In this document: positions 1 to 64,000 of the stretch, one piece after another
How positions within the stretch are numbered: position 1 is the first letter of the stretch
Layout of the letters: the number at the start of each line of letters is the position of its first letter
Source of the DNA: Thermoanaerobaculia bacterium
GTDB lineage: Bacteria; Acidobacteriota; Thermoanaerobaculia; Multivoradales; Multivoraceae
Length of the DNA: 64,000 bases
Reading direction: 5' to 3'
Assembly: GCA_963664405.1 (NCBI GenBank)
Contig: OY761158.1
Location: 5,664,001-5,728,000 of the forward strand
Position numbers and translations under genes: made by a program
The notes under the pieces: generated by a model
What the model saw: the letters and a program-made list of their open reading frames with translations, nothing else
Told to the model about the DNA's origin: nothing
Database searches by the model: none

Positions 1-531
1 TGCGCCGACGAAGGCTAAGAGCGCAAGCGAGAAGAACACCGCCTCAGGCACGTCCTTGATATTCGAGAAGACGTGGGCCACCAGCCGCGGAGAAGTACAC
101 AGCAGAGCGCACGAGACAACAGCCGCAACAGTGTCGAAGCGCTGTTGGACGAACACGAAGAGCGCAGCGAGGAGGATTGCGCTGAGAAAGAGACTCAGCG
201 CGTGGAAACCGTCGAAGGGGTCGAGAAGCCCTAGCCCTCGCGACAGCACTGCCGAGCTCAGCGCGGCGAGCGTGTTCGCGACCGGGTAGTACTCCCAGGG
301 ACGGTTGCGAAAGGGAGAGGTCCCCAGATCCGGTACGCGATCCGAGGGATAGGGGTCCGATTCGAAGTCGAGGTAGGAGGAGTCCAGCGTCGAGAAATAG
401 GAGAGATAGCGCTCACCGAAGAAGAAATCGCCGAGGGCCTCGTCCCACGTGACGTTGTAGTGCTTCAGCGAAGGAAACGCGGCGAGAGCAAGAACAACGG
501 CAAGTCCAGCTGGTACGGCGTAGCGACGCAA
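1..531 (-). CDS. GT-C / PMT-like (GT39-type) membrane glycosyltransferase, 3' end truncated by window edge
   Basis: Not in the ORF track. Manual translation from TTG at 531: MRRYAVPAGLAVVLALAAFPSLKHYNVTWDEALGDFFF...PRLVAHVFSNIKDVPE. TWDE after the first TM helix and the N-x-KD-x-P motif are typical of GT-C enzymes. Frame stays open to position 1. Confidence 0.7.
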   Translation of the reverse strand, partial: MRRYAVPAGLAVVLALAAFPSLKHYNVTWDEALGDFFFGERYLSYFSTLDSSYLDFESDPYPSDRVPDLGTSPFRNRPWEYYPVANTLAALSSAVLSRGLGLLDPFDGFHALSLFLSAILLAALFVFVQQRFDTVAAVVSCALLCTSPRLVAHVFSNIKDVPEAVFFSLALLAFVGA

Positions 532-672
532 GGTTTAGAGCCTCGCGGCGCAACATACCAGAGCCTAGCCTCAGCTCGGTTGCCCCGGGGCAGCCCCACC
601 GTGGGCGGGGCATCGTTGATAAGATCCGCCCGGCTCGCCGCCGGCGGTCGAAGGCAAGAGGAGTGTTGTTTC

Positions 673-2718
673 ATGTGGAGGTCCAGCTCGGTTCTCGGCC
701 TCGCCTCGATCGTCGCTGCGGTGGCGATGGGGCAGCCCGCGGAAGAGACAACTCTTCCATCGGCCGCAGTACTCGATGTCGAGCCTCTGGCACTCACTCT
801 GGAGGTCGGCGAACAGACGAAACTGAGCTTCTCGGTTCGTGATGGCGCTGGCGATGTGATCGATAAGCCGGTGGTCTTCTATTCCCGGTCGCGGCAGAGT
901 GTGAGTGTGAGCGCGGCCGGGGATGTAGAGGCCCTTCGTCCGGGAGAGCACGTTCTTGTCGCCTTGGTGCCGAAAGATCCCGATGCGGAGCCGCGCCGGG
1001 CGGAATCTCTGCTCAAGCAAGAGATCGAGGTCTCTGTTCCTTTGCCGCCCATCTCCGAGCTGCGCTTCGAGACCCTGCCGGAGCAGGTCTTCGTAGGGAC
1101 CCGGGTACGCGTCGGCGTAGTTGCTCTAGATACTCTCGGAGAAGGTCGTCACGATGTCGCAGTCGACTACTCGGTCAGCGATCCTTCGCTTGCGAGTATC
1201 GACCGTTTCGGTGATCTCAACCTGTTGGCGCCGGGCGCCTTCTCGGTAGTCGCCGCGACTGAGGGCGCGGAAGCGTCGCTGGAGCTGGTGAGCCTGCCCA
1301 ACCCGATCGAGTCCTTGGAGCTGCGCGCCAGCGCCGGCGAGGCTCGTACCGGGGACGTGGTGCGCTTCTCGGCGATCGCTCTGGACAGAGACGGTCGCAG
1401 AGTCGACGGAGCGCCGGTCCACTTCGCAGTCAGCGGGGAGGTGAACCCCGCAATCGTGGCACCCGGGGCCGCCGGATCGATCGATCAGGACGGGCTCTTT
1501 GTCGCTGAGCGCTCGGGCGTCTATCGCGTGTTCGCCTCGACGGGCTCGCACTCGGCGATGGAGGTTGTCGAGATCACCAGCCGAGATGTGCAGCGCGATT
1601 TCAAAGTGGTTGGCCACGCGCCGGTGCGCGATCGACATACCTCCGATCATTGGGTTTGGGAGGCGTCCGACGGGCGAGACTACGCCATCACTGGGACCTG
1701 GGGAGCCGGCGGCCATGCCTACATCTGGGATGTGACCAACCCCGAGGCTATGGTCGTTGTCGACACCGTACACGTCGACGCGCGGACCGTAAACGACGTC
1801 AAGGTCTCCGCGGATGGCCGTCTCGCCATAATCTCCCGCGAAGGAGCCTCCGATCGCAAGAACGGCATCGTCTTTCTCGACGTTTCTGAGCCGAAGGTTG
1901 GGGTGCGAGTTCTTGGCAGTTACGACGATCAGCTCAATGGTGGGGTGCACAACCTCTTCATCTACGAAGAGCACGTCTATGCGGTAAACAACGGTCGCCG
2001 ATTCGACGTCATCAATATCGAGGATCCGGCGGCTCCGATCCGCGTCGGTCGTTTCGAGCTCGATCGGCCAGGGCCAGCGATCCACGATATCTGGATTGCC
2101 GAGGGGGTCGCTTTCACCTCCAACTGGAAGGACGGAGTGGTGGCGATCGACGTCGGTGGCGCCGGCATGGGAGGCTCGCCGAGCCGACCGAAGATGCTCG
2201 GCCGCTACGCCTATCCCAGCGGTTGGAATCACTCTGCCTATCCTTATCGCAGCCCTTCCACGGGCAAGTTCTACGTCTTCGCCGGCGACGAGGCCTTTCC
2301 CTACTCCAAGCTGCGGACCGAGCGCGATTCAGTGCCGATGCGGGCGGCGGGCTGGGTTCACGTCATCGAGTGGGACGATTGGAGCTCGCCGCGGGAGGTT
2401 GCGCGCTACCAGGTGCCGGAAGCAGGGACCCACAATCTGTGGGTCGAGGACGAGGTCCTTTACGCTGCCTGCTACAACGGCGGTTTGCGGGCCGTCGACA
2501 TTTCGGGGGAGCTGCGCGGCGACCTCTATCGCCAGGGCCGCGAAATCGCGTTCTGGCTGCCTCTGGATGGGGAGGGCTTCATACCCAACGCTGCCTTTAC
2601 CTGGGGGCCGCAGCCTTTCAAAGGGAACATCCTCGTCACCGACTGGAACTCGGGTCTGTGGGCGGTCAAGCTCGAGCCCAAGACCGGCTCGCCAAGGGTG
2701 ATCGGTGAACCGCGTTAG
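673..2718 (+). CDS. Secreted Ig-like domain + LVIVD-repeat beta-propeller protein
   Basis: Signal peptide from ATG 673 (MWRSSSVLGLASIVAAVAMG), Ig-like N-terminal repeats, repeated IWDVTNP/FLDVSEP/VINIEDP/AVDISG blades with His motifs (VHN, IHD, NHS, THN). Confidence 0.7.
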   Translation: MWRSSSVLGLASIVAAVAMGQPAEETTLPSAAVLDVEPLALTLEVGEQTKLSFSVRDGAGDVIDKPVVFYSRSRQSVSVSAAGDVEALRPGEHVLVALVPKDPDAEPRRAESLLKQEIEVSVPLPPISELRFETLPEQVFVGTRVRVGVVALDTLGEGRHDVAVDYSVSDPSLASIDRFGDLNLLAPGAFSVVAATEGAEASLELVSLPNPIESLELRASAGEARTGDVVRFSAIALDRDGRRVDGAPVHFAVSGEVNPAIVAPGAAGSIDQDGLFVAERSGVYRVFASTGSHSAMEVVEITSRDVQRDFKVVGHAPVRDRHTSDHWVWEASDGRDYAITGTWGAGGHAYIWDVTNPEAMVVVDTVHVDARTVNDVKVSADGRLAIISREGASDRKNGIVFLDVSEPKVGVRVLGSYDDQLNGGVHNLFIYEEHVYAVNNGRRFDVINIEDPAAPIRVGRFELDRPGPAIHDIWIAEGVAFTSNWKDGVVAIDVGGAGMGGSPSRPKMLGRYAYPSGWNHSAYPYRSPSTGKFYVFAGDEAFPYSKLRTERDSVPMRAAGWVHVIEWDDWSSPREVARYQVPEAGTHNLWVEDEVLYAACYNGGLRAVDISGELRGDLYRQGREIAFWLPLDGEGFIPNAAFTWGPQPFKGNILVTDWNSGLWAVKLEPKTGSPRVIGEPR

Positions 2719-3796
2719 CCGCGTTCTTCTCGTCTTGTTGAGCTGCACCTCGGTTCTCGAGGCGGAGCCGCCTCGGGATCTTCAGCAGCCGACACGGGCG
2801 TACTATGCCTATGTCTGTTCCGAGTCCGACGACGTGGTCACCTTGGTGCGCTATGGGCCGCAGGGACTGGAGAGGGTGAAGGAGATCTCGGTCGGCTCTT
2901 TCCCGGCAGAGATCGAAGGCCCCCACGGAATCGCTGTGGCGCCGGGTGGCGGCGAGTGGTACGTATCGATTGCCCACGGCTTTCCCTTCGGGAGCGTTCA
3001 CAAATACCAAACGGGCTCCGACGAATGGCTGGGTGATGTGGTGGTAGGAATGTTTCCGGCCACCATGGCGATCGCTCCAAGCACCGGACTGCTCTATGTG
3101 GTGAACTTCGATTTGCATGGCGATCCACGACCGTCTAGCGTGTCGGTGGTCGAGACCAGTAGCATGACCGAAGTGGCCCAGGTGGAGACCGGCATCATGC
3201 CCCATGGCTCGCGGCTGACGCGACTCGGCGACCGGCACTATTCGGTGAGCATGATGGATGATGAGTTGGTAGAGCTCGACGCCCTCCGCTTCGAAGTGCG
3301 TCGGCGGCTTGCTCTCGGGCCCGGAGATCATTGCGACACGGGCGGTCGACCGGTCAAGCCCACCTGGGTAACCAGCCCCACGGAGGAGGGGTTGGCGTAC
3401 GTAGCCGGCAACGGCAGCGATGTCATTCTGGAGGTAGACCTGGAGGAGTGGCGAGTGACGCGGAGGCTGAGCGGCGCCGGGCGGGGCCCCTACAACCTGG
3501 CGATCGCGCCCGACTCCGACCTTCTGGTCGTCACCTACAAGGGCGGGAACACCGTCGGATTCTGGCGTCTCTCGAGCGGCGAAGAGATGGCCGAGTTGGA
3601 GAGCACCCGGCGCCTTCCTCACGGAGTGGCCGTAACTTCCGATGGCCGGTTCAGCTTCGTTACGGTGGAAGGGGTCGGGAGCGAGCCCGGTTCGGTCGAG
3701 GTATATGACAACGGCAGCTTCGCGCGTGTGGGGGTCTTGGATGTCGGGAAGCAGGCCGGCGGCATTGCTCTGTGGGAGGGGCCCTCTTCGCCATGA
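2705..3796 (+). CDS. YncE/YVTN-family beta-propeller protein, secreted
   Basis: Signal peptide; repeated GPHGIAV, MPHG, GPYNLAI, LPHGVAV blades; overlaps the upstream gene. Confidence 0.75.
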   Translation: MNRVSRVLLVLLSCTSVLEAEPPRDLQQPTRAYYAYVCSESDDVVTLVRYGPQGLERVKEISVGSFPAEIEGPHGIAVAPGGGEWYVSIAHGFPFGSVHKYQTGSDEWLGDVVVGMFPATMAIAPSTGLLYVVNFDLHGDPRPSSVSVVETSSMTEVAQVETGIMPHGSRLTRLGDRHYSVSMMDDELVELDALRFEVRRRLALGPGDHCDTGGRPVKPTWVTSPTEEGLAYVAGNGSDVILEVDLEEWRVTRRLSGAGRGPYNLAIAPDSDLLVVTYKGGNTVGFWRLSSGEEMAELESTRRLPHGVAVTSDGRFSFVTVEGVGSEPGSVEVYDNGSFARVGVLDVGKQAGGIALWEGPSSP

Positions 3797-5640
3797 GTCT
3801 CTTCCGCTCGTTATGGCGTCACCTTGTTCCCTACCTGGGGTGGGCGATTCTCGCCGTCGTCTCCATGCTTGTCTACGCCGTCACCACGATCTTGATGATC
3901 TCGCTCATCGAGCCGATCTTCTCTGAAGTTCTTCCCTTCGGCGCAGAGGTCGCCGGCGAGCTGACTCTGCCTGGGTTGAGCGCAGACGGCGCTGAGTCGA
4001 GCCCGTTCAATCTCCATTCGCAGCTCGATGCCATGTACGAGGGCGTCAAAGGTTTCTTCGGAGTCACTCCTTCGACGGTGGCGTACTTCGTGCCGGTGCT
4101 CTTCTTCTTTGTGTATTTGCTCCGCATGACCGCTTCCTTTTTCAGTGGCTACTCCTTTCAGCATGCAGGGCTGGGTGTTACCACCGATATCCGCAACGAT
4201 CTGTGCGACTTCGTGCTCCATCAGTCGAGTCGTTTTCATGCCGAGCACAGCTCCGGCGAGCTCTTCAGTCGAGTCGTCAGCGATGTCGACAAGATGCAGA
4301 ACGCTGTCTCCAGTCGTCTTCTCGATCTCTTCCAGCAGTCGATCACTCTCGTCTTTCTGGTTCTCCTGCTGCTGTCAACGCACCTCCGACTCGCTGTTGT
4401 CTGTCTGATTGCGGCACCTCTGATCATCTACCCCATCGTCCGCTTCGGCCGCGGCATGCGCCAGACCAGCCATCGTACCCAGGAGCGCATGGCAGATCTC
4501 TCGAGCCTGCTCACCGAGATGGTTCGCGGCCACCGCATCGTGAAGGCTTTCGGTATGGAGGGGTTCGAGCTCGCTCGTTTCAAGCATGCAACCGAGCGCC
4601 ATCGCAAAGTCAGTCTTCGTGCTCAGATCCTCTCCAACTTCTCGAGCCCCGTCGTCGAGACGATGGCGGCGCTGGGTGGTTGCGGCCTGTTGGTCTACTC
4701 GTCTCAGCTGATCCGCGCCGGCGAGCTCACCACACCGCTACTGATCCAGTTTCTGACCAATCTGTTGATGCTCTACGACCCCATCCGCCGCCTCAATAAG
4801 GTGAATCTCCTACTTCAGGGAGCGCTGGCTGCCGCCCAGCGGGTGTTCCAGCTGTTGTCGATTCCCAACGACATCGTCGATCAGCCTGGGGCGACGTCGC
4901 TCGATCAGGTCTCTCGAGGGATCCGTTTCGACAACGTCTCCTTCGGCTACCGGAAGGGAGGCTACGTGCTCCGCGACTTCAGACTGGAGATCCCCTGCGG
5001 CAAGACCGTCGCGCTCGTGGGCCCCTCAGGTGCCGGGAAGTCGACGGTGGTCAATTTGTTGCCACGCTTTTTTGATCCTGACGAGGGGAGCCTTTCGATC
5101 GACGGAATCGACATTCGCGAGCTGTCGCTGCGCAATCTTCGCTCCCTTATCGGCCTGGTTTCCCAAGAGACCATCCTCTTCAACGAAAGCGTGCGAAACA
5201 ACATCGCCTATGGGCACGGTGAGATGCCGATCGAAAAGGTCCGCGAAGCGGCAGCTGCGTCGTACGCGGACGCGTTCATCATGGACATGCCTGGCGGTTA
5301 CGAGGGATTCGTCGGTGAGGGCGGAAGTCAGCTCTCTGGGGGGCAGCGGCAGCGGATATCGATTGCGAGGGCCCTGCTCAAGAATGCCCCGATTCTGATC
5401 CTCGACGAGGCGACATCGCAGCTCGACACCCATTCGGAAGTCTCGGTCCAGAAGGCGCTCGAGAACCTGTTGCAGGGCAGAACGACTCTGGTGATCGCGC
5501 ATCGCCTGTCGACGGTGATGTCGGCCGATCTCATCGTCGTGATGGACGGGGGGCGCATCGTCGAGCAGGGGACTCATGCCGAGCTCCTGGATCTCGACGG
5601 TGCCTACAAGCGTCTCTACGACCTTCAGTTCAGAGTCTGA
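3793..5640 (+). CDS. msbA: MsbA-like ABC exporter (fused TMD + NBD)
   Basis: Six-TM domain, Walker A GPSGAGKST, signature LSGGQRQR, Walker B ILILDEATS, IAHRLST. Confidence 0.75.
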   Translation: MSLFRSLWRHLVPYLGWAILAVVSMLVYAVTTILMISLIEPIFSEVLPFGAEVAGELTLPGLSADGAESSPFNLHSQLDAMYEGVKGFFGVTPSTVAYFVPVLFFFVYLLRMTASFFSGYSFQHAGLGVTTDIRNDLCDFVLHQSSRFHAEHSSGELFSRVVSDVDKMQNAVSSRLLDLFQQSITLVFLVLLLLSTHLRLAVVCLIAAPLIIYPIVRFGRGMRQTSHRTQERMADLSSLLTEMVRGHRIVKAFGMEGFELARFKHATERHRKVSLRAQILSNFSSPVVETMAALGGCGLLVYSSQLIRAGELTTPLLIQFLTNLLMLYDPIRRLNKVNLLLQGALAAAQRVFQLLSIPNDIVDQPGATSLDQVSRGIRFDNVSFGYRKGGYVLRDFRLEIPCGKTVALVGPSGAGKSTVVNLLPRFFDPDEGSLSIDGIDIRELSLRNLRSLIGLVSQETILFNESVRNNIAYGHGEMPIEKVREAAAASYADAFIMDMPGGYEGFVGEGGSQLSGGQRQRISIARALLKNAPILILDEATSQLDTHSEVSVQKALENLLQGRTTLVIAHRLSTVMSADLIVVMDGGRIVEQGTHAELLDLDGAYKRLYDLQFRV

Positions 5641-5678
5641 TCCGCGGTAGAGGTCCGGTTGGTTGGAGATTCGACGTC

Positions 5679-7373
5679 TTGCCTGAGATCGAAGCCGAGC
5701 CGGCCCACCTCATCGGCGCTATAGAGCGGGCCTCGACTCTCTTCCCGGAGCGGGGCATCAGCCTGATGGATCGGCGGGGCCGACTGGCGGAGAAGCGATC
5801 GTATCCGCAAGTCCTCGAGAGCGCACAGGCCGCGGCCCGGCGGCTCCTGCGCCGCGGCGTCGAGGCCGGTGACCGAGTGATGATCTGCCTGCCGACTTCC
5901 TGGAGCTGGATCGAGTCCTGGCTGGGGACCGTGCTGGCGGGAGGGGTTCCGGTCGCCGTGTCGCCGCCGGAAGGACTTGGCTCACCCTCTGGGGTCCTCG
6001 GGCGCGTTGATGGCGTTGCTGAGCGCATCGAGGCAAGCCTGTTGGTGTGTAGCGACCGGCTGCTTGCGCCGATCCATGAGCACCGGCTCGAGACCCTGTC
6101 AACGATTGCCACTCCGATCGGCGAGTTGGAAGAGCTCCTGCCCGGGGCCTCGCTGCCTCGTCTCGATCCAGCCCCGGAAGAGGTTGCCTTTCTCCAACTG
6201 ACGAGTGGCTCGACCGGTGTGCCGCGAGCGGTGATGATTCCCCACCGGGCCGCGGTGCACAACACGATCGCCTGCGGAGAGGCGATTGGTCGTCCCTTGG
6301 GCCGCCCGGTGTGGGAGTGGGAGCCCTCCTCGCTGGTGTCATGGCTGCCGCTCTACCACGACATGGGATTGGTCGGCGGTATTCTGTTCTCGATGATGAA
6401 CGGTCTCGACCTCGTACTGGTGAGCCCTCGCACCTTCCTCGGCAAGCCCCGAACTTGGTTGGAGATGCTGTCTCGGGTGGGCCCCGCGATCTCACCGGCG
6501 CCGAATTTCGGCTATCAGTTGTGTCTCGAGCGGATCGCCGAGGAGGAGCGCGCAGGGCTGGATCTCTCTCAGTGGCAGGTGGCGTTGCTCGGGGCCGAAA
6601 TGGTACGCCCCGAGACGGTGCGCGACTTCAGTGCCGCCTTCGAGAGCTCCGGCTTCTCGCCGCTCTCGGCCCGCCCCTGTTACGGATTGGCCGAGGGTAC
6701 GCTTTCGGTGACTTTCGACAGCGCCGGGACGGGACTGCGCTGCGCCAGCCTCCCTGCGGGGGCCGAGGAAGGCCCTCGAGAGGTTCCGTCGGTCGGCGAG
6801 CCGCTCATGGACACCCGAGTCGAGGTGGTTGCCGCCGATGGGTCCCGGCTGCCCGAGGGGCAAATCGGTGAGGTGATCGTCCGCGGCCCCGGGGTCTTTC
6901 TCGGCTACTTTCGGGATGAGGAGGCGACTGCCCAGGCGTTTCGAGACGGCTGGCTCCACACCGGGGATCTGGGTTTCCTGCGTGGCGGCGAGCTCTATCT
7001 CACCGGCCGCAGTAAAGAGATCCTCATTGTTCGCGGACAGAACATCATGCCGCACGAGCTCGAGTGGATCGCCGAGGAGGTGGCTGAGGCGGGAGGATCG
7101 TGTCGGGTTGGCTGTTTCTCGATCCCTGCGGGCGCGGCCGGGGAACTGCCGGTGATCGTGGTCGAAGTGGCGCGCGGCGCGGGCTCGTCGTTGGCGCACC
7201 TCGATCGCGAGATTCGCAGCCGGGTCGGCCGCCGGCTGTCGCTCCCTCTCGCTGACCTGGTCTTCGTTCAGCGCGGTAAGATCCCCAAGACGACGAGTGG
7301 CAAGGTCCAACGCCGCGAGCTGCGCGCGCGTTACTTGGCCAGACAACTGGAGCGACTACATGGCGATGAGTGA
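5679..7373 (+). CDS. Fatty acyl-AMP ligase (FAAL)
   Basis: FLQLTSGSTGVPR, SWLPLYHDMGL, CYGLAEGTL, TGDLGF, IPKTTSGKVQR; adjacent to an ACP. Confidence 0.85.
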   Translation: MPEIEAEPAHLIGAIERASTLFPERGISLMDRRGRLAEKRSYPQVLESAQAAARRLLRRGVEAGDRVMICLPTSWSWIESWLGTVLAGGVPVAVSPPEGLGSPSGVLGRVDGVAERIEASLLVCSDRLLAPIHEHRLETLSTIATPIGELEELLPGASLPRLDPAPEEVAFLQLTSGSTGVPRAVMIPHRAAVHNTIACGEAIGRPLGRPVWEWEPSSLVSWLPLYHDMGLVGGILFSMMNGLDLVLVSPRTFLGKPRTWLEMLSRVGPAISPAPNFGYQLCLERIAEEERAGLDLSQWQVALLGAEMVRPETVRDFSAAFESSGFSPLSARPCYGLAEGTLSVTFDSAGTGLRCASLPAGAEEGPREVPSVGEPLMDTRVEVVAADGSRLPEGQIGEVIVRGPGVFLGYFRDEEATAQAFRDGWLHTGDLGFLRGGELYLTGRSKEILIVRGQNIMPHELEWIAEEVAEAGGSCRVGCFSIPAGAAGELPVIVVEVARGAGSSLAHLDREIRSRVGRRLSLPLADLVFVQRGKIPKTTSGKVQRRELRARYLARQLERLHGDE

Positions 7374-7599
7374 GAAGACCGACAAAGCCCTTCAGGTGCT
7401 GGCGAGAGTAAGCGACAAGGACGGAGCGGGCTTGACTCCCGAGATGGAGCTCGTTGCCGACCTCGCCATCGACTCTCCCAAGGCGTTGGAGCTTCTGGTC
7501 GAGCTCGAGGAGGTCCTCGAAGTCGAGATCAGCGACGAGGATGCGGCGCGGATGGAGACGGTCGCGGACGTCCTCGCTTATGCCGGCCGCCTCGGTTAG
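7360..7599 (+). CDS. Acyl carrier protein (second, pathway-dedicated ACP)
   Basis: Small acidic protein with LVADLAIDSPKALELLVELEE (phosphopantetheine Ser in DSP) and ISDEDA..METVADV. Confidence 0.85.
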   Translation: MAMSEKTDKALQVLARVSDKDGAGLTPEMELVADLAIDSPKALELLVELEEVLEVEISDEDAARMETVADVLAYAGRLG

Positions 7600-7763
7600 T
7601 GGACCGTAACACCCAAACGTTTAGCGCCTGAGCGGCCCTCGCGGCCGATCTCTGCGTTACGCTTCCTCGACATAGTCCCCGCTATGCCTGCGTCAGCGCG
7701 CCTTGATCTCGACCACGAATGACTCACTCAGCCACTAAACGTTCGAGTGTTACGGTCCACTAA
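7596..7763. mobile_element. MITE-like element, 168 bp, about 29-bp terminal inverted repeats
   Basis: Left TTAGTGGACCGTAACACCCAAACGTTTAG versus right CTAAACGTTCGAGTGTTACGGTCCACTAA (2 mismatches). TA at both ends; the left end overlaps the ACP TAG stop. Confidence 0.8.
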
Positions 7764-7764
7764 G

Positions 7765-8439
7765 TTGGGGAGCCGGCTCAAAGCGAGCCTGCTGGGGCCC
7801 GGCGCCTTCTTGCTCCGTGGCATCTTTCGCTTCCTCGGTGCGAGCTACCGCTACGAGGTGTTGCACCAAGAACGGATCGATCTCCTGCTGGCGAATCCGC
7901 GTCCTGTTGTTATGTCCCTCTGGCATGACCAGAGTTTCGCGGCTGGGTGGTTCGTCTATGACCGGCTCCACCGTGGCGGGGTCGAGATCAGTCTGGTGGC
8001 CAGCCACTCTCGCGATGGGGAGCTGGTTACGCGCTTCGCTCGACCCCTGAAGTTGCGAGTGGTCCGCGGCTCTTCCTCGCGGGGGGGCCGCGAGGCCCTG
8101 ATGGAGATGTACCGTTCGATCTCGAAGCACGGCGCCTCGCCGGTGGTCATCCCGGACGGGCCGCGGGGCCCACAGCACGTCTGCAAAGCCGGCGCCGTAC
8201 TGCTTTCTCAATTGGCCCAGGTTCCGGTCCTTCCTCTCGCCTTCGTAGCGGAGCGCGCCTGGCACATTCGTTCATGGGATCGAATGGCAGTTCCTCGCTT
8301 CCGCAGTCGAGTGGCAGTAGCCGTTGGCGAGCCTTGGCAGGTGCCTCGACAGTTGGCGCAGGGCGAGATCGAGGTGCATCAGCGGCAAATGGAGAGTGTG
8401 TTGCAAGCTCTCGCGACAGAAGCGCGGGGCTCTCTCTAG
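7765..8439 (+). CDS. DUF374 / lysophospholipid acyltransferase-superfamily protein
   Basis: LWH, SHSRDGE, VVRGSSSRGG, PDGPRGP, SWDR motifs. The track start (7747) lies inside the MITE TIR, so TTG 7765 is preferred. Confidence 0.75.
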   Translation: MGSRLKASLLGPGAFLLRGIFRFLGASYRYEVLHQERIDLLLANPRPVVMSLWHDQSFAAGWFVYDRLHRGGVEISLVASHSRDGELVTRFARPLKLRVVRGSSSRGGREALMEMYRSISKHGASPVVIPDGPRGPQHVCKAGAVLLSQLAQVPVLPLAFVAERAWHIRSWDRMAVPRFRSRVAVAVGEPWQVPRQLAQGEIEVHQRQMESVLQALATEARGSL

Positions 8440-8545
8440 AACCGTATCTCCGCATGCGTAGAATGGGGGCTCGTTGGCCGCGTGGAATAATCTAGGGCCG
8501 GACGGAATTAGCTTTGTCGCACCCATGAAGATTGGAGCTCGAGGC

Positions 8546-10273
8546 ATGTCCCGACAAGAGATTCAAAAAGTAGGCCCTGCGTTTCTCGCCTGGCTCCTCC
8601 TCTTGGTGGCATCCGGCGGGGCCCAGCAAGCTCCTCAGGTAGCGCCGGAAGACGCCATCCCGCTCGTTTTCGGCGAAGTGCTCGACGTCCGTGTGGTGAA
8701 CGTTGAGGTCGTCGTTACCGACAAACAGGGAGTGCGCGTGCGCAACCTCAGGCCGGAGGATTTTCGTCTGAGGGTCGATGGAGAGATCGTACCCGTCGAC
8801 TACTTCAGCGAGGTTCTCGGCGGTACGGTTGTCGCGGAGGGTGGCGATGCTGCGGTACAGGGCGTGCCGGCTCTGCAGCCGGGCAGGCCCGTTGGCACCA
8901 GCTTTCTGGTCTTCATCGACGAAGTTTTCAGCATCGCCCGAGACCGCAATCGAGTCCTCAAGAACCTCGAGGAACAGGTGGCCCGCCTGACTCTCGAAGA
9001 TCGGATGGCGATCGTTGCCTACGACGGCAAAGAGCTCGAGATGCTGACCAGCTGGACCAACTCGGAGCGGGTGCTCACCAATGCTCTGCGCGAAGCTCGA
9101 GATCGCAAGACGACAGGCCTCCAGCGCATGGGCGAGCTGCGCCGCAACGACGAGGATCGACGGGTGCGTCGAGACATGCAGAGGTCAGTGACTAGCGCCG
9201 TCCAAGAAGGGGTCGAGGGTCCGGCCGGTAACGAAATTGTGAAGCTGCGCCTCGATCCGGTCGAGGTCCCGTACGCAACACGCCTCGCCTCTCAGCTCGA
9301 GCGCTCGGTCGATGCCGCGGTGGCGACTCTGCGCGGCTTCGCCGGACCTCAGGGCCGGAAGGTCATGCTGCTCATGGCGGGTGGCTGGCCCTACTCGCCC
9401 GCGCAGTACACCGTCAACGACTTCGAAGCTTCCTTCATCGAGTCGGCGTCGGGCTCCTGGGATTCGCGGGTCAAGGGAGCCCAGGATCTTTTCGGCCCTT
9501 TGAGCGATACCGCGAATCTTCTCGGCTTTACCTTGTACCCGGTCGACATGCCCGGCATCCAGCGCGAGTCGCGCGATGCCTCCTACGGTGCCCCCCCCGC
9601 GGGTGCCGGCTCCGGCTTCTACCCGCGCGAGGACCAGATCCATGCCAGCCTCCTCTTCCTGGCGGATGAGACCGGTGGCGAGGCCATGATCAACAGCCAG
9701 CGGGACCACGCCTTCGATCGGGTGGTCGACGACACTCGTTCCTACTACTGGCTCGGCTTTACGCCCGAGCGCAGCGCGAACGACGCCAGCCACGACATCA
9801 AGGTCGAGGTCCTACGCCCGGGCCTTCGGGTCCGCTCGCGGGGCAGCTATCTCGACTTCTCCCGCGAGAGCGAGATCACGATGATGGTCGAGAGCTCTCT
9901 GCTCTTTGGCAGCCCGCCCAGTACGACCCCTCTGGAGCTTCACTTCGGTAAGCCGGAGAAGTCTGGAATGGGCAAGATCACATTGCCGCTCGAGGTCGGT
10001 ATTCCGCTGGATGAGGTGACCCTGCTGCCGGTCGGCAATCGCTTCGCTTCCCAGCTCGAGGTGCGAGTCACGGTGATGGATGCGGCCGGCAACCGATCGG
10101 ATACGCCGGTTGCCAAGGTCGACATCGTTGGCGACAGACTCCCGCAACCGGGGCAGCACTTCACCTGGGTCACCGGCCTGGAGCTGCGGCGGCGGAAGCA
10201 CCGAGTGGTGGTCGCGGTATGGGACCCGGTGAGTGGGAATATCATGTCGAGCTCGATCGAAGTCCAGCCGTAG
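8546..10273 (+). CDS. VWA-domain protein (Acidobacterial VWFA-related type), secreted
   Basis: Signal peptide, VRVVNVEVVVTDKQG..V..L...DF, GRKVMLL, LADETGG, SYYWLGF, HDIKVEV..PGLRVRSRGSY. Confidence 0.8.
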   Translation: MSRQEIQKVGPAFLAWLLLLVASGGAQQAPQVAPEDAIPLVFGEVLDVRVVNVEVVVTDKQGVRVRNLRPEDFRLRVDGEIVPVDYFSEVLGGTVVAEGGDAAVQGVPALQPGRPVGTSFLVFIDEVFSIARDRNRVLKNLEEQVARLTLEDRMAIVAYDGKELEMLTSWTNSERVLTNALREARDRKTTGLQRMGELRRNDEDRRVRRDMQRSVTSAVQEGVEGPAGNEIVKLRLDPVEVPYATRLASQLERSVDAAVATLRGFAGPQGRKVMLLMAGGWPYSPAQYTVNDFEASFIESASGSWDSRVKGAQDLFGPLSDTANLLGFTLYPVDMPGIQRESRDASYGAPPAGAGSGFYPREDQIHASLLFLADETGGEAMINSQRDHAFDRVVDDTRSYYWLGFTPERSANDASHDIKVEVLRPGLRVRSRGSYLDFSRESEITMMVESSLLFGSPPSTTPLELHFGKPEKSGMGKITLPLEVGIPLDEVTLLPVGNRFASQLEVRVTVMDAAGNRSDTPVAKVDIVGDRLPQPGQHFTWVTGLELRRRKHRVVVAVWDPVSGNIMSSSIEVQP

Positions 10274-10280
10274 CGGTAGT

Positions 10281-10414
10281 CTCCGGAAGTGATGGCTATC
10301 ACTTCCTCCGACTACATAACATGGCGCCGAGGACGGCGCATCCGGAACCTCCGGAAGTGATGGCTATCACTTCCTCCGACTACATAACATGGCGCCGAGG
10401 ACGGCGCATCCGGA
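10281..10414. repeat. Two tandem 68-bp REP-like palindromic units
   Basis: Copies start at 10281 and 10349. Each has hairpins GGAAGTGAT-GGCT-ATCACTTCC and GCGCCG-AGGA-CGGCGC. Reverse-complement related to the 20934-21605 array. Confidence 0.9.
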
Positions 10415-10676
10415 GCCTGCGGTTCGTGATGCCGGCCTCGCTCTAGAGTTGGCGGAGGCCAACTCTGTGGCCCACCCTTCCTTCGATCACTCCGACACCC
10501 TAGCCCTGGCCTTGGCTGCAACGGGCGACTTCAGTGCTGCGCAAGCTCACCAGGAAAAGCTTCTCGAGTTGGCGAAGGTGGGGCAGGCACCGGCCGCGGT
10601 CGTAGCTCGGCTCCAGAAGCACCTCGATCAATATCTGCGCCACGAGCCCGTTCGCAGCGGATCGAAGGTGCCTTGA
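10415..10676 (+). pseudogene. C-terminal fragment of a TPR-type protein
   Basis: PAVRDAGLALELA...DTLALALAATGDFSAAQAHQEKLLELA...RLQKHLDQY...P.R resembles a common TPR C-terminal cap. There is no native start; the frame begins inside the repeat. Confidence 0.6.
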
Positions 10677-10714
10677 GGCTATTTGCACTCGCCCTTCGCA
10701 GCCCACCGTCTCAC

Positions 10715-11830
10715 TTAGCGACGCGTCATCGCTTGGCGGTAAACGTCGAGCGTCTGCTCGGCGGTCTGCTTCCAATCGAATTCGGCCGACCGCTCCAGCC
10801 CGAGTTTCACCAGACTCTCGCGATGAGACGACGACTGGAGGCAGCGGGCGATCGCCTGAGCTATCTCCTCGATGTCGAGGGGGTCGACGGTCTCTGCGTA
10901 GCCTTCGGCAATTTCGCCCAGGGCGGAGGTGGAGGAGGTGACGACCGGGACTCCTGCGGCCATCGCCTCCAGCACGGACAGCGCCGAGCCTTCGTAGAGA
11001 GACGGAAAAACGAAGAGCGTGGCTCCTTGGTAGAGCGCGACCAGGGTCTCCTGCGGTACGTGGCCCAAGAAGACCACGCGGTCGGTTAGTTCCAGCTCTT
11101 CGATCAGGGGCCGCAAGCGGCCTGCAGATTCTTCTCGGTCACCGACGCAGGCAAGTAACGCCTCACAGCGGGTGATCTCCAGCGCTCGCCGCCAGGCGCG
11201 GACGACGTTGTCGAGATTCTTGTGAGGCTTTGGATTGCCGACGAAGAGGAGGTAGGGCCGGCGCAGGCCAAGGCTCTCCAGCCTAGTTGCGATCTCTGTC
11301 TCTTCGAGGCGCTTGGTGAAAGCCTCCTCCACGCCGTTTTGAACGACGCGGATGTTCTCCCCTTCGACGGCGAAGAAGCTCTTGAGGTCCTGCTTGGTGT
11401 TGTTGGAGACCGCGATCGTGCGGCGTGCCAGCCGCAGGCTGCGCCGGATCATGAGCCGAGCGTAGAGCCGAGCGAGACGGTTGGGAAGAAACTGGGGGTA
11501 GAGAAGATGGATGATGTCGTGGAGGGTGACGACAGTGGGGCAGGGAAGGCGCACCGGAAGTACGTAGTGGGTGGCATGGAAGAGGTCGGGTCGCAGCCGT
11601 CGAAGCTGGGACGAGACCGCCATTAGCTCGCGCAGAGAGTAACCAGGCGCGTTCTCGACCACGGGATGGAAGCGGTCCCCCAGAGGCTCGATCTGCGCAA
11701 CCGCCTTGTCGCTGACCAGTATGAAGTATTCAAACTCGCTGTCGATCTGAGCGAGGCCGGCGAGCAGATTTCGAATATAGGTGCCGATGCCGAAGTCATC
11801 GAGCTTGCGGGCGTCGATGCAGATGCGCAT
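10715..11830 (-). CDS. Glycosyltransferase family 4
   Basis: MRICIDARK..DFGIGTY, PHKNL, FPSLYEGSALSVLEAMAAGVPVV. Confidence 0.9.
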   Translation of the reverse strand: MRICIDARKLDDFGIGTYIRNLLAGLAQIDSEFEYFILVSDKAVAQIEPLGDRFHPVVENAPGYSLRELMAVSSQLRRLRPDLFHATHYVLPVRLPCPTVVTLHDIIHLLYPQFLPNRLARLYARLMIRRSLRLARRTIAVSNNTKQDLKSFFAVEGENIRVVQNGVEEAFTKRLEETEIATRLESLGLRRPYLLFVGNPKPHKNLDNVVRAWRRALEITRCEALLACVGDREESAGRLRPLIEELELTDRVVFLGHVPQETLVALYQGATLFVFPSLYEGSALSVLEAMAAGVPVVTSSTSALGEIAEGYAETVDPLDIEEIAQAIARCLQSSSHRESLVKLGLERSAEFDWKQTAEQTLDVYRQAMTRR

Positions 11831-11846
11831 GTTCCGCATTCCCGGT

Positions 11847-14405
11847 CTAGGGCCCGCCCGAGTTCACTCGTGCCATGACGGCGTCGAATCGCAGGCTCAG
11901 TGTCCGCCCCACAGCCTCCGCGCTCAGTTGGCGTCGAACTCTCTCTTGCCCCCTCTTCGCCACTTCACTTGCCTCTTCCCGATGCTCGAAGACTTGGCGC
12001 ATGAGCTCCGCGGCGTGCTCGATATCGGGCTCGGCCCACACCGCGCCCGCTGGATAGGGGCCTACATCCTCTTCGATCTCGACCAGGTCGTAACGAACCG
12101 GATAGCCGGTGTTGACGTCGAAGAAGTCGCTCACACCTGAGTAGGGAGTGGCGATCACCGGCTTTCCCGCGATCATGGCCTCGGCCAGAGTGAGACCGAA
12201 GCCCTCGGAGCGATGAAGCGAAACATAGCAGTCGCAGACCGCGGTGAGGCTGAGCGCCTCATCTCGGTCGACATAGCCTTGGATCATGCGTACGTCGGCG
12301 TCGCCGATCTCGTGCTCGAGTGACCCCTGAAGCTCAGGCGAGAAGTCTTCTGACGAGCTCTTGAGCACCAGCAGTGGACCTTCTCCCGGCTTGAAGGCGC
12401 GCCGGAATGCGCGCACGAGGCCCAGCGGGTTCTTGCGCTCCGCGTAGCTGAGAAAATTGAAGCTGAAGAGAAAAATGAAAGCGTCCGGCGGTAGCCCGAA
12501 GTGGGATCGGTCATGGCTCGCCTCCGGCGCCTCTCGGACCGGAATCGGCACTCGACGTACCGGGATCGGTGAGACGGCTGCGAGGGCGTCCAGGCAGAAG
12601 GTGCTCGGTGTCCAGATCTCGTGCAGCACGTCGAAAGCGGGTCGCCAGCGATCGGGGAAGGTCTCGAGCTCCCAGAGCCAGAATCCGATGTTGTAGCGTC
12701 CCCCGAAGATCTCGCCGCCGAGGTGCTCATAAACGGGCTGCACCTGGTCGGCATTGGCCACGAACAGATTCACATCGTAGGCCAGCGCGCCCCCCGACTC
12801 CTCTGTGAAGCTCCTGTCCTCTTGGCGCGCGATGACCCCAATCCCGAGATTGTGGCGTGACATCGGAAGCTCGGTGGTCTCGAGAGCGCGGGCGAGCGAC
12901 CTTGCTGCCTCGCCCATGCCGGTCTCGGCTTGGAGATAGCCGACTAGATTGATGCCGGGATTCTCGAGCGCTCTGGGCAGCCCGATTCGATAGTTACGCG
13001 GGGTGCTCATGACCGGCGGCGCACCCTTGATCCGCGTGCGTAGAGCATTCGTCCGCGAAGGGCCCAAAAGGCGCTTGGCGAGGGCGCGCAGCTGGAGACC
13101 CGGGCCGGAGTGGTAAAGCCGTTTCAACCGGTTCTTGACTCCTCGTCCAGCTCCGGCGTTTGTCGAAGGTGTCCCGGTCTCGGAGCCGTAGAGCGGCAGG
13201 AGAAAGGCGTCGTCGAGCCTTAGCTCGAAGCGCCCGAAACCGTCCATCCATTCGCAGAAGTCCGCAAAGGACGCACCCTCGACATCGGGAAAGCTCTCTC
13301 GCAGCTCGGGGCGCGCGGCGTGCAGGCCCGCGAACAGCCGGCTGAGGTAGGGAGGACGGGCGAGCCGGTCACTCCTGGGGGCGTTCAACCAGTTGAAGAA
13401 GCTGTTGGGGTCGGCGGTGACGAAGGGGTCGCCGAAGCGCACTCGCTCCTTCGGCCTGAGATCGAGAAAGAGTCGACGGGCGATATCCGGGATCACGGCT
13501 CCGTTGTCGAAGTGCGCAAAGGCGTAGGGCCAGGCTTTCGAGGTGGCGAAGCCGGCTTCCATCAGCAGCTCTCGATAGTGGCGATAGAGGTCGGCTGCGT
13601 CACCGAGGTCGTTGAGGCGATAGCGGTTCTGATGCTTGGACACGAGCTCGAGCGCGTCCGGCTGGATGCCGCTGAAGTGAAAGAAGACGAGCGGCTCGCC
13701 GTTCACTCGCCAGCCTTCTTGCTCGAGTTTCAGCTCTCGCCCGTTGAGGTTCCAGTAGGCGACATTGTGGCCAGGGTGGGCGAGAATGTGGACGTTCTCG
13801 AACATCCCCGGCACCAGGTCGATCCACTTCTGGTCGACGAAGAGGCCCTCTTCGATCCGGACGACGCAGTGGTCGTAGAGTCGGTCCTGCCACCATCGCA
13901 AGAGTCGCTGCGAGACTTCGCCTCTACGAAGGGCGATGAAGCCGAGATTGTAAGCCCCGGACTGGAGGATCTGGAGCTCGCCAGGAGAAGCGTCGTCGTC
14001 GATGGGAGCCGTGAGATGGGGGGTAAGCACGATGTCGCTCTGTACCAACAGGTCCGCCATCTCTTCGAGTTGATGAGTGATCAGGATGTCCGGGTCGAAA
14101 TAGATCAGGCTGGGAAGATCGAATCGTTCGAAGAGGTGCTCCATGAAGAAGGGTTTGACGGCCGTGTTGGCCTCGAGAAGGGTGTACTTGAAGAGGAACC
14201 CTCTGAGCTCCTCGATATTTTCGAGCTCTTCGACTTCGATGAGAGTGAAGGGCTCTCTTGTGGCATCGATTCGATCTTCGCAGCGGTCCACGATGAGCAC
14301 GAAGAAGCGCCCTTCGGGGTGAAGCTCGAGGAACGAGTGCGCCAGCACCCGTGCGAAGGCGATGTAGTTCTTCGAGACGATGGTGCAGGCGGCGAGCGGT
14401 GTCAC
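11847..14405 (-). CDS. Two-domain glycosyltransferase (N-terminal GT-A/GT8-like + C-terminal GT4)
   Basis: N-terminal NYIAFARVL, YFDPDI (DxD), DQKW, FFHFSG; C-terminal ERKNP, SLHRSEGFGLTLAEAM. Confidence 0.8.
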   Translation of the reverse strand: MTPLAACTIVSKNYIAFARVLAHSFLELHPEGRFFVLIVDRCEDRIDATREPFTLIEVEELENIEELRGFLFKYTLLEANTAVKPFFMEHLFERFDLPSLIYFDPDILITHQLEEMADLLVQSDIVLTPHLTAPIDDDASPGELQILQSGAYNLGFIALRRGEVSQRLLRWWQDRLYDHCVVRIEEGLFVDQKWIDLVPGMFENVHILAHPGHNVAYWNLNGRELKLEQEGWRVNGEPLVFFHFSGIQPDALELVSKHQNRYRLNDLGDAADLYRHYRELLMEAGFATSKAWPYAFAHFDNGAVIPDIARRLFLDLRPKERVRFGDPFVTADPNSFFNWLNAPRSDRLARPPYLSRLFAGLHAARPELRESFPDVEGASFADFCEWMDGFGRFELRLDDAFLLPLYGSETGTPSTNAGAGRGVKNRLKRLYHSGPGLQLRALAKRLLGPSRTNALRTRIKGAPPVMSTPRNYRIGLPRALENPGINLVGYLQAETGMGEAARSLARALETTELPMSRHNLGIGVIARQEDRSFTEESGGALAYDVNLFVANADQVQPVYEHLGGEIFGGRYNIGFWLWELETFPDRWRPAFDVLHEIWTPSTFCLDALAAVSPIPVRRVPIPVREAPEASHDRSHFGLPPDAFIFLFSFNFLSYAERKNPLGLVRAFRRAFKPGEGPLLVLKSSSEDFSPELQGSLEHEIGDADVRMIQGYVDRDEALSLTAVCDCYVSLHRSEGFGLTLAEAMIAGKPVIATPYSGVSDFFDVNTGYPVRYDLVEIEEDVGPYPAGAVWAEPDIEHAAELMRQVFEHREEASEVAKRGQERVRRQLSAEAVGRTLSLRFDAVMARVNSGGP

Positions 14406-15520
14406 GGCGCTGGCTCGGTGGCACGGATATCGGTTTCTATCAGCCTCTGGTAGAGGGCGAGGGTCTCCGTTGCCGTCTTGCGCCAGGAGAGCTCGGCGGC
14501 TCGCGCCAAGGAGGCCTCCCTCAGGGTACGCCTTGCATCGCCATCGGTGAGGAGCTCGCTCATCGCCAGGGCTATTTGCTCGATGTCCTGTGGATCGACG
14601 AAGCGGGCCGCCTCGCCAGCTGCTTCGGCGGTAGCCCCGTCACGACTGGTCACCACCGGGGCTCCGCAGGCCATGGCCTCCACGATCGGCAGGCCGAAGC
14701 CTTCCGCCAGAGAGGGATAGACGAAGAGTCGGGCCGCACTGTAGAGAGCGACCAGCTGGTCATCGCTGACCCTTCCCAGTTGCTTGATCTCGCCCGGCCC
14801 CTGACGCTCGTCGAGGGCCCGGGAGAGAGCTTCGTTACGCCATCCTTCTCCCCCGGCGAGCACCAGCGGGTATGCCAGCTGCAGCTCCTCGGGTAGGCGA
14901 TCGTAGGCGGCGACGAGTCGAGCCAGGTTCTTGCGCGGCTCGAAGGTTCCGACGGCAAGCACGAACGGAGCCGAAATCTCGAAGGACGCCTCGACCTCTC
15001 GCTTGGCGTCATCCGACGATTTCGGCTGGAAGAGGGGTGCGGGGGCCGGGTAGATCACCGGAACCCTGGCGCGGTCGACTCCCAGATGAGTCAACAGCTC
15101 GTGGCGCGTGGTGTTCGAGATCGCCAGCCAATGCGCGCCCCCGGCCAGGGCCTCGAGTAGGCCGGTGAGGCTGTGCACTTTGTTCTCGAGGGTGTGGTAC
15201 TCGGGATGCGAGAGAACGGTGAGGTCGTAGCAAGTGAAGAGAACTCTGCCGCTGAAGCCGAGAGGATAGGCCCAGGTATTGGCATGGAAGAGGTCTAGGG
15301 CGTCTTTGTCGGTCGGCTTGCCGCTCATCAGGCGAAAACCCGTGGGACTCTCGGGGTAGTGCTCGCTGAAGTCTCGAGGCTCGATTCGACCCGTGAGGCT
15401 GTAGAGCAGCACCTCTGCTTGCGGACGTGACTCCATCAACGCGCGAAGTAGATGTGCGGTGTAGCTGCCGATTCCGTCGCGCGGCGCCAAGGCTTTGCTG
15501 ATGTCGAATCCGATGCGCAA
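14402..15520 (-). CDS. Glycosyltransferase family 4
   Basis: MRIGFDIS..DGIGSY, EPRKNL, YPSLAEGFGLPIVEAMACG. Confidence 0.9.
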   Translation of the reverse strand: MRIGFDISKALAPRDGIGSYTAHLLRALMESRPQAEVLLYSLTGRIEPRDFSEHYPESPTGFRLMSGKPTDKDALDLFHANTWAYPLGFSGRVLFTCYDLTVLSHPEYHTLENKVHSLTGLLEALAGGAHWLAISNTTRHELLTHLGVDRARVPVIYPAPAPLFQPKSSDDAKREVEASFEISAPFVLAVGTFEPRKNLARLVAAYDRLPEELQLAYPLVLAGGEGWRNEALSRALDERQGPGEIKQLGRVSDDQLVALYSAARLFVYPSLAEGFGLPIVEAMACGAPVVTSRDGATAEAAGEAARFVDPQDIEQIALAMSELLTDGDARRTLREASLARAAELSWRKTATETLALYQRLIETDIRATEPAP

Positions 15521-15580
15521 TGGGAGTCCGCTCGAGAGTCCCCTCGGGTTACGCGGAGGGGGTGCTGGTCGCGGCGAAAG

Positions 15581-15934
15581 TCAGGCTTTGATCTCGTCCG
15601 CCGCCGGCTCGGGCAGTTCTAGATGCAGTTCGAGAACGTAACGGCGCAGGGCCTCCGCGGCCGGCGCACTGAGCAGGCCCGCAACCTGGCTGGAGGATAC
15701 CAGCGTAAGCAGGTGGTCGCGTTGACTCCTGAAGGTGTCGCGCCGCCTCTGCCGGGTCAGCTCGTCGATCTGGCTCTGCAGAGTGTCGCATCGCAGGTCG
15801 AGCCCGAGGCTGCGGTCGTGAATCTGTTCGGACAATTCTCGTCGCGCGAAAGATGCACGTCGGAATAGACTGTAGGTCGCCACCATCAGAGTCGCCGTGG
15901 CGGCAATCAGCAGAATCAGAAAATAGCTCGCCAT
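15581..15934 (-). CDS. Small hypothetical membrane-anchored coiled-coil protein
   Basis: MASYFLILLIAATATLMVATY hydrophobic N-terminus followed by a helical region; co-oriented with the GT genes. Confidence 0.5.
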   Translation of the reverse strand: MASYFLILLIAATATLMVATYSLFRRASFARRELSEQIHDRSLGLDLRCDTLQSQIDELTRQRRRDTFRSQRDHLLTLVSSSQVAGLLSAPAAEALRRYVLELHLELPEPAADEIKA

Positions 15935-16033
15935 CCCAATTGGCCCGATGCATTCTATCCCGATCGTGATCCGGGTGAGCCCTGCCCCGCGACCCTCAGC
16001 GAGCAGGCGGGTCCAGCTGAGCGTGCGCTCCTC

Positions 16034-17326
16034 GTGAGCGGCCTGTTTCATCGTCTGACTAGGCCTAGGGGCTGGTGGCGCATTCTTCTGCCGCTCGCAA
16101 CCGTAGGCTTGCTCGGCGGGCACATCATTTTCTGGTACCTACCGCGGGAACGCCCCGGCGTGCCGGATCCGGACTCTCCGTCGGGGCGCCTCTTCTTTTC
16201 GTCTCGCGAGGGGGCCCGCATATGGCTGCCCTGGCCCCACCAGAACCTCGGCCACGCTGCGGCGGGTGTAGAGGACTTGGATGCCTTTCTCGACGCCGCG
16301 GGTCGCCTTAGCGGTGGAGGGCAGGTCTCGATGCCCCGGTTCGGGCCCTTCTCGCTACCGCCGGCGAGCTCGCTGGCTGTGGCAACGTCGCCGCAGGGTG
16401 AGCGCGTGGCGATGGTGGTCGAGGTCTATCCAGTGCTGGCGGTGGTGGCACGCCTCGCCGGATGGGTTGCTCGCAACCCAATTCTTGGCGGAGGTCCAGT
16501 CGTGCTCGACGGGCGTTCGTACGAGGTCGTCTGGCGTGGCCGCTCCTGGTCTCTCGGCGCGAAGGATCTGGGCGCGGAGGGCTCAGCCTCTCCAGCTCTC
16601 GCCGAAGACTCCTTATCAGAGGGGCGACTGCGGCCCGAGGAAGGGGCGTTAGCGTGGGCGGCCCTCAGCGAGGCTTTTCCGCCGTTGCCTTCCGGTCTCT
16701 ATCGGCTGCAGCGAAAAGGGCAGGACCTCGTGCTCCAATCGGGGTCGCACTCCGCCCCCTCGGGCCTCCAATCGGTTGTGGCTGGGGGGGGCTTAGAGCC
16801 CAAACTCGCACTTCTCGGCCTGCGCAGGGACGAGGCGGGGTCGGCCAGCGTGCTGGTGCTCCCGAACGCTGCCGAAGATGGCAGGCTGCGGCTCCCGGAT
16901 GCCGCAGTACTGTGGACCGCCGCAGACAGTCGTTGGTCGCTGCCGGGGGAGAGCGTCCAACGCCTGCTGGGCTTCGAGCTCTTGGAAGACGAGGCTGAAG
17001 GGTGGGGCATTCTGGCGCTGGAGGAGGCCAGCCTCGATCTGGCGAGAGAGTTGGCTGGACCGCTGCGACCGCTGTCGCGGGGTGATCTGCACTTCGGACT
17101 CTGGTTTCGGCCTGCCCCCTACCGCCGTCTAGTGGCTACGGTGGCCGATGTCTTCGATTCGATCCCTCTCGTTTCTCGGTCGAGAGCCCAATTCTGGCGC
17201 GATCTCGATACGGTGCTTAGAGGGACCCACGACATCGAGAGTGTGTCCGTCGCGATCGATCAGGAAGGAGCGGAGATCCGCCTGAACGGGGGGCCTGTGT
17301 TGACAGCTCCTCGCGAGGGCTCATAA
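16034..17326 (+). CDS. Hypothetical membrane-anchored protein
   Basis: 430-aa ORF with an N-terminal TM segment; no recognised motif. Confidence 0.6.
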   Translation: MSGLFHRLTRPRGWWRILLPLATVGLLGGHIIFWYLPRERPGVPDPDSPSGRLFFSSREGARIWLPWPHQNLGHAAAGVEDLDAFLDAAGRLSGGGQVSMPRFGPFSLPPASSLAVATSPQGERVAMVVEVYPVLAVVARLAGWVARNPILGGGPVVLDGRSYEVVWRGRSWSLGAKDLGAEGSASPALAEDSLSEGRLRPEEGALAWAALSEAFPPLPSGLYRLQRKGQDLVLQSGSHSAPSGLQSVVAGGGLEPKLALLGLRRDEAGSASVLVLPNAAEDGRLRLPDAAVLWTAADSRWSLPGESVQRLLGFELLEDEAEGWGILALEEASLDLARELAGPLRPLSRGDLHFGLWFRPAPYRRLVATVADVFDSIPLVSRSRAQFWRDLDTVLRGTHDIESVSVAIDQEGAEIRLNGGPVLTAPREGS

Positions 17327-17329
17327 ACT
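17300..17329 (+). promoter_or_regulatory. Sigma70-like promoter for the yceD-rpmF-fab operon
   Basis: TTGACA(17300-05)-18 nt-TAAACT(17324-29), about 30 nt before the yceD ATG. Confidence 0.55.
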
Positions 17330-17360
17330 GCGCTGCTGATCGAGGTGGGTAGGGGGACTT

Positions 17361-17930
17361 ATGCAGATCCACTTGGATCATGAACAGAGCGAGCCCCTGG
17401 TTTGGCAGGAGGTTCTAGGTCTTCGTCCGCAAGACATCGATCCCGTGACCCTGCTCGATGTTAGTGAGGTCCGTTGCAGCGGGCGGTTGGATCTCGCCGA
17501 CCCGGGTTTTCGATTGCAGATGGAAATCGCCTACGAACAGACCCTCTCCTGCATCCGCTGCCTCTCCGAGACGCGGGCTCCGGTACGCACGGAGACCGAG
17601 CTGATGATCTTGCCTGGTTCCGACGCGCCTGATGCGGCGGCATCCGAAAGGGAGCTTCTTGCAGACGAGCTCAGCGTTCTATATGTTGCGGGTGAGACGC
17701 TGGAGACCGAAGCGCTGGTTGTGGACCAGATGATTTTCGAGATCCCGATGAAGCCTCTATGCCGCCCGGAGTGCCTAGGTCTGTGCCCGAATTGCGGGAC
17801 AGATCGCAACTCCGAGCCTAATTGTTGTGATGCTGGAGCCTCGAAAGTTTCTCGGTGGGCCGAGCTGGCGTCGCTCCGAGACCAGTTCCAGAACGAGAGT
17901 CGACAGACACAAGGAAAAAACGATGGCTAA
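17361..17930 (+). CDS. yceD: DUF177/YceD family protein
   Basis: CIRCL and [19 protein letters not shown] motifs; directly upstream of rpmF. Confidence 0.9.
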
Positions 17931-18105
17931 TCCCAAGCGAAGAACATCCAGGGCACGTCGCGATCGGCGACGAGCCCACGATGCGTTACCGAAGCCGGCC
18001 TCTTCTCTCTGTCCCGAGTGTGGTGAGGCAAAGCTGCCTCATCGTGCTTGCCGTAGCTGTGGCAGCTACCGGGGCCGCCAAGTTCTGCCGCCCGACGAGT
18101 CCTGA
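17923..18105 (+). CDS. rpmF: 50S ribosomal protein L32
   Basis: [19 protein letters not shown]...[23 protein letters not shown]. Confidence 0.97.
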
Positions 18106-18166
18106 TTACGCTTCAACCGTGCGATTCTTGCTGCCTCCGCTCTTGCTGGGGGTCTGCTAGCATTGC

Positions 18167-19255
18167 GTGTCTCTCTCTCAGTCATGTGTTTCGTCACCGG
18201 AGTACGCTGAACTGTCTTCGCGTGTCACCATCGCGGTAGATGCCATGGGCGGGGACCATGCTCCGGCGTCCGCCGTAGGGGGCGCGCTGGCGGCGCTGCG
18301 CGAGAGTTCGTGCTCGGTGATTCTGGTGGGAGACGAGGACGCGCTGCGCGCCGAGCTGGACCGGCTGCCACCCGCCGAGGGCGACCTCGAGATCGAGCAT
18401 GCGGAGGAAGTGGTGGAGATGGACGAATCTCCGATCACTCCGATTCGCAAGAAGAAGCGGTCCTCGGTGAGGATCTGCGCCAATCTGGTCCGAGACGGTC
18501 GCGCTCATGGCATGTTTTCGGCGGGGAACACCGGTGCCGCGATGATTTCGGCGAAGATGGTGATCGGCACGATCGAAGGTGTCGATCGGCCTGCCTTGGC
18601 GGCGGTTTTCCCCAGTCTGGGTGGCCCGACCCTGGTGCTCGACGTCGGCGCCAACATCGGAAGCAAAGTGGAGCATCTGCGGCAGTTTGCGGTCATGGGG
18701 CACTTCTACGCCCAAGAGATCCTCGGCACCCACGCTCCGCGGATCGGGCTCCTTTCAGTGGGCGAGGAAGAGGGAAAGGGCACCGGCTTCACCCGTGAGG
18801 TCTACAAGATCATGGAGACCCTTCACCTCGACTTCGTCGGTAACGTTGAAGGACGCGACGTCTACCGTGGCTCGGTTGATGTCATCGTTTGCGATGGCTT
18901 TGCGGGCAACGTGATGCTCAAGTCGAGTGAAGCGCTGGGCGAGATGATCGTGAGTCTCTTGCGAGAGGAGATGTCGAGATCCTGGCGCGGGCGACTCGCC
19001 TCGGTCGTCGCGCGGTCTGCGTTCCGAAACCTGTTCGCGCGTCTCGACTATTCGGAGTACGGGGCGGTCCCGCTGCTTGGGGTGAAGGGCGCGTGCTTCA
19101 TCGGTCATGGCAACTCCAACGCCAATGCCGTCAAGAATGCGATTCTGCGCACACGCGATTTTTGCGAAGCGGATCTTCACAACAAGATGCGCGAGAAGTT
19201 GGCTGAAATGCACGCTGTCGAGGAGAGTTTGGCGGGCTCTCTGGGGGCGGTATGA
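18167..19255 (+). CDS. plsX: Phosphate acyltransferase PlsX
   Basis: IAVDAMGGDHAP, SAGNTGA, RPALA, LDVGAN, GNVEG, DGFAGNV. Exact start uncertain. Confidence 0.95.
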   Translation: MSLSQSCVSSPEYAELSSRVTIAVDAMGGDHAPASAVGGALAALRESSCSVILVGDEDALRAELDRLPPAEGDLEIEHAEEVVEMDESPITPIRKKKRSSVRICANLVRDGRAHGMFSAGNTGAAMISAKMVIGTIEGVDRPALAAVFPSLGGPTLVLDVGANIGSKVEHLRQFAVMGHFYAQEILGTHAPRIGLLSVGEEEGKGTGFTREVYKIMETLHLDFVGNVEGRDVYRGSVDVIVCDGFAGNVMLKSSEALGEMIVSLLREEMSRSWRGRLASVVARSAFRNLFARLDYSEYGAVPLLGVKGACFIGHGNSNANAVKNAILRTRDFCEADLHNKMREKLAEMHAVEESLAGSLGAV

Positions 19256-20190
19256 GCTCCGCACTCCGTGCTTTCGTGTTCCCCGGCCAGGGCTCTCAGA
19301 GCGTCGGGATGGGGCAGGAGTGCGCCGCCGAGATCGAGGAGGCTCGAGCAGTTTTCAGCTGCGCCGACGAAGTGCTTGGATTCCAGCTCAGTCGTCTCTG
19401 TTGGGAGGGCCCGGCCGCCGATCTTCAGCTGACGGCGAATACGCAACCCGCGATTCTGACCATGTCCGTTGCGATCTTCCGCTCGCTCGAGGCAGCCGCC
19501 CTGCGCCCGGACGCGGTTGCCGGACATAGCCTGGGAGAGTACTCGGCACTGGTCGCCGCCGGAGCGCTGGAATTCTCCGACGCGGTTCAACTGGTGCGAC
19601 GAAGGGGCGAATTGATGCAGGAGGCGGTACCCCCGGGAGTGGGCGCCATGGCAGCGATTCTCGGACTCGATCCGGGTGTGGTCCGTGAGGTCGTGGAAAC
19701 CGTGACTTCCGCGCAGGCTGTTTGTGCGGTGGCTAATCTGAACGCTCCTTGCCAGACCGTCATCGCCGGACATCGCGACGCGGTGGAGAGCGCTGTTGAC
19801 GAGGCCAAAACGCGGGGCGCGAAACGGGCGGTTCTACTGCCCGTCTCCGCGCCTTTTCACTCGCCGCTGATGGCTCCCGCACGCGAGGCGATGGCTCCTC
19901 TTCTCGAGGCCGTGACTATTTCGGACCCAGCGGTGCCGGTGGTCTGTAACGTCGACGCCAGACCGCTAAGGGAGGCCTTGGCGGTAAAGGACGCGCTGCT
20001 TCGCCAGATCGACCAGCCGGTTCGCTGGGTGGAGTCGATAGTGTGCCTTACGGAAGAGCTCGACTGCTCCAGTTTTGTCGAAGTAGGCCCGGGTCGGGTG
20101 CTCTCTGGCCTGATCCGCCGTATTGTTCCGAAAGCATCGACTGCGAGCGCGTCCTCACCCGACTCGATTCGCGCCGCGATCGGTAGCTGA
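19252..20190 (+). CDS. fabD: Malonyl-CoA:ACP transacylase
   Basis: FPGQGSQ, GHSLGEY, SAPFHS, EVGPG. Confidence 0.97.
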   Translation: MSSALRAFVFPGQGSQSVGMGQECAAEIEEARAVFSCADEVLGFQLSRLCWEGPAADLQLTANTQPAILTMSVAIFRSLEAAALRPDAVAGHSLGEYSALVAAGALEFSDAVQLVRRRGELMQEAVPPGVGAMAAILGLDPGVVREVVETVTSAQAVCAVANLNAPCQTVIAGHRDAVESAVDEAKTRGAKRAVLLPVSAPFHSPLMAPAREAMAPLLEAVTISDPAVPVVCNVDARPLREALAVKDALLRQIDQPVRWVESIVCLTEELDCSSFVEVGPGRVLSGLIRRIVPKASTASASSPDSIRAAIGS

Positions 20191-20204
20191 AGAGGGGGTG
20201 TTTG

Positions 20205-20948
20205 ATGTTTCGCCTCGAAGGCAAGACTGCGTTGGTCACCGGTGCGTCGATGGGAATCGGGGAGGGCATCGCCAGGCGCTTGGCGGCGGCCGGCGCGACG
20301 GTAATCGTCGCGGCTCGCTCTACCGATCGCCTGGAGAATCTTGTTGAGGAGCTGCGGGGGCTTGGCCAGGCGGCACATCCGCTCACCCTCGATGTCTCGC
20401 AGGCGGAAAGCCTGCAGGAACAGCTGGCCGACCTTCCGACGGAGCTGTTGCCGGTGCAGATTCTGGTCAACAATGCCGGAGTGACCGCCGACAATCTGCT
20501 GGCGCGCATGAGCCTCGAGCAGTGGAGTCACGTAATCGACACCAATCTGACCGGTACCTTTGCTCTCAGCCGGGCGCTCCTACGCGGGATGTTGCGCTCG
20601 CGATGGGGCCGCATCGTCAACATCTCTTCGGTGGTGGCGCTGATGGGCAACGGAGGGCAGACCAACTACGCGGCCTCGAAGGCCGGCATCATCGGCTTCA
20701 GCAAGTCGCTCGCGCGCGAGATCGGGAGTCGCAACATCACCGTAAACGTGGTTGCTCCCGGCTACGTAAGTACAGCCATGACCGAGTCTCTCACCGAGCA
20801 GCAGAAGTCCGCGCTGGAGCAGGGGATCGTGCTTGGGCGTCTGGGCACGACCGAAGATATCGCCGCCGCCGTCCACTATCTCGCCAGCGAAGACGCCGGC
20901 TACGTCACGGGCCAGGTACTAAATGTGTCAGGCGGCCTCTACATTTGA
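20205..20948 (+). CDS. fabG: 3-oxoacyl-ACP reductase
   Basis: TGASMGIG, NNAG, YAASK, VAPG; fab context. Confidence 0.95.
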   Translation: MFRLEGKTALVTGASMGIGEGIARRLAAAGATVIVAARSTDRLENLVEELRGLGQAAHPLTLDVSQAESLQEQLADLPTELLPVQILVNNAGVTADNLLARMSLEQWSHVIDTNLTGTFALSRALLRGMLRSRWGRIVNISSVVALMGNGGQTNYAASKAGIIGFSKSLAREIGSRNITVNVVAPGYVSTAMTESLTEQQKSALEQGIVLGRLGTTEDIAAAVHYLASEDAGYVTGQVLNVSGGLYI

Positions 20949-21605
20949 TATCCGGAGGAAGGTGATACCCCGCACCGCTCGCCGACTCCTCACTTCTCCA
21001 GATGCGCCGTCCTCGGCGCCATGTAGTCCATCCGGAGGAAGTGATATTCATCACTTCTGTAGGCCTCTACATTTGATATCCGGAGGAAGGTGATACCCCT
21101 CACCGCTCGCCGACTCCTCACTTCTCCGGATGCGCCGTCCTCGGCGCCATGTAGTCCATCCGGAGGAAGTGATATTCATCACTTCTGTAGGCCTCTACAT
21201 CTGATATCCGGAGGAAGGTGATACCCCGCACCGCTCGCCGACTCCTCACTTTCCCTGATGCGCCGTCCTCGGCGCCATGTAGTCCATCCGGAGGAAGTGA
21301 TATTCATCACTTCTGTAGGCCTCTACATCTGATATCCGGAGGAAGGTGATACCCCGCACCGCTCGCCGACTCCTCACTTCTCCAGATGCGCCGTCCTCGG
21401 CGCCATGTAGTCCATCCGGAGGAAGTGATATTCATCACTTCTGTAGGCCTCTACATCTGATATCCGGAGGAAGGTGATACCCCGCACCGCTCGCCGACTC
21501 CTCACTTCTCCGGATGCGCCGTCCTCGGCGCCATGTAGTCCATCCGGAGGAAGTGATATTCATCACTTCTGTAGGATGCCGAAGGAAATGATAGCCATCA
21601 TTTCC
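20934..21605. repeat. Tandem array of five 128-bp units plus a terminal palindrome
   Basis: Units start at 20934, 21062, 21190, 21318 and 21446 and differ by only a few substitutions. Terminal hairpin GGAAATGAT-AGCC-ATCATTTCC at 21584-21605. Confidence 0.95.
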
Positions 21606-21691
21606 GTAGGCTAGTAGGATGTGCGCCGCGTGCTGTGCAAGAGTATGCCTGGTTCGATCGCCAACGGTACTGAAGCAAGGAGACGCCATCC

Positions 21692-21928
21692 ATGTCCGTA
21701 GCAGAGAAGGTCAAGAGCATTATCGTCGAGCAGCTGGGTGTCGACGCTGACGAGGTAACCACCAACGCGAGTTTTACCGACGATCTAGGAGCGGACTCCC
21801 TGGACATCGTCGAGCTCGTTATGGCTTTTGAAGAAGAGTTCGAGCTCGAGATTCCAGACGAGGCAGCTGAGAAGATCGGTAAGGTGCAGGAAGCGATCGA
21901 CTACATCGAGGGGAACAAGGGAGGCTGA
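21692..21928 (+). CDS. acpP: Acyl carrier protein
   Basis: [20 protein letters not shown]. Confidence 0.97.
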
Positions 21929-21936
21929 GGGCCGTC

Positions 21937-23202
21937 TTGGTCGATTCTGAGATCTCACTTCCCCCCCGGCGCCGCGTAGTGATTACCGGTGTCGGGCTGG
22001 TGTCTCCTCTCGGTGTGGGCACGCGACGAACCTGGGACGGCATCCTTACCGGTCGCAGCGGTATTGGCGAGCTCACCAAGATCGACCCGTCCGCGTACGC
22101 GACTCGTATCGCCGGAGAAGTACCCGGCTTCGACGTTAGTGAGTTCATGTCGCGCAAGGAGGCGAGACGCTTTGACGCCTTCATTCACTATGCGGTGGCG
22201 TCCACCAAATTCGCGCTAGAGGACGCTAAGTTCGAGATCACAGACGAGAACGACGAGCGTGTCGCCGTCATCATCGGCAGCGGTATCGGCGGCTTCCCTG
22301 TGATCGAGCAGACCAAAGAAGTTCTCGACGGTAGAGGCGCTCACCGAGTCTCCCCGTTCTTCATTCCGGGAGCGATCTCGAACATGGCGGCCGGACAGGT
22401 GTCGATTCAGTTCGGCGCCAAGGGCCCGAACAGTTGTCCGGTGACTGCTTGCACCACCGGACTCCATGCCATCGGCGACGCCCTCAGGCTCATCCAGCAT
22501 GGCTACGCCGATGCTGCGATCGCCGGCGGCACTGAGGGCGCAATGACGCCACTCGCCTTCGCCGGGTTCTGTTCGATGCGGGCGATGTCCCAGCGTAATG
22601 ACGAGCCTGAGCGGGCTTCCCGACCCTGGGATCGTGATCGTGACGGCTTCGTCCTCAGCGAAGGCGCCGGCATCGTCATCCTGGAGGAGCTGACCGCGGC
22701 CAAGGCCAGAGGAGCTCATATATACGCCGAGATCGTCGGCTATGGCATGAGCGCGGATGCGTACCATATTTCAGCTCCGCATCCGGAGGGCGACGGCGCC
22801 GTTCGGGTCATGCGCATCGCGATCAACGATGCTGGCCTCGAGCCCAAGGACATTGATTACATCAACGCGCACGGTACCTCGACGCCCCTCGGCGACGTGG
22901 CCGAAGTGCGGGCGATCAAGAGAGTGTTTGACGAGCACGCCTACAAGTTGGCGGTGTCCTCGACCAAGTCCTCGACCGGGCACCTACTCGGTGCTGCCGG
23001 CGGACTCGAAGCCGGCTTCCTGGCTCTGGCGATGGACCAGCAGATCCTGCCGCCGACCCTCAACCTCGAGAACCCGGACGAGGAGTGCGATCTCGATTTC
23101 GTGCCGGATATGGCGAGAGAGGCCGACCTTCGCTACGCTCTGACTAACTCTTTCGGCTTCGGCGGCACCAACGGCGCCTTGATTTTGGCCCGCACCGAGT
23201 AA
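21937..23202 (+). CDS. fabF: Beta-ketoacyl-ACP synthase II
   Basis: RRVVITG, TACTTG (Cys), NAHGTST, GHLLGAAG, NSFGFGG. Confidence 0.97.
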   Translation: MVDSEISLPPRRRVVITGVGLVSPLGVGTRRTWDGILTGRSGIGELTKIDPSAYATRIAGEVPGFDVSEFMSRKEARRFDAFIHYAVASTKFALEDAKFEITDENDERVAVIIGSGIGGFPVIEQTKEVLDGRGAHRVSPFFIPGAISNMAAGQVSIQFGAKGPNSCPVTACTTGLHAIGDALRLIQHGYADAAIAGGTEGAMTPLAFAGFCSMRAMSQRNDEPERASRPWDRDRDGFVLSEGAGIVILEELTAAKARGAHIYAEIVGYGMSADAYHISAPHPEGDGAVRVMRIAINDAGLEPKDIDYINAHGTSTPLGDVAEVRAIKRVFDEHAYKLAVSSTKSSTGHLLGAAGGLEAGFLALAMDQQILPPTLNLENPDEECDLDFVPDMAREADLRYALTNSFGFGGTNGALILARTE

Positions 23203-23319
23203 CGCGCGGCCCGATTCGGTCTGTACTCCTTGTCGCGGTTCTCGGGGTCCCCGTGCCGGCGGCCGATCCGCGCGCCAACGAGGCACTCTTCGCCGATCCG
23301 GTACCTTCCCAGTGACTGA

Positions 23320-25536
23320 TCATCCTTCGGGATTGAGCCAGCGGTCGAAAAATCTCTCCATGCGCTCGAAGTAGTGGCGCTGGGCGCTCTCCTCGAATCC
23401 ATGTTTCTCGCCGGGGTAAAACGCTTGCTCGAAGGGCAGCCCTGCCTCGACCAACACTCGGCTCAATGCCACTGAGTTGTGGATATGCACGTTGTTGTCG
23501 CCGGTGCCGTGGACGAGGAGCAGAGGGTCTTCGAGAGCGGTTGCCCAGGTGATCGGTGACGACTCTCGATAGCCGTCGGCGTTGGTCTCGGGGTTGCCGA
23601 GGTAGCGCTCGGTCCAGAGGGCATCGTAGAGTTTCCAGTCGGTAACCGGCGCTCCGGCGACTGCTGCGCCCCAGGTTCCCGGGCTCTTGAAGATGGAGTA
23701 GAGCGTGTTGGCGCCGCCTCCGGACCAGCCCCAGAGGCCGATGTGCTCCGGGGCGACCCACGGCTGGCTTCGCAGGTATTCGACCGCGGCGAGTTGGGCC
23801 CGTAGCTCGAGCTCGCCGAAGCGGTGATGCAGCCGCTCGGCTCCGGCCTTGCCGAAGAAGATCGAGGCTTGGTTGTCGAGGTTGAAGATGATGAAGCCTC
23901 TCTGCGCCATGCGCATGCGCCAGAGGTCGGCAAGGGGTCGCGCCGAGGAGTTGTTTCTGACGGTCTGCGACCCGGGCCCGCCGTAGTGGTACATGATCAC
24001 GGGGTAGCGTCGAGCGGGATCGAAGTCGACGGGCGCGAGCATGCGGGCCGGCAGATCCACTCCATCGGGCCCTTCGATCTCGAGGAACTTCCACTGTGGC
24101 AGATCCCGACGGTCGTAGGCGGTGGCGAGCCGGTGGGGAAGGCTCAGACTCTGGCCTCCGACGCGTTCCAGGCGGGCTCGTGGAGAATGGTTGGCGGTGC
24201 TGTGGGTGATGACCCATTCGCTCCCTCGCGGGGAAACGGTCGCGACATTCCAGCCCGATTCGTCAGCCAGGACCTCGAGGCTCTCGCCGTCGAGAGACCC
24301 TCGGTAGAGCTGCCGGTCACCGGCGCCGAGATCGGCAGCACGAAAACCAGTGAAGAAGATGACCCCGGCTTCCTCGACCACGCGATCGAGGCGAGAGACG
24401 GCGACGCCGTCGGGGGAGATCGGGTGGAGAAGCGTGCCGTTCTCGTCGTAGAGATAGAGACGGCGCCAGCCGTCGCGGTCTGATCCCCAGATCACTCGGC
24501 CGCGCTCGAGCAGTGCGAAATCATCCTCGATGTCGACCCAGGTACTCTGGCGCTCGCGAAGAAAAACTCTGCAGCTACCGGTCGAGGGATCGCAGAGCAG
24601 AAGGTCCACCTCGGTCTGGTCTCTGGAGAGGCGGAGCACGGCGAGCCGGCTGCCGTCGGGGGACCAGAGGGTGCGAGCCAGATAGACGTTGTCGTCGTCA
24701 CCGCTGTCGATCCACGTCGTCTCAGCGCTGACGAGGTCGACTACACCGATACGCACACGCGGTATCTTCTCGCCCGGTTTCGGGTAGGGCTGATTTGTGA
24801 CCGGGGAGCTGATCGGGACGTCGTCGACAATGGGGTGAGTGGGGACTCCTTCTTCGTCGAAGCGTTGGTAGGCGATCCGCCTTCCGTCCGGGGACCACCA
24901 GAAGCCGATGGATCGCCGGTTCCAGATCTCTTCCCAGTACAGCCAGTCGGGCTTGCCGTTGAGCACCTCGCCTGGCTTTCCGTCGTCGGTGAGACGGCGC
25001 TCTTTGCCGCTGGTCAAGTTCAGAATCCACAGATCGGCGTTCCTCACGAAGGCGAGATGTGTCGAGTCGGGAGAGAAGCGCGCATCCTCGCTGCTCGCCT
25101 CGTTGGCGGTGAGCCGCAGGACCTCCTGGTCCGCGATCGTGTAGAGAAAGAGATCGCCGTCGTCTTTCAGGAGCAGGCTAGAGCCATCCGGCGACCACTG
25201 ATAGTCGGCGGTGGAGAGAGTACGCTCCTCGAAGTGCAGCTCGCCGTCTTCGAGTAAGCGTTCGGGCCTATCGGCGCCTTCTGGTAGGACCCACAGGTCT
25301 CGCGGGCCCGTTTCCGACCAGAGAAAAGAGAGGAGCTGCCCGCTCTCGGTCCAGACGATCTCGGAGGGGGCTCTAGCGTGCCCTTGGCGGTCGAAGATGG
25401 TCTCGAGTGAAAGCACTTCCTCTGCGCACTGTCCTGGCTGCGGCACGTTGGTGAGACTGACGGCGAGCGCGATGGCTGGCAGCAGCGGACCAGATCGAGG
25501 CCACCTCTTGGGCGGATCGACGATCCACGAAGGCAC
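23320..25536 (-). CDS. S9B dipeptidyl peptidase IV-like serine peptidase
   Basis: DPP-IV propeller (DWLYWEEI, YPKPG), GWSGGG nucleophile, HGTGDNNVH, YPGEKHG. A GTG overlapping the ETF-QO stop is taken as start. Confidence 0.9.
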   Translation of the reverse strand: MPSWIVDPPKRWPRSGPLLPAIALAVSLTNVPQPGQCAEEVLSLETIFDRQGHARAPSEIVWTESGQLLSFLWSETGPRDLWVLPEGADRPERLLEDGELHFEERTLSTADYQWSPDGSSLLLKDDGDLFLYTIADQEVLRLTANEASSEDARFSPDSTHLAFVRNADLWILNLTSGKERRLTDDGKPGEVLNGKPDWLYWEEIWNRRSIGFWWSPDGRRIAYQRFDEEGVPTHPIVDDVPISSPVTNQPYPKPGEKIPRVRIGVVDLVSAETTWIDSGDDDNVYLARTLWSPDGSRLAVLRLSRDQTEVDLLLCDPSTGSCRVFLRERQSTWVDIEDDFALLERGRVIWGSDRDGWRRLYLYDENGTLLHPISPDGVAVSRLDRVVEEAGVIFFTGFRAADLGAGDRQLYRGSLDGESLEVLADESGWNVATVSPRGSEWVITHSTANHSPRARLERVGGQSLSLPHRLATAYDRRDLPQWKFLEIEGPDGVDLPARMLAPVDFDPARRYPVIMYHYGGPGSQTVRNNSSARPLADLWRMRMAQRGFIIFNLDNQASIFFGKAGAERLHHRFGELELRAQLAAVEYLRSQPWVAPEHIGLWGWSGGGANTLYSIFKSPGTWGAAVAGAPVTDWKLYDALWTERYLGNPETNADGYRESSPITWATALEDPLLLVHGTGDNNVHIHNSVALSRVLVEAGLPFEQAFYPGEKHGFEESAQRHYFERMERFFDRWLNPEG

Positions 25537-27209
25537 TACATCCTTCCGTAGTTGGGCCCGCCGCCACCCTCGGGCGTCACCCAGGTGATGATCTGGTACG
25601 GATCCATGATGTCGCAAGTCTTGCAGTGAACGCAGTTGGACGCGTTGATCTGGAGTCGGCGTCCGGTTGGCGAATCGCCATCGTCGACCATCTCGTACAC
25701 ATTCGCTGGGCAGAAGCGCTCACAGGGGTTGGCGTACTCCAGCGCACACTGGTGAATACACAGGTCGTTATCGGCAATGAGAAGGTGGACAGGCTGATCC
25801 TCTTCGTGGGAGGTGGCGGAGTTGTAGACATCGGCGAGCTTGTCGAAGGTGAGCTTGCCGTCGAAGTCGATAGCAGCCGGCTCCTGGGGCGCCGCAGAGC
25901 TTGTAATCCGTTCCATCTTGCGATGACCTGCCTCACTACGAAGCCGGTCGAAGATGCCCCAACCACGGCCCTGGGTAAGCATGCCAAGCCCTGCCTGAAT
26001 GATGCCACCGAGCGCGCCGTGATCGAAGGCCTGGTGGAAGTTCCGTACCTCTCGTAGCTCTTCTCCTGCCCAGCTCTCCTTTACACTGACTCCGAAAGAA
26101 GAGAGCGCGGCGCTCGAGTAATCGCCTTTCTCGAGCGCTTCGAAGAGGGTTTCGGCAGCGAGGATTCCCGATTTCATCGCCAAGTGAATTCCCTTGAGGC
26201 GCTGGCTGTTGAGGAAGCCCCCACTGTCGCCAATGATCAGGAAGCCGTCGCCGAACAAACGTGGCATGGACCACCAGCCTCCTTCCGGGATCGCCTTGGC
26301 GCCGTAGTACTGCATGCGCCCTCCTGCGAGCAGGTCGGCGATCGAGGGATGGGTCTTCCAGCGCTGGAACTCTTGATGCGGATCGAGATAGGGGTTGTTG
26401 TAGTCGAGCCCTACAACCAGGCCGACGATGAGGAGGTCGTCCTGCATCATGTAGGCGAAGCCACCGCCGAAAGTCTTCGAGTCCAGCGGCCAGCCCATGG
26501 TGTGGCGCACATGGCCGGGCCTTAACCGGCCCGGCGGGATCTCCCAGACCTCCTTGATACCCAAGGCATAGACCTGAGGATTACTGTCTTTGGACAGCGC
26601 GAGCTGGTGGTCGAGTTGGCCACTGAGGGTGCCGCGAGGGCCTTCGCCCAGGACCACGACCTTCGAATGAATATCGATCCCTGGCTCGTAGTTCGCCTTT
26701 TCCGCGCCGGCACGATCGAGCCCGTGGTCGCCGGTACGAACTCCGATCACGCGCTCGCCGTCAAGCAGGATCTCGCGGCCGGGAAACTCGCAGAATACGT
26801 CGACGCCGACCTCTTCGGCCTTCGATGCCATCCACTTGACGAGCTTGCCCAGCGATACGACGTACTTGCCTTCGTTCTCCAGCATCGGCGGAATCGGCAT
26901 CTTCAGGGCGCCGGACCGGGTCATGAAGAGGAGCTGCTCGTCCTCGACCTCGGCCTCGAGCGGCGCTTCTCGCCAATCTCGAGGGAAAAGCTCGCGTAGG
27001 CCGCGGGGGTCGAGAATCGCTCCGGAGAGTGCGTGGCTACCGATCTCCTTGCCCTTCTCCAGAACCGCGATGGACACCTCGATCGGTTCCGTTGCCGAGG
27101 TGTTGTGCTCCTGAATCAGACTACTGAGTCGGTAGGCGCCGGCCAGGCTGGCTGGACCGGCACCAACGAAAAGGAAGTCGATGTCAACAATCTCGCGGGC
27201 GTTGGTCAT
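25536..27209 (-). CDS. Electron transfer flavoprotein-ubiquinone oxidoreductase
   Basis: VGAGPAS, EKG..IGSHALSGA, IPEGG, KGIHLAMKSG, 4Fe-4S motifs CERFCPA and NCVHCKTCDI. Confidence 0.93.
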   Translation of the reverse strand: MTNAREIVDIDFLFVGAGPASLAGAYRLSSLIQEHNTSATEPIEVSIAVLEKGKEIGSHALSGAILDPRGLRELFPRDWREAPLEAEVEDEQLLFMTRSGALKMPIPPMLENEGKYVVSLGKLVKWMASKAEEVGVDVFCEFPGREILLDGERVIGVRTGDHGLDRAGAEKANYEPGIDIHSKVVVLGEGPRGTLSGQLDHQLALSKDSNPQVYALGIKEVWEIPPGRLRPGHVRHTMGWPLDSKTFGGGFAYMMQDDLLIVGLVVGLDYNNPYLDPHQEFQRWKTHPSIADLLAGGRMQYYGAKAIPEGGWWSMPRLFGDGFLIIGDSGGFLNSQRLKGIHLAMKSGILAAETLFEALEKGDYSSAALSSFGVSVKESWAGEELREVRNFHQAFDHGALGGIIQAGLGMLTQGRGWGIFDRLRSEAGHRKMERITSSAAPQEPAAIDFDGKLTFDKLADVYNSATSHEEDQPVHLLIADNDLCIHQCALEYANPCERFCPANVYEMVDDGDSPTGRRLQINASNCVHCKTCDIMDPYQIITWVTPEGGGGPNYGRM

Positions 27210-27325
27210 GGTGCTGAACTGGGCTCGATCTGGGAGGCGCGAGCCTACCATCTGGGCCGAGTGCGGCGGCCCGTCTTACCCGGGCGTACGTCAGATTTGT
27301 GAGATGAGGTGGTTGGGTGCGGCTG

Positions 27326-28690
27326 TTACGCAGTGTGTCGGCAGCGGTGTGTGGAGTTCCAGAACATCTCGAATCGGCCGCTGAGCCTCGCACAGCGCAG
27401 AGCCAGGATGGCGTTAGCGCCGTTGAGGCTCCAGTGCATCCCAGCGCGCTTGAGGCGGTGGCCGACGACGACCTTGCACCCGGCTTCAACGACGCCGGTC
27501 GAGGTGCAGAGCCCTTTGGCGCGGAAGCGATCGTAGCGCATACGGTGTTGGTTGCGTTGGAAGTACGCCGCCGCCTTGCGAGCCTCCTCACAGCTGGTCT
27601 GGTGCGTACGGAGGACTCCGAGAAGGGCGTCGAGGTCTCCGGCCTCGAGCTCGTCATAGCGCTGCCGAGCCCAGGCGGTGGCGAGGTCGCTGGAGGCTCC
27701 ATAGATCGCCCGCGCCACCTCGCTGAGGTGCTCCATGGCGTGGAAGAGGTCGACGATCTGGGTCGCTTTGGGAAAGAGCTCGTCGGCGAGATTCCAGATC
27801 CACAGTGCCCCATCGCCGAGGAAGACCTGGCGTCGGGCTCGATCGAAGCCTCGACGCTTCGCTTCGCGCTCGACTCGCTGCCAGAAGGGAGCCACGGTTG
27901 AGTTGAGTCCACGTCCTGAGTAGCCGCCGTCTCGATGGCGGCGGAGTAGCTCACCGAGCCCCGATCGCGCACCGGGCGGTCCTCGTCGTCGCGGGTTTCG
28001 GCGCTCCAGAGCGTACAAAGCTTCACCTCCCGGGTCTTGGCCGATCCGTCGGGCTGCTTGCCCGGGCGGCCGGTAAGCTCGCAGCGGCGCATCGGCACCC
28101 CGGTGCCGTCCACTCCCAGGTAGAGCGTCTGCGGGATGTGTGAAGACTCGACGGGCTCGATGACCTGTTGCTCGTAGGCCGCAATCTCGCGCCCCAAGGC
28201 CTCCGAGGTGCGCTCCACCTGTTTGGCGCCGACCTCGATCCCCGAAAGCTCCGAGAGAAGCTCGCTGCCCTCCTGGAAGCTCACCAGGGCACCGACGGTG
28301 CCCACCATCCGGGTGACGGCCGGCGACAGCGAGCGGCCTTCGAGACCCAGCACACGGTCGCGAGGGCAGAAGCCTTTCTGACAGTGCAGACAGTCGTAAT
28401 ACGCCCGCTCCAGGTGCATCGATCCGAGGACGGTCTCGAAGCGTTTGGCCCGACGACCGGCGTAGCGAGCCGTCTGAGCGCAGTCGCACGGCGCCGCCGC
28501 ACCGACGTGATCGGTGTGATCCGAATTGAGCCGCTGCTCCACTGCCCGTGCCGCCAGCTCGAGGGCCCGCCGGCGCGCGCTCGTCTCCAAGGCCTCGAAG
28601 TCGAGCGCCTCGAGCGCCTCTGGGCTGATCAGCGCCTCGACTTCGGTCGCGATCTCGGCCTCGAAAATCGTCTGGAGCCCCCTTTTTGCT
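27326..28690 (-). pseudogene. ISKra4-type DDE transposase, frameshifted
   Basis: LERAYYDC..C..GFCP.D, VDGTGVP, TREVK in one frame; GDGALWIW, VDLFHAMEHL, GVVEAGCK..RLKRAGMHW in another. The switch is at a GTTGA tandem duplication (27897-27906). Confidence 0.85.
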
Positions 28691-29060
28691 CCTCCGGATC
28701 CTCCGCCCTTCGCAGTGCCGCGTCGCACAGCTGCTCGCTGATCTCGATCAGCTCCCGAGCCAGGCGCCGAAAGCGCCGGCACTCGTCAATCTGCGCTCTG
28801 GTGCGCTCGACGCCTGGGCCTGGGGGGATGACCTTGGTCACAGTCTTGCCCTCGACCCGGCGGGTGAGTGACCAGCTCGGGCCATGCCCCGGCTCGGAGG
28901 GCCGCGCACAGTGGCAGCCCGGCTTGCCGCACTTGCGGTAGCGTCCGACCAAAGATCCGGGGCGCATCTCGCCGATATTGCCCAGCAGCTCTCGCACTTC
29001 TCGGCGTCGCTTCTCTAGCTCGGCAAGGCGGGGCGGAGTGTCGGTCATGGCAGCCTCCAT
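28629..29060 (-). CDS. IS accessory orfA (DUF6788-like, Cys/His motif)
   Basis: MRPGSL..RYRKCGKPGCHCA....HGP; overlaps the transposase frame at an AAAAAGGGGG run. Confidence 0.7.
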   Translation of the reverse strand: MEAAMTDTPPRLAELEKRRREVRELLGNIGEMRPGSLVGRYRKCGKPGCHCARPSEPGHGPSWSLTRRVEGKTVTKVIPPGPGVERTRAQIDECRRFRRLARELIEISEQLCDAALRRAEDPEEQKGGSRRFSRPRSRPKSRR

Positions 29061-29167
29061 TCTGACAGTCTATAGAGCTGTCAGAACACTATCGCCAAGA
29101 CCTACGGAACGTCAACCCGGATCCAGCTCATCACTCTGGTGTCGTGCACCCGTCTTACCCCGTTCAC

Positions 29168-29197
29168 TTGACAGCGCGCGGACCCAACTGCTTAAAT
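29168..29197 (+). promoter_or_regulatory. Putative sigma70 promoter of the aro-his-trp operon
   Basis: Perfect TTGACA (29168-73), 18-nt spacer, TG-n-TTAAAT imperfect extended -10. Confidence 0.5.
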
Positions 29198-29207
29198 CTG
29201 CGGCGCA

Positions 29208-29297
29208 ATGTTGGGCGTGAAGATCAACTACGCTGTTTCCCAGGCTGTTGCCCATGGTCTTTGGTGGGTCTGGGTGCATCCTCACGCCGAGGAATAG
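29208..29297 (+). CDS. Putative His/Trp attenuator leader peptide (29 aa)
   Basis: Manual translation MLGVKINYAVSQAVAHGLWWVWVHPHAEE*: 3 Trp + 3 His within 11 codons, lying between the promoter and terminator ahead of the his and trp genes. Confidence 0.8.
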   Translation: MLGVKINYAVSQAVAHGLWWVWVHPHAEE

Positions 29298-29360
29298 GTC
29301 GGGATCCGAGTCCCGGCCATTGGCACCGGGACGAGAGAAGGCCGACACGACGGGCACTCC

Positions 29361-29391
29361 CTCCTTCCGGGTCTGGAAGGAGTTTTGTTTT
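29361..29391 (+). terminator. Intrinsic terminator (attenuator) hairpin overlapping the aroDE RBS
   Basis: CTCCTTCC-GGGTCT-GGAAGGAG followed by TTTTGTTTT. The 3' arm is SD-like, 7 nt before the in-frame TTG 29390. Confidence 0.8.
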
Positions 29392-30877
29392 GGCAGATCG
29401 TGCTTCGCTTGTCGCGACGCTGACAGACGCCCCCGAGGTGGCTGACTTCGACAGTCTTCCACCGGGTGTCGATTGGGTCGAGGTGCGCGCCGATCTCGTC
29501 GGCGATGTTCCCGCCTCCTGGTTTCGCGACCGATGCGGCGCTCGCCTTCTGTATACCCTGCGCAGCCGTGCGGAGGGCGGGTCTTTTCGAGGTTCCCAGG
29601 CCGATCGACGCAAGCGGCTCGGTGTCGCTGCGCAGAGCTACGATCGGGTCGACTTGGAGGCGGACAGAGACCTGCAGGATGCTCTTCTGGCAGAGGTGCC
29701 ACCGGAGAAGAGACTACTGTCGTGGCATGGTCCTGGCCGTGAGAAGTCCGAGCTCGCCGAGATCTTTGATCGCATGTCCCAGGTGGACGCAGAGCTCTAC
29801 AAGATGGTGCCGATGGCGGGCGAGGCGTGTGAGGAGATCGCACCGTTGCAGCTCCTTGCGGAGCTGGGCCGGCGTGACGTTGTTGCCTTTTCGACGGGTG
29901 AGAGTGGCGCGTGGACTCGCTTTGTCGCTCCCTACCTCGGCGCGCCCGTGCTCTTCGGGGCCTGGGGGGCCGAGGCCGGCGCGCCAGGGCAGCCGTCGGT
30001 GAAACGGATCGAATCGGACTACCCCTTTCCGGATTTACCTCCGGTGGAGTGCATCTACGGCATCGTCGGCAGCCCGGTCACCCAGTCTCTCTCTCCGCGG
30101 ATGCACAACGCTTCTTACCGTGAGCACGGGCTTCCCGCGCTCTACGTTCCCTTCGGCGCCGCGAGCTTCGCGGATTTCTGGCTCGAGATCGTAGAGGGAG
30201 GCGTGCTGCCGGGCGTGGGGTTGCCGATTCGCGGGCTCAGCGTGACGGCTCCCTACAAGGCTTCGGCAGTCGCCGTTGCCGGAGCCCTGAGTCCGCTCGC
30301 GCAGCGTAGCGACAGTGTCAATACCTTGGTCTTGCGCGACGGCGTGTGGGAGGGCGAGACGACGGACCCTGAGGGTGTTCGTGGCGCCCTCGAAGCGGTT
30401 GGTGTCGCGCTCGCGGGGCGGCGGGTGGCGGTGCTCGGTTGCGGTGGCGCCGGGCGCTCGGTCGCCGTCGGCCTGGCCAATTACGGGGCAGAGGTAACGG
30501 TGGCGAATCGCAGCGTTGAAAAGGGTGAAAAGGTCGCAGCGACTTTGCAACTGCCATTCGCCAGTCTCGGAGATTTTGATCCCCACGGCTACGATGTGGT
30601 GGTCAATGCCACCGCGCTGGGGCACGAGGAGAACGACCCCCTTCCCTTCGACCCCACAGGCTTGCGCTCGGGCGCCGCCGTCGTCGACATGGTCTACTCG
30701 ACCGAACCGACGCCGCTACTGCGGGCGGTTCGCGATCTCGGTCATGTCGGAGTCGATGGTAGGGAGGTCTTGTTGCATCAGGCGCTGGCACAGTTCCCTC
30801 TGATGACGGGAGCGCAAATGTCTCTCGAAACGAGCCGTCGACTGCTCGGCTTGCCTCTCTCGGGGGAGCTCTCATGA
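29390..30877 (+). CDS. aroDE: Bifunctional type I 3-dehydroquinate dehydratase / shikimate dehydrogenase
   Basis: AroD: VEVRADL, TLRSRAEGG, SWH, YKMV, APGQ. AroE: SLSPRMHN, SVTAPYK, SVNT, GCGGAGR, NRS, DMVY. Confidence 0.88.
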   Translation: MADRASLVATLTDAPEVADFDSLPPGVDWVEVRADLVGDVPASWFRDRCGARLLYTLRSRAEGGSFRGSQADRRKRLGVAAQSYDRVDLEADRDLQDALLAEVPPEKRLLSWHGPGREKSELAEIFDRMSQVDAELYKMVPMAGEACEEIAPLQLLAELGRRDVVAFSTGESGAWTRFVAPYLGAPVLFGAWGAEAGAPGQPSVKRIESDYPFPDLPPVECIYGIVGSPVTQSLSPRMHNASYREHGLPALYVPFGAASFADFWLEIVEGGVLPGVGLPIRGLSVTAPYKASAVAVAGALSPLAQRSDSVNTLVLRDGVWEGETTDPEGVRGALEAVGVALAGRRVAVLGCGGAGRSVAVGLANYGAEVTVANRSVEKGEKVAATLQLPFASLGDFDPHGYDVVVNATALGHEENDPLPFDPTGLRSGAAVVDMVYSTEPTPLLRAVRDLGHVGVDGREVLLHQALAQFPLMTGAQMSLETSRRLLGLPLSGELS

Positions 30878-31842
30878 GGATCACTTCCGCATTCCCTACC
30901 GGAGTCACTGCACTCCTCTTCGAAGCTGCCGAACGGAGGCGCACTTACGAAGACTCGGCGGTGACCGAGTTGCGCAGCCGAGGCTTCGCCGAGGCGATCT
31001 TGCCGATTCTCGATTACTTCGATCCCTACGAAGGCTTGGTCTCGGATAGGGCGAGAGAAGAGCTCTATCGTTTTGTCGATCGCGACGGAGAGTTGTTGGC
31101 ACTGCGCGGTGACTTCACTCCGATGCTTGCCCGCGTTCTCGCGCCGCGTGTCGGCTCCTTGGAGCTGCCTCTCCGTTTGTTTTATCGAGGAGATCGTGTG
31201 CGCCATCAGGAGGAACGGCCGGGTCGCCTTCGTGAGTACTACGAGATGGGTGCGGAGCTTCTTGGCGTACCGGGTAGAGATGCCGACGAAGAAATGCTCG
31301 AGCTCTTTCTGCGCATCCTCTCTATACAATCAGGCCCCAGCCTCCGCGTGGTTCTCAGTTTTGCGGGCGCTCTGGATCGGCTTCTTCTGCAACAGCCTGC
31401 CGATTCACGGGCGGGTCTGTTGCAGGCGTTGTCACGACGCGATCGGCGGGTGGTGCGCCAGGCCGGTGCGACACTCCTCCAGGTCGTGGAGGAGGGCAGG
31501 CCGGTGAGCCCAGGAGACCTCGGCGACGAGGGCGCCCTCGGCCTCGCCAGCCTGGAGGAGCTGATCGCTAAGGTCCAGGCGGGCTGTGACGATCTCGAAG
31601 TGACCTTCAACATCGATCTGGCTGAGTTTGCCCAAGATACCCTCGACCCTGAGCTTGCCGCGGCTTCGGGCACCCCTCCCTACTACGATGGCCCGGTATT
31701 CAAGGCCTATGTCGAGGGCCAGGCACTTTCTGCAGGGAGAGGAGGGCGTTACGACCGCCTCTTTCGACGTCTCGGAGCGGACTTAGCGGCAGTGGGCTTC
31801 TCGGTCAGTCCCGATCGCATATTGGGGGGCTCGACGTCATGA
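30874..31842 (+). CDS. hisZ: ATP phosphoribosyltransferase regulatory subunit
   Basis: HisRS-like ALRGDFTP, GRLREYYEMGAEL, YYDG, GRGGRYD; precedes a short HisG. Confidence 0.9.
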   Translation: MRITSAFPTGVTALLFEAAERRRTYEDSAVTELRSRGFAEAILPILDYFDPYEGLVSDRAREELYRFVDRDGELLALRGDFTPMLARVLAPRVGSLELPLRLFYRGDRVRHQEERPGRLREYYEMGAELLGVPGRDADEEMLELFLRILSIQSGPSLRVVLSFAGALDRLLLQQPADSRAGLLQALSRRDRRVVRQAGATLLQVVEEGRPVSPGDLGDEGALGLASLEELIAKVQAGCDDLEVTFNIDLAEFAQDTLDPELAAASGTPPYYDGPVFKAYVEGQALSAGRGGRYDRLFRRLGADLAAVGFSVSPDRILGGSTS

Positions 31843-32468
31843 TGCGTCTCGCCCTTCCCAAGGGACGAAATCTGGGTGTGACTCTTAGCGCTCTCCGCGC
31901 TGCCGGAATCGGACTTGCCGGTCTCGAGGAGAACGGGAGGCGATTACGTGGATCTTTCGAGGTGGATGCTCTGGAGGTCCTCCTGCTCAAAGACTGGGAT
32001 GTTCCCCTCTATGTCGAGTATGGCGTGGCCGATTTCGGCGTAGTGGGCAGCGACGTGCTGGCGGAGCGGGATGGCGACGTACTCGTGCCCGCCAGGCTCA
32101 GCGAAGGGGGCTGTCGTCTCTCTCTCATCGGGCCCGAGGGCAGTTTGCCCGCGGCGGGTAGTCAGGTACGGTTGGCCACGAAATACCCCGGGCTCGCGCG
32201 CCGTCTGGTCGCGTCTCGGTCGTGGGGTGCCGAAATCGTCAAGCTTTCAGGTTCTGTCGAGCTCGGTCCCTTGCTCCAACTGAGTGATGTTGCGCTGGAC
32301 ATCGTGCAGACCGGTACAACGTTGCGCGAGAATCAGCTCGTCGAGCTCGAGGTGGTGGAGGATGTTTACCCCTGCCTGATCGTGAACCGCGCCTCCTATC
32401 AGCGCTACCGCTCGCGGATCAACGAGCTGGTTCGAAGATTGGAAGAACAGGAGTTGGTGCTCTTATGA
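31839..32468 (+). CDS. hisG: ATP phosphoribosyltransferase (short form)
   Basis: LALPKGR, DVPLYVEYG.ADFGVVG.D, ATKYP, GSVELGP, DIVQTG.TL.EN. Confidence 0.95.
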   Translation: MMRLALPKGRNLGVTLSALRAAGIGLAGLEENGRRLRGSFEVDALEVLLLKDWDVPLYVEYGVADFGVVGSDVLAERDGDVLVPARLSEGGCRLSLIGPEGSLPAAGSQVRLATKYPGLARRLVASRSWGAEIVKLSGSVELGPLLQLSDVALDIVQTGTTLRENQLVELEVVEDVYPCLIVNRASYQRYRSRINELVRRLEEQELVLL

Positions 32469-33763
32469 CGATGCGACGAGTCAAAGTAGGGTCTCGGAAG
32501 GGTGAGCGCGAGCTCTCGCGACTGGTGGGGCGCGCGCGCAGAGTTGTGGACACCAAGACCCTTCGTCGTGCGTCGAAGATCGTAAATCAGGTGCGGCGAC
32601 ACGGAGATCGCGCTTTGGCTGAGCTCGTGCGCGAGCTCGATGGTGTCGAGGTGGGCGAGGTGTCGAGCCTCCGCTGCCAACCGGGGCGGGTTGGCGAGTT
32701 GGAGGGGGTGCTGCCACCGAATTTTGTCGAAGCACTCGAGCGAGCCATTCAATCGGTCGACGAGTTCCACGCTCCGCAGGTCAGGGCCGGCTATGAGCTT
32801 GACCGTGACGGCGTCTGGCTCGAAGAGCGGCGCGCGCCTCTGCGCAGAGTTGGTGTCTACATCCCTGGGGGTCGCTTCCCTTACCCCTCGACGGTCCTGA
32901 TGACCGTGATTCCCGCCAGGCTTGCCGGCGTCGAAGAGATCGTCGTGGCCACGCCACCGCGTGCCTACGCCGAGAGCGCAGCGCTGCGCTATACCCTAGC
33001 TGCTCTCGATGTTCGAGAGATCTGGGGCATGGGCGGTGCCCAGGCTGTCGCCGCGCTGGCGTATGGCACCGAGAGCATTCGCCGCGTCGACAAGATCGTG
33101 GGGCCTGGAAACGTCTGGGTGAACGCCGCCAAGAAGATCGTAGCCGGTGACGTTGCGATCGATGGAGTCCCAGGGCCGACCGAGATCGTTGTTTTCGCCG
33201 ATGGATCGGCCGACCCATCGCTGGTGGCAGCCGATCTGCTGGCGCAGGCGGAGCACGACCCGATGGCGGCCGCGATCCTGGTGACACCGGAACCGGCGCT
33301 GGCGAAGGCAGTCGATGAGGAGCTCGCAGCGCAGCTCGGCGAGCTCTCGGCTCCCGCAGTCGCGCGCGAGGCGATAAAGCGCTTCGGTGTTGCGCTGATC
33401 GTGGAGGATTTGGAAGAGGGCCTGCGTGTCGCCGAGGTGATTGCACCGGAACATCTGCAGCTCATGGGCGAGGGCCCCGAGTCCTTGTCTCATCGCGCCC
33501 ACGCCGCGGGTGCGGTTCTTGTCGGCAGCGCCACGACGGCGGTATTTGGTGACTACGTGGCGGGCCCGAGTCACGTGCTTCCCACCTGTGGGTCCGCGCG
33601 ATTCGCTTCGTCTCTCGGAGTCGAGGACTTCGTTCGTCGTAGTCACTGCATTCGTTTTAGCCGAGAAGCGGCAAGCGATTGGAGCGAGACGGCGGCGACT
33701 CTAGCCGATGTCGAAGGCCTCGAGGCCCACGCGGCGGCGGCGCGGAGGCGGAGGTCGCCGTGA
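32465..33763 (+). CDS. hisD: Histidinol dehydrogenase
   Basis: GVYIPGG, GGAQAVAALAYG, VGPGN, DLLAQAEHD, APEHL, GDYVAGPSHVLPT. Confidence 0.96.
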   Translation: MTMRRVKVGSRKGERELSRLVGRARRVVDTKTLRRASKIVNQVRRHGDRALAELVRELDGVEVGEVSSLRCQPGRVGELEGVLPPNFVEALERAIQSVDEFHAPQVRAGYELDRDGVWLEERRAPLRRVGVYIPGGRFPYPSTVLMTVIPARLAGVEEIVVATPPRAYAESAALRYTLAALDVREIWGMGGAQAVAALAYGTESIRRVDKIVGPGNVWVNAAKKIVAGDVAIDGVPGPTEIVVFADGSADPSLVAADLLAQAEHDPMAAAILVTPEPALAKAVDEELAAQLGELSAPAVAREAIKRFGVALIVEDLEEGLRVAEVIAPEHLQLMGEGPESLSHRAHAAGAVLVGSATTAVFGDYVAGPSHVLPTCGSARFASSLGVEDFVRRSHCIRFSREAASDWSETAATLADVEGLEAHAAAARRRRSP

Positions 33764-34863
33764 GTGCTGTTGCCGGCCCCGCCGCCTTCGTCCGACCCGA
33801 GCTGCGTGAGCTCCACGCCTATACGCTGGAGCAGAGCGCTTGCCGCTTCAAGTTGGACCAGAACGAAGTGCCTTGGGACCTTCCTCAGCGTCTCAAGCGC
33901 TTGGCGCTGGACCGTCTTGCTGGGAGCGACTGGGCCCGCTATCCGGACTTCCACGCCGATGAGTTGCGCTTAGCGCTGTCGGAGCGGCACCAATGGCCCA
34001 TCGAGGGCATTCTCGCCGGCAATGGTTCCAACGAGCTGCTCGGCATCTGTCTCGAGGCCGTCTGCCGTCCCGGGACCGAGGTCCTCGGCTGTCTACCGAG
34101 CTTCGGCCTCTACGAGATGTTCGTACGCCGTGCCGGTGGCCGCTCATGCTTTCTCGAGCCCCGCCCTGATCTGAGACTGCCGCTGGACGAGCTGATGGAA
34201 GAAGTGGCGAGAGATCCACGCCGGCCGGTGCTGCTCTGTACTCCGAACAATCCCACCGGTGCGGCGGCTAGCCCGGATCAGCTCGGGGAGTTGGCACGTA
34301 GCTTGGAAGCCCCGCTTCTCCTCGACAATGCCTATGGTGAGTTCTGCCGCTGGGACTATCGTCCGTTGCTCCGTCAGCACCCGAATCTCGTATTGTTCCG
34401 GACTTTTTCGAAGGCTTGGTCACTTGGCGGGATGCGGCTTGGCTATCTTCTTGCCAGTCCCGATCTGGTGGCTGAGCTGATCAAGGTCAAGCTTCCCTAC
34501 AACCTCAACCACGCCGCCATAGCCGCAGGTCTTGCCGTCCTCGCCGATGCCCAGGTTGCAGAACGCCGCGTTCGTGTCCTCACTGCGCGACGAGAGCAGT
34601 GGCGAGAGATGATGGTGAGTCACGGTCTTCATGTCTACCCTTCTGAGGGCAACTTTCTGCTGGTTTCCGTGGAGCCTGTATTGGCGTCGAACCAAGGCCT
34701 GGCACAAGCGGTCAGGTCTTTGCGCGATGGGCTCAGCGACCGAGGAATACTGGTTCGGGACGTCAGCGGCTATCCGGGGCTCGCCGGTTGTTTTCGAGTC
34801 GGAGTCGGCAATGGCGCTGCTCTGCGTGCGACCCGTAGCGCGCTCGAGGAGATTCTCGAATGA
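33760..34863 (+). CDS. hisC: Histidinol-phosphate aminotransferase
   Basis: LDQNE, RYPD, GNGSNE, NNPTG, RTFSKAW..GMRLGY. Confidence 0.93.
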   Translation: MSAVAGPAAFVRPELRELHAYTLEQSACRFKLDQNEVPWDLPQRLKRLALDRLAGSDWARYPDFHADELRLALSERHQWPIEGILAGNGSNELLGICLEAVCRPGTEVLGCLPSFGLYEMFVRRAGGRSCFLEPRPDLRLPLDELMEEVARDPRRPVLLCTPNNPTGAAASPDQLGELARSLEAPLLLDNAYGEFCRWDYRPLLRQHPNLVLFRTFSKAWSLGGMRLGYLLASPDLVAELIKVKLPYNLNHAAIAAGLAVLADAQVAERRVRVLTARREQWREMMVSHGLHVYPSEGNFLLVSVEPVLASNQGLAQAVRSLRDGLSDRGILVRDVSGYPGLAGCFRVGVGNGAALRATRSALEEILE

Positions 34864-35462
34864 GCTCACGACAGGCAGAGATTGTTCGCAAGACCAAGGA
34901 GACCGAGGTTCGGGCACGTCTGAACCTGGATGGTGGCCCGGTTGTGGTTCACGTTCCCAATGGTTTCTTCGGTCATATGCTCGAAGCGTTGGCCAAGCAC
35001 TCGGGTTTCGGACTCGAGATCGAGGCTCAGGGCGACACGCAGGTGGACCTTCACCACACCGTTGAAGATGTAGGCATCGTCCTCGGGGAGTGTCTGCGGG
35101 AGGCGTTGGGAGAGGCTCGCGGCGTTGTTCGCTTCGGGCAGGCTCACGCGCCCCTCGATGAGGCTCTGGCCCGCGCAGTCGTCGATCTTTCGGGAAGGGG
35201 CTTCCTCGATCTCACTCTGGGAGCCGAGCTTGCCGCGAGCTGGGTAACGCCGGAGTTCCCGATGACCCTGCTGCACGACTTCTTTCATGCCTTCGCCGAG
35301 CGCGGGCGGGTGACCCTGCATGTGGATGTGCTGAAAGGCCGCAATCCCCATCATGTCGCCGAAGCCAGCTTCAAGGCGGTGGCGGTGGCTCTGCGCCAGG
35401 CGACAGCTCAGCGCTCCGGTGTCGACGATGTACCTTCGACCAAGGGCACGCTGAGCTCTTGA
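34860..35462 (+). CDS. hisB: Imidazoleglycerol-phosphate dehydratase (monofunctional)
   Basis: RKTKET, DLHHTVED, PLDEAL, NPHHVAEASFKA, PSTKG. Confidence 0.96.
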   Translation: MSSRQAEIVRKTKETEVRARLNLDGGPVVVHVPNGFFGHMLEALAKHSGFGLEIEAQGDTQVDLHHTVEDVGIVLGECLREALGEARGVVRFGQAHAPLDEALARAVVDLSGRGFLDLTLGAELAASWVTPEFPMTLLHDFFHAFAERGRVTLHVDVLKGRNPHHVAEASFKAVAVALRQATAQRSGVDDVPSTKGTLSS

Positions 35463-35471
35463 GGTGGAGTG

Positions 35472-36095
35472 ATGCGAGCTATAGTCATCGACGCCGGTGT
35501 CGGCAACCTGGGCAACTTGAAACGGGCGGTAGAGTCTCTCGGCGCCGAAGGGAAGATCACCCACGATCCGGCCGAGGTAGCCTCCAGCCGTGTACTTCTG
35601 TTGCCGGGGGTAGGTGCCTTCCGCCCTCCCCGCGAGACCCTGAGGGGTGCTCTCGAAGAAGCTATCGACCACGCTCTCGAGCAGGGGGCTTGGCTGCTGG
35701 GGATCTGCATCGGCTTCCAGCTTCTCTTCGACGAGAGCGAAGAGTTCGGTCTCACCGACGGCCTCGGCCTGCTCTCGGGCCGAGTCGAGCCGCTGCCCAC
35801 GGGTGTCGAGCTACCTCATATGGGCTGGAACCGGCTTCACTCACTGAGCCCACATCCGCTTCTCGACGGCATTGCCGAGGGATCCTTCGTGTACTTCGTG
35901 CACAGTTTCGCGCCGGCGGGGGTTCCCCTAGAGGGCACTCTTGCCGCCTGCACTCACGGCCGTACGTTTCCCGCCATCTGTGGGAGAGAGCGTGTGCTCG
36001 GCACCCAATTCCACCCCGAGAAGAGCGGTTCCATCGGCCTGCGGCTGCTGCGCAACTACCTGGAGATGGCGAATGGAACTGCTGCCGGCAATTGA
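35472..36095 (+). CDS. hisH: IGP synthase glutaminase subunit
   Basis: LPGVGAF, GICIGFQ, PHMGWN, YFVHSF, QFHPEKS. Confidence 0.96.
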   Translation: MRAIVIDAGVGNLGNLKRAVESLGAEGKITHDPAEVASSRVLLLPGVGAFRPPRETLRGALEEAIDHALEQGAWLLGICIGFQLLFDESEEFGLTDGLGLLSGRVEPLPTGVELPHMGWNRLHSLSPHPLLDGIAEGSFVYFVHSFAPAGVPLEGTLAACTHGRTFPAICGRERVLGTQFHPEKSGSIGLRLLRNYLEMANGTAAGN

Positions 36096-36801
36096 TCTCA
36101 GAAAGGGCCGAGTCGTTCGTTTGCGCAAGGGTGACGATGCCCAGCGCACGACTTACGATGTGGATCCGTTGGATACCCTCCTTCATTATGCCGATCTCGG
36201 AGTCGGGCGCGTTCATGTGGTCGACCTCGATGCGGCGTTCGGCGAATTGCCACAACGCGAGCTGGTCGAGAGACTCGCGGGTCACTCCCTGGCTCCACGC
36301 ATTGAGCTCGGGGGTGGGTTGCGCGACGCGGAGTCGATCGAGTGGGCTTTCGACGCCGGCGTGGAGCGCGCGGTCATAACGTCGATGATCGTCAACGATT
36401 TCGAGCTCTTCGGCGAGCTCGCAGTAGCCTGGCCCGACCGTCTGGTGGCTGCCCTCGATGTTGCGGATGGAGCTCTGCGTTACTCGGGTTGGACGGCGAG
36501 CGCCGAGAGAGATCTCGACGATATTTGCCTCGACCTTGCCCCGTTGCCGCTGGCCGCGGCCCTGGTCACCGACATCTCTCGCGACGGCACTCTCACTGGG
36601 CCCAACGTCGAGCTTCTCTGTGAGGTTGCCGGAAAGGCTTGCGCTCCTGGCATTCTCTCCGGTGGGGTGCGTTCTTTGGACGATCTTCGACAGGCTCGCC
36701 AAGCCGCCGCAGTTGCAGAGGTCGTGGTGGGAAAAGCGCTCTACGATGGCGCGATCGATGCGCGCGAGGCCATGCGGGTGTGTCGCGGGGAGGTCGAATG
36801 A
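36073..36801 (+). CDS. hisA: ProFAR isomerase
   Basis: [41 protein letters not shown]. Confidence 0.95.
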
Positions 36802-37601
36802 CAGCGGAACCTCGGTCGGCCACCGCCACCGGCCTCACCGCTCGCATCATCCCCTGCCTCGATGTCGCGGCAGGAAGGGTGGTGAAAGGGGTCAACTTCA
36901 AAGACCTGCGCGATCAGGGCGATCCGGCCGACTGCGCTCTTCGATACGCCGAGCAGGGTGCCGACGAGATCGTCTTTCTCGACATTACGGCGGCTCCGGA
37001 GCGGCGACGGACCAACCTCGAGTGGGTCACCCGCACCGCCGAACAGGTGTTTGTACCGTTGAGCGTCGGCGGCGGCGTGCGAGAAGTGGAAGATGGACGC
37101 AAACTGCTGCAAGCGGGAGCCGACAAGGTGGCTGTGAACACCGCGGCGGTAGAGCGCCCTGGTCTACTCTCCGAGCTGGCACGGCGCTTCGGCTCGCAGT
37201 GTGTCGTACTTTCGGTCGATGCCCGCCGGATCGGCGGAGACACGGGATCGCCAGGCTGGGAAGTAGTGACCCAGGGCGGGCGGAAGCCGACTGGGAAGGA
37301 TGCGCTGACCTGGATTCGCGAAGGCGTCGAGCGCGGCGCCGGTGAGATCCTGCTCACCAGCATCGATGCGGACGGCACTCAAGACGGTTACGATCTGGAG
37401 CTCCTGCGCCGTGTCTCGGAGATTGTCTCGGTGCCGGTAGTGGCTTCCGGCGGCGCCGGCACAGTCGCGCATCTCGCCCGTGCTCTGGAGGCGGGATCCT
37501 CGGCGGTGCTCGCCGCTTCGATCTTCCATCAATCTATGTTTACTCCTAACGAGGTGAAGCGCCAGCTCGATGAGATGGGCTTCGCCATGAGGCTTCCATG
37601 A
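36798..37601 (+). CDS. hisF: IGP synthase cyclase subunit
   Basis: [47 protein letters not shown]. Confidence 0.97.
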
Positions 37602-37918
37602 GCGCACCATCTTCGACAGGCATGGACTTGGGTTGGCTTTGGGACACTTTGGAGGAGAGGCGTCGTGAGGGCGATGCTGACAGTTCATATACGGCTCGGC
37701 TGCTCGACTCCGGCCCGGATCGCATCGCCCAGAAGGTTGGCGAAGAGGCGACAGAGACCATCATCGCCGGCCTGAGGATGCGCTTGGACGGTGGGGCGGA
37801 GGAGTTGGTCGGCGAGGCCGCGGATCTGGTGTACCACCTGATGGTCTTTCTGCTCGTCAACGACTTGACCCTGGCTGATGTGGTCGACGAGCTGCAACGG
37901 AGGCATCGAGACCCATGA
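37598..37918 (+). CDS. hisE: Phosphoribosyl-ATP diphosphatase (stand-alone)
   Basis: SSYTARLL..G...[11 protein letters not shown]...EAADLVYHL; no cyclohydrolase domain. Confidence 0.93.
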
Positions 37919-39402
37919 GCGCGGGCGGCACTTTGGGTCCTCCGGCTGCGGTCGCGTCTTCGCAGAGGGTGCGCACTGCTGTTCCGCACACTCTCGAGTT
38001 CATCGCCGATACTCTTACCCCGGTCGGGGTATACCGACGATTGCGTTCGGCCTCTCCGTACGCTTTTCTGCTCGAGTCGATCACGGGTGGCGAGCAGGTG
38101 TCTCGATTCAGCTTTGTCGGCGCCGGCCCTTCGGTCGTGTGCCGACTGTGGCCGGACCGCCTCGAGATCGAGGAGGGAGGCGAGAGAAGCATCGCAGACG
38201 GGTTACCTCTGGATGCACTGCAAGAATTGCTTGCCGGTATCCGCAGTACCCCTAGCGACATTCCCCTGACCGGGGGGTGGGTCGGCTTTTTCGGCTACGA
38301 CACCATCCGATTGGTCGAGCGACTCCCGAATCGCCCCACCGACCCCTATGGGCTGCCCTATGCGGCATTAGCTCGCTACGACAGCCTTGTAGTTTTCGAC
38401 CATGCCAGACAGCGAGTCGTGGCGTTGGCTAACGAGATCGAGGGCGAGGTGGACGCCGACAGAGCCAGAGCCCGGCTCGGCGAGCTTTCGGATCTGCTCG
38501 TACGTGCCGATGAGAGTGGGGCTGTCGCCATGCCGCCCGCTGGCACGGTGCAGCCGGCGGCGACCCTGCCTCCGACCCTGTCGAGCGAGGAGTACCAAGA
38601 GGCGGTGCGCAAGGCGAAGGCCTATATCCAGGCTGGGGATATCTTTCAGGTGGTCCCGGCAAGGCGTTGGCGCGCGCTGAAGTGTCCGGCACCACTGGAG
38701 GTTTATCGCGCCTTGCGCATGGTGAACCCGAGTCCCTATATGGTGCTACTCGAGACGCCGGAGCTCGCTTTGGTGTCGGGGTCGCCGGAGATGGTAGTGC
38801 GGAAATCGGGGGAAGTGCTCGAGAGTCGTCCGATTGCGGGCACACGGCCTCGTGGTGGGACTCCGGAAGAGGATCACCGCTTGGCGCAGGACCTGCTGGC
38901 GGACGCCAAGGAGAGGGCCGAGCACCTCATGCTCGTCGATCTGCATCGAAACGATCTAGGTCGGGTTGCACAGGCGGCGAGCGTTCATGTGCCCGATTTC
39001 ATGGCGGTTGAGTACTACTCGCATGTCATCCATCTGGTGTCCTCGGTCGAAGCCCGTATTCGGCCGGAGTGCTCTGCCCTCGATGCGCTGCTGGCATCTT
39101 TCCCTGCCGGTACTCTCTCGGGCGCACCGAAGATTCGGGCGATGGAGATCATCGATGAGCTGGAGCCTGAGGCGCGTGGCCCTTACGGTGGTGCCATCGG
39201 CTACTTCTCTTATTCGGGCGATCTAGACACATGCATCACCATACGTACGATCGTGATGGTTGACGGCGAGGCGTCGGTAAGCGCGGGAGCCGGCATCGTC
39301 GCCGACTCCGACCCTGAAACCGAAGTGCTAGAGACGGAGAACAAGGCGGCGGCTCTGCTACAGGCCCTGGGCTTGGCTGGCGCGTTGGAGGAGGAGCGAT
39401 GA
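37915..39402 (+). CDS. trpE: Anthranilate synthase component I
   Basis: FLLES, GDIFQVV, NPSPYM, PIAGT, KERAEHLMLVDL.RND, SGAPKIRAMEII, AGAGIV. Confidence 0.95.
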   Translation: MSAGGTLGPPAAVASSQRVRTAVPHTLEFIADTLTPVGVYRRLRSASPYAFLLESITGGEQVSRFSFVGAGPSVVCRLWPDRLEIEEGGERSIADGLPLDALQELLAGIRSTPSDIPLTGGWVGFFGYDTIRLVERLPNRPTDPYGLPYAALARYDSLVVFDHARQRVVALANEIEGEVDADRARARLGELSDLLVRADESGAVAMPPAGTVQPAATLPPTLSSEEYQEAVRKAKAYIQAGDIFQVVPARRWRALKCPAPLEVYRALRMVNPSPYMVLLETPELALVSGSPEMVVRKSGEVLESRPIAGTRPRGGTPEEDHRLAQDLLADAKERAEHLMLVDLHRNDLGRVAQAASVHVPDFMAVEYYSHVIHLVSSVEARIRPECSALDALLASFPAGTLSGAPKIRAMEIIDELEPEARGPYGGAIGYFSYSGDLDTCITIRTIVMVDGEASVSAGAGIVADSDPETEVLETENKAAALLQALGLAGALEEER

Positions 39403-39992
39403 TACTGGTGATCGACAATTATGATTCGTTCACCTACAACCTGGTGCAGCTGCTCCTCGGTCTTGAACAGGAAGTGGTGGTACGGCGCAACGACGTCGCT
39501 TCGGTGCCGGAGTTGTTGGCTCTCGAGCCCGATGCGATCGTGCTTTCGCCAGGGCCGGGCCGGCCGGAGAACGCCGGTATTTGTGTCGACCTGATTCGCT
39601 CCGAGCCGTCCGCCCCTTTGCTCGGAGTCTGTCTCGGCCATCAGGCCTTGGCCCTCGCCTTTGGTGGCGCTATCGAGGCGGCGCCGGTTCTGATGCACGG
39701 CAAGACCTCTCGAGTGCACCATACGGGCACGGGAATCCTCAGCGGTCTGCCCGACCCCTTCGAGGCTACGCGGTACCACAGCCTCCGGGTCGCGGAGGAG
39801 CATCAGCCGGATTGTCTCGAGGTACACGCTCGTGCCGAGGACGATGGCAGCGTGATGGCTATGGCGCACTGTGAGCTTCCCTACTGGGGAGTGCAGTTTC
39901 ATCCCGAGTCGATTCTCACCACGACTGGCGGCCAGCTTCTCGAGCAGTTTCTCGAGCTGTCGCGAGCCCAGACGGTCGAAGCCGGAGGTTGA
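39399..39992 (+). CDS. trpG: Anthranilate synthase component II
   Basis: IDNYDSFTYNL, SPGPG, GVCLGHQ, RYHSL, QFHPES. Confidence 0.95.
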   Translation: MILVIDNYDSFTYNLVQLLLGLEQEVVVRRNDVASVPELLALEPDAIVLSPGPGRPENAGICVDLIRSEPSAPLLGVCLGHQALALAFGGAIEAAPVLMHGKTSRVHHTGTGILSGLPDPFEATRYHSLRVAEEHQPDCLEVHARAEDDGSVMAMAHCELPYWGVQFHPESILTTTGGQLLEQFLELSRAQTVEAGG

Positions 39993-39997
39993 GGCGC

Positions 39998-41002
39998 ATG
40001 AACGAGCGAGAAGCACTGCAGCGTTGGATTGACGGCGAGGATCTCGATCGCGGCGAGGTCGAGGGGCTCTTCGGCCGTCTTATGGACGGTGCTCTGTCCG
40101 ATGTCTACAAGGCCGCCCTCTTGGCCGCTTTGGCCGGCAAAGGAGAGAGCGTCGCGGAGATCACGGGCGCCGCCGCGGCGATGCGGAGCCGGGTCACTCC
40201 GATACCGCATCATCGTGATCGTCTGGTCGACACCTGTGGAACGGGTGGCGATGGCTCCGGCAGCTTCAACATCTCGACCGCGGCTGCGCTGGTCGCGGCC
40301 GGCGCCGGCGTCGAGATCGCGAAGCATGGCAATCGGTCGGTGTCGTCGCAGTGTGGCTCCGCCGATGTGCTCGAGCAACTGGGCGTGAAAGTTCAGGTGT
40401 CGCCGGAGGAGGCCGGGCTGGCTCTCGATACGATTGGTGTCGCGTTTCTCTTTGCGCCGGGGTTACACCCGGCGATGCGAGAGGTGATGCCGGTGCGCCG
40501 CGAGCTAGGAGTGCGCACCGTGTTCAATCTCGTGGCACCGCTCACCAACCCGGCCGGAGCGCGCCGTCAGGTTCTAGGGGTTCCGGAACGACGATGGGTG
40601 TCGACGCATGCCGCGGTGCTTGCCGACCTCGGCTGTGACCATGCGCTGGTGGTGCATGGTGACGGGCTCGACGAGATCACCACCACGGGGGAGACTCACG
40701 TTGCTGAAGTCCGAGGACCCGACGTCGGGACGACCACTATCCGCCCCGAGGAGTTTGGAATTCGCCCGGTGTCGAAGGCGGATCTGGCCGGAGGCAGCGC
40801 CGAGGTCAATGCCGCCTCCATGATGAAGATCCTGGAGGGAGAAGAGGGTCCGCTGGCCGATATAAGCGCGCTCAACGCAGGCGCCGCGATCTACGTAGGA
40901 GGCTTGGCGGATGATCTCGCGAGTGGTGTCGATCTGGCCCGCGAGTGCCTCGCCTCCGGGGCCGCCCTCGCCAAACTGGAAGAGCTCAAGGGAATCGGAT
41001 GA
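39998..41002 (+). CDS. trpD: Anthranilate phosphoribosyltransferase
   Basis: DTCGTGGDG..FNIST, KHGNRSVSS..GSAD, RTVFN, DGLDEI. Confidence 0.97.
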   Translation: MNEREALQRWIDGEDLDRGEVEGLFGRLMDGALSDVYKAALLAALAGKGESVAEITGAAAAMRSRVTPIPHHRDRLVDTCGTGGDGSGSFNISTAAALVAAGAGVEIAKHGNRSVSSQCGSADVLEQLGVKVQVSPEEAGLALDTIGVAFLFAPGLHPAMREVMPVRRELGVRTVFNLVAPLTNPAGARRQVLGVPERRWVSTHAAVLADLGCDHALVVHGDGLDEITTTGETHVAEVRGPDVGTTTIRPEEFGIRPVSKADLAGGSAEVNAASMMKILEGEEGPLADISALNAGAAIYVGGLADDLASGVDLARECLASGAALAKLEELKGIG

Positions 41003-41802
41003 TGACTCCGTCGGCGCCTCCAGACATCCTCTTGCGTATCGCGGCCCGTCGCCGCGTACGTTACGGATTGGCGCCCGGCGAGTACGCGGAGCCCGCCACT
41101 CCTGGGCCCGAGGGTAGCGATGTCCACAACGCCTTCTGTGCAGCCTTGGCCGATCGCCGCGGTCGCGCGGTGATTGCAGAGGTGAAGATGGGCTCGCCGA
41201 AGTTGGGCTCCTTGGTGGGGACCTTCGATCCCTTGGAGCAGGCGCGCACTTACGCCCGAAGCGGCGCCGCGGCCCTCTCGGTCGTGGTCGAGCCGGACTT
41301 CTTTCACGGTAGCTACGATTTGCTCCGCCAATGCCAGCGCGCCAGCGGCCTACCGGCGATCGCCAAGGACTTCGTGGTGTGCGGGCGACAGCTGGCCGAG
41401 GCGAAGGAGGCCGGAGCGAGCGCTGTCCTGCTGATCGCCGCTCTCTACGAGGCCGAGACCCTGCGAGCCTTCGCGGGCGAGGCCAGGCGGCTGGGTTTGG
41501 TTCCGCTGGTCGAGACCCATGATCCCTCTGACTTGGCCAAACTCGGCGGCTCGCGCTGGGAGCTGGTGGGAGTGAACAACCGAGACCTGCGCACTTTCCA
41601 AGTCGACCTCGACCGCTCGATCGGCCTGCTCGACAGGCTTCCCGCGGGTGCGCTGAAGGTCGCGGAGAGCGGTATCCACAGCTCGTGCGATGTGGAACGG
41701 CTCCGGTCGGCCGGCTTTGATGCCTTTCTCATCGGCGAGTCTCTGGTTACAGCGCAAGATCCGGCGGCGAAGTTGATGGAGCTCATGGGAGAGCCGGTAT
41801 GA
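40999..41802 (+). CDS. trpC: Indole-3-glycerol phosphate synthase
   Basis: IAEVK..SP, KDF, LVE.H, GVNNRDL, VAESGI, LIGESL. Confidence 0.94.
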   Translation: MMTPSAPPDILLRIAARRRVRYGLAPGEYAEPATPGPEGSDVHNAFCAALADRRGRAVIAEVKMGSPKLGSLVGTFDPLEQARTYARSGAAALSVVVEPDFFHGSYDLLRQCQRASGLPAIAKDFVVCGRQLAEAKEAGASAVLLIAALYEAETLRAFAGEARRLGLVPLVETHDPSDLAKLGGSRWELVGVNNRDLRTFQVDLDRSIGLLDRLPAGALKVAESGIHSSCDVERLRSAGFDAFLIGESLVTAQDPAAKLMELMGEPV

Positions 41803-42431
41803 GTCGCCCCAAGGTCAAGATCTGCGGCCTGACGACGGTCGAGGATGTCGAGACCGCGCTTGCTCTAGGAGCCGACTTCGTCGGCCTCAATTTCTACGAG
41901 CCGAGCCCGCGTTACGTGGACCTGGGGACTGCACGTCGGCTCCGCGACACTGTTGGTGACCGAGCGACGGTGGTGGGTGTCTTTGTGAATTCGACTTCGG
42001 CCGGGGAGATCGCCGATGATGTCGGCCTCGATCTCTTGCAGTTCCATGGTGACGAGGGCCCCGCGTTCGTAGCGGAGTTCGCCGAGCGAGCGATCAAGGT
42101 CTTCCGAGTTGGCAAGCACTTTGATGCCGCGCAGCTCGAAGACTATGCGGCCACGTGGGGCTACCTGTTCGACAATGGCAACGTCTCCGCGCGCGGAGGA
42201 AGCGGTTTGCCATGGTCCTGGGAACTGGTCAGCGCGGTTGCGACCGACAAACCGATTTTCATTGCCGGCGGTGTCTCTCCCCAGAACGTGGGCTCCCTCT
42301 GTGCCCGGGTTCATCCGTGGGGCATCGACGTGTGCTCGGGGGTCGAAGCCTCCAAGGGGCGCAAGGATCCCGCTCTTCTGCAACGACTCTTCCAGGAGAT
42401 TGAAGATGGCGAAGCACAAGCAGCTTCCTGA
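41799..42431 (+). CDS. trpF: Phosphoribosylanthranilate isomerase
   Basis: [31 protein letters not shown]...G.KD. Confidence 0.95.
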
Positions 42432-43686
42432 TCCGCAGGGGCATTTTGGCCCCTACGGCGGTCGCTACGTTCCCGAAACTCTGATGGGGCCACTCGAGGA
42501 GCTCGCCCGAGCCTATGCAAAGGCCCAGAAGAACCGCAGCTTCAAGCGGCGGCTGGACGAGCTTCTCGAGCACTACGCTGGTAGACCGACGCCGCTCTAT
42601 TTCGCCGAACAGCTTTCGAAGCACCTAGGTGGAGCCAGGATCTGGCTCAAGCGAGAGGATCTTCTCCACACCGGGGCGCACAAGATCAACAATACCCTCG
42701 GCCAGGCGTTGCTGACCAAGGAGATGGGCAAGAGCCGAGTGATCGCCGAGACCGGAGCGGGTCAGCACGGTGTTGCGACGGCAGCGGCGGCGGCCCTCCT
42801 CGACCTCGAATGCACGGTCTACATGGGTGCCGAAGACATGCGTCGGCAACGTCTCAATGTGGATCGGATGCGGCTGATGGGGGCCGAGGTGGTTGCGGTC
42901 GATTCCGGGAGTCGCACTTTGAAAGATGCCATCAACGAGGCGATGCGCGACTGGGTTAGCTCGGTCAGAACGACTCATTACATCCTCGGCTCTGTGCTCG
43001 GTCCCGAGCCTTATCCTCGTATGGTGCGTGACTTTCACAAGGTCATTGGGGAAGAGGCACGCGCACAGCTGAAGCGGCAGGCGGGCCGGCCGGACCCCGA
43101 CATCGCGATCGCCTGCGTCGGCGGCGGCTCGAACTCGATCGGTCTGTTCTGGGCCTTCCTCGACCGGCCGAGCGTCCGGTTGGTGGGTGTCGAGGCCGGG
43201 GGAAGGGGCGAAGATCTGGGCGAGCACGCGGCCCGCTTCTCGGGCGGTCGTCTCGGCGTCCTGCATGGCACTCGCACTTTGGTGCTTCAAGACGAAGACG
43301 GCCAGGTCTCGACGACCCACTCCGTCTCCGCGGGCTTGGACTACCCGGCCGTGGGACCGGAACATGTCTGGCTCCATGATCAAGAGCGTATCGAGTATGT
43401 CCACGCCTCCGATGCCGAAGCGATCGAGGCTTTTCACCTGCTCTCCTCGAAGGAAGGTATTCTTCCCGCCCTCGAGAGCTCTCATGCGATCGCGGAAGTG
43501 ATGAAGCATGCGCCGAGGCTCGGGGCGGATCGCATCATTCTGGTGAATCTCTCGGGCCGTGGTGACAAAGATGTGGAGTCTGTGAACGAGTTCGACGAGG
43601 CTCACCGGCCGCCGGTCCTGAGCGACAACGTGACGGTCCACCCCGCGGCACGGGCTGCGGCCGAGGGCGAGGAGAACCAGTCATGA
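42406..43686 (+). CDS. trpB: Tryptophan synthase beta chain
   Basis: [53 protein letters not shown]. Confidence 0.98.
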
Positions 43687-44555
43687 GAGCTCGCCGCCGC
43701 TTTAGCGCCGCAGTCCGAGGCCACCAGAGCGACGAAATTGCAGCGGTCTTTTCCCGCTGCCGAAAGGAGAGGCGGGCTGCCTTCATCCCCTATATCTGTG
43801 CCGGTGACCCGTCGCTCGAGCGAACCGTCGATCTGCTCGAGGCTCTGGTCGCCGGCGGCGCTGACTTGATCGAGCTCGGCGTTCCTTTCTCGGACCCGAT
43901 CGCCGACGGACCCACGATCCAACGCGCGACCACACGGGCGCTGGCCGCAGGCACGACGCTTTCTGCGATCCTACAGATCGTTGCCGAGAGTCGGCCCAGG
44001 CTCGGAGTCCCGATCGTGCTTTTCAGCTACTTCAATCCGATCCACAATCGCGGGGTCGCCACTTTCGCCGAGCAGGCCGCGTCTTCTGGAGTGGACGGAT
44101 TGCTGTGCGTGGACCTCCCTCCAGAGGAAGCCGTCGCGGAGGCGGAGCCTGCTTTGGTCGAGAGAGGTATCGATCTGATCTTTCTTCTGGCCCCCACCAG
44201 CACTCCGATGCGGATCAAGATCGTCGCCAAGGCCAGTCGAGGGTTTGTCTACTACGTTGCTCGCACTGGGGTAACCGGAGAGCGGGAGCGACTCCCCGAG
44301 GAGTTGGTCTCCGAGCTCGCGCGACTACGCAAAATCGTCAAGCTCCCCGTCGCGGTCGGCTTTGGGATTTCGAGCGCGGAGCAGGTGGCGCAGGTCGCGA
44401 GCGTGGCCGACGGGGTGGTGGTCGGATCTGCTTTGGTCCGTCTAATCGAAGAGCAGGCCGCAAGCGAGAATTTGGCGAGCATCCTCGAAACGCGAACTAG
44501 AGAGCTTTCCGAGGCGGTCAGAGAGGGCTGGATGAGAGGCGCTGAGAGCCAATGA
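43683..44555 (+). CDS. trpA: Tryptophan synthase alpha chain
   Basis: [40 protein letters not shown]. Confidence 0.97.
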
Positions 44556-44893
44556 GTTCCGAGGAGGACAGGCCGAGCGCCGCCGCCGACTCCGACGATG
44601 ACGCGGTCGATCGAGCTCTTGCCCGTTTGCGTGAGAACATCGATCAGGTGGACGTGGTTCTGGTCAAGCTGCTCAATCAGCGGGCTGAGTGGGCGCTCGA
44701 GATCGGTGATGTGAAAAAGGCCGCGGGGCTCGCGATCTATCAGCCGGGGAGGGAGAAGAAGGTGCATGAGCGCGTGCAGTCCGAGAACCGAGGGCCGCTG
44801 GACGCCCCGGCGATGAGGCGCCTCTTCGAGCGCATCATCGACGAGGCCCGCAGTCTCGAGCGTGTCGCGAGCGGAGAGGGGGAAGAACAGTGA
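44552..44893 (+). CDS. Chorismate mutase (AroQ type)
   Basis: LARLRENIDQVD..LVKLLNQR..WA..IG.VK, Y.P.RE. Confidence 0.9.
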   Translation: MSSEEDRPSAAADSDDDAVDRALARLRENIDQVDVVLVKLLNQRAEWALEIGDVKKAAGLAIYQPGREKKVHERVQSENRGPLDAPAMRRLFERIIDEARSLERVASGEGEEQ

Positions 44894-45903
44894 TTGTGGT
44901 GATGAAGCCGCGGGTGGACGAGTCGGCGGTGGAGAGGGTGATCGACAGGCTGGTGAAGGCCGGCTGCGACATTCACCGCTCTACCGGTGCCGAGCGCACA
45001 ATTGTCGGTGCGATAGGTGTCACCGCGGAGATGGATCTCTCCGACTACGAGATTCTGCCGGGAGTCGAGAGCGTGCTTCGCGTCTCCACGCCTTACAATC
45101 TGGTCAGCCGGGCTTTCAAGCCCGAAGGCTCGAGGATCGAGATCGGCCAGGTCACGATTGGCGGAAACGAGGTCGTTGCGATAGCCGGACCCGGGCAGGT
45201 CGAATCTAGAGAACAGATCCGTAGCACTGCTGAGCAGGTCGCGCGCGCCGGCGCCAGGATTCTACGCGCTTCGGCCTTCACCCCGCGCTCCCGTCCCTAC
45301 GCCTTTCAGGGGCTCGGGGAGCAGGGCCTGCAGTGGTTGCGCGAGGCCGCCGACGAGTTCGGCCTGCTGGTCGCGAGCGAGGTGATGGCGCCCACCCATG
45401 TCGACACCGTGGCCGGTTATGCCCATCTGCTGCTGGTGGGTGGCCGTCATATGCAGAATCACGCCCTGCTCAGAGAGCTCGGAGGGGCGCGGCGTCCGGT
45501 GATTCTGAAACGCGGGATCGCCGCGACCATGGAAGACTGGCTGCTTGCGGCCGAGTACGTAGCCGCCGCCGGTGAGGACCGGATCGTGCTCTGTGAGCGG
45601 GGGATCCGCACCTTCGAGACTGCGACCCGTTACACCCTGGATCTGTCGGTCATTCCTGCGATTCACGAGATGAGTCATCTGCCAGTGATCGCCGACCCGA
45701 GCTACGGCACGGGCCTACGGGACAAGGTCGCGCCGATGGCCCGCGCCGCGGTTGCCGCAGGTGCCGACGGGCTCTTGATCGAGGTTCATTGCGACGCCGA
45801 CGAGGCCCGCTCCGACGCAGCACAGACCCTCTACCCCGACGATTTTCAGCGCCTGATGGACCAGCTTCGTATTATCGTACCGGCTCTCGGTCGGTCGGTC
45901 TGA
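44890..45903 (+). CDS. Type I-beta DAHP synthase homologue with N-terminal regulatory domain; active site degenerate
   Basis: Overall AroF I-beta motifs (PYAFQG, LKRG, CERGIRTFE, IEVH, SD..Q), but GPC->GPG, KPR->TPR, DPSH->DPSY. Confidence 0.85.
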   Translation: MIVVMKPRVDESAVERVIDRLVKAGCDIHRSTGAERTIVGAIGVTAEMDLSDYEILPGVESVLRVSTPYNLVSRAFKPEGSRIEIGQVTIGGNEVVAIAGPGQVESREQIRSTAEQVARAGARILRASAFTPRSRPYAFQGLGEQGLQWLREAADEFGLLVASEVMAPTHVDTVAGYAHLLLVGGRHMQNHALLRELGGARRPVILKRGIAATMEDWLLAAEYVAAAGEDRIVLCERGIRTFETATRYTLDLSVIPAIHEMSHLPVIADPSYGTGLRDKVAPMARAAVAAGADGLLIEVHCDADEARSDAAQTLYPDDFQRLMDQLRIIVPALGRSV

Positions 45904-45942
45904 CCACCGAGCAAGTGGCTCGAGCAAAAGGGGGACGACGCG

Positions 45943-46803
45943 ATGCTTAGCAGATTTGCGCCGATTTTGGCTGCCTTGGTGGTTGTGAGCTGGGCGGGGG
46001 AGCTCTTCGCTCAGGAAGAGGAGGAGAAGGACACAGGTTGGTTCGATACCGCGGAGCTTTCTCTGGTTGCGACCGGTGGTAACACCGAGGCCAACACCTT
46101 CAGTTTCAAGAATGCGTTGCTTCGTGCCTGGAGCGAGTCCGAGCTCTTGATCGAGGCTGGAGGCTTGCGCGCCGAGACGACCAACTTCACCGTGAGGGCG
46201 ATCGGCCCTTCCGCCACCGATTTTGTGAGTCTCGAAGAGTCGATGACTGAGCTCACCGCGGAGCGCTACTATTTTCGTAGCAAGTACAGCCACGAGTTTT
46301 CCGAGCTCTTGTCCTGGTTCGCGGCGGCGGGCTGGGAGCGGAACGAGTTTGCCGGTATCTCTGGCCGGTCTTCTGTGGGTGGTGGTGTCGCACAGCGGTG
46401 GTTCGACCATGACAAATCCAAATTCCGGACCGATTCCGGTCTGTTCTACACCAAGGAGCAGACCCTCGACGGCGAGCCCGACGATGACTTCGTGGCTCTG
46501 CGTCTCGCTTTGGAGTACCGACGCGAGCTGACCGGGACCACTACTTTTGACAGCGTCTTCGCCCTCGACGAGAACCTCGAGACCACTTCGGACTATCGCG
46601 TCGATACCACCAACTCGATCTCGGTGAGCATGACCGAGGCCCTCGCCCTCAAGCTCAGTTTTCAGCTGCTCTTCGATAACGAGCCGGCCTTCGTTCTGGT
46701 CGAGAGAGAGTTCCCCGAGGGTGTCTTCAGCGGAGACATGGTGGCGGTCGAGTTGGACGAGATCGACACGCTCACGACGCTCGCGTTGGTTGTGAAGTTC
46801 TGA
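45943..46803 (+). CDS. DUF481 family outer-membrane beta-barrel protein
   Basis: Signal peptide, W...AELS...TGGNT, DN.P loop, C-terminal Phe. Confidence 0.75.
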   Translation: MLSRFAPILAALVVVSWAGELFAQEEEEKDTGWFDTAELSLVATGGNTEANTFSFKNALLRAWSESELLIEAGGLRAETTNFTVRAIGPSATDFVSLEESMTELTAERYYFRSKYSHEFSELLSWFAAAGWERNEFAGISGRSSVGGGVAQRWFDHDKSKFRTDSGLFYTKEQTLDGEPDDDFVALRLALEYRRELTGTTTFDSVFALDENLETTSDYRVDTTNSISVSMTEALALKLSFQLLFDNEPAFVLVEREFPEGVFSGDMVAVELDEIDTLTTLALVVKF

Positions 46804-46874
46804 TCCCCGGTCGCCCTTTTGCCTCGGCGCTCCCGTAGCGACGGACGATCGCGGTATACAGTAGCTACTGGTCG

Positions 46875-49800
46875 ATGGGCTGTGCGGCATCACTGGCGTT
46901 GCTTGCGGCGGTTTGCGTCCTGGTCGGCCCTTGGGTCCTGGCGGTGTGGGCTTGGAGGCGTCAGGGAGTCAACCGCGGGCGGCTGGACGAGATCGAGCTC
47001 GACTTGGGAAGTGTCGCGGCTCGTCTGAGCGGGCGTCTGGAAGAGATCGAGCGGAAGCTCTCCGATGGGGCAGGATCTGCCAGTTCCGAAGCGCCGGTCT
47101 TGCCTCGAGAGGGGCTCGCCACTTCGCCGGTGGAGCCTGCTGCTGCGCCGCTCGCCTCGGAACCGCCAGGGCCGCCCCCTGAGGCCCCGCGGCCTTCAGA
47201 GCTTCCTGAATCACCAAAGGAGCTCCCAGAGCCGCCCGCGCCTCGCCAAGAGGCACCCCAGCCACCGGGTGACTCATCCCCAACACGCACGATCGAGTGG
47301 GAACGCTGGATCGGAGTCCGCGGTGCCGCGGTGCTGGGTGCGGTGGTCTTGGCTCTGGCCGGAATTCTCTTCCTGCGCTATTCGATCGAGCGTGGACTGA
47401 TCCCGCCGCCAGTTCGGGTTGCATTCGGAATTTTCGCTGGTATCACCTGCATACTGGGGTCCGAACGGCTTCGACGTCGACACTACGTGATCAATGCCAA
47501 CGCCCTTGCCGGTGCTGGTGTGGTCTTGCTCTACGCGGCACTGTGGGCCGCCCGAGCTCTCTACGAAATGATCGGCGCTGGGACCGGCTTCGCGCTGATG
47601 GTTTTGGTGACGGCGGCTTGCGGTGCCTTATCGTGGCGCTACGGGTCGCTACTGATTGCCGTCCTCGGGCTCATCGGCGGCTTCAGTACGCCGCTTCTGA
47701 TGTCCTCGGCGAGTCCCAACCCGATCGGACTTTTTGGCTACATCTTGCTCTTGGACCTCGGCCTTCTAGTTCTCGCCGGTCGCCGAGGATGGTCGGTCCT
47801 CTTTCCGCTCGCTTTGGTGGGGACGGTCCTTTATCAAGTGTTGTGGACATCGTCTTCAATGGGCCCCGAGCGCGCCATTCTCGGCCTTGTCATCGTCGGA
47901 GCCTTCGGCCTTCTCTTCGGTCTCGCTGGTTTATTGAAGAGCAAGCGGGACGATGTTGGAGCGAGTGGCGCCACAGTCTGGCGAAGCTCCGAAACGGCCG
48001 GCCTGCTCTTCTCGTTCGCCTTGGGTCTCAATTTCGCGGCCCGCGCCGAGCTCGGTCTGCATCTGTACCCGATAGGTGCGCTGCTGGTCGTCCTCAGCGC
48101 TGCGGCGCAGTGGATCGGACGAGCCCACGGAACCCAGCTCTTGAGTCTGGCCGCGGCCGCTGCGGATATCGCTGTTTTATCGGTGTGGGCCTGGCGGAGC
48201 CAATGGACTGTGCCGCTGGCGTGGGAATTGGTTCTGGTCAGTGTGGCCCTCGCGTTGGTTTTTCATGTCGGCTTCGAGGCCGATTTGCGGAAGAGTCGCG
48301 TCGGCGACGGCGTGGGTCGGGCTTTCGAGCTCGCTCCCGTTGTGGCCTCGGCCGGCCTATTAGTGCTCGTGGTCTTTTTCTCGCTGGCGTCCAACATCGT
48401 GCTGTGGCCGTGGCTGGCGGGCGTAGCGGCGCTGGCGACTCTCCTCGTGCGCCACTCCAGAGTGCCGGGTCGGGCGCCGCTCCAGGCCGTAGCGGCGGTC
48501 GGCTTTGCTACTACCTGCGCTTCCTTCTATGTGCTTGAGAAGACGAGCTCTTTCTTCCCGCACCCCGCCTTGTTCTTCGCGATGGCCACCGCCGGAGGTC
48601 TGGTCTTTCAGGTCTTGCCGGTGGTGCTACGAGGCCAGAGGGTGTGCTATTGGGGCAATGTCGGAGGGGCGCTCTGCGCGGGGATTCTGCTGTTGAGCTT
48701 GGTACCTGATTCTGGCTCGAGCCTTCCTGCGCCGGCGTTTCTCGGCTTGAGCTTGTTTTTCGGTCTTTTGGTCACGCTCTCGGTGACTCGTATGCCTTCG
48801 GCGGTCGGCTACCTGCTCGCAATGGCGCTGGTGGCCTCGGTGCATACTTTATGGGCCGCAGACGAGCCCGCGGCCGGCACGGCTCTCTTGGGGCTCATCG
48901 TCGTGGTCGTTGCCGCGGCCTTCTTTACCTTCTGGCCGTCCTTTGTCGCGGGCCACTTCGAGTCGTGGGGGCTGGTTTGGAAGGTGTCGGCCTTGGCTGG
49001 GCCTGCCTGGTTCTTCGTTGCCAAGGATCTCTTCGGGCTTCGTTTCGGTGGTTCTGCCATCGGGGTCGTTCCCTTGGTCCTTGGCGCCCTCTCTTTGAGC
49101 GCAGCTTTCCGTGGACGGTCGCTGTGGTCCCGGGATGAGTCGCTGCTGACGTCCAACTTGGCCTGGTACTCAGCTGTGGCCCTAGGCTTCGTCAGCGTTG
49201 CTGTGCCGCTGCAGCTCGACCGGGAGTGGATTACCTTGGGGTGGGCTCTCGAGGCGGCTGCGGTGACGGCTCTTTGGCGCCGCCTCGACCATGCGGGTCT
49301 CAAGTACTTTGCCCTGGCGCTGCTCGGCGCAGTCTCGGTGCGCCTCATCGCCAACCCCGCACTGTTGGGTTACCACGAGCGATCGGGATGGCCGGTACTC
49401 AACTGGTTGGCGTATACCTACCTGGTACCGGTGGCGGCACTGCTGGTCGTTGCTTACCTCCTACGCACAGTCGAGATCGAGCGGGCGCGGGGTTGGGAAG
49501 ATGCGCTTTATCGGCGAGGCCACTCTTGGTGGTCCTCGATCTGTGGGCTCGCGGCGATCCTGCTGACTTTTGTGTGGATCAATCTGACTATCGTCGATGC
49601 TTTTTCCAGCGGCCCGCGCCTGGGTCTCTCTCTCGATCGGCTTCCGGCTCGCGATCTGACCCTTTCTCTAGCCTGGGTTGTTTATGCTCTGGTCTTGCTC
49701 ACTCTGGGCGTCATCAAGGACGCCGGGGCGTTGCGCTGGCTCAGCCTCGGGTTCTTGGTGCTCTCGATCGGCAAGGTCTTTCTGTACGATCTAGGCGAGC

Positions 49801-49919
49801 TCCGTGATCTCTATCTGGTTGCGTCCCTGGTGGGGCTCGCGTTTTCGCTCATCGGGGTCTCTCTGGCGTACCAGAGATTTGTTTTTCGGCGCAGTGTCGG
49901 TGGGGAGGATTCAGCATGA
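46875..49919 (+). CDS. DUF2339 family multi-pass membrane protein
   Basis: Pro-rich linker, EWERWIG, PPPVRV, GGFSTP, KVFLYDL near the C-terminus; many TM segments. Confidence 0.8.
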   Translation: MGCAASLALLAAVCVLVGPWVLAVWAWRRQGVNRGRLDEIELDLGSVAARLSGRLEEIERKLSDGAGSASSEAPVLPREGLATSPVEPAAAPLASEPPGPPPEAPRPSELPESPKELPEPPAPRQEAPQPPGDSSPTRTIEWERWIGVRGAAVLGAVVLALAGILFLRYSIERGLIPPPVRVAFGIFAGITCILGSERLRRRHYVINANALAGAGVVLLYAALWAARALYEMIGAGTGFALMVLVTAACGALSWRYGSLLIAVLGLIGGFSTPLLMSSASPNPIGLFGYILLLDLGLLVLAGRRGWSVLFPLALVGTVLYQVLWTSSSMGPERAILGLVIVGAFGLLFGLAGLLKSKRDDVGASGATVWRSSETAGLLFSFALGLNFAARAELGLHLYPIGALLVVLSAAAQWIGRAHGTQLLSLAAAAADIAVLSVWAWRSQWTVPLAWELVLVSVALALVFHVGFEADLRKSRVGDGVGRAFELAPVVASAGLLVLVVFFSLASNIVLWPWLAGVAALATLLVRHSRVPGRAPLQAVAAVGFATTCASFYVLEKTSSFFPHPALFFAMATAGGLVFQVLPVVLRGQRVCYWGNVGGALCAGILLLSLVPDSGSSLPAPAFLGLSLFFGLLVTLSVTRMPSAVGYLLAMALVASVHTLWAADEPAAGTALLGLIVVVVAAAFFTFWPSFVAGHFESWGLVWKVSALAGPAWFFVAKDLFGLRFGGSAIGVVPLVLGALSLSAAFRGRSLWSRDESLLTSNLAWYSAVALGFVSVAVPLQLDREWITLGWALEAAAVTALWRRLDHAGLKYFALALLGAVSVRLIANPALLGYHERSGWPVLNWLAYTYLVPVAALLVVAYLLRTVEIERARGWEDALYRRGHSWWSSICGLAAILLTFVWINLTIVDAFSSGPRLGLSLDRLPARDLTLSLAWVVYALVLLTLGVIKDAGALRWLSLGFLVLSIGKVFLYDLGELRDLYLVASLVGLAFSLIGVSLAYQRFVFRRSVGGEDSA

Positions 49920-51994
49920 GATCTCGTGGCAGGCCCGGAGTGTTGTTCCTAAGCACACTACTCGCCCTTGTCTATGGGCGGAGTGTGGCTCAGCCGCCCG
50001 ACCTGGCTAGTCTCTTTCCACATCAAGCCGAGATCGAAGCCCCATCCGGTCTCGCCCGCCTGGAGCTGCCGGCCGAGGTGCTTGCAGAGTGTCGTGCGGA
50101 TCTTTCCGATCTCAGGCTCTTTGACAGTCGAGGCAACGAGGTTGCCTACGTCGTCGACAATGGTATTGAAGACGGAGTCGACCTGGAACTACGGCAGAGT
50201 GTGGGGCTGGTGTTGCTCGAGGCAGATCGCCAGACGGTTGCGCGAGGCCGCGCTCCGCGGTTGCTCGGAGAGAGATACCTTTTGGGAGTACCTCTCGACC
50301 TCCTCGAGGCCGGTGACTGGGATCTTGTTTTCGACATCGAAAGAGCTGACTTCGTGACCAAGGTCGATTTGACCGCGCTCTTCGATCGGGGCCGCGACCG
50401 GCCGCTGGTGGAGGGTGGGTCGATTTTTCGCATGGCCGGCTCTGGCCGAGAGAAGGTGCGCCTACCTCTGCCACCGCTCACCGCGTCGCGACTTCGTCTT
50501 TCCCTCGAGACCGAAGGTGGAAGTTTTCTCGAACCGCGAATGATGCTCGAGCGCCGCAGCAGGATCGAGGCACGGGAGCCCCTCGTGGTCACTCTTCGTC
50601 AGAGCTCGAGAAGAGATTTCGGGGGTTCGACTACGATCGAGCTCGAGCGCCCGCGCGGCCTCGTTCCCGAGCGTCTTCGTTTCGGCACCGCGACGCAAGC
50701 CTTCGAAAGAAGAGTCGAGGTCTGGGATCAAGGTAGCGGGGCGCGAGACGAGGTGATGGGCGAGGGAGAGATCTTTCGCCTCCAGTCTGCTGCGACGGTG
50801 GAGGGTTTGGAGCTGGCGCTGGCACCGGCGCTGGGCGAAGTGTTGCGAGTGGTGATTGAGAATCTCGACAGTCCCCCACTCGAGGAGCTCAGCTTCGAGG
50901 CCGTCCTGGGCAGTCCGGTGTTGGTCTTCGCGTTGCCCGCAGAGGAGTCCGGGCGATCTCGGGGACTGCTGCGTTTCGGTGGCGCACGAGCCCATCGCCC
51001 TCGATATGACCTCGCTCACCTGCGACCCGGACTTCCGGCACAGGGTGCCGAAGCCGTGCTGGGGGAGGTCCTCTACGACCCGATGCGCCTACCCTCAGCC
51101 AGACTGGGCGAGGTGGTCTCGAATCCAAGTTACAAGGTGGAGGCGGCGCTGGGGTGGGCGATGCGGCCAGGGGCCGAGCTCGATCCCCGTCTCTATTCCC
51201 ACCGTCGTGAGCTGGTCGCCCGCCCATCGCGAGAAGGCCTCTCACGACTTCGTTTGGGGCTGGAGGATCTGGCCGCGGCGCAACCGAGCCTTGCTGATCT
51301 GCGCCTCTTGGGGCCCAGCGACCAGCAGTGGGCTTTTCTGCTCGAGAGCGGTTCCTCGCGACTCGATCTTCCGCTCGGGCTTTCAGCTTCTTCGGTAGAG
51401 GAGGGGACGACGCACTACGAGCTGGTCCCACCAGCGGTTCCGGCGAAGTTGGATGAGATCGTGATCGACTCGGCGACCGAGTTCTTCGACCGGAGCTTCG
51501 AGCTGCTGGCTCTGCTCGAGGGTGATGCCGAGGCGACGTTGGCGCGGGGACGACTGGTTAGGCAGGCCGGAGATCCACGTGCGGTGCGGGTCGCCTTCGA
51601 GCCGCAACGAGTCGTCAGCCTTTCTCTCCGTATCGTCGACGGCGACGACGCGCCACTCCAGGGCCTGGTTGTTGGCGGGAGATTCCCGGTTCCAGATCTC
51701 TACTTCGTGGCGCCCGAGGGGCGCTATTCGCTCTTGCTTGGCAACCCCGAGGACGCGGCTCCGCGTTACGAGTTGGCTCGAGTGTCGGAGGTTGTACTGG
51801 CGGTAGCGAGCGGCGAGGCGGAGGCGGGTCCGCTCGAAGAGAACGAGCGCTTCAGCAAGCGACTACGCCTCGCGAGCGGCGCCTTCTGGCAGCAGGCCCT
51901 GCTCTGGCTCGCGATCGGCGTAGTGGTTGTCGTCTTGGTTGTTCTGACGCTGCGTCTGGTGCGTCAGGGACCGTCCCAGGACAGCGGCGAGTAG
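49916..51994 (+). CDS. DUF3999-like exported protein with C-terminal TM anchor
   Basis: Two DL(S/A)DLRL modules, PRYDL/PRYEL motifs, C-terminal hydrophobic helix; coupled to DUF2339. Confidence 0.6.
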   Translation: MRSRGRPGVLFLSTLLALVYGRSVAQPPDLASLFPHQAEIEAPSGLARLELPAEVLAECRADLSDLRLFDSRGNEVAYVVDNGIEDGVDLELRQSVGLVLLEADRQTVARGRAPRLLGERYLLGVPLDLLEAGDWDLVFDIERADFVTKVDLTALFDRGRDRPLVEGGSIFRMAGSGREKVRLPLPPLTASRLRLSLETEGGSFLEPRMMLERRSRIEAREPLVVTLRQSSRRDFGGSTTIELERPRGLVPERLRFGTATQAFERRVEVWDQGSGARDEVMGEGEIFRLQSAATVEGLELALAPALGEVLRVVIENLDSPPLEELSFEAVLGSPVLVFALPAEESGRSRGLLRFGGARAHRPRYDLAHLRPGLPAQGAEAVLGEVLYDPMRLPSARLGEVVSNPSYKVEAALGWAMRPGAELDPRLYSHRRELVARPSREGLSRLRLGLEDLAAAQPSLADLRLLGPSDQQWAFLLESGSSRLDLPLGLSASSVEEGTTHYELVPPAVPAKLDEIVIDSATEFFDRSFELLALLEGDAEATLARGRLVRQAGDPRAVRVAFEPQRVVSLSLRIVDGDDAPLQGLVVGGRFPVPDLYFVAPEGRYSLLLGNPEDAAPRYELARVSEVVLAVASGEAEAGPLEENERFSKRLRLASGAFWQQALLWLAIGVVVVVLVVLTLRLVRQGPSQDSGE

Positions 51995-52000
51995 CTCTCG

Positions 52001-53104
52001 CTAGGCGGCGACAAGCTTGAAGTTCTCGCGCGCTACCGGGCGACGGATCTCGACCTGCATCGCTTGGCGTGCCCCGATCGCGTCGAGAAGCTCGTCACAC
52101 GCATTCTTTTCCTCTTTGCCGCGGGTCTGGTAGAAGCTCACCGGACGTTGGAACATCCATTGGGAGAAGGGTCGCACGCTACGCTCGGCGCTCACCTCGC
52201 CGGTGTCGCCGCGAAGCAGCGTAAAGGTGTGGGTGCCGATGGCTCGTGGGATCTCCTCGCCGGCATGCTCATCGAGCCACTCGGCGGTCCTCTGAACGGT
52301 GTCGAGAAGTACTGGGATCTGCTCGTCGCTCATTCTTTGTAGCACGGGCAGCAGTGTTGCCGGGATCGCGTCTTCATCGAGGAAGCTCCCGCTCAGAGGC
52401 TCGGGGTGCTGCATGCGCTCAACCCACGCTGCGACATCGGGAGCGGTCCGTCTCATCAGCTCGCCAGGATAGGGGTCTCGGTAGAGGTGGGCGTAGAGCG
52501 GACCGATGAGGCCGAAGTCACCGATCGAAGGGCGCGTCCCGAAGAGGTAGGGATGGTTGCCGAAATGATCGTTCAGCTCGCCGAGGAGCGATTCGTAAGA
52601 CTGCTCGATCGCGGCCTCGGTGGCCTCGTTGATGCCAAGGAACGGGAGGGAACCGAAAAAGGCTTTGGCATTGCGCTCGCCGAGGGCGCGCTGCTCGTCT
52701 TCGGAGAGATCAGGTCGCGATAGCTTGCCGAACTCGAGGACGGTCCATTCGTAGCAGTGGTTCCATCGGTAGTGCATCGCCGGCAGACCGAGCCACTCGT
52801 CGCCGTAGACCTCGAGCAGCAGCGCGGCAAGCCGCTGGCGCGAGCCCGCGGGATAGATCGAGGGATCCGGAAAGCGGGCCTCGAGCGCGTCGATGATCTC
52901 GGTTGTGTCTTGGAGAGTCTCGCCTTCCGGGGTGATTACGACTGGGATCACAGGCCAGCCCACGCGCGGCAGGATCTCGTTCCGATAGACGTCTCGTGTG
53001 GCGAGGACTTCGTCGAAGGGGATGTTCTTATAGCGCAGGTAGGCTCGGGCCTTGCCGCTGTAGAAGGAGACTTCGCCGCCGAGAAGCCGGAATACATCGC
53101 TCAT
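52001..53104 (-). CDS. Glutathione S-transferase family protein
   Basis: SFYSGKARAYLRYK.IP, VIPVV, QDTTEII, YLFG.RPSIGDF. Confidence 0.85.
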   Translation of the reverse strand: MSDVFRLLGGEVSFYSGKARAYLRYKNIPFDEVLATRDVYRNEILPRVGWPVIPVVITPEGETLQDTTEIIDALEARFPDPSIYPAGSRQRLAALLLEVYGDEWLGLPAMHYRWNHCYEWTVLEFGKLSRPDLSEDEQRALGERNAKAFFGSLPFLGINEATEAAIEQSYESLLGELNDHFGNHPYLFGTRPSIGDFGLIGPLYAHLYRDPYPGELMRRTAPDVAAWVERMQHPEPLSGSFLDEDAIPATLLPVLQRMSDEQIPVLLDTVQRTAEWLDEHAGEEIPRAIGTHTFTLLRGDTGEVSAERSVRPFSQWMFQRPVSFYQTRGKEEKNACDELLDAIGARQAMQVEIRRPVARENFKLVAA

Positions 53105-53193
53105 GGCGCGACTAGATCAGGAGCGGCGCGACATGTCTAGACTGGCCGGGGCTCGCCTTGGCCTCCAACCCGGGGTAGGGTCGGCGAAGTCTC

Positions 53194-54543
53194 TTGACGT
53201 GGAGGGTCGAGCTATTGACGAACCTGGTGCAGTATCTCGTTCGCTTCTTCTTGCGTTGGGTCCCTGACGCCTTCGTGGTCGCGGCGCTGCTTACTCTGCT
53301 CACCTTCGCTCTCGCGATCGGTGTTGCCGACTACCCGGCTCAGGCGGCCCTGGAGTCATGGGGAGATTCCTTCTGGGATCTTCTCACCTTCACCAATCAA
53401 ATCGTCCTGACCCTTCTTTTTGGCTATGCCTTCGCCAATACGCCACCGGTTCGGAGGGTGCTGCTGGCTCTTGCCGGCTTGGCGCGCTCTCCGGGTGCCG
53501 CCTATGGCATGGCCTGCCTCATCACCGGCGTCTGCGCTCTCTTCAATTGGGGAATGAGCCTGATCGCCGGCGGCATCATGTCGCGAGCGATTGGTGAGTC
53601 GTGTCGCCGAGCGGGGGTGAAGGTCCATTACCCCCTGTTGGTGGCTTCGGCTTTCTCCGGCTTTGTCATCTGGCATCAGGGCCTTTCCTCCTCCATAGGG
53701 CTCGCGCTCGCGACTCCCGGACACTTCCTGGAGGAAGAGGTGGGTCTGATTTCGATCTCGCAGACCATCCTCTCTCCTTGGAGCTTGGTTGTGGCGATGA
53801 TCGTTCTGTGCACCATGCCCTTTGTGATGGCGGCGTTGAGACCGAGGTCCGAGGCCGAGATCGAGGAGATTCCGGATCGTCTCCTAGGCGTGGCCGAGAA
53901 GATTGTCGAGGATTCCCGAGCTTTGACTCCAGCGCAGAGAGTGGAGAAGTCGGCGATCCTCAATCTCTTGATCGTCGGTTGTGGTGTCTTCTACCTTTGG
54001 GTTCATTTCGTTGTTCGGGGCGACTGTTTGAATCTCAATATTCTCAACTTCTCGTTTCTGGTGGCCGGCCTTCTGCTTGCCGGGTCGCCGATCCGTTACG
54101 TCGGCATCATTGTCGAAGGTGGAAGGGTGGCAGTGCCTTTCCTTCTCCAATACCCTTTCTACGCGGCGATCTCCGGTGTTATGGCCGACTCTGGTCTGGC
54201 GCAGATGGTGGTCGAGCTCTTCACCTCGATCTCCAGCGCTCGCACCTTGCCGTTCTTCGGTTTCTTATCCGGAGGGGCGCTCAACCTCTTCGTCCCCTCC
54301 GGTGGAGGGCAATGGGCGGTCCAGGGCCCGATCATGATGGAGGCCGCTCAGCGCGTTGGAGCCGATGTTCCGAGAGTGGCGATGTCGGTTGCCCTCGGCG
54401 ATCAATGGACCAACCTCATCCAGCCGCTGGCCATCATCCCTGTCGTCACCATAGCCGGGATCCACCTTCGGGAGATCATGGGCTATTGCTTTGTGGCGTT
54501 GGCTTGGAGCGGGCTCCTCTTCAGCATAGCTCTACTCGTGTGA
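53194..54543 (+). CDS. atoE: Short-chain fatty acid transporter (AtoE family)
   Basis: PDAFV, HYPLLVA, WHQGLSSS, QYPFYA, FVPSGGGQW.VQGP, GDQWTN.IQP. Confidence 0.88.
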   Translation: MTWRVELLTNLVQYLVRFFLRWVPDAFVVAALLTLLTFALAIGVADYPAQAALESWGDSFWDLLTFTNQIVLTLLFGYAFANTPPVRRVLLALAGLARSPGAAYGMACLITGVCALFNWGMSLIAGGIMSRAIGESCRRAGVKVHYPLLVASAFSGFVIWHQGLSSSIGLALATPGHFLEEEVGLISISQTILSPWSLVVAMIVLCTMPFVMAALRPRSEAEIEEIPDRLLGVAEKIVEDSRALTPAQRVEKSAILNLLIVGCGVFYLWVHFVVRGDCLNLNILNFSFLVAGLLLAGSPIRYVGIIVEGGRVAVPFLLQYPFYAAISGVMADSGLAQMVVELFTSISSARTLPFFGFLSGGALNLFVPSGGGQWAVQGPIMMEAAQRVGADVPRVAMSVALGDQWTNLIQPLAIIPVVTIAGIHLREIMGYCFVALAWSGLLFSIALLV

Positions 54544-54602
54544 ATAGAAAAAAGGCGCGCAGCGGCCGGTGAATTCGGTGAGGCGCTCGAGCGTCCCGGG
54601 AG

Positions 54603-54707
54603 CTAGGAGCGTGTCCGAGAATTCGGACAGGCGAGTAGTTCTCAGGCGGGGATTCTCAGGCGGGGATGGGCCGGGAAACGGGCCGAAGGCGCGTTTTCTG
54701 GGGCTAG
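54603..54707. repeat. CTAG-bounded short repeat element with an internal 14-bp tandem duplication
   Basis: CTAGGAGC-hairpin-CAGGCGAGTAGTTCTCAGGCGGGGAT is shared with 62377-62420. TTCTCAGGCGGGGA occurs twice (54639-52, 54653-66). Confidence 0.6.
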
Positions 54708-55483
54708 GGCCCGCCGGCGCTCGTCTCTGGAGTCAGCCTCGCGCGGCCGCGAAAGGCGGCGACCGCGAGCCAGCCTGCCGGCAGCAGCACCAGCAGGTAG
54801 CTCAGTAGACGGCCGTAGGCACCGTCGGGGCCGTAGGGCTCGGTCGCCCAGTGAAGAGTCTCGCTGTAGGGAAGAACGTTGGCTTCGGTAAGCTCGTGGA
54901 CTCCGTAGATGAGTAGCTGTACTACGAAGACCAGAAGGAAGACGGCGGTCACCTGGAGAAAAATGCCCAGATTCAGTCGGTGACCCCAGCGCGCCCAGGC
55001 CAGTGCCAGCAGGGCGGCCGCGATGCAGCCGAGGACGGCCCCTATCAGAAGCTGAGTTGACTTGACCTGGAACACCAGAGCATTGAAGAGTAGGGCAGTC
55101 TCCATCCCCTCCCGAGTGATCATGAAGATCGTGAAGACGAAAACTCCCAGCCACGCTCCCCGCCCCTCTCGAGCCGCTGAGGTCTCCAGCCGAGACTGGA
55201 TCTGCTGGCGCATGTGCTTGCCCGCCCTCCACATATGAACGGTCAGAGAGGCCACCAGTACGGCGGCGACGATGGCCAGGATGCCCTCCCAAAGAGCTTT
55301 GTTGGCTGCCTGGTGAAACAGCCACGCTGCCGCGACGCTGCACCCGATCGAGGCGACAACGCCCCAATGAACAGCCGACACGAGTGAGCTTCGCCCAGTC
55401 TTTTTCAGATAAGAGAGACTGATGGCGACAATCAGGAATGCCTCCAGACCTTCACGAAGAGTGATAACTAGAGCTTGAAACAT
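54704..55483 (-). CDS. FTR1-family iron permease
   Basis: Two REGxE motifs (REGLEA, REGMET), multi-TM. Confidence 0.9.
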   Translation of the reverse strand: MFQALVITLREGLEAFLIVAISLSYLKKTGRSSLVSAVHWGVVASIGCSVAAAWLFHQAANKALWEGILAIVAAVLVASLTVHMWRAGKHMRQQIQSRLETSAAREGRGAWLGVFVFTIFMITREGMETALLFNALVFQVKSTQLLIGAVLGCIAAALLALAWARWGHRLNLGIFLQVTAVFLLVFVVQLLIYGVHELTEANVLPYSETLHWATEPYGPDGAYGRLLSYLLVLLPAGWLAVAAFRGRARLTPETSAGGP

Positions 55484-55506
55484 CGTTTATTCTTTATCTT
55501 CTTCAT

Positions 55507-55523
55507 TTGAGACAACGTCTCAA
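55507..55523. promoter_or_regulatory. Fur-like operator palindrome
   Basis: TTGAGAC-AAC-GTCTCAA (TGAGA-N5-TCTCA, Fur-like spacing) 24-40 nt upstream of the iron permease start. Confidence 0.55.
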
Positions 55524-55788
55524 TAAGGGGCGCCTATTCTGACCGAGGAGGATCGCGCTGTCAAAAGACGAGTGGGTCGCCCATCCATCACCGCCTTGGC
55601 GAGATGGATAGCGTGCCTTCTCAGGACGGTAAGATGTTGATTTATGTCAATTTGTCGAAAAACGGCACCCGTATGACAATAATTGGGCGCGCACGATGAC
55701 GTTTTATGTCGACCTGGAAAGGTCCGACGACCTTGAGTTCCGGGCCTAAACCTCGCCTCGCCAAGTGTTTGCGCTAATCGTAGTTGCC

Positions 55789-55805
55789 CTGGCACGGGGC
55801 ATGCT
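55789..55805 (+). promoter_or_regulatory. Sigma54 (-24/-12) promoter
   Basis: CTGGCACG-GGGC-ATGCT versus consensus YTGGCACG-N4-TTGCW (one mismatch), 30 nt before ATG 55835. Confidence 0.6.
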
Positions 55806-55834
55806 TCCTAATTCGGAAAGATTAGGGGGCCAGG

Positions 55835-56473
55835 ATGGGGAGCATCACAAGAACATGGCGCCGACTTCGCGGACAGCACATCTCGGCGCCGAGCTATGAC
55901 TGCTGTCGATCCGAGCGAGAACTGCTCGGCACTCTGGGTGACGCGATTAGTGACAGCGCGCGAGACATTGCCTTGGCGGTTCGGCCTCCGGGCTGTGGGC
56001 GCCTGGCCTTGCTGGTCATGAAGTCGTTTTCTCCGACGAACTACGCGTACCACTCGATGGTCCGAGCGCGCTTGCTCTCCGAGTCGATCGTCTTCGTTGC
56101 GGGCAGGATCCGCGAAGTTCTCGCCGAGCTTTGCGAGCATGGTGACGCGGACTATCTCTATCGCGAGGCCGCGACCTGCGCCGGTGCTTCGATGGCGACA
56201 GCCGCGAACATGACCCCCGACGAGGCCGGGGAGTTCACTCGCACTCTCTCTCACGTTCTCCTACAGCATGCTCACTTCCCGCCTTCCGATGACGACCAGG
56301 CCTTGGTTCGTCTCGTCGCCTCGAGAGAGAGAAAGCTGACGGTTGCAGAAGCGGTTCGAGTGCTCCGCAAGCTCATGGGCCTGGACCCACTGATGCGTAC
56401 CGAGCCTTGGGCTTTCGCACGAAGCTGGCAGCTTCTTCGTGGCGACAGCTGGGATGCGGCCGCGAGCGTCTAG
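55835..56473 (+). CDS. Hypothetical protein
   Basis: 212-aa ORF with a purine-rich RBS and an upstream sigma54-like promoter; no recognised motif. Confidence 0.6.
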   Translation: MGSITRTWRRLRGQHISAPSYDCCRSERELLGTLGDAISDSARDIALAVRPPGCGRLALLVMKSFSPTNYAYHSMVRARLLSESIVFVAGRIREVLAELCEHGDADYLYREAATCAGASMATAANMTPDEAGEFTRTLSHVLLQHAHFPPSDDDQALVRLVASRERKLTVAEAVRVLRKLMGLDPLMRTEPWAFARSWQLLRGDSWDAAASV

Positions 56474-56668
56474 GCGACAGCGAACCGGCCTTCCTCGATC
56501 CCTTCTCGATTCTCGTGGCGTCGCCAGCGGCAGCCTGGCGAACCTCCTTGCGCTTCTTACACGAGGTGGAGCTTTAGCTCGGCTCCTGTGTCAACATATC
56601 CCTCCACACCGGGCCGCGCTCCCAAGGACGACGGCGCGCGGAGAGGATCCCCTGATTGGAGGAACTAG

Positions 56669-57433
56669 ATGGCACCCCTCGAGATCGAGATCATTCCTGT
56701 TCTGAGCGACAACTATGTCTACGCCCTCCACGAGCCCACTTCGGGTGCTACCGGAGTCGTTGACCCGCCGGTGGTCGAGCCGGTTCTTGGCTGTCTCGAG
56801 GCGCGTGGGTGGAGCCTGGACTGGATCCTTTCCACCCATCATCATGCCGACCACACCGGCGGCAATTTGGAGCTCAAGGCCAAGACCGGATGCCGAATCG
56901 TGGGCCCGAAGAACGATCCGATCCCAGGTCTGGACCAGGGGGTGGGGGAGGGTGATCGCTTCAAGCTCGGCGAAGCGGAGGCGGTCGTGTTCGAGACCCC
57001 CGGCCATACCCGCGGTCACATTTCTTATTGGTTCGAGGGAGCGAGTGCCCTCTTTTGCGCCGATACTCTCTTCTCCCTTGGCTGTGGCCGTCTCTTCGAA
57101 GGCAGCCCTGAGCAGATGTGGCATTCACTTGGTAAGTTTCTTCCACTGCCGGATGAAACTCTCGTCTACTGTGGTCACGAGTACACACTCTCCAATGCCC
57201 GCTTCGCGCTGTCGATCGATCCGGACAACGCCGCCTTGCAGTCTCGCGCCGGCGAAATAGAGCGCCTCAGAGAGCAGGGAAAGCCGACGATCCCCTCTCA
57301 GCTCGGTGAAGAGAAGGCCGCCAATCCCTTTCTTCGTCCCAACGATGCGGCGATTCGTCGACGGCTCGGTATGGAGAGTGCGTCCGAGGCCGAGGTTTTT
57401 GGCGAGATCCGTCGGCGCAAGGACGCCTTCTGA
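56669..57433 (+). CDS. gloB: Hydroxyacylglutathione hydrolase (glyoxalase II)
   Basis: DNYVY, THHHADHTGG, TPGHT, GCGRLFEG, CGHEYT.SN, EKAANPFLR. Confidence 0.95.
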   Translation: MAPLEIEIIPVLSDNYVYALHEPTSGATGVVDPPVVEPVLGCLEARGWSLDWILSTHHHADHTGGNLELKAKTGCRIVGPKNDPIPGLDQGVGEGDRFKLGEAEAVVFETPGHTRGHISYWFEGASALFCADTLFSLGCGRLFEGSPEQMWHSLGKFLPLPDETLVYCGHEYTLSNARFALSIDPDNAALQSRAGEIERLREQGKPTIPSQLGEEKAANPFLRPNDAAIRRRLGMESASEAEVFGEIRRRKDAF

Positions 57434-57450
57434 GATCCGGAGCCGGCCTC

Positions 57451-59223
57451 TTAGCGGAGCAGGGCTTCGATCGTGTGAGCGGCGACGGGGTGGTAGCCGG
57501 GTTTGGCGCGCTCGAAGATCTCGACCGCCCTCTTGCACCCCGCTTCGGTCCGTGCGAGCTCATCGTAGAGAGGCTTGAGGAATTTTCGCCGACCTTGACT
57601 CATCAGGAACCTTTCCAAGGCGGCGTCCGCCGGCTGGTAAGCGTGGCGGATCGTGAGTAGCAGCCAAGCGGCGAGAATCTCGCAGTTGCCGGTCTCGGTG
57701 AAGCCGAAGGTCTTGTCGATGTCGGCGAGCTGCCTCTCCTTCAGCGCTCCTGGAAGATTGCGAAGAAAATGAAGCTTGCGCTGCGTCTCCCAGCCTTCGG
57801 TGGCGAGCTCCGCGGCTGGGGTACCGGCGAGGAGGCGTTGGATCTCCTGCTCGACGCGGGCGAGGGCCGGAGAGGAGGGTCGGGGGGCATCCGCCGGCAG
57901 GCCGGGACCGAAGACCCAGTCGTCGACATGAAGCCTCTCACGCGAGGTTCCCGCCGGCGCCAAGAGTGTAGTTTCGAGATAATCGAGGAAGCGCTCGGTG
58001 GACATCGACTGGAAGGCAAACTCGTCGAAGTAGCGGCGAACAAAGTCATCCCAGGCGCTTCGCCCGACCGCTTCCTCGAGCATGCGGAGGAAGAAGAACC
58101 CCTTGTCGTAGGCGATGAGATTCATGCCATCGTCGGGGTCGCGGCCAGCCAGAGACAGTTGCAGATGAGTGTCGGGGCTCGATGCACCGAGAGTCTCGAT
58201 TTCGTGGTCGAGCTCTTGGCGAGAGATCAGAGCGAGCATCTCGGCGTGGTCGGTCCCATACAGGGCCTCCATGATGCGATGTTCGAAGTAGGTCGTGAAG
58301 CCCTCGTTGAGCCAGAAGTCGTTCCAGCTGGCGTTGGTGACGAGGTTGCCTGACCAGGAATGAGCTAGCTCGTGGGCGACGAGCGAGACCAGGGAGCGGT
58401 CACCGGCGAGGATAGTAGGTGTCGCAAAGGTAAGGCGAGGGTTCTCCATGCCGCCGAACGGAAAGCTCGGCGGGAGGATGAGAAGGTCGTAACGGCCCCA
58501 TCGGTACGCGCCATAGAGATTCTCGGCAGCGGCGATCATCGACTCGGTGCCTGCGAGCTCCCAACTTGCGGCGTCTATCGTTTCAGGTTCAGCATAGACC
58601 CCTGTCCGGGGACCGAGCGACTGGAACTCGAGATTGCCGACAGCCAGCGCCATCAGGTATGAGGGGATCGGCTGCGTCATCTTGAAGCTGTACTTTCCGT
58701 CTCCGTTCCGCCTCCGTGGGTTTCGGGCGCTCATCAGTGCGATCATCCCGGTGGGTACGCGAACTTGCGCCTCGTAGGTGAAGCGCACGGCCGGAGAGTC
58801 CTGGAGGGGTACCCAGGTGCGTGCGAGAATTGCCTGGGACTGGGTGAACAGGAGCGGGTGATTCCCGTTTGCGGTCTGAGCCGGCTCGAGCCACTGCAGG
58901 GCGGTAGCGTTGGGACTGGTGCGATAGCTCAGGCTGACGCTCTGGGTCGAGGGGGCGAGCGATATCACCAGTGGCCGACCGAGAATCCCCTGGTCTTCAC
59001 CGAAAGCGAAGTCAAGGGCTTTGCCGTCATTCCCCTGAACCTGGTCGATGGCTAGGCCCCAGGTGTCGAGCACCAATTCCGAGGCTCCGTCGCTGCGCTT
59101 CAGTTCCAGCGTTGCCGTTCCTGTCAGCTGGCGCTGCCCGAAGTCGACCTCCAGGTCCAGGGCAAGGTGCTGAACGGAGGTCTCCCAGGGGCGTGCGAAG
59201 GAGTGAGGATCGTCGAAGCGCAT
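57451..59223 (-). CDS. M1 family aminopeptidase (LTA4-hydrolase-like)
   Basis: DPHSF, GGMENP, HELAH...WLNEGF, C-terminal GRRKF..PLY. Confidence 0.93.
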   Translation of the reverse strand: MRFDDPHSFARPWETSVQHLALDLEVDFGQRQLTGTATLELKRSDGASELVLDTWGLAIDQVQGNDGKALDFAFGEDQGILGRPLVISLAPSTQSVSLSYRTSPNATALQWLEPAQTANGNHPLLFTQSQAILARTWVPLQDSPAVRFTYEAQVRVPTGMIALMSARNPRRRNGDGKYSFKMTQPIPSYLMALAVGNLEFQSLGPRTGVYAEPETIDAASWELAGTESMIAAAENLYGAYRWGRYDLLILPPSFPFGGMENPRLTFATPTILAGDRSLVSLVAHELAHSWSGNLVTNASWNDFWLNEGFTTYFEHRIMEALYGTDHAEMLALISRQELDHEIETLGASSPDTHLQLSLAGRDPDDGMNLIAYDKGFFFLRMLEEAVGRSAWDDFVRRYFDEFAFQSMSTERFLDYLETTLLAPAGTSRERLHVDDWVFGPGLPADAPRPSSPALARVEQEIQRLLAGTPAAELATEGWETQRKLHFLRNLPGALKERQLADIDKTFGFTETGNCEILAAWLLLTIRHAYQPADAALERFLMSQGRRKFLKPLYDELARTEAGCKRAVEIFERAKPGYHPVAAHTIEALLR

Positions 59224-59228
59224 CAGTT

Positions 59229-59388
59229 CTAGTGTCCTGTATCAGTGGTTCGTTGCATAAATCGCGCAGTCATTTTGGGTGCTGCCAAGGCGCTACGACG
59301 AAGGTATATTGGGCAATATTTGAGCAACGACGGCAGCGCGCAAAAGGGCCAGCGAGTTGTGTGACGAACTACTGGTACAGGACACTAG
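59229..59388. mobile_element. MITE-like element, 160 bp
   Basis: TIRs CTAGTGTCCTGTATCAGTGGTTCG ... CGAACTACTGGTACAGGACACTAG. Confidence 0.8.
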
Positions 59389-59549
59389 ACCAGCGTTTCC
59401 AAAGTTCGCGCACATATCTCGGCCCCTTCTGTCCGCTGACGGCGTTTCGCCTCCTCGACATATTGCCCAATATGCCTGCGTCGGCGGGCCTGGCCAGCGA
59501 ACAGAATGACCTCGAGCTATGTACACGAACTTTGGAAACGCTGGTCTAG
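59385..59549. mobile_element. MITE-like element, 165 bp, abutting the previous one through a shared CTAG
   Basis: Perfect 24-bp TIR CTAGACCAGCGTTTCCAAAGTTCG ... CGAACTTTGGAAACGCTGGTCTAG; second copy at 62320-62532. Confidence 0.88.
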
Positions 59550-60454
59550 GTGGGGTGGCCTTGGATCTCGTCAGGTGTGGCGGCTCCGCCGCGGGCGAAG
59601 AGTAGGATCCTGTACTCCTTGAGCGCGAGGAAAGCCTCGGGGTCGACGCGCGGCCTCCAGCGCCTCTCTACTCGTTGTCGCAGTTGTCGTACTGCCAGTC
59701 GCAGACTCCGATACTTGAATCGACGACGAAGAGTTCGGGTCCATGAGTCGATTTTCGCACACTTGACTTCGAAGTCCTTGTCGAGATCGCGCAAGGCTCT
59801 GGTCACCACGTCGTCAAGAAATCGAGCGGCGATCTCGAGCGTGGGCAGGGTCTCTTTGGTGATGTCTTCGTCGAGCTGCAGCTGGAATCCGGCGTCTGCC
59901 GCCGCCGCGCGTAGGGCGCCCAGGGGATGCCCGCTGCGTTCGATGGGATGATCCTGCTCGGAGAGGGGGCGTCGGACGAAGTAGTCTGCGATGAGGAGAT
60001 ACCCGTCCTTTGCAAGAGCTCGGTCGGCGACGTCGAAGAGCCGGCTTAGATTGATGTACTGGCTGGATTCGCTCATCAGGATCAGTTCGAAGCGGCGGTC
60101 CGGCTCGAAGTCGTCGAAGCGGGTCAGGTACTTCGAGACCAAGCCGTCGCCGAGCTCTTCGAGCTGGTAGGAGTCTGGGGACAGCACCGAGACCTGGTGC
60201 CCACGGGCGCTCAACTCTTTAGCGGTAGTGCCGAAACCGCAGCCGACGTCGAGTAGGCTCGAGACTCTCAACGAGCTCACAATGTCGAGCAGTCGGGTCG
60301 CGTAGCGAGTTTGTGCCACGCGCAGCTCGGCAAAGCCCAAGTCCGGGCCTTTTTCTTCGAACAGGCCGTAGTGTAGATGCTCGAGGCCGAGGGTGTCGTG
60401 AAGGAAGCGGAGGACTGCATCCTGACTCGCTGCCTCGGCTCCAGAGTCGGGCAT
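59546..60454 (-). CDS. Class I SAM-dependent methyltransferase
   Basis: HLHYG, LLDVGCGFG, ESSQYI, LIADYF. Confidence 0.85.
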   Translation of the reverse strand: MPDSGAEAASQDAVLRFLHDTLGLEHLHYGLFEEKGPDLGFAELRVAQTRYATRLLDIVSSLRVSSLLDVGCGFGTTAKELSARGHQVSVLSPDSYQLEELGDGLVSKYLTRFDDFEPDRRFELILMSESSQYINLSRLFDVADRALAKDGYLLIADYFVRRPLSEQDHPIERSGHPLGALRAAAADAGFQLQLDEDITKETLPTLEIAARFLDDVVTRALRDLDKDFEVKCAKIDSWTRTLRRRFKYRSLRLAVRQLRQRVERRWRPRVDPEAFLALKEYRILLFARGGAATPDEIQGHPT

Positions 60455-60503
60455 AGGCCGGTCATCCTAGCAGCGCGCGGTGCGCTTCGGTCGACCTGAG
60501 CTA

Positions 60504-62237
60504 CTATCCACGGCTGAGAATGTCAGGTTTACGGGATGTGCTCTCGCCTGGCTGGGCTACGCTCTGATCCGTTCCTGAGTCGCGAGCCTTCGTTGACGTG
60601 CCCCTCGATCGCTGAATTCGTCCTTCGAGGCGTGGCGCCAGGGGCGAGCTCGAGCGAATGTGATCTTGCACGATGTCGGCCAGCACCTTGCCCTGGTCGT
60701 AGGGGTCGATTGCTCGCTCAGCCAGGATCGTGAACCCGTCTCCTCCGTTGCGAGTGAAATCGTTGGTGACGACTCTATAGAGGCGCTCGGGGTCGAGAGG
60801 ACTGAACCTTTCTGAGTCGAGCTCGACTTCAACCTCTTCGATTCGTTTCCCTACCGCGGCGTCCGGCGACCAGGAGTAGCGCAGCCCGGCGACCTGGAGA
60901 AAGCGACCGGTGCCGTCGTTGTCGAGGTTCTCCGCAACGCTGACGCCGTGCTCGAGGGCGGCAAGAAGGTCCTTGCCGTAGAGCGAGAAAGTGCTGGCGG
61001 TATTGCCGAAAGGGAGCACTTCGAGAATGTGGCCCACGGTGATTGGACCCGCGCTCAGGCTGGAGCGAATTCCTCCGGCGTTCTGCAGGGCGATCTCGAC
61101 CCCCTGATCTCGATGGGCGTCCAAGAGGGCGTCGGCGAGGAGATTACCCAGGTTGCACTCAGCGGCTCTGCAGACTCTCTCGCGACCGACCAGATCCACG
61201 GTCGTCTCGCCGACTGTAACCAGACTGAATCCGTCGAGCTCGGCAAGCATGGGCTCTACCAGGGTCAGGGTTTTTTCGTCCTTCTCGACTGACACGTCGA
61301 GCAGAATCGGCTCTCCTTCCCATGACCTGACCACCCCCTCTGCATCGAAGCGGGTTTCGAGGTGGCCGAGATATTTCCCCCAGGCAAAGTCGGTGACGAT
61401 GAGGACGGGCTCGCCGCGAGGCCCGTCGACCACCACCGGATACGGCCCCTCGGCGCCTTCAGCTATGTTGGAGAGCAGAGTGTTTGTGTGTCCCCCGACG
61501 ATGATGTCGAGGCCTGCCACCGATGCCGCGATCGATCGATCACGGCCGATGCCGGCGTGGCTCAGAAGGATGATCTTGTTGACGCCTTTCGCCTCCAGCT
61601 CCTCGACCCCCTCCGCTAACGATTCCTCGATCGCGAGGAAGTCGACGTCAGGCCCGGGTCGAGAGAGGATCCTGGTCTCCTCGGTCAGACAGCCCAGGAT
61701 GCCGATCTCGTGGCCTCCTATCTCGAGGATCGCCAGCTCTTCGAGCTTGCCGGCGAGGGCGGAGGTGTCGGCGACCTCGATATTGGTCATGACGACCGGG
61801 AAGTTCAGGCCCGCGATAAAGGGAGCGAGCACTTCAGGACCGTCGTCGAACTCGTGATTGCCCGGAACCATGGCGTCGTAACCCAGATGGTTCATCGCCC
61901 TCTGGGCGGCCAGTCCTCTGAAGCGGCTGTAGAAGAGAGTTCCCTGAAACTGATCTCCGGCATCGAGAAGAAGCACATGCGGTCGCTGGGCACGAACCCT
62001 CCGAATCTCAGTGGCTCGCCGGGCGACACCGCCGAAGCAAGCGCCTTCCGCTCGTTCGTCATCGCGGCACGAAGAGCCGTAGCGGTTGAACTCGACGATG
62101 CGAGCGTGGGTGTCGTTGGTATGGAGAAGAGTGAGCTCGAACGGCTCTCCAGGGTCGCCCGACTTGCAGGAGGCGCCCACGAGCAGCGCGATGGCTACGA
62201 GACCCCCGAGCAGGAGCCGGATCGCATCGTCCTTCAC
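60504..62237 (-). CDS. Bifunctional metallophosphatase / 5'-nucleotidase (lipoprotein-like)
   Basis: HTNDTH, DAGDQFQG, GNHEFD, LSHAG, GGHTN, NAGGIR, LPFGN, GGDG. Confidence 0.93.
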   Translation of the reverse strand: MKDDAIRLLLGGLVAIALLVGASCKSGDPGEPFELTLLHTNDTHARIVEFNRYGSSCRDDERAEGACFGGVARRATEIRRVRAQRPHVLLLDAGDQFQGTLFYSRFRGLAAQRAMNHLGYDAMVPGNHEFDDGPEVLAPFIAGLNFPVVMTNIEVADTSALAGKLEELAILEIGGHEIGILGCLTEETRILSRPGPDVDFLAIEESLAEGVEELEAKGVNKIILLSHAGIGRDRSIAASVAGLDIIVGGHTNTLLSNIAEGAEGPYPVVVDGPRGEPVLIVTDFAWGKYLGHLETRFDAEGVVRSWEGEPILLDVSVEKDEKTLTLVEPMLAELDGFSLVTVGETTVDLVGRERVCRAAECNLGNLLADALLDAHRDQGVEIALQNAGGIRSSLSAGPITVGHILEVLPFGNTASTFSLYGKDLLAALEHGVSVAENLDNDGTGRFLQVAGLRYSWSPDAAVGKRIEEVEVELDSERFSPLDPERLYRVVTNDFTRNGGDGFTILAERAIDPYDQGKVLADIVQDHIRSSSPLAPRLEGRIQRSRGTSTKARDSGTDQSVAQPGESTSRKPDILSRG

Positions 62238-62319
62238 TGTGGGGAGTCTATCGCCGCGCCTTGTTCATCGCGGTCTGCTTGCCGGGTTTCACACCGGACA
62301 CCGTCCATCGAGACAGAGA

Positions 62320-62532
62320 CTAGACCAGCGTTTCCGAAGTTCGAGTCGCATAGCTCGAGGTCATTCTGTTCGCTGGCTAGGAGCCTGCGAAGCAGGCGAG
62401 TAGTTCTCAGGCGGGGATGGGGGCGAGGCGCGCCGACGCAGGCATATTGGGAATCTGTCGAGGAGGTGCAACGCTGCCAGCGGGCAGAAGGGGCCGAGAT
62501 AGGTGGCGCGAACTTTGGAAACGCTGGTCTAG
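62320..62532. mobile_element. Inverted copy of the 59385-59549 MITE carrying an insertion of about 48 bp
   Basis: Same TIRs, body matches the reverse complement of 59385-59549, extra segment at about 62378-62425. Confidence 0.88.
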
Positions 62533-62537
62533 ATGGC

Positions 62538-64000
62538 CTAGCTGTCGATCCCCTCTCGAAGCTCCATGACCTCGTCGTAGAGCTTGGAGCGCCGTTGGCG
62601 CATCCGCTTGATGGCATCGAGATGCAGGCTCCCCGCGAACAGGCCTCGCAGGGTTCGAGCCAGCTCTCCGGCGAGGTGGTGATAGCGCAGGGCCAACCCG
62701 CCGCTCAGTGCGCAGAGGGCGAAGGTGAGAGCGGCTCGAGTGCTTGGGGCTTCTGGCATCCAGGATCTCGCCGGCCATAGAGAGGGTACATACCACCCAA
62801 CGACGACACTGACGGCCAGCCAGGTCAGTGGAAAGGCAAGCGTTCCGACCATGATCTTGAGGCCGGCTTGCTCCTTGCGAGTCTTCGACATGTTCTTGGC
62901 GATGTACTTGGAGAGAAGTGCGATCGGTACGTTGACGGCGTAGCCGAATAGCACCAGCGGAGGTAGTAGAACGAAGACCGCTACCGCTTCGAGCAGGAGC
63001 AACAGCGCCTGACCGCGGGCGCGACGGCGGGAGTGCGGATCGAGGTCCTTCTCCTCGATCCCGAGAATACGCATGATCTCCGCATAGTGGCGTACTCGCT
63101 TCATGAGCCTGGTTGTCTCTTCAGGATGGCTCTCTCGTCTCGAGGCATAGCCTTGCCATACACGCGCGAAGCCCATCTCTCGCTCCGCCATACCCGACGG
63201 GTCGAGGGCCGCGCCTGTCCGCGCCGCTCTCTCGGCTCGCACGAGCTCGCGAATTTGGTGCATCGCATCATGGAGCTCCCAGCTCTCCGTGGCATGCACG
63301 ACATCGTTCAAGGTGTGCTCGATGAGTGCGGTCAAAGTGGCAACGCGCTCGGTCTCCTGAGCTTCCTTGCCTTGCTCACCGGTGGCTGCGAGCTCAGCAG
63401 GAAGTTCGATGGGCGGATGGAACGCAACCAAGGCGCGAGACCGAAAGGCGTGCTTCTTGTCGTAGTGCAGCCCGACCGGAAGAATGATGGGCGCGGCGTT
63501 ACCGGCGCTCTCGTCGTTGTCGGCGCTCTCGGCTGCTAAGAAAAAGAGTCGTGCGGCTCCATAGCGAAGCTGCAGGGGCGTGGGCTCGTCGTGGGTCACG
63601 CCCTCGGGAAAGATGGCGACAAAGGAGTGTCGTGCGGCGGCCCCCATGCCGGCGAGGCTTTGCCGATTAGCCTCGCGTCGCTCCTGGTCGCTGGTGTGTG
63701 CACCGTTGTCCTGCGATCGATGAAGGGGCACGGTGCCCAGGGCGCGGAGAACGTGCCTGAGAACGGGGATGTCGAAGAGCCCATGCCGAACACCAAAGAC
63801 GACTTGGCGCGGGCAACTGGTGAGGATGAGCAGCCCGTCGACGAGACCATTGGGATGCCAGGCCACCAAGATGCCGCCACCGCGCACGGGGACATTTTCG
63901 AGGCCAAGTACCTCCACCTTGCGAAAGAAGATGGCGGCGAGTCCGGAAAGAGATCGGACCAGCAGTCGGGAGCCTAGAGTCGGCGCTGGCTTGGCGCGAC
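62538..64000 (-). CDS. Phospholipid/glycerol acyltransferase family membrane protein, 5' end beyond the window
   Basis: HPNGLVD (HxxxxD-like), IFPEG, PVGLHY, C-terminal TM helices. The frame stays open to the window edge. Confidence 0.85.
   Translation of the reverse strand, partial: RAKPAPTLGSRLLVRSLSGLAAIFFRKVEVLGLENVPVRGGGILVAWHPNGLVDGLLILTSCPRQVVFGVRHGLFDIPVLRHVLRALGTVPLHRSQDNGAHTSDQERREANRQSLAGMGAAARHSFVAIFPEGVTHDEPTPLQLRYGAARLFFLAAESADNDESAGNAAPIILPVGLHYDKKHAFRSRALVAFHPPIELPAELAATGEQGKEAQETERVATLTALIEHTLNDVVHATESWELHDAMHQIRELVRAERAARTGAALDPSGMAEREMGFARVWQGYASRRESHPEETTRLMKRVRHYAEIMRILGIEEKDLDPHSRRRARGQALLLLLEAVAVFVLLPPLVLFGYAVNVPIALLSKYIAKNMSKTRKEQAGLKIMVGTLAFPLTWLAVSVVVGWYVPSLWPARSWMPEAPSTRAALTFALCALSGGLALRYHHLAGELARTLRGLFAGSLHLDAIKRMRQRRSKLYDEVMELREGIDS

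Follow-up and report, generated by a model that had tools for sequence, protein, structure and literature searches.

The leader of a 19-gene operon in the window (the whole 64,000-nucleotide stretch of DNA that was analysed) is very probably a ribosome-mediated transcription attenuator, in which one leader peptide senses two amino acids, Trp and His, of two different pathways. This reading draws on what the sequence shows and how far relatives share it, on leader codons that agree with the genes of the operon, and on a switch modelled in the window. The operon runs from 29390 to 45903 on the + strand with mostly 4-nt overlaps between neighbours in the open reading frame list, and NCBIfam and Pfam give the order aroDE, hisZ, hisG, hisD, hisC, hisB, hisH, hisA, hisF and hisE, then the trp genes trpE, trpG, trpD, trpC, trpF, trpB and trpA, and finally the genes for chorismate mutase and DAHP synthase. 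The aro, his and trp genes had been recognized in a first-pass annotation of this DNA and are confirmed by NCBIfam, which also gives chorismate mutase and DAHP synthase; the features on which that annotation had built its proposal (TTGACA, an ORF at 29208-29297, GTCCCGG and a terminator with U-tract) were likewise all found where it placed them. Terminator-like sites within the operon show no enrichment (12 seen against 10.8 expected). The aroDE gene is likely to start at TTG 29390-29392, i.e. within the U-tract of the terminator, and the GTTTTGG start context is common to the nearest relatives. A long form of aroDE from GTG 29144 was rejected, because alignments with homologues begin at residues 1-7 of the form that starts at TTG 29390.

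The promoter lies at 29168-29197 (+ strand), with the -35 TTGACA at 29168-29173, a spacer of 18 nt and the -10 TTAAAT at 29192-29197, and it is kept in 31 of 33 related leaders, with TTGACA unchanged and a T.TAAT-like -10 spaced 16-18 nt away. A consensus promoter scan of the window skipped it because the -10 TTAAAT is without A at position 2. The leader peptide ORF follows at 29208-29297 (+ strand), 29 codons from ATG 29208 to TAG 29295-29297, with the product MLGVKINYAVSQAVAHGLWWVWVHPHAEE; its tail reads WWVWVHPH, and the regulatory codon cluster at 29262-29285 (+ strand) consists of W19 and W20, then W22, H24 and H26, with V, V and P interspersed. The Trp/His codon richness of the leader exceeds chance, the leader being the sole segment with at least three TGG and at least three CAY codons among the 102,474 stop-free 12-codon segments in six frames of the 64 kb. 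Frame, stop position and W/H tail are all kept among relatives, and the ORF is presumably translated. No Shine-Dalgarno sequence was found 5' of ATG 29208, which sits 10 nt past the -10, so that the mRNA would be leaderless or nearly so. The near-leaderless translation proposed earlier is plausible here, yet just 11 of 33 relatives share the arrangement; in the other 22 the -10 is followed by the first in-frame start at a distance of 24-65 nt.

A metatranscriptome contig with adapters on both ends matches 29217-29353 identically, which proves only the presence of that stretch in an RNA library. Coverage in RNA run X2 is restricted to 29575-29812 and run X9 has none; in run X1 the missing downstream coverage carries no evidential weight.

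The RNA beyond the leader ORF can form four helices that are mutually exclusive. P1 (29297-29318, + strand; arm A 29297-29305, loop 29306-29309, arm B 29310-29318; -14.9 kcal/mol) opens on the final base of the leader stop codon. P2, the proposed anti-antiterminator (29310-29332, + strand; -13.9 kcal/mol), joins segment B at 29310-29316 with segment C at 29326-29332, and GTCCCGG at 29310-29316 thus has either CCGGGAC 29326-29332 or the stretch 29297-29305 as its partner. Competing helices at this point had been noted before and are indeed present, although the stop-adjoining P1 had not been set apart as a helix of its own. The antiterminator (29326-29370, + strand; 29326-31 with 29365-70, 29333-35 with 29361-63 and 29337-38 with 29358-59; -20.6 kcal/mol) spans the complete 5' arm of the terminator in its C-D:E pairing and is hence mutually exclusive with it. 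It takes the place of the antiterminator suggested at first, GAAGG 29337-41 with CCTTC 29363-67, which amounts to just 5 bp, whereas the longer conserved pairing 29326-38/29358-70 spans the terminator arm. The predicted intrinsic terminator (29361-29392, + strand; stem 29361-69/29374-82, loop GGTC, U-tract 29383-92; -13.1 kcal/mol) was seen in a terminator scan as 9 pairs between CTCCTTCCG (29361-29369) and TGGAAGGAG (29374-29382), then TTTTGTTTTG. Termination would be expected at the U-tract, which is broken here by a G, and the 3' arm of the terminator, GGAAGGAG, doubles as the aroDE Shine-Dalgarno sequence.

All four helices (P1, P2, antiterminator and terminator) are stable in 36 of 36 aligned leaders, with median energies across the four of -12.8, -16.3, -17.3 and -19.2 kcal/mol. 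In all 36 the geometry would suit a choice of fold by ribosome position: counted from the stop codon's first base, P1 begins at 1-7 nt and segment B at +12 to +19, just clear of a terminating ribosome. The terminator hairpin is kept in all aligned relatives. The covarying hairpins foreseen in the first-pass annotation are borne out, as pairing on the alignments beats both slid and shuffled controls: antiterminator cells are paired in 91.4% on alignment A2 and in 91.2% on alignment A4, where slid partners give no more than 73.8%, and the antiterminator covariation score was reached by none of 500 shuffles; P2 cells are paired in 94.7% on A2 and 95.6% on A4; and P1 has 75.3% of cells paired on A4, against at most 52.4% with slid partners, with both-side changes in seven of nine pairs on that alignment. 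Between groups, the MAFFT columns lose register at arm A and at the terminator 3' arm, and P1 was for that reason also judged by folding each sequence.

We propose that a transcript would start from the promoter at 29168-29197 and that its 29-codon leader would be translated immediately. With ample charged tRNA-Trp and tRNA-His, the ribosome would reach the stop codon at 29295-29297 and hide arm A (29297-29305), which would free B (29310-29316) to pair with C (29326-29332). As the B:C pairing occupies the antiterminator strand, the terminator at 29361-29382 with its U-tract would form and transcription would stop right at the aroDE start codon. A ribosome stalled at the Trp codons (29262-29273) or the His codons (29277-29285) would hide the coding stretch that pairs with C-D, arm A would stay free and pair with B, and C-D would then pair with the terminator 5' arm (29358-29370), so that the polymerase could continue into all 19 genes; the freed terminator 3' arm would also uncover the aroDE ribosome-binding site. 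Since a stall at either codon set would give read-through, shortage of one amino acid should suffice, i.e. the leader would act as an OR gate. The kinetic sequence in which the helices would form, like the starvation response, is inferred.

Masked folding of the window leader, with the ribosome edge set at +12, yields a switch of this kind. The modelled terminator probability is 0.94 without a ribosome and also with a ribosome at H16, drops to 0.25 at W19, 0.22 at W20, 0.18 at H24 and 0.20 at H26, and stands at 0.86-0.94 at A27, E28, E29 and the stop codon; at W22 it is 0.74, and a stall there is predicted by the model to be ineffective. The terminator is thus predicted to be lost with the ribosome at either Trp or His codons, as OR logic would have it, and the masked folding, together with leader codons that match the genes, lends support to the earlier suggestion that lack of either amino acid would allow read-through. 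The contrast between W/H codons and stop codon, put forward earlier as a check by folding, is seen in the window and is not general in relatives: in equilibrium folding with the ribosome at the last His codon, 29 of 35 leaders keep a terminator probability above 0.5. Across 36 leaders, full-length equilibrium folding gives a clear switch in G000, G001 and G013 only, with a partial one in G033, and in transcripts cut at the hairpin apex the mean occupancy of the terminator 5' arm is 0.555 with the ribosome at the stop codon versus 0.62-0.65 when stalled. As equilibrium folding is without a switch in most relatives and the cut-transcript difference is small, kinetic control must be assumed. Classical attenuation models likewise assume kinetic control.

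We compared the window with 39 related AroDE loci, and his genes lie downstream in 32 of the combined set. At least two Trp codons fall within the last 14 leader codons in 32 of these 32 his-containing operons and at least two His codons in 31, the remaining one having a single His codon; the relatives are kin, and these counts are not independent events. The expectation that W/H-rich mini-ORFs would be conserved thus holds. The leader lies 5' of aroDE in 30 of the 32 and 5' of hisZ in two (G031 and G034), and in family f15, which belongs to another order of bacteria, leader tails of the form ..RHWH.HH. occur in nine of nine aroDE-his-trp operons examined. We also built a model, R1, of the attenuator family of this acidobacterial class, on which the window, itself part of the seed alignment, scores 90.1 bits. 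Matches outside the seed include G031, G034, G258, G301 and family f15. Of 151 genomes drawn from the class, 49 had an R1 match, as did 4 of 151 drawn from the phylum. Two weak matches inside coding sequence (L119 and L126) were dropped, as were reverse-strand matches, which reflect the palindromic terminator.

Relatives in which the operon is split show how leader codons go with gene content. His-only operons carry His runs with no or one Trp codon (G122, G288, G276, G280 and G025, the one Trp codon of G288 being a counter-example), aroDE-trp operons carry WW or WWW without His in five of seven (G029, G250, G122, G288 and G229, the downstream genes of the last being only partly seen), and the two chorismate mutase-DAHP synthase operons examined both have Tyr/Phe-rich leaders; the G122 genome alone has all three leader types. 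Lone aroDE genes have a leader in none of three, and no leader was found at the aroDE-trp loci G028 and G039. Other counter-examples are G032, an aroDE-trp operon without his genes whose leader reads ..RWRSHVHLHGA, and G256 (aroDE-x-trp), where HLH precedes WW. A weak R1 match in G259 (E = 0.005), with HHHH 5' of aroDE-hisD-trpE-like genes, was kept unclassified. Judged from these sequences, leader codons follow operon gene content where operons split, with exceptions such as G032.

That one amino acid alone is sensed effectively by a real attenuator, the other codon set being a relic or neutral, seems unlikely to us. G032 keeps three His codons without his genes, and since its congener G301 retains the full operon, such codons can outlive their use; the predicted ineffectiveness of a W22 stall points the same way. 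Against this, both codon sets are present in 32 of 32 merged operons, spanning at least nine families, and in nine of nine from another bacterial order, the modelled effects at Trp and His codons are equal, and the non-cognate set is gone from most split operons. The His codons, moreover, alternate between CAT and CAC and move position, yet stay His. A little less probable still is a hairpin whose main or sole effect is on translation, through masking of the aroDE Shine-Dalgarno sequence, or a termination that depends on Rho, with none that is intrinsic at the U-tract. The double use of the terminator 3' arm as Shine-Dalgarno sequence, the start codon inside the U-tract, a his leader in G025 with the same hairpin over the Shine-Dalgarno sequence and no U-tract, and the weak U-tracts of genus g11 would all suit such a mode. 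Nevertheless, the window and most families have a T run after the stem, and genus g11 has its hairpin over 100 nt 5' of aroDE, where it cannot act on the aroDE ribosome-binding site. A translational mode and transcription termination are compatible with each other.

We give very little credence to an RNA that binds a protein or a ligand (like a riboswitch, a T-box or a TRAP-type element), with an incidental ORF or a peptide that has its own job. A trans role is reported, in the part of the literature available to us, for a trpL leader peptide (peTrpL), and the sequence around CCGGGACGAG is conserved beyond what pairing alone demands; the two alternative partners of this segment explain that conservation. 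Without exception, an in-frame stop precedes P1 by 1-7 nt, what is conserved is codon identity and not nucleotide sequence, and codon content changes with operon content on otherwise similar RNA. Nor does the leader match an Rfam family, Trp_leader (RF00513) and His_leader (RF00514) included: the sole matches of a cmscan over 28000-31000 (E ≤10) were three to snoRNA models, at E = 7-8.

The dual Trp/His attenuator, if true, would be the first leader peptide to act as an OR gate across pathways, placing 19 genes of three pathways under derepression by lack of either amino acid, and it would assign an Acidobacteriota attenuator a function. Its build would be very compact, with a leaderless ORF, a terminator arm that serves as Shine-Dalgarno sequence and a UUG start in the U-tract, and the system of about 190 nt could double as a compact two-input genetic switch. 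Owing to the fusion of their operons, two amino acids that are unrelated appear to be read by one leader, and split-operon relatives with single-specificity leaders would form a natural series of codon rewriting upon gene-order change. We consider it reasonably likely that one RNA chassis serves a class-wide attenuator family, that leader codons were rewritten as operons fused or split, and that the fused form is the first cross-pathway OR gate. If so, the chassis would be the stop codon, P1, P2, antiterminator and terminator, and the codon sets would be Tyr/Phe for chorismate mutase-DAHP synthase operons, Trp for aroDE-trp, His for his and Trp plus His for fused aroDE-his-trp operons. The first-pass annotation knew of no description of an OR gate across two separate pathways, and we found no Trp/His leader in the open literature searched; an earlier mention in subscription journals or supplements is possible. 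The portions consulted of PMC4833913 and PMC2965389 contain no Trp/His leader.

The proposed leader shares parts with several known systems. Its tandem Trp codons and a terminator that forms without a ribosome recall E. coli trpL, as does the pairing of the Trp-codon stretch with the antiterminator strand, which parallels region 1:region 2; the extra P1/P2 pair, the His codons, the leaderless-like arrangement and the use of a terminator arm as Shine-Dalgarno sequence set it apart. The hisL attenuator of Salmonella and E. coli has His codons, more than four alternative helices and an intrinsic terminator at the end, and the ribosome position moves the pairing register by one step. His codons in a leader peptide, a helix chain and an intrinsic terminator are common to both; unlike hisL, the present leader holds no more than 2-3 His codons, which stand among Trp codons, its stop codon adjoins the first switch helix, and trp and aro genes would also be controlled. 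In the aro-trp-his supraoperon of Bacillus subtilis, aromatic genes, trp genes and a his gene are co-transcribed as here, and TRAP control acts by attenuation before trp with only Trp sensed; the sensor there is a Trp-binding protein, whereas the one proposed here is the translating ribosome. Classical attenuation, a textbook mechanism, has mostly been described in Proteobacteria, Actinobacteria and a few Firmicutes. Multivalent leaders are those of thr (Thr, Ile), ilvGMEDA (Ile, Leu, Val) and ilvBN, and to our knowledge such leaders have until now been linked to a single shared pathway. Like the thr and ilv leaders, the present one has codons for several amino acids in one peptide, any of which would relieve termination; theirs belong to one branched pathway, whereas the pathways here are separate and joined only by operon fusion. 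A three-hairpin attenuator precedes ilvBNC in Corynebacterium, according to the accessible text of PMC11857589. Mycobacteria, in the part of bioRxiv 10.1101/834739 consulted, have leaderless poly-Cys short ORFs as attenuators, and as described there these resemble our leader as leaderless short ORFs that sense an amino acid and control a downstream operon, and differ in amino acid and phylum. Taken from sequence and folding models, the leader is most likely a variation on classical attenuation, the new part of which is Trp and His in one leader.

The features picked out in the first-pass annotation (TTGACA at 29168, a 29-codon ORF, a hairpin with U-tract and His and Trp genes downstream) were all confirmed in the sequence. 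Its reading of them as a dual His/Trp attenuator is supported by W/H leaders in all 32 his-containing loci, by conserved helices and by a modelled switch in the window, and taken together the comparative and in silico evidence makes this reading very probable. In the conserved promoter the -35 TTGACA (29168-73) lies across an 18-nt spacer from the -10 TTAAAT (29192-97), and the leader ORF, from ATG at 29208 to TAG at 29295-97, encodes MLGVKINYAVSQAVAHGLWWVWVHPHAEE. It is the sole case with at least three TGG and at least three CAY codons in 102,474 stop-free 12-codon windows (six frames, 64 kb). The G+C-rich 9-bp hairpin of the predicted terminator (29361-69 with 29374-82) is followed by TTTTGTTTTG, and its 3' arm, GGAAGGAG, doubles as the Shine-Dalgarno sequence of aroDE, with which the structural genes begin. 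The only plausible aroDE start, TTG at 29390-92 in the context GTTTTGG, is within the U-tract, and homologues align to this form of AroDE from residues 1-7. Equivalent sites occur in five related loci (L031, L032, L033, L041 and L035), and in genome G031 the same terminator/Shine-Dalgarno/start module stands directly upstream of hisZ, not aroDE. The 19 downstream genes, mostly with 4-nt overlaps, are aroDE, hisZGDCBHAFE, trpEGDCFBA, chorismate mutase (CM) and DAHP synthase (DAHPS), ending at 45903; terminator-like sites are not enriched within the operon (12 observed versus 10.8 ± 3.8 expected). An insertion sequence (27184-29152, minus strand) carrying a DUF6788 ORF (28629-29060) and an ISKra4-like transposase (27184-28782) ends about 16 nt upstream of the -35; contigs from the DNA runs stop at 29122-29152 and run into other sequence, as expected of a multi-copy repeat.

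AroDE is present in 40 of 41 related genomes, the named relatives being metagenome-assembled genomes labelled Acidobacteriota, Thermoanaerobaculia, Holophagales, Ca. Multivoradales. Gene order was determined by tblastn in 39 aroDE loci (up to 18 kb each); with the window included, 32 have his genes downstream of aroDE, most going on into trp and some on contigs that end sooner, and the others comprise four aroDE-trp loci without his, three lone aroDE genes and one contig ending after aroDE. The W/H mini-ORFs looked for on the strength of the first-pass annotation are conserved: within its last 14 codons the short ORF has at least two Trp codons in 32/32 his-containing loci and at least two His codons in 31/32 (one His in the other), while none was found upstream of the lone aroDE genes (0/3). 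The leader precedes aroDE in 30 of these loci and hisZ directly in two (G031 and G034), where it has its own promoter and was detected only by R1, the covariance model of the leader RNA built here. R1 had hits in 4 of 151 genomes drawn from the phylum as a whole and in 49 of 151 drawn from the class, the latter including all 23 of the window's family. Tails of the ..RHWH.HH. type also occur in 9/9 aroDE-his-trp operons examined in f15, a family of another order. One genome has a second leader copy (G010:C1:387602-389246), some 24 kb away from its intact locus, before a degraded aroDE in three pieces with TAG and TAA stops.

Five conserved elements follow the leader stop: A (CCGGG-like), B (GTCCCGG), C-D (CCGGGACGAG(R)G), E (CCTCCTTCCGG) and F (CCGGAAGGAGG plus a run of T). 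They define four mutually exclusive helices: P1 (A/B; 29297-305 with 29310-18; -14.9 kcal/mol in the window, median of 36 leaders -12.8), P2 (B/C; 29310-16 with 29326-32; -13.9, median -16.3), the antiterminator (C-D/E; 29326-38 with 29358-70; -20.6, median -17.3) and the terminator (E/F; -13.1, median -19.2). This antiterminator replaces the GAAGG/CCTTC pairing tentatively offered before. In alignment A2, 94.7% of cells are paired for P2 (slid control at most 68.2%) and 91.4% for the antiterminator (at most 67.6%), whose covariation score was reached by 0/500 shuffles. In A4 (58 sequences) the values are 91.2% for the antiterminator (slid at most 73.8%), 75.3% for P1 (at most 52.4%, with changes on both sides in 7/9 pairs), and 95.6% for P2 and 84.0% for the terminator, the last two biased towards structure by the fitting of A4 to these helices. 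P1, P2 and the antiterminator thus pair above their slid controls. The helices were derived from the same sequences, and much of the signal is conservation, not covariation; G029 is a clear case of joint compensation across A, B and C. In genus g11 (L057, L058, L059, L069, L054) the 100-200 nt between terminator and aroDE contain tandem units of about 25 nt (GGAGGTCGC...GCGAC...) whose copy number varies between species.

Counted from the first stop-codon base, P1 starts at 1-7 nt and B at +12 to +19 in 36/36 leaders. A terminating ribosome covers about 12-13 nt past the start of its A-site codon and would therefore melt arm A while B stays available for pairing. The final His codon lies, as a rule, 4 codons upstream of the stop, so that a ribosome stalled there would just clear arm A. 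We folded the window leader (29205-29382) with all bases up to the ribosome leading edge (+12) held unpaired. The modelled terminator-stem probability was 0.94 without a ribosome, a high value explained by pairing between the stretch of Trp codons (29255-77) and C-D (29323-43) when the RNA is free, as in the classical pairing of region 1 with region 2. With the A site at H16 it was likewise 0.94, falling to 0.25 at W19, 0.22 at W20, 0.18 at H24 and 0.20 at H26, with 0.74 at W22, 0.86 at A27 and 0.94 at E28, E29 or the stop. The masked folding proposed earlier thus reproduces a switch in the window, but among 36 leaders it was clear only in G000, G001 and G013 and partial in G033. For the others, equilibrium folding favours the terminator under every mask, so their switch would need to be kinetic, with whichever helix forms first prevailing, as is assumed for textbook attenuators. 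Earlier folding of truncated transcripts was uninformative on the switch.

Where operons are split, leader codons follow the genes, with counter-examples. His-only operons have the tails THHHHHHVM (G122), HTRHHHHHHVM (G276), HVHHHHHHH (G280), ARHHHHHHA (G025, of the window's own order) and, against the pattern in its one Trp codon, HTWHHHHHHVM (G288). Tails before aroDE-trp are AAWCWWSMAM.. (G029), NSWWFRRS (G250), NWWWYC (G122) and NWWWSRRS (G288), with YLWWWRSRC before an aroD-like gene whose downstream region is partly seen (G229); CM-DAHPS operons have NWFYYGYYT (G122) and AYYYGFYT (G246). G122 thus holds three paralogous predicted attenuators with three specificities. Also against the pattern, G256 has HLH ahead of WW, G259 (a weak match) has HHHH ahead of aroDE-hisD-trpE-like genes, and G032 retains RWRSHVHLHGA although its operon is aroDE-trp only. 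The G032 his cluster is of another type and on a different contig (L132, G032:C3; hisI-like, then G, D, C, B, H, F, A); its identity of only 31-55% to the window proteins suggests that the operon-borne his set was replaced. The congeneric G301 has a full operon and the leader GWWRLHVHTHAA. The genomes compared are kin, so these cases amount to a handful of independent events, not dozens.

A further departure from the pattern is the lack of any leader at the aroDE-trp operons of G028 and G039. HisD was not found in these two or in G029, the genome with the Trp-only leader (query, the window's protein, E <= 1e-20; genomes 96-100% complete); histidine synthesis may be absent from all three, or may rely on a divergent enzyme. 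In the G029 leader (L041), CATGGCCATGA after the Trp codons would read His-Gly-His in another frame, and a frameshift may have removed the His codons once the his genes left the operon. The G025 his leader (L133, ~7900-8140), to which R1 gave no match, has six His codons, A/B/C-like elements and a hairpin over the hisZ Shine-Dalgarno; as it has no U-tract, this form of the switch may act on translation alone.

The leader ATG is 10 nt past the -10 and lacks a Shine-Dalgarno, which makes it plausible that the window's mRNA is leaderless or nearly so, as first proposed, but a -10-to-start spacing of 7-11 nt recurs in just 11/33 relatives, the first in-frame start lying 24-65 nt downstream of the -10 in the other 22. 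The exact TTGACA is retained in 31/33. Small portions of the stretch are present in two RNA libraries; in one, a 165-nt contig with adapters at both ends and identity to 29217-29353 shows the leader to be present, and is uninformative on RNA ends, strand and regulation.

In openly accessible full texts we found neither a leader peptide with both Trp and His nor an attenuator characterised in any member of the Acidobacteriota, and no Rfam family matches the leader region. The proposed mechanism is classical, its mode of action resembling that of the enterobacterial his and trp attenuators and of multivalent leaders (thr, ilv); what appears new is a single leader for two pathways, the occurrence in this phylum, the compact layout of terminator, Shine-Dalgarno and start codon, and a natural set of relatives whose leaders have been re-coded.
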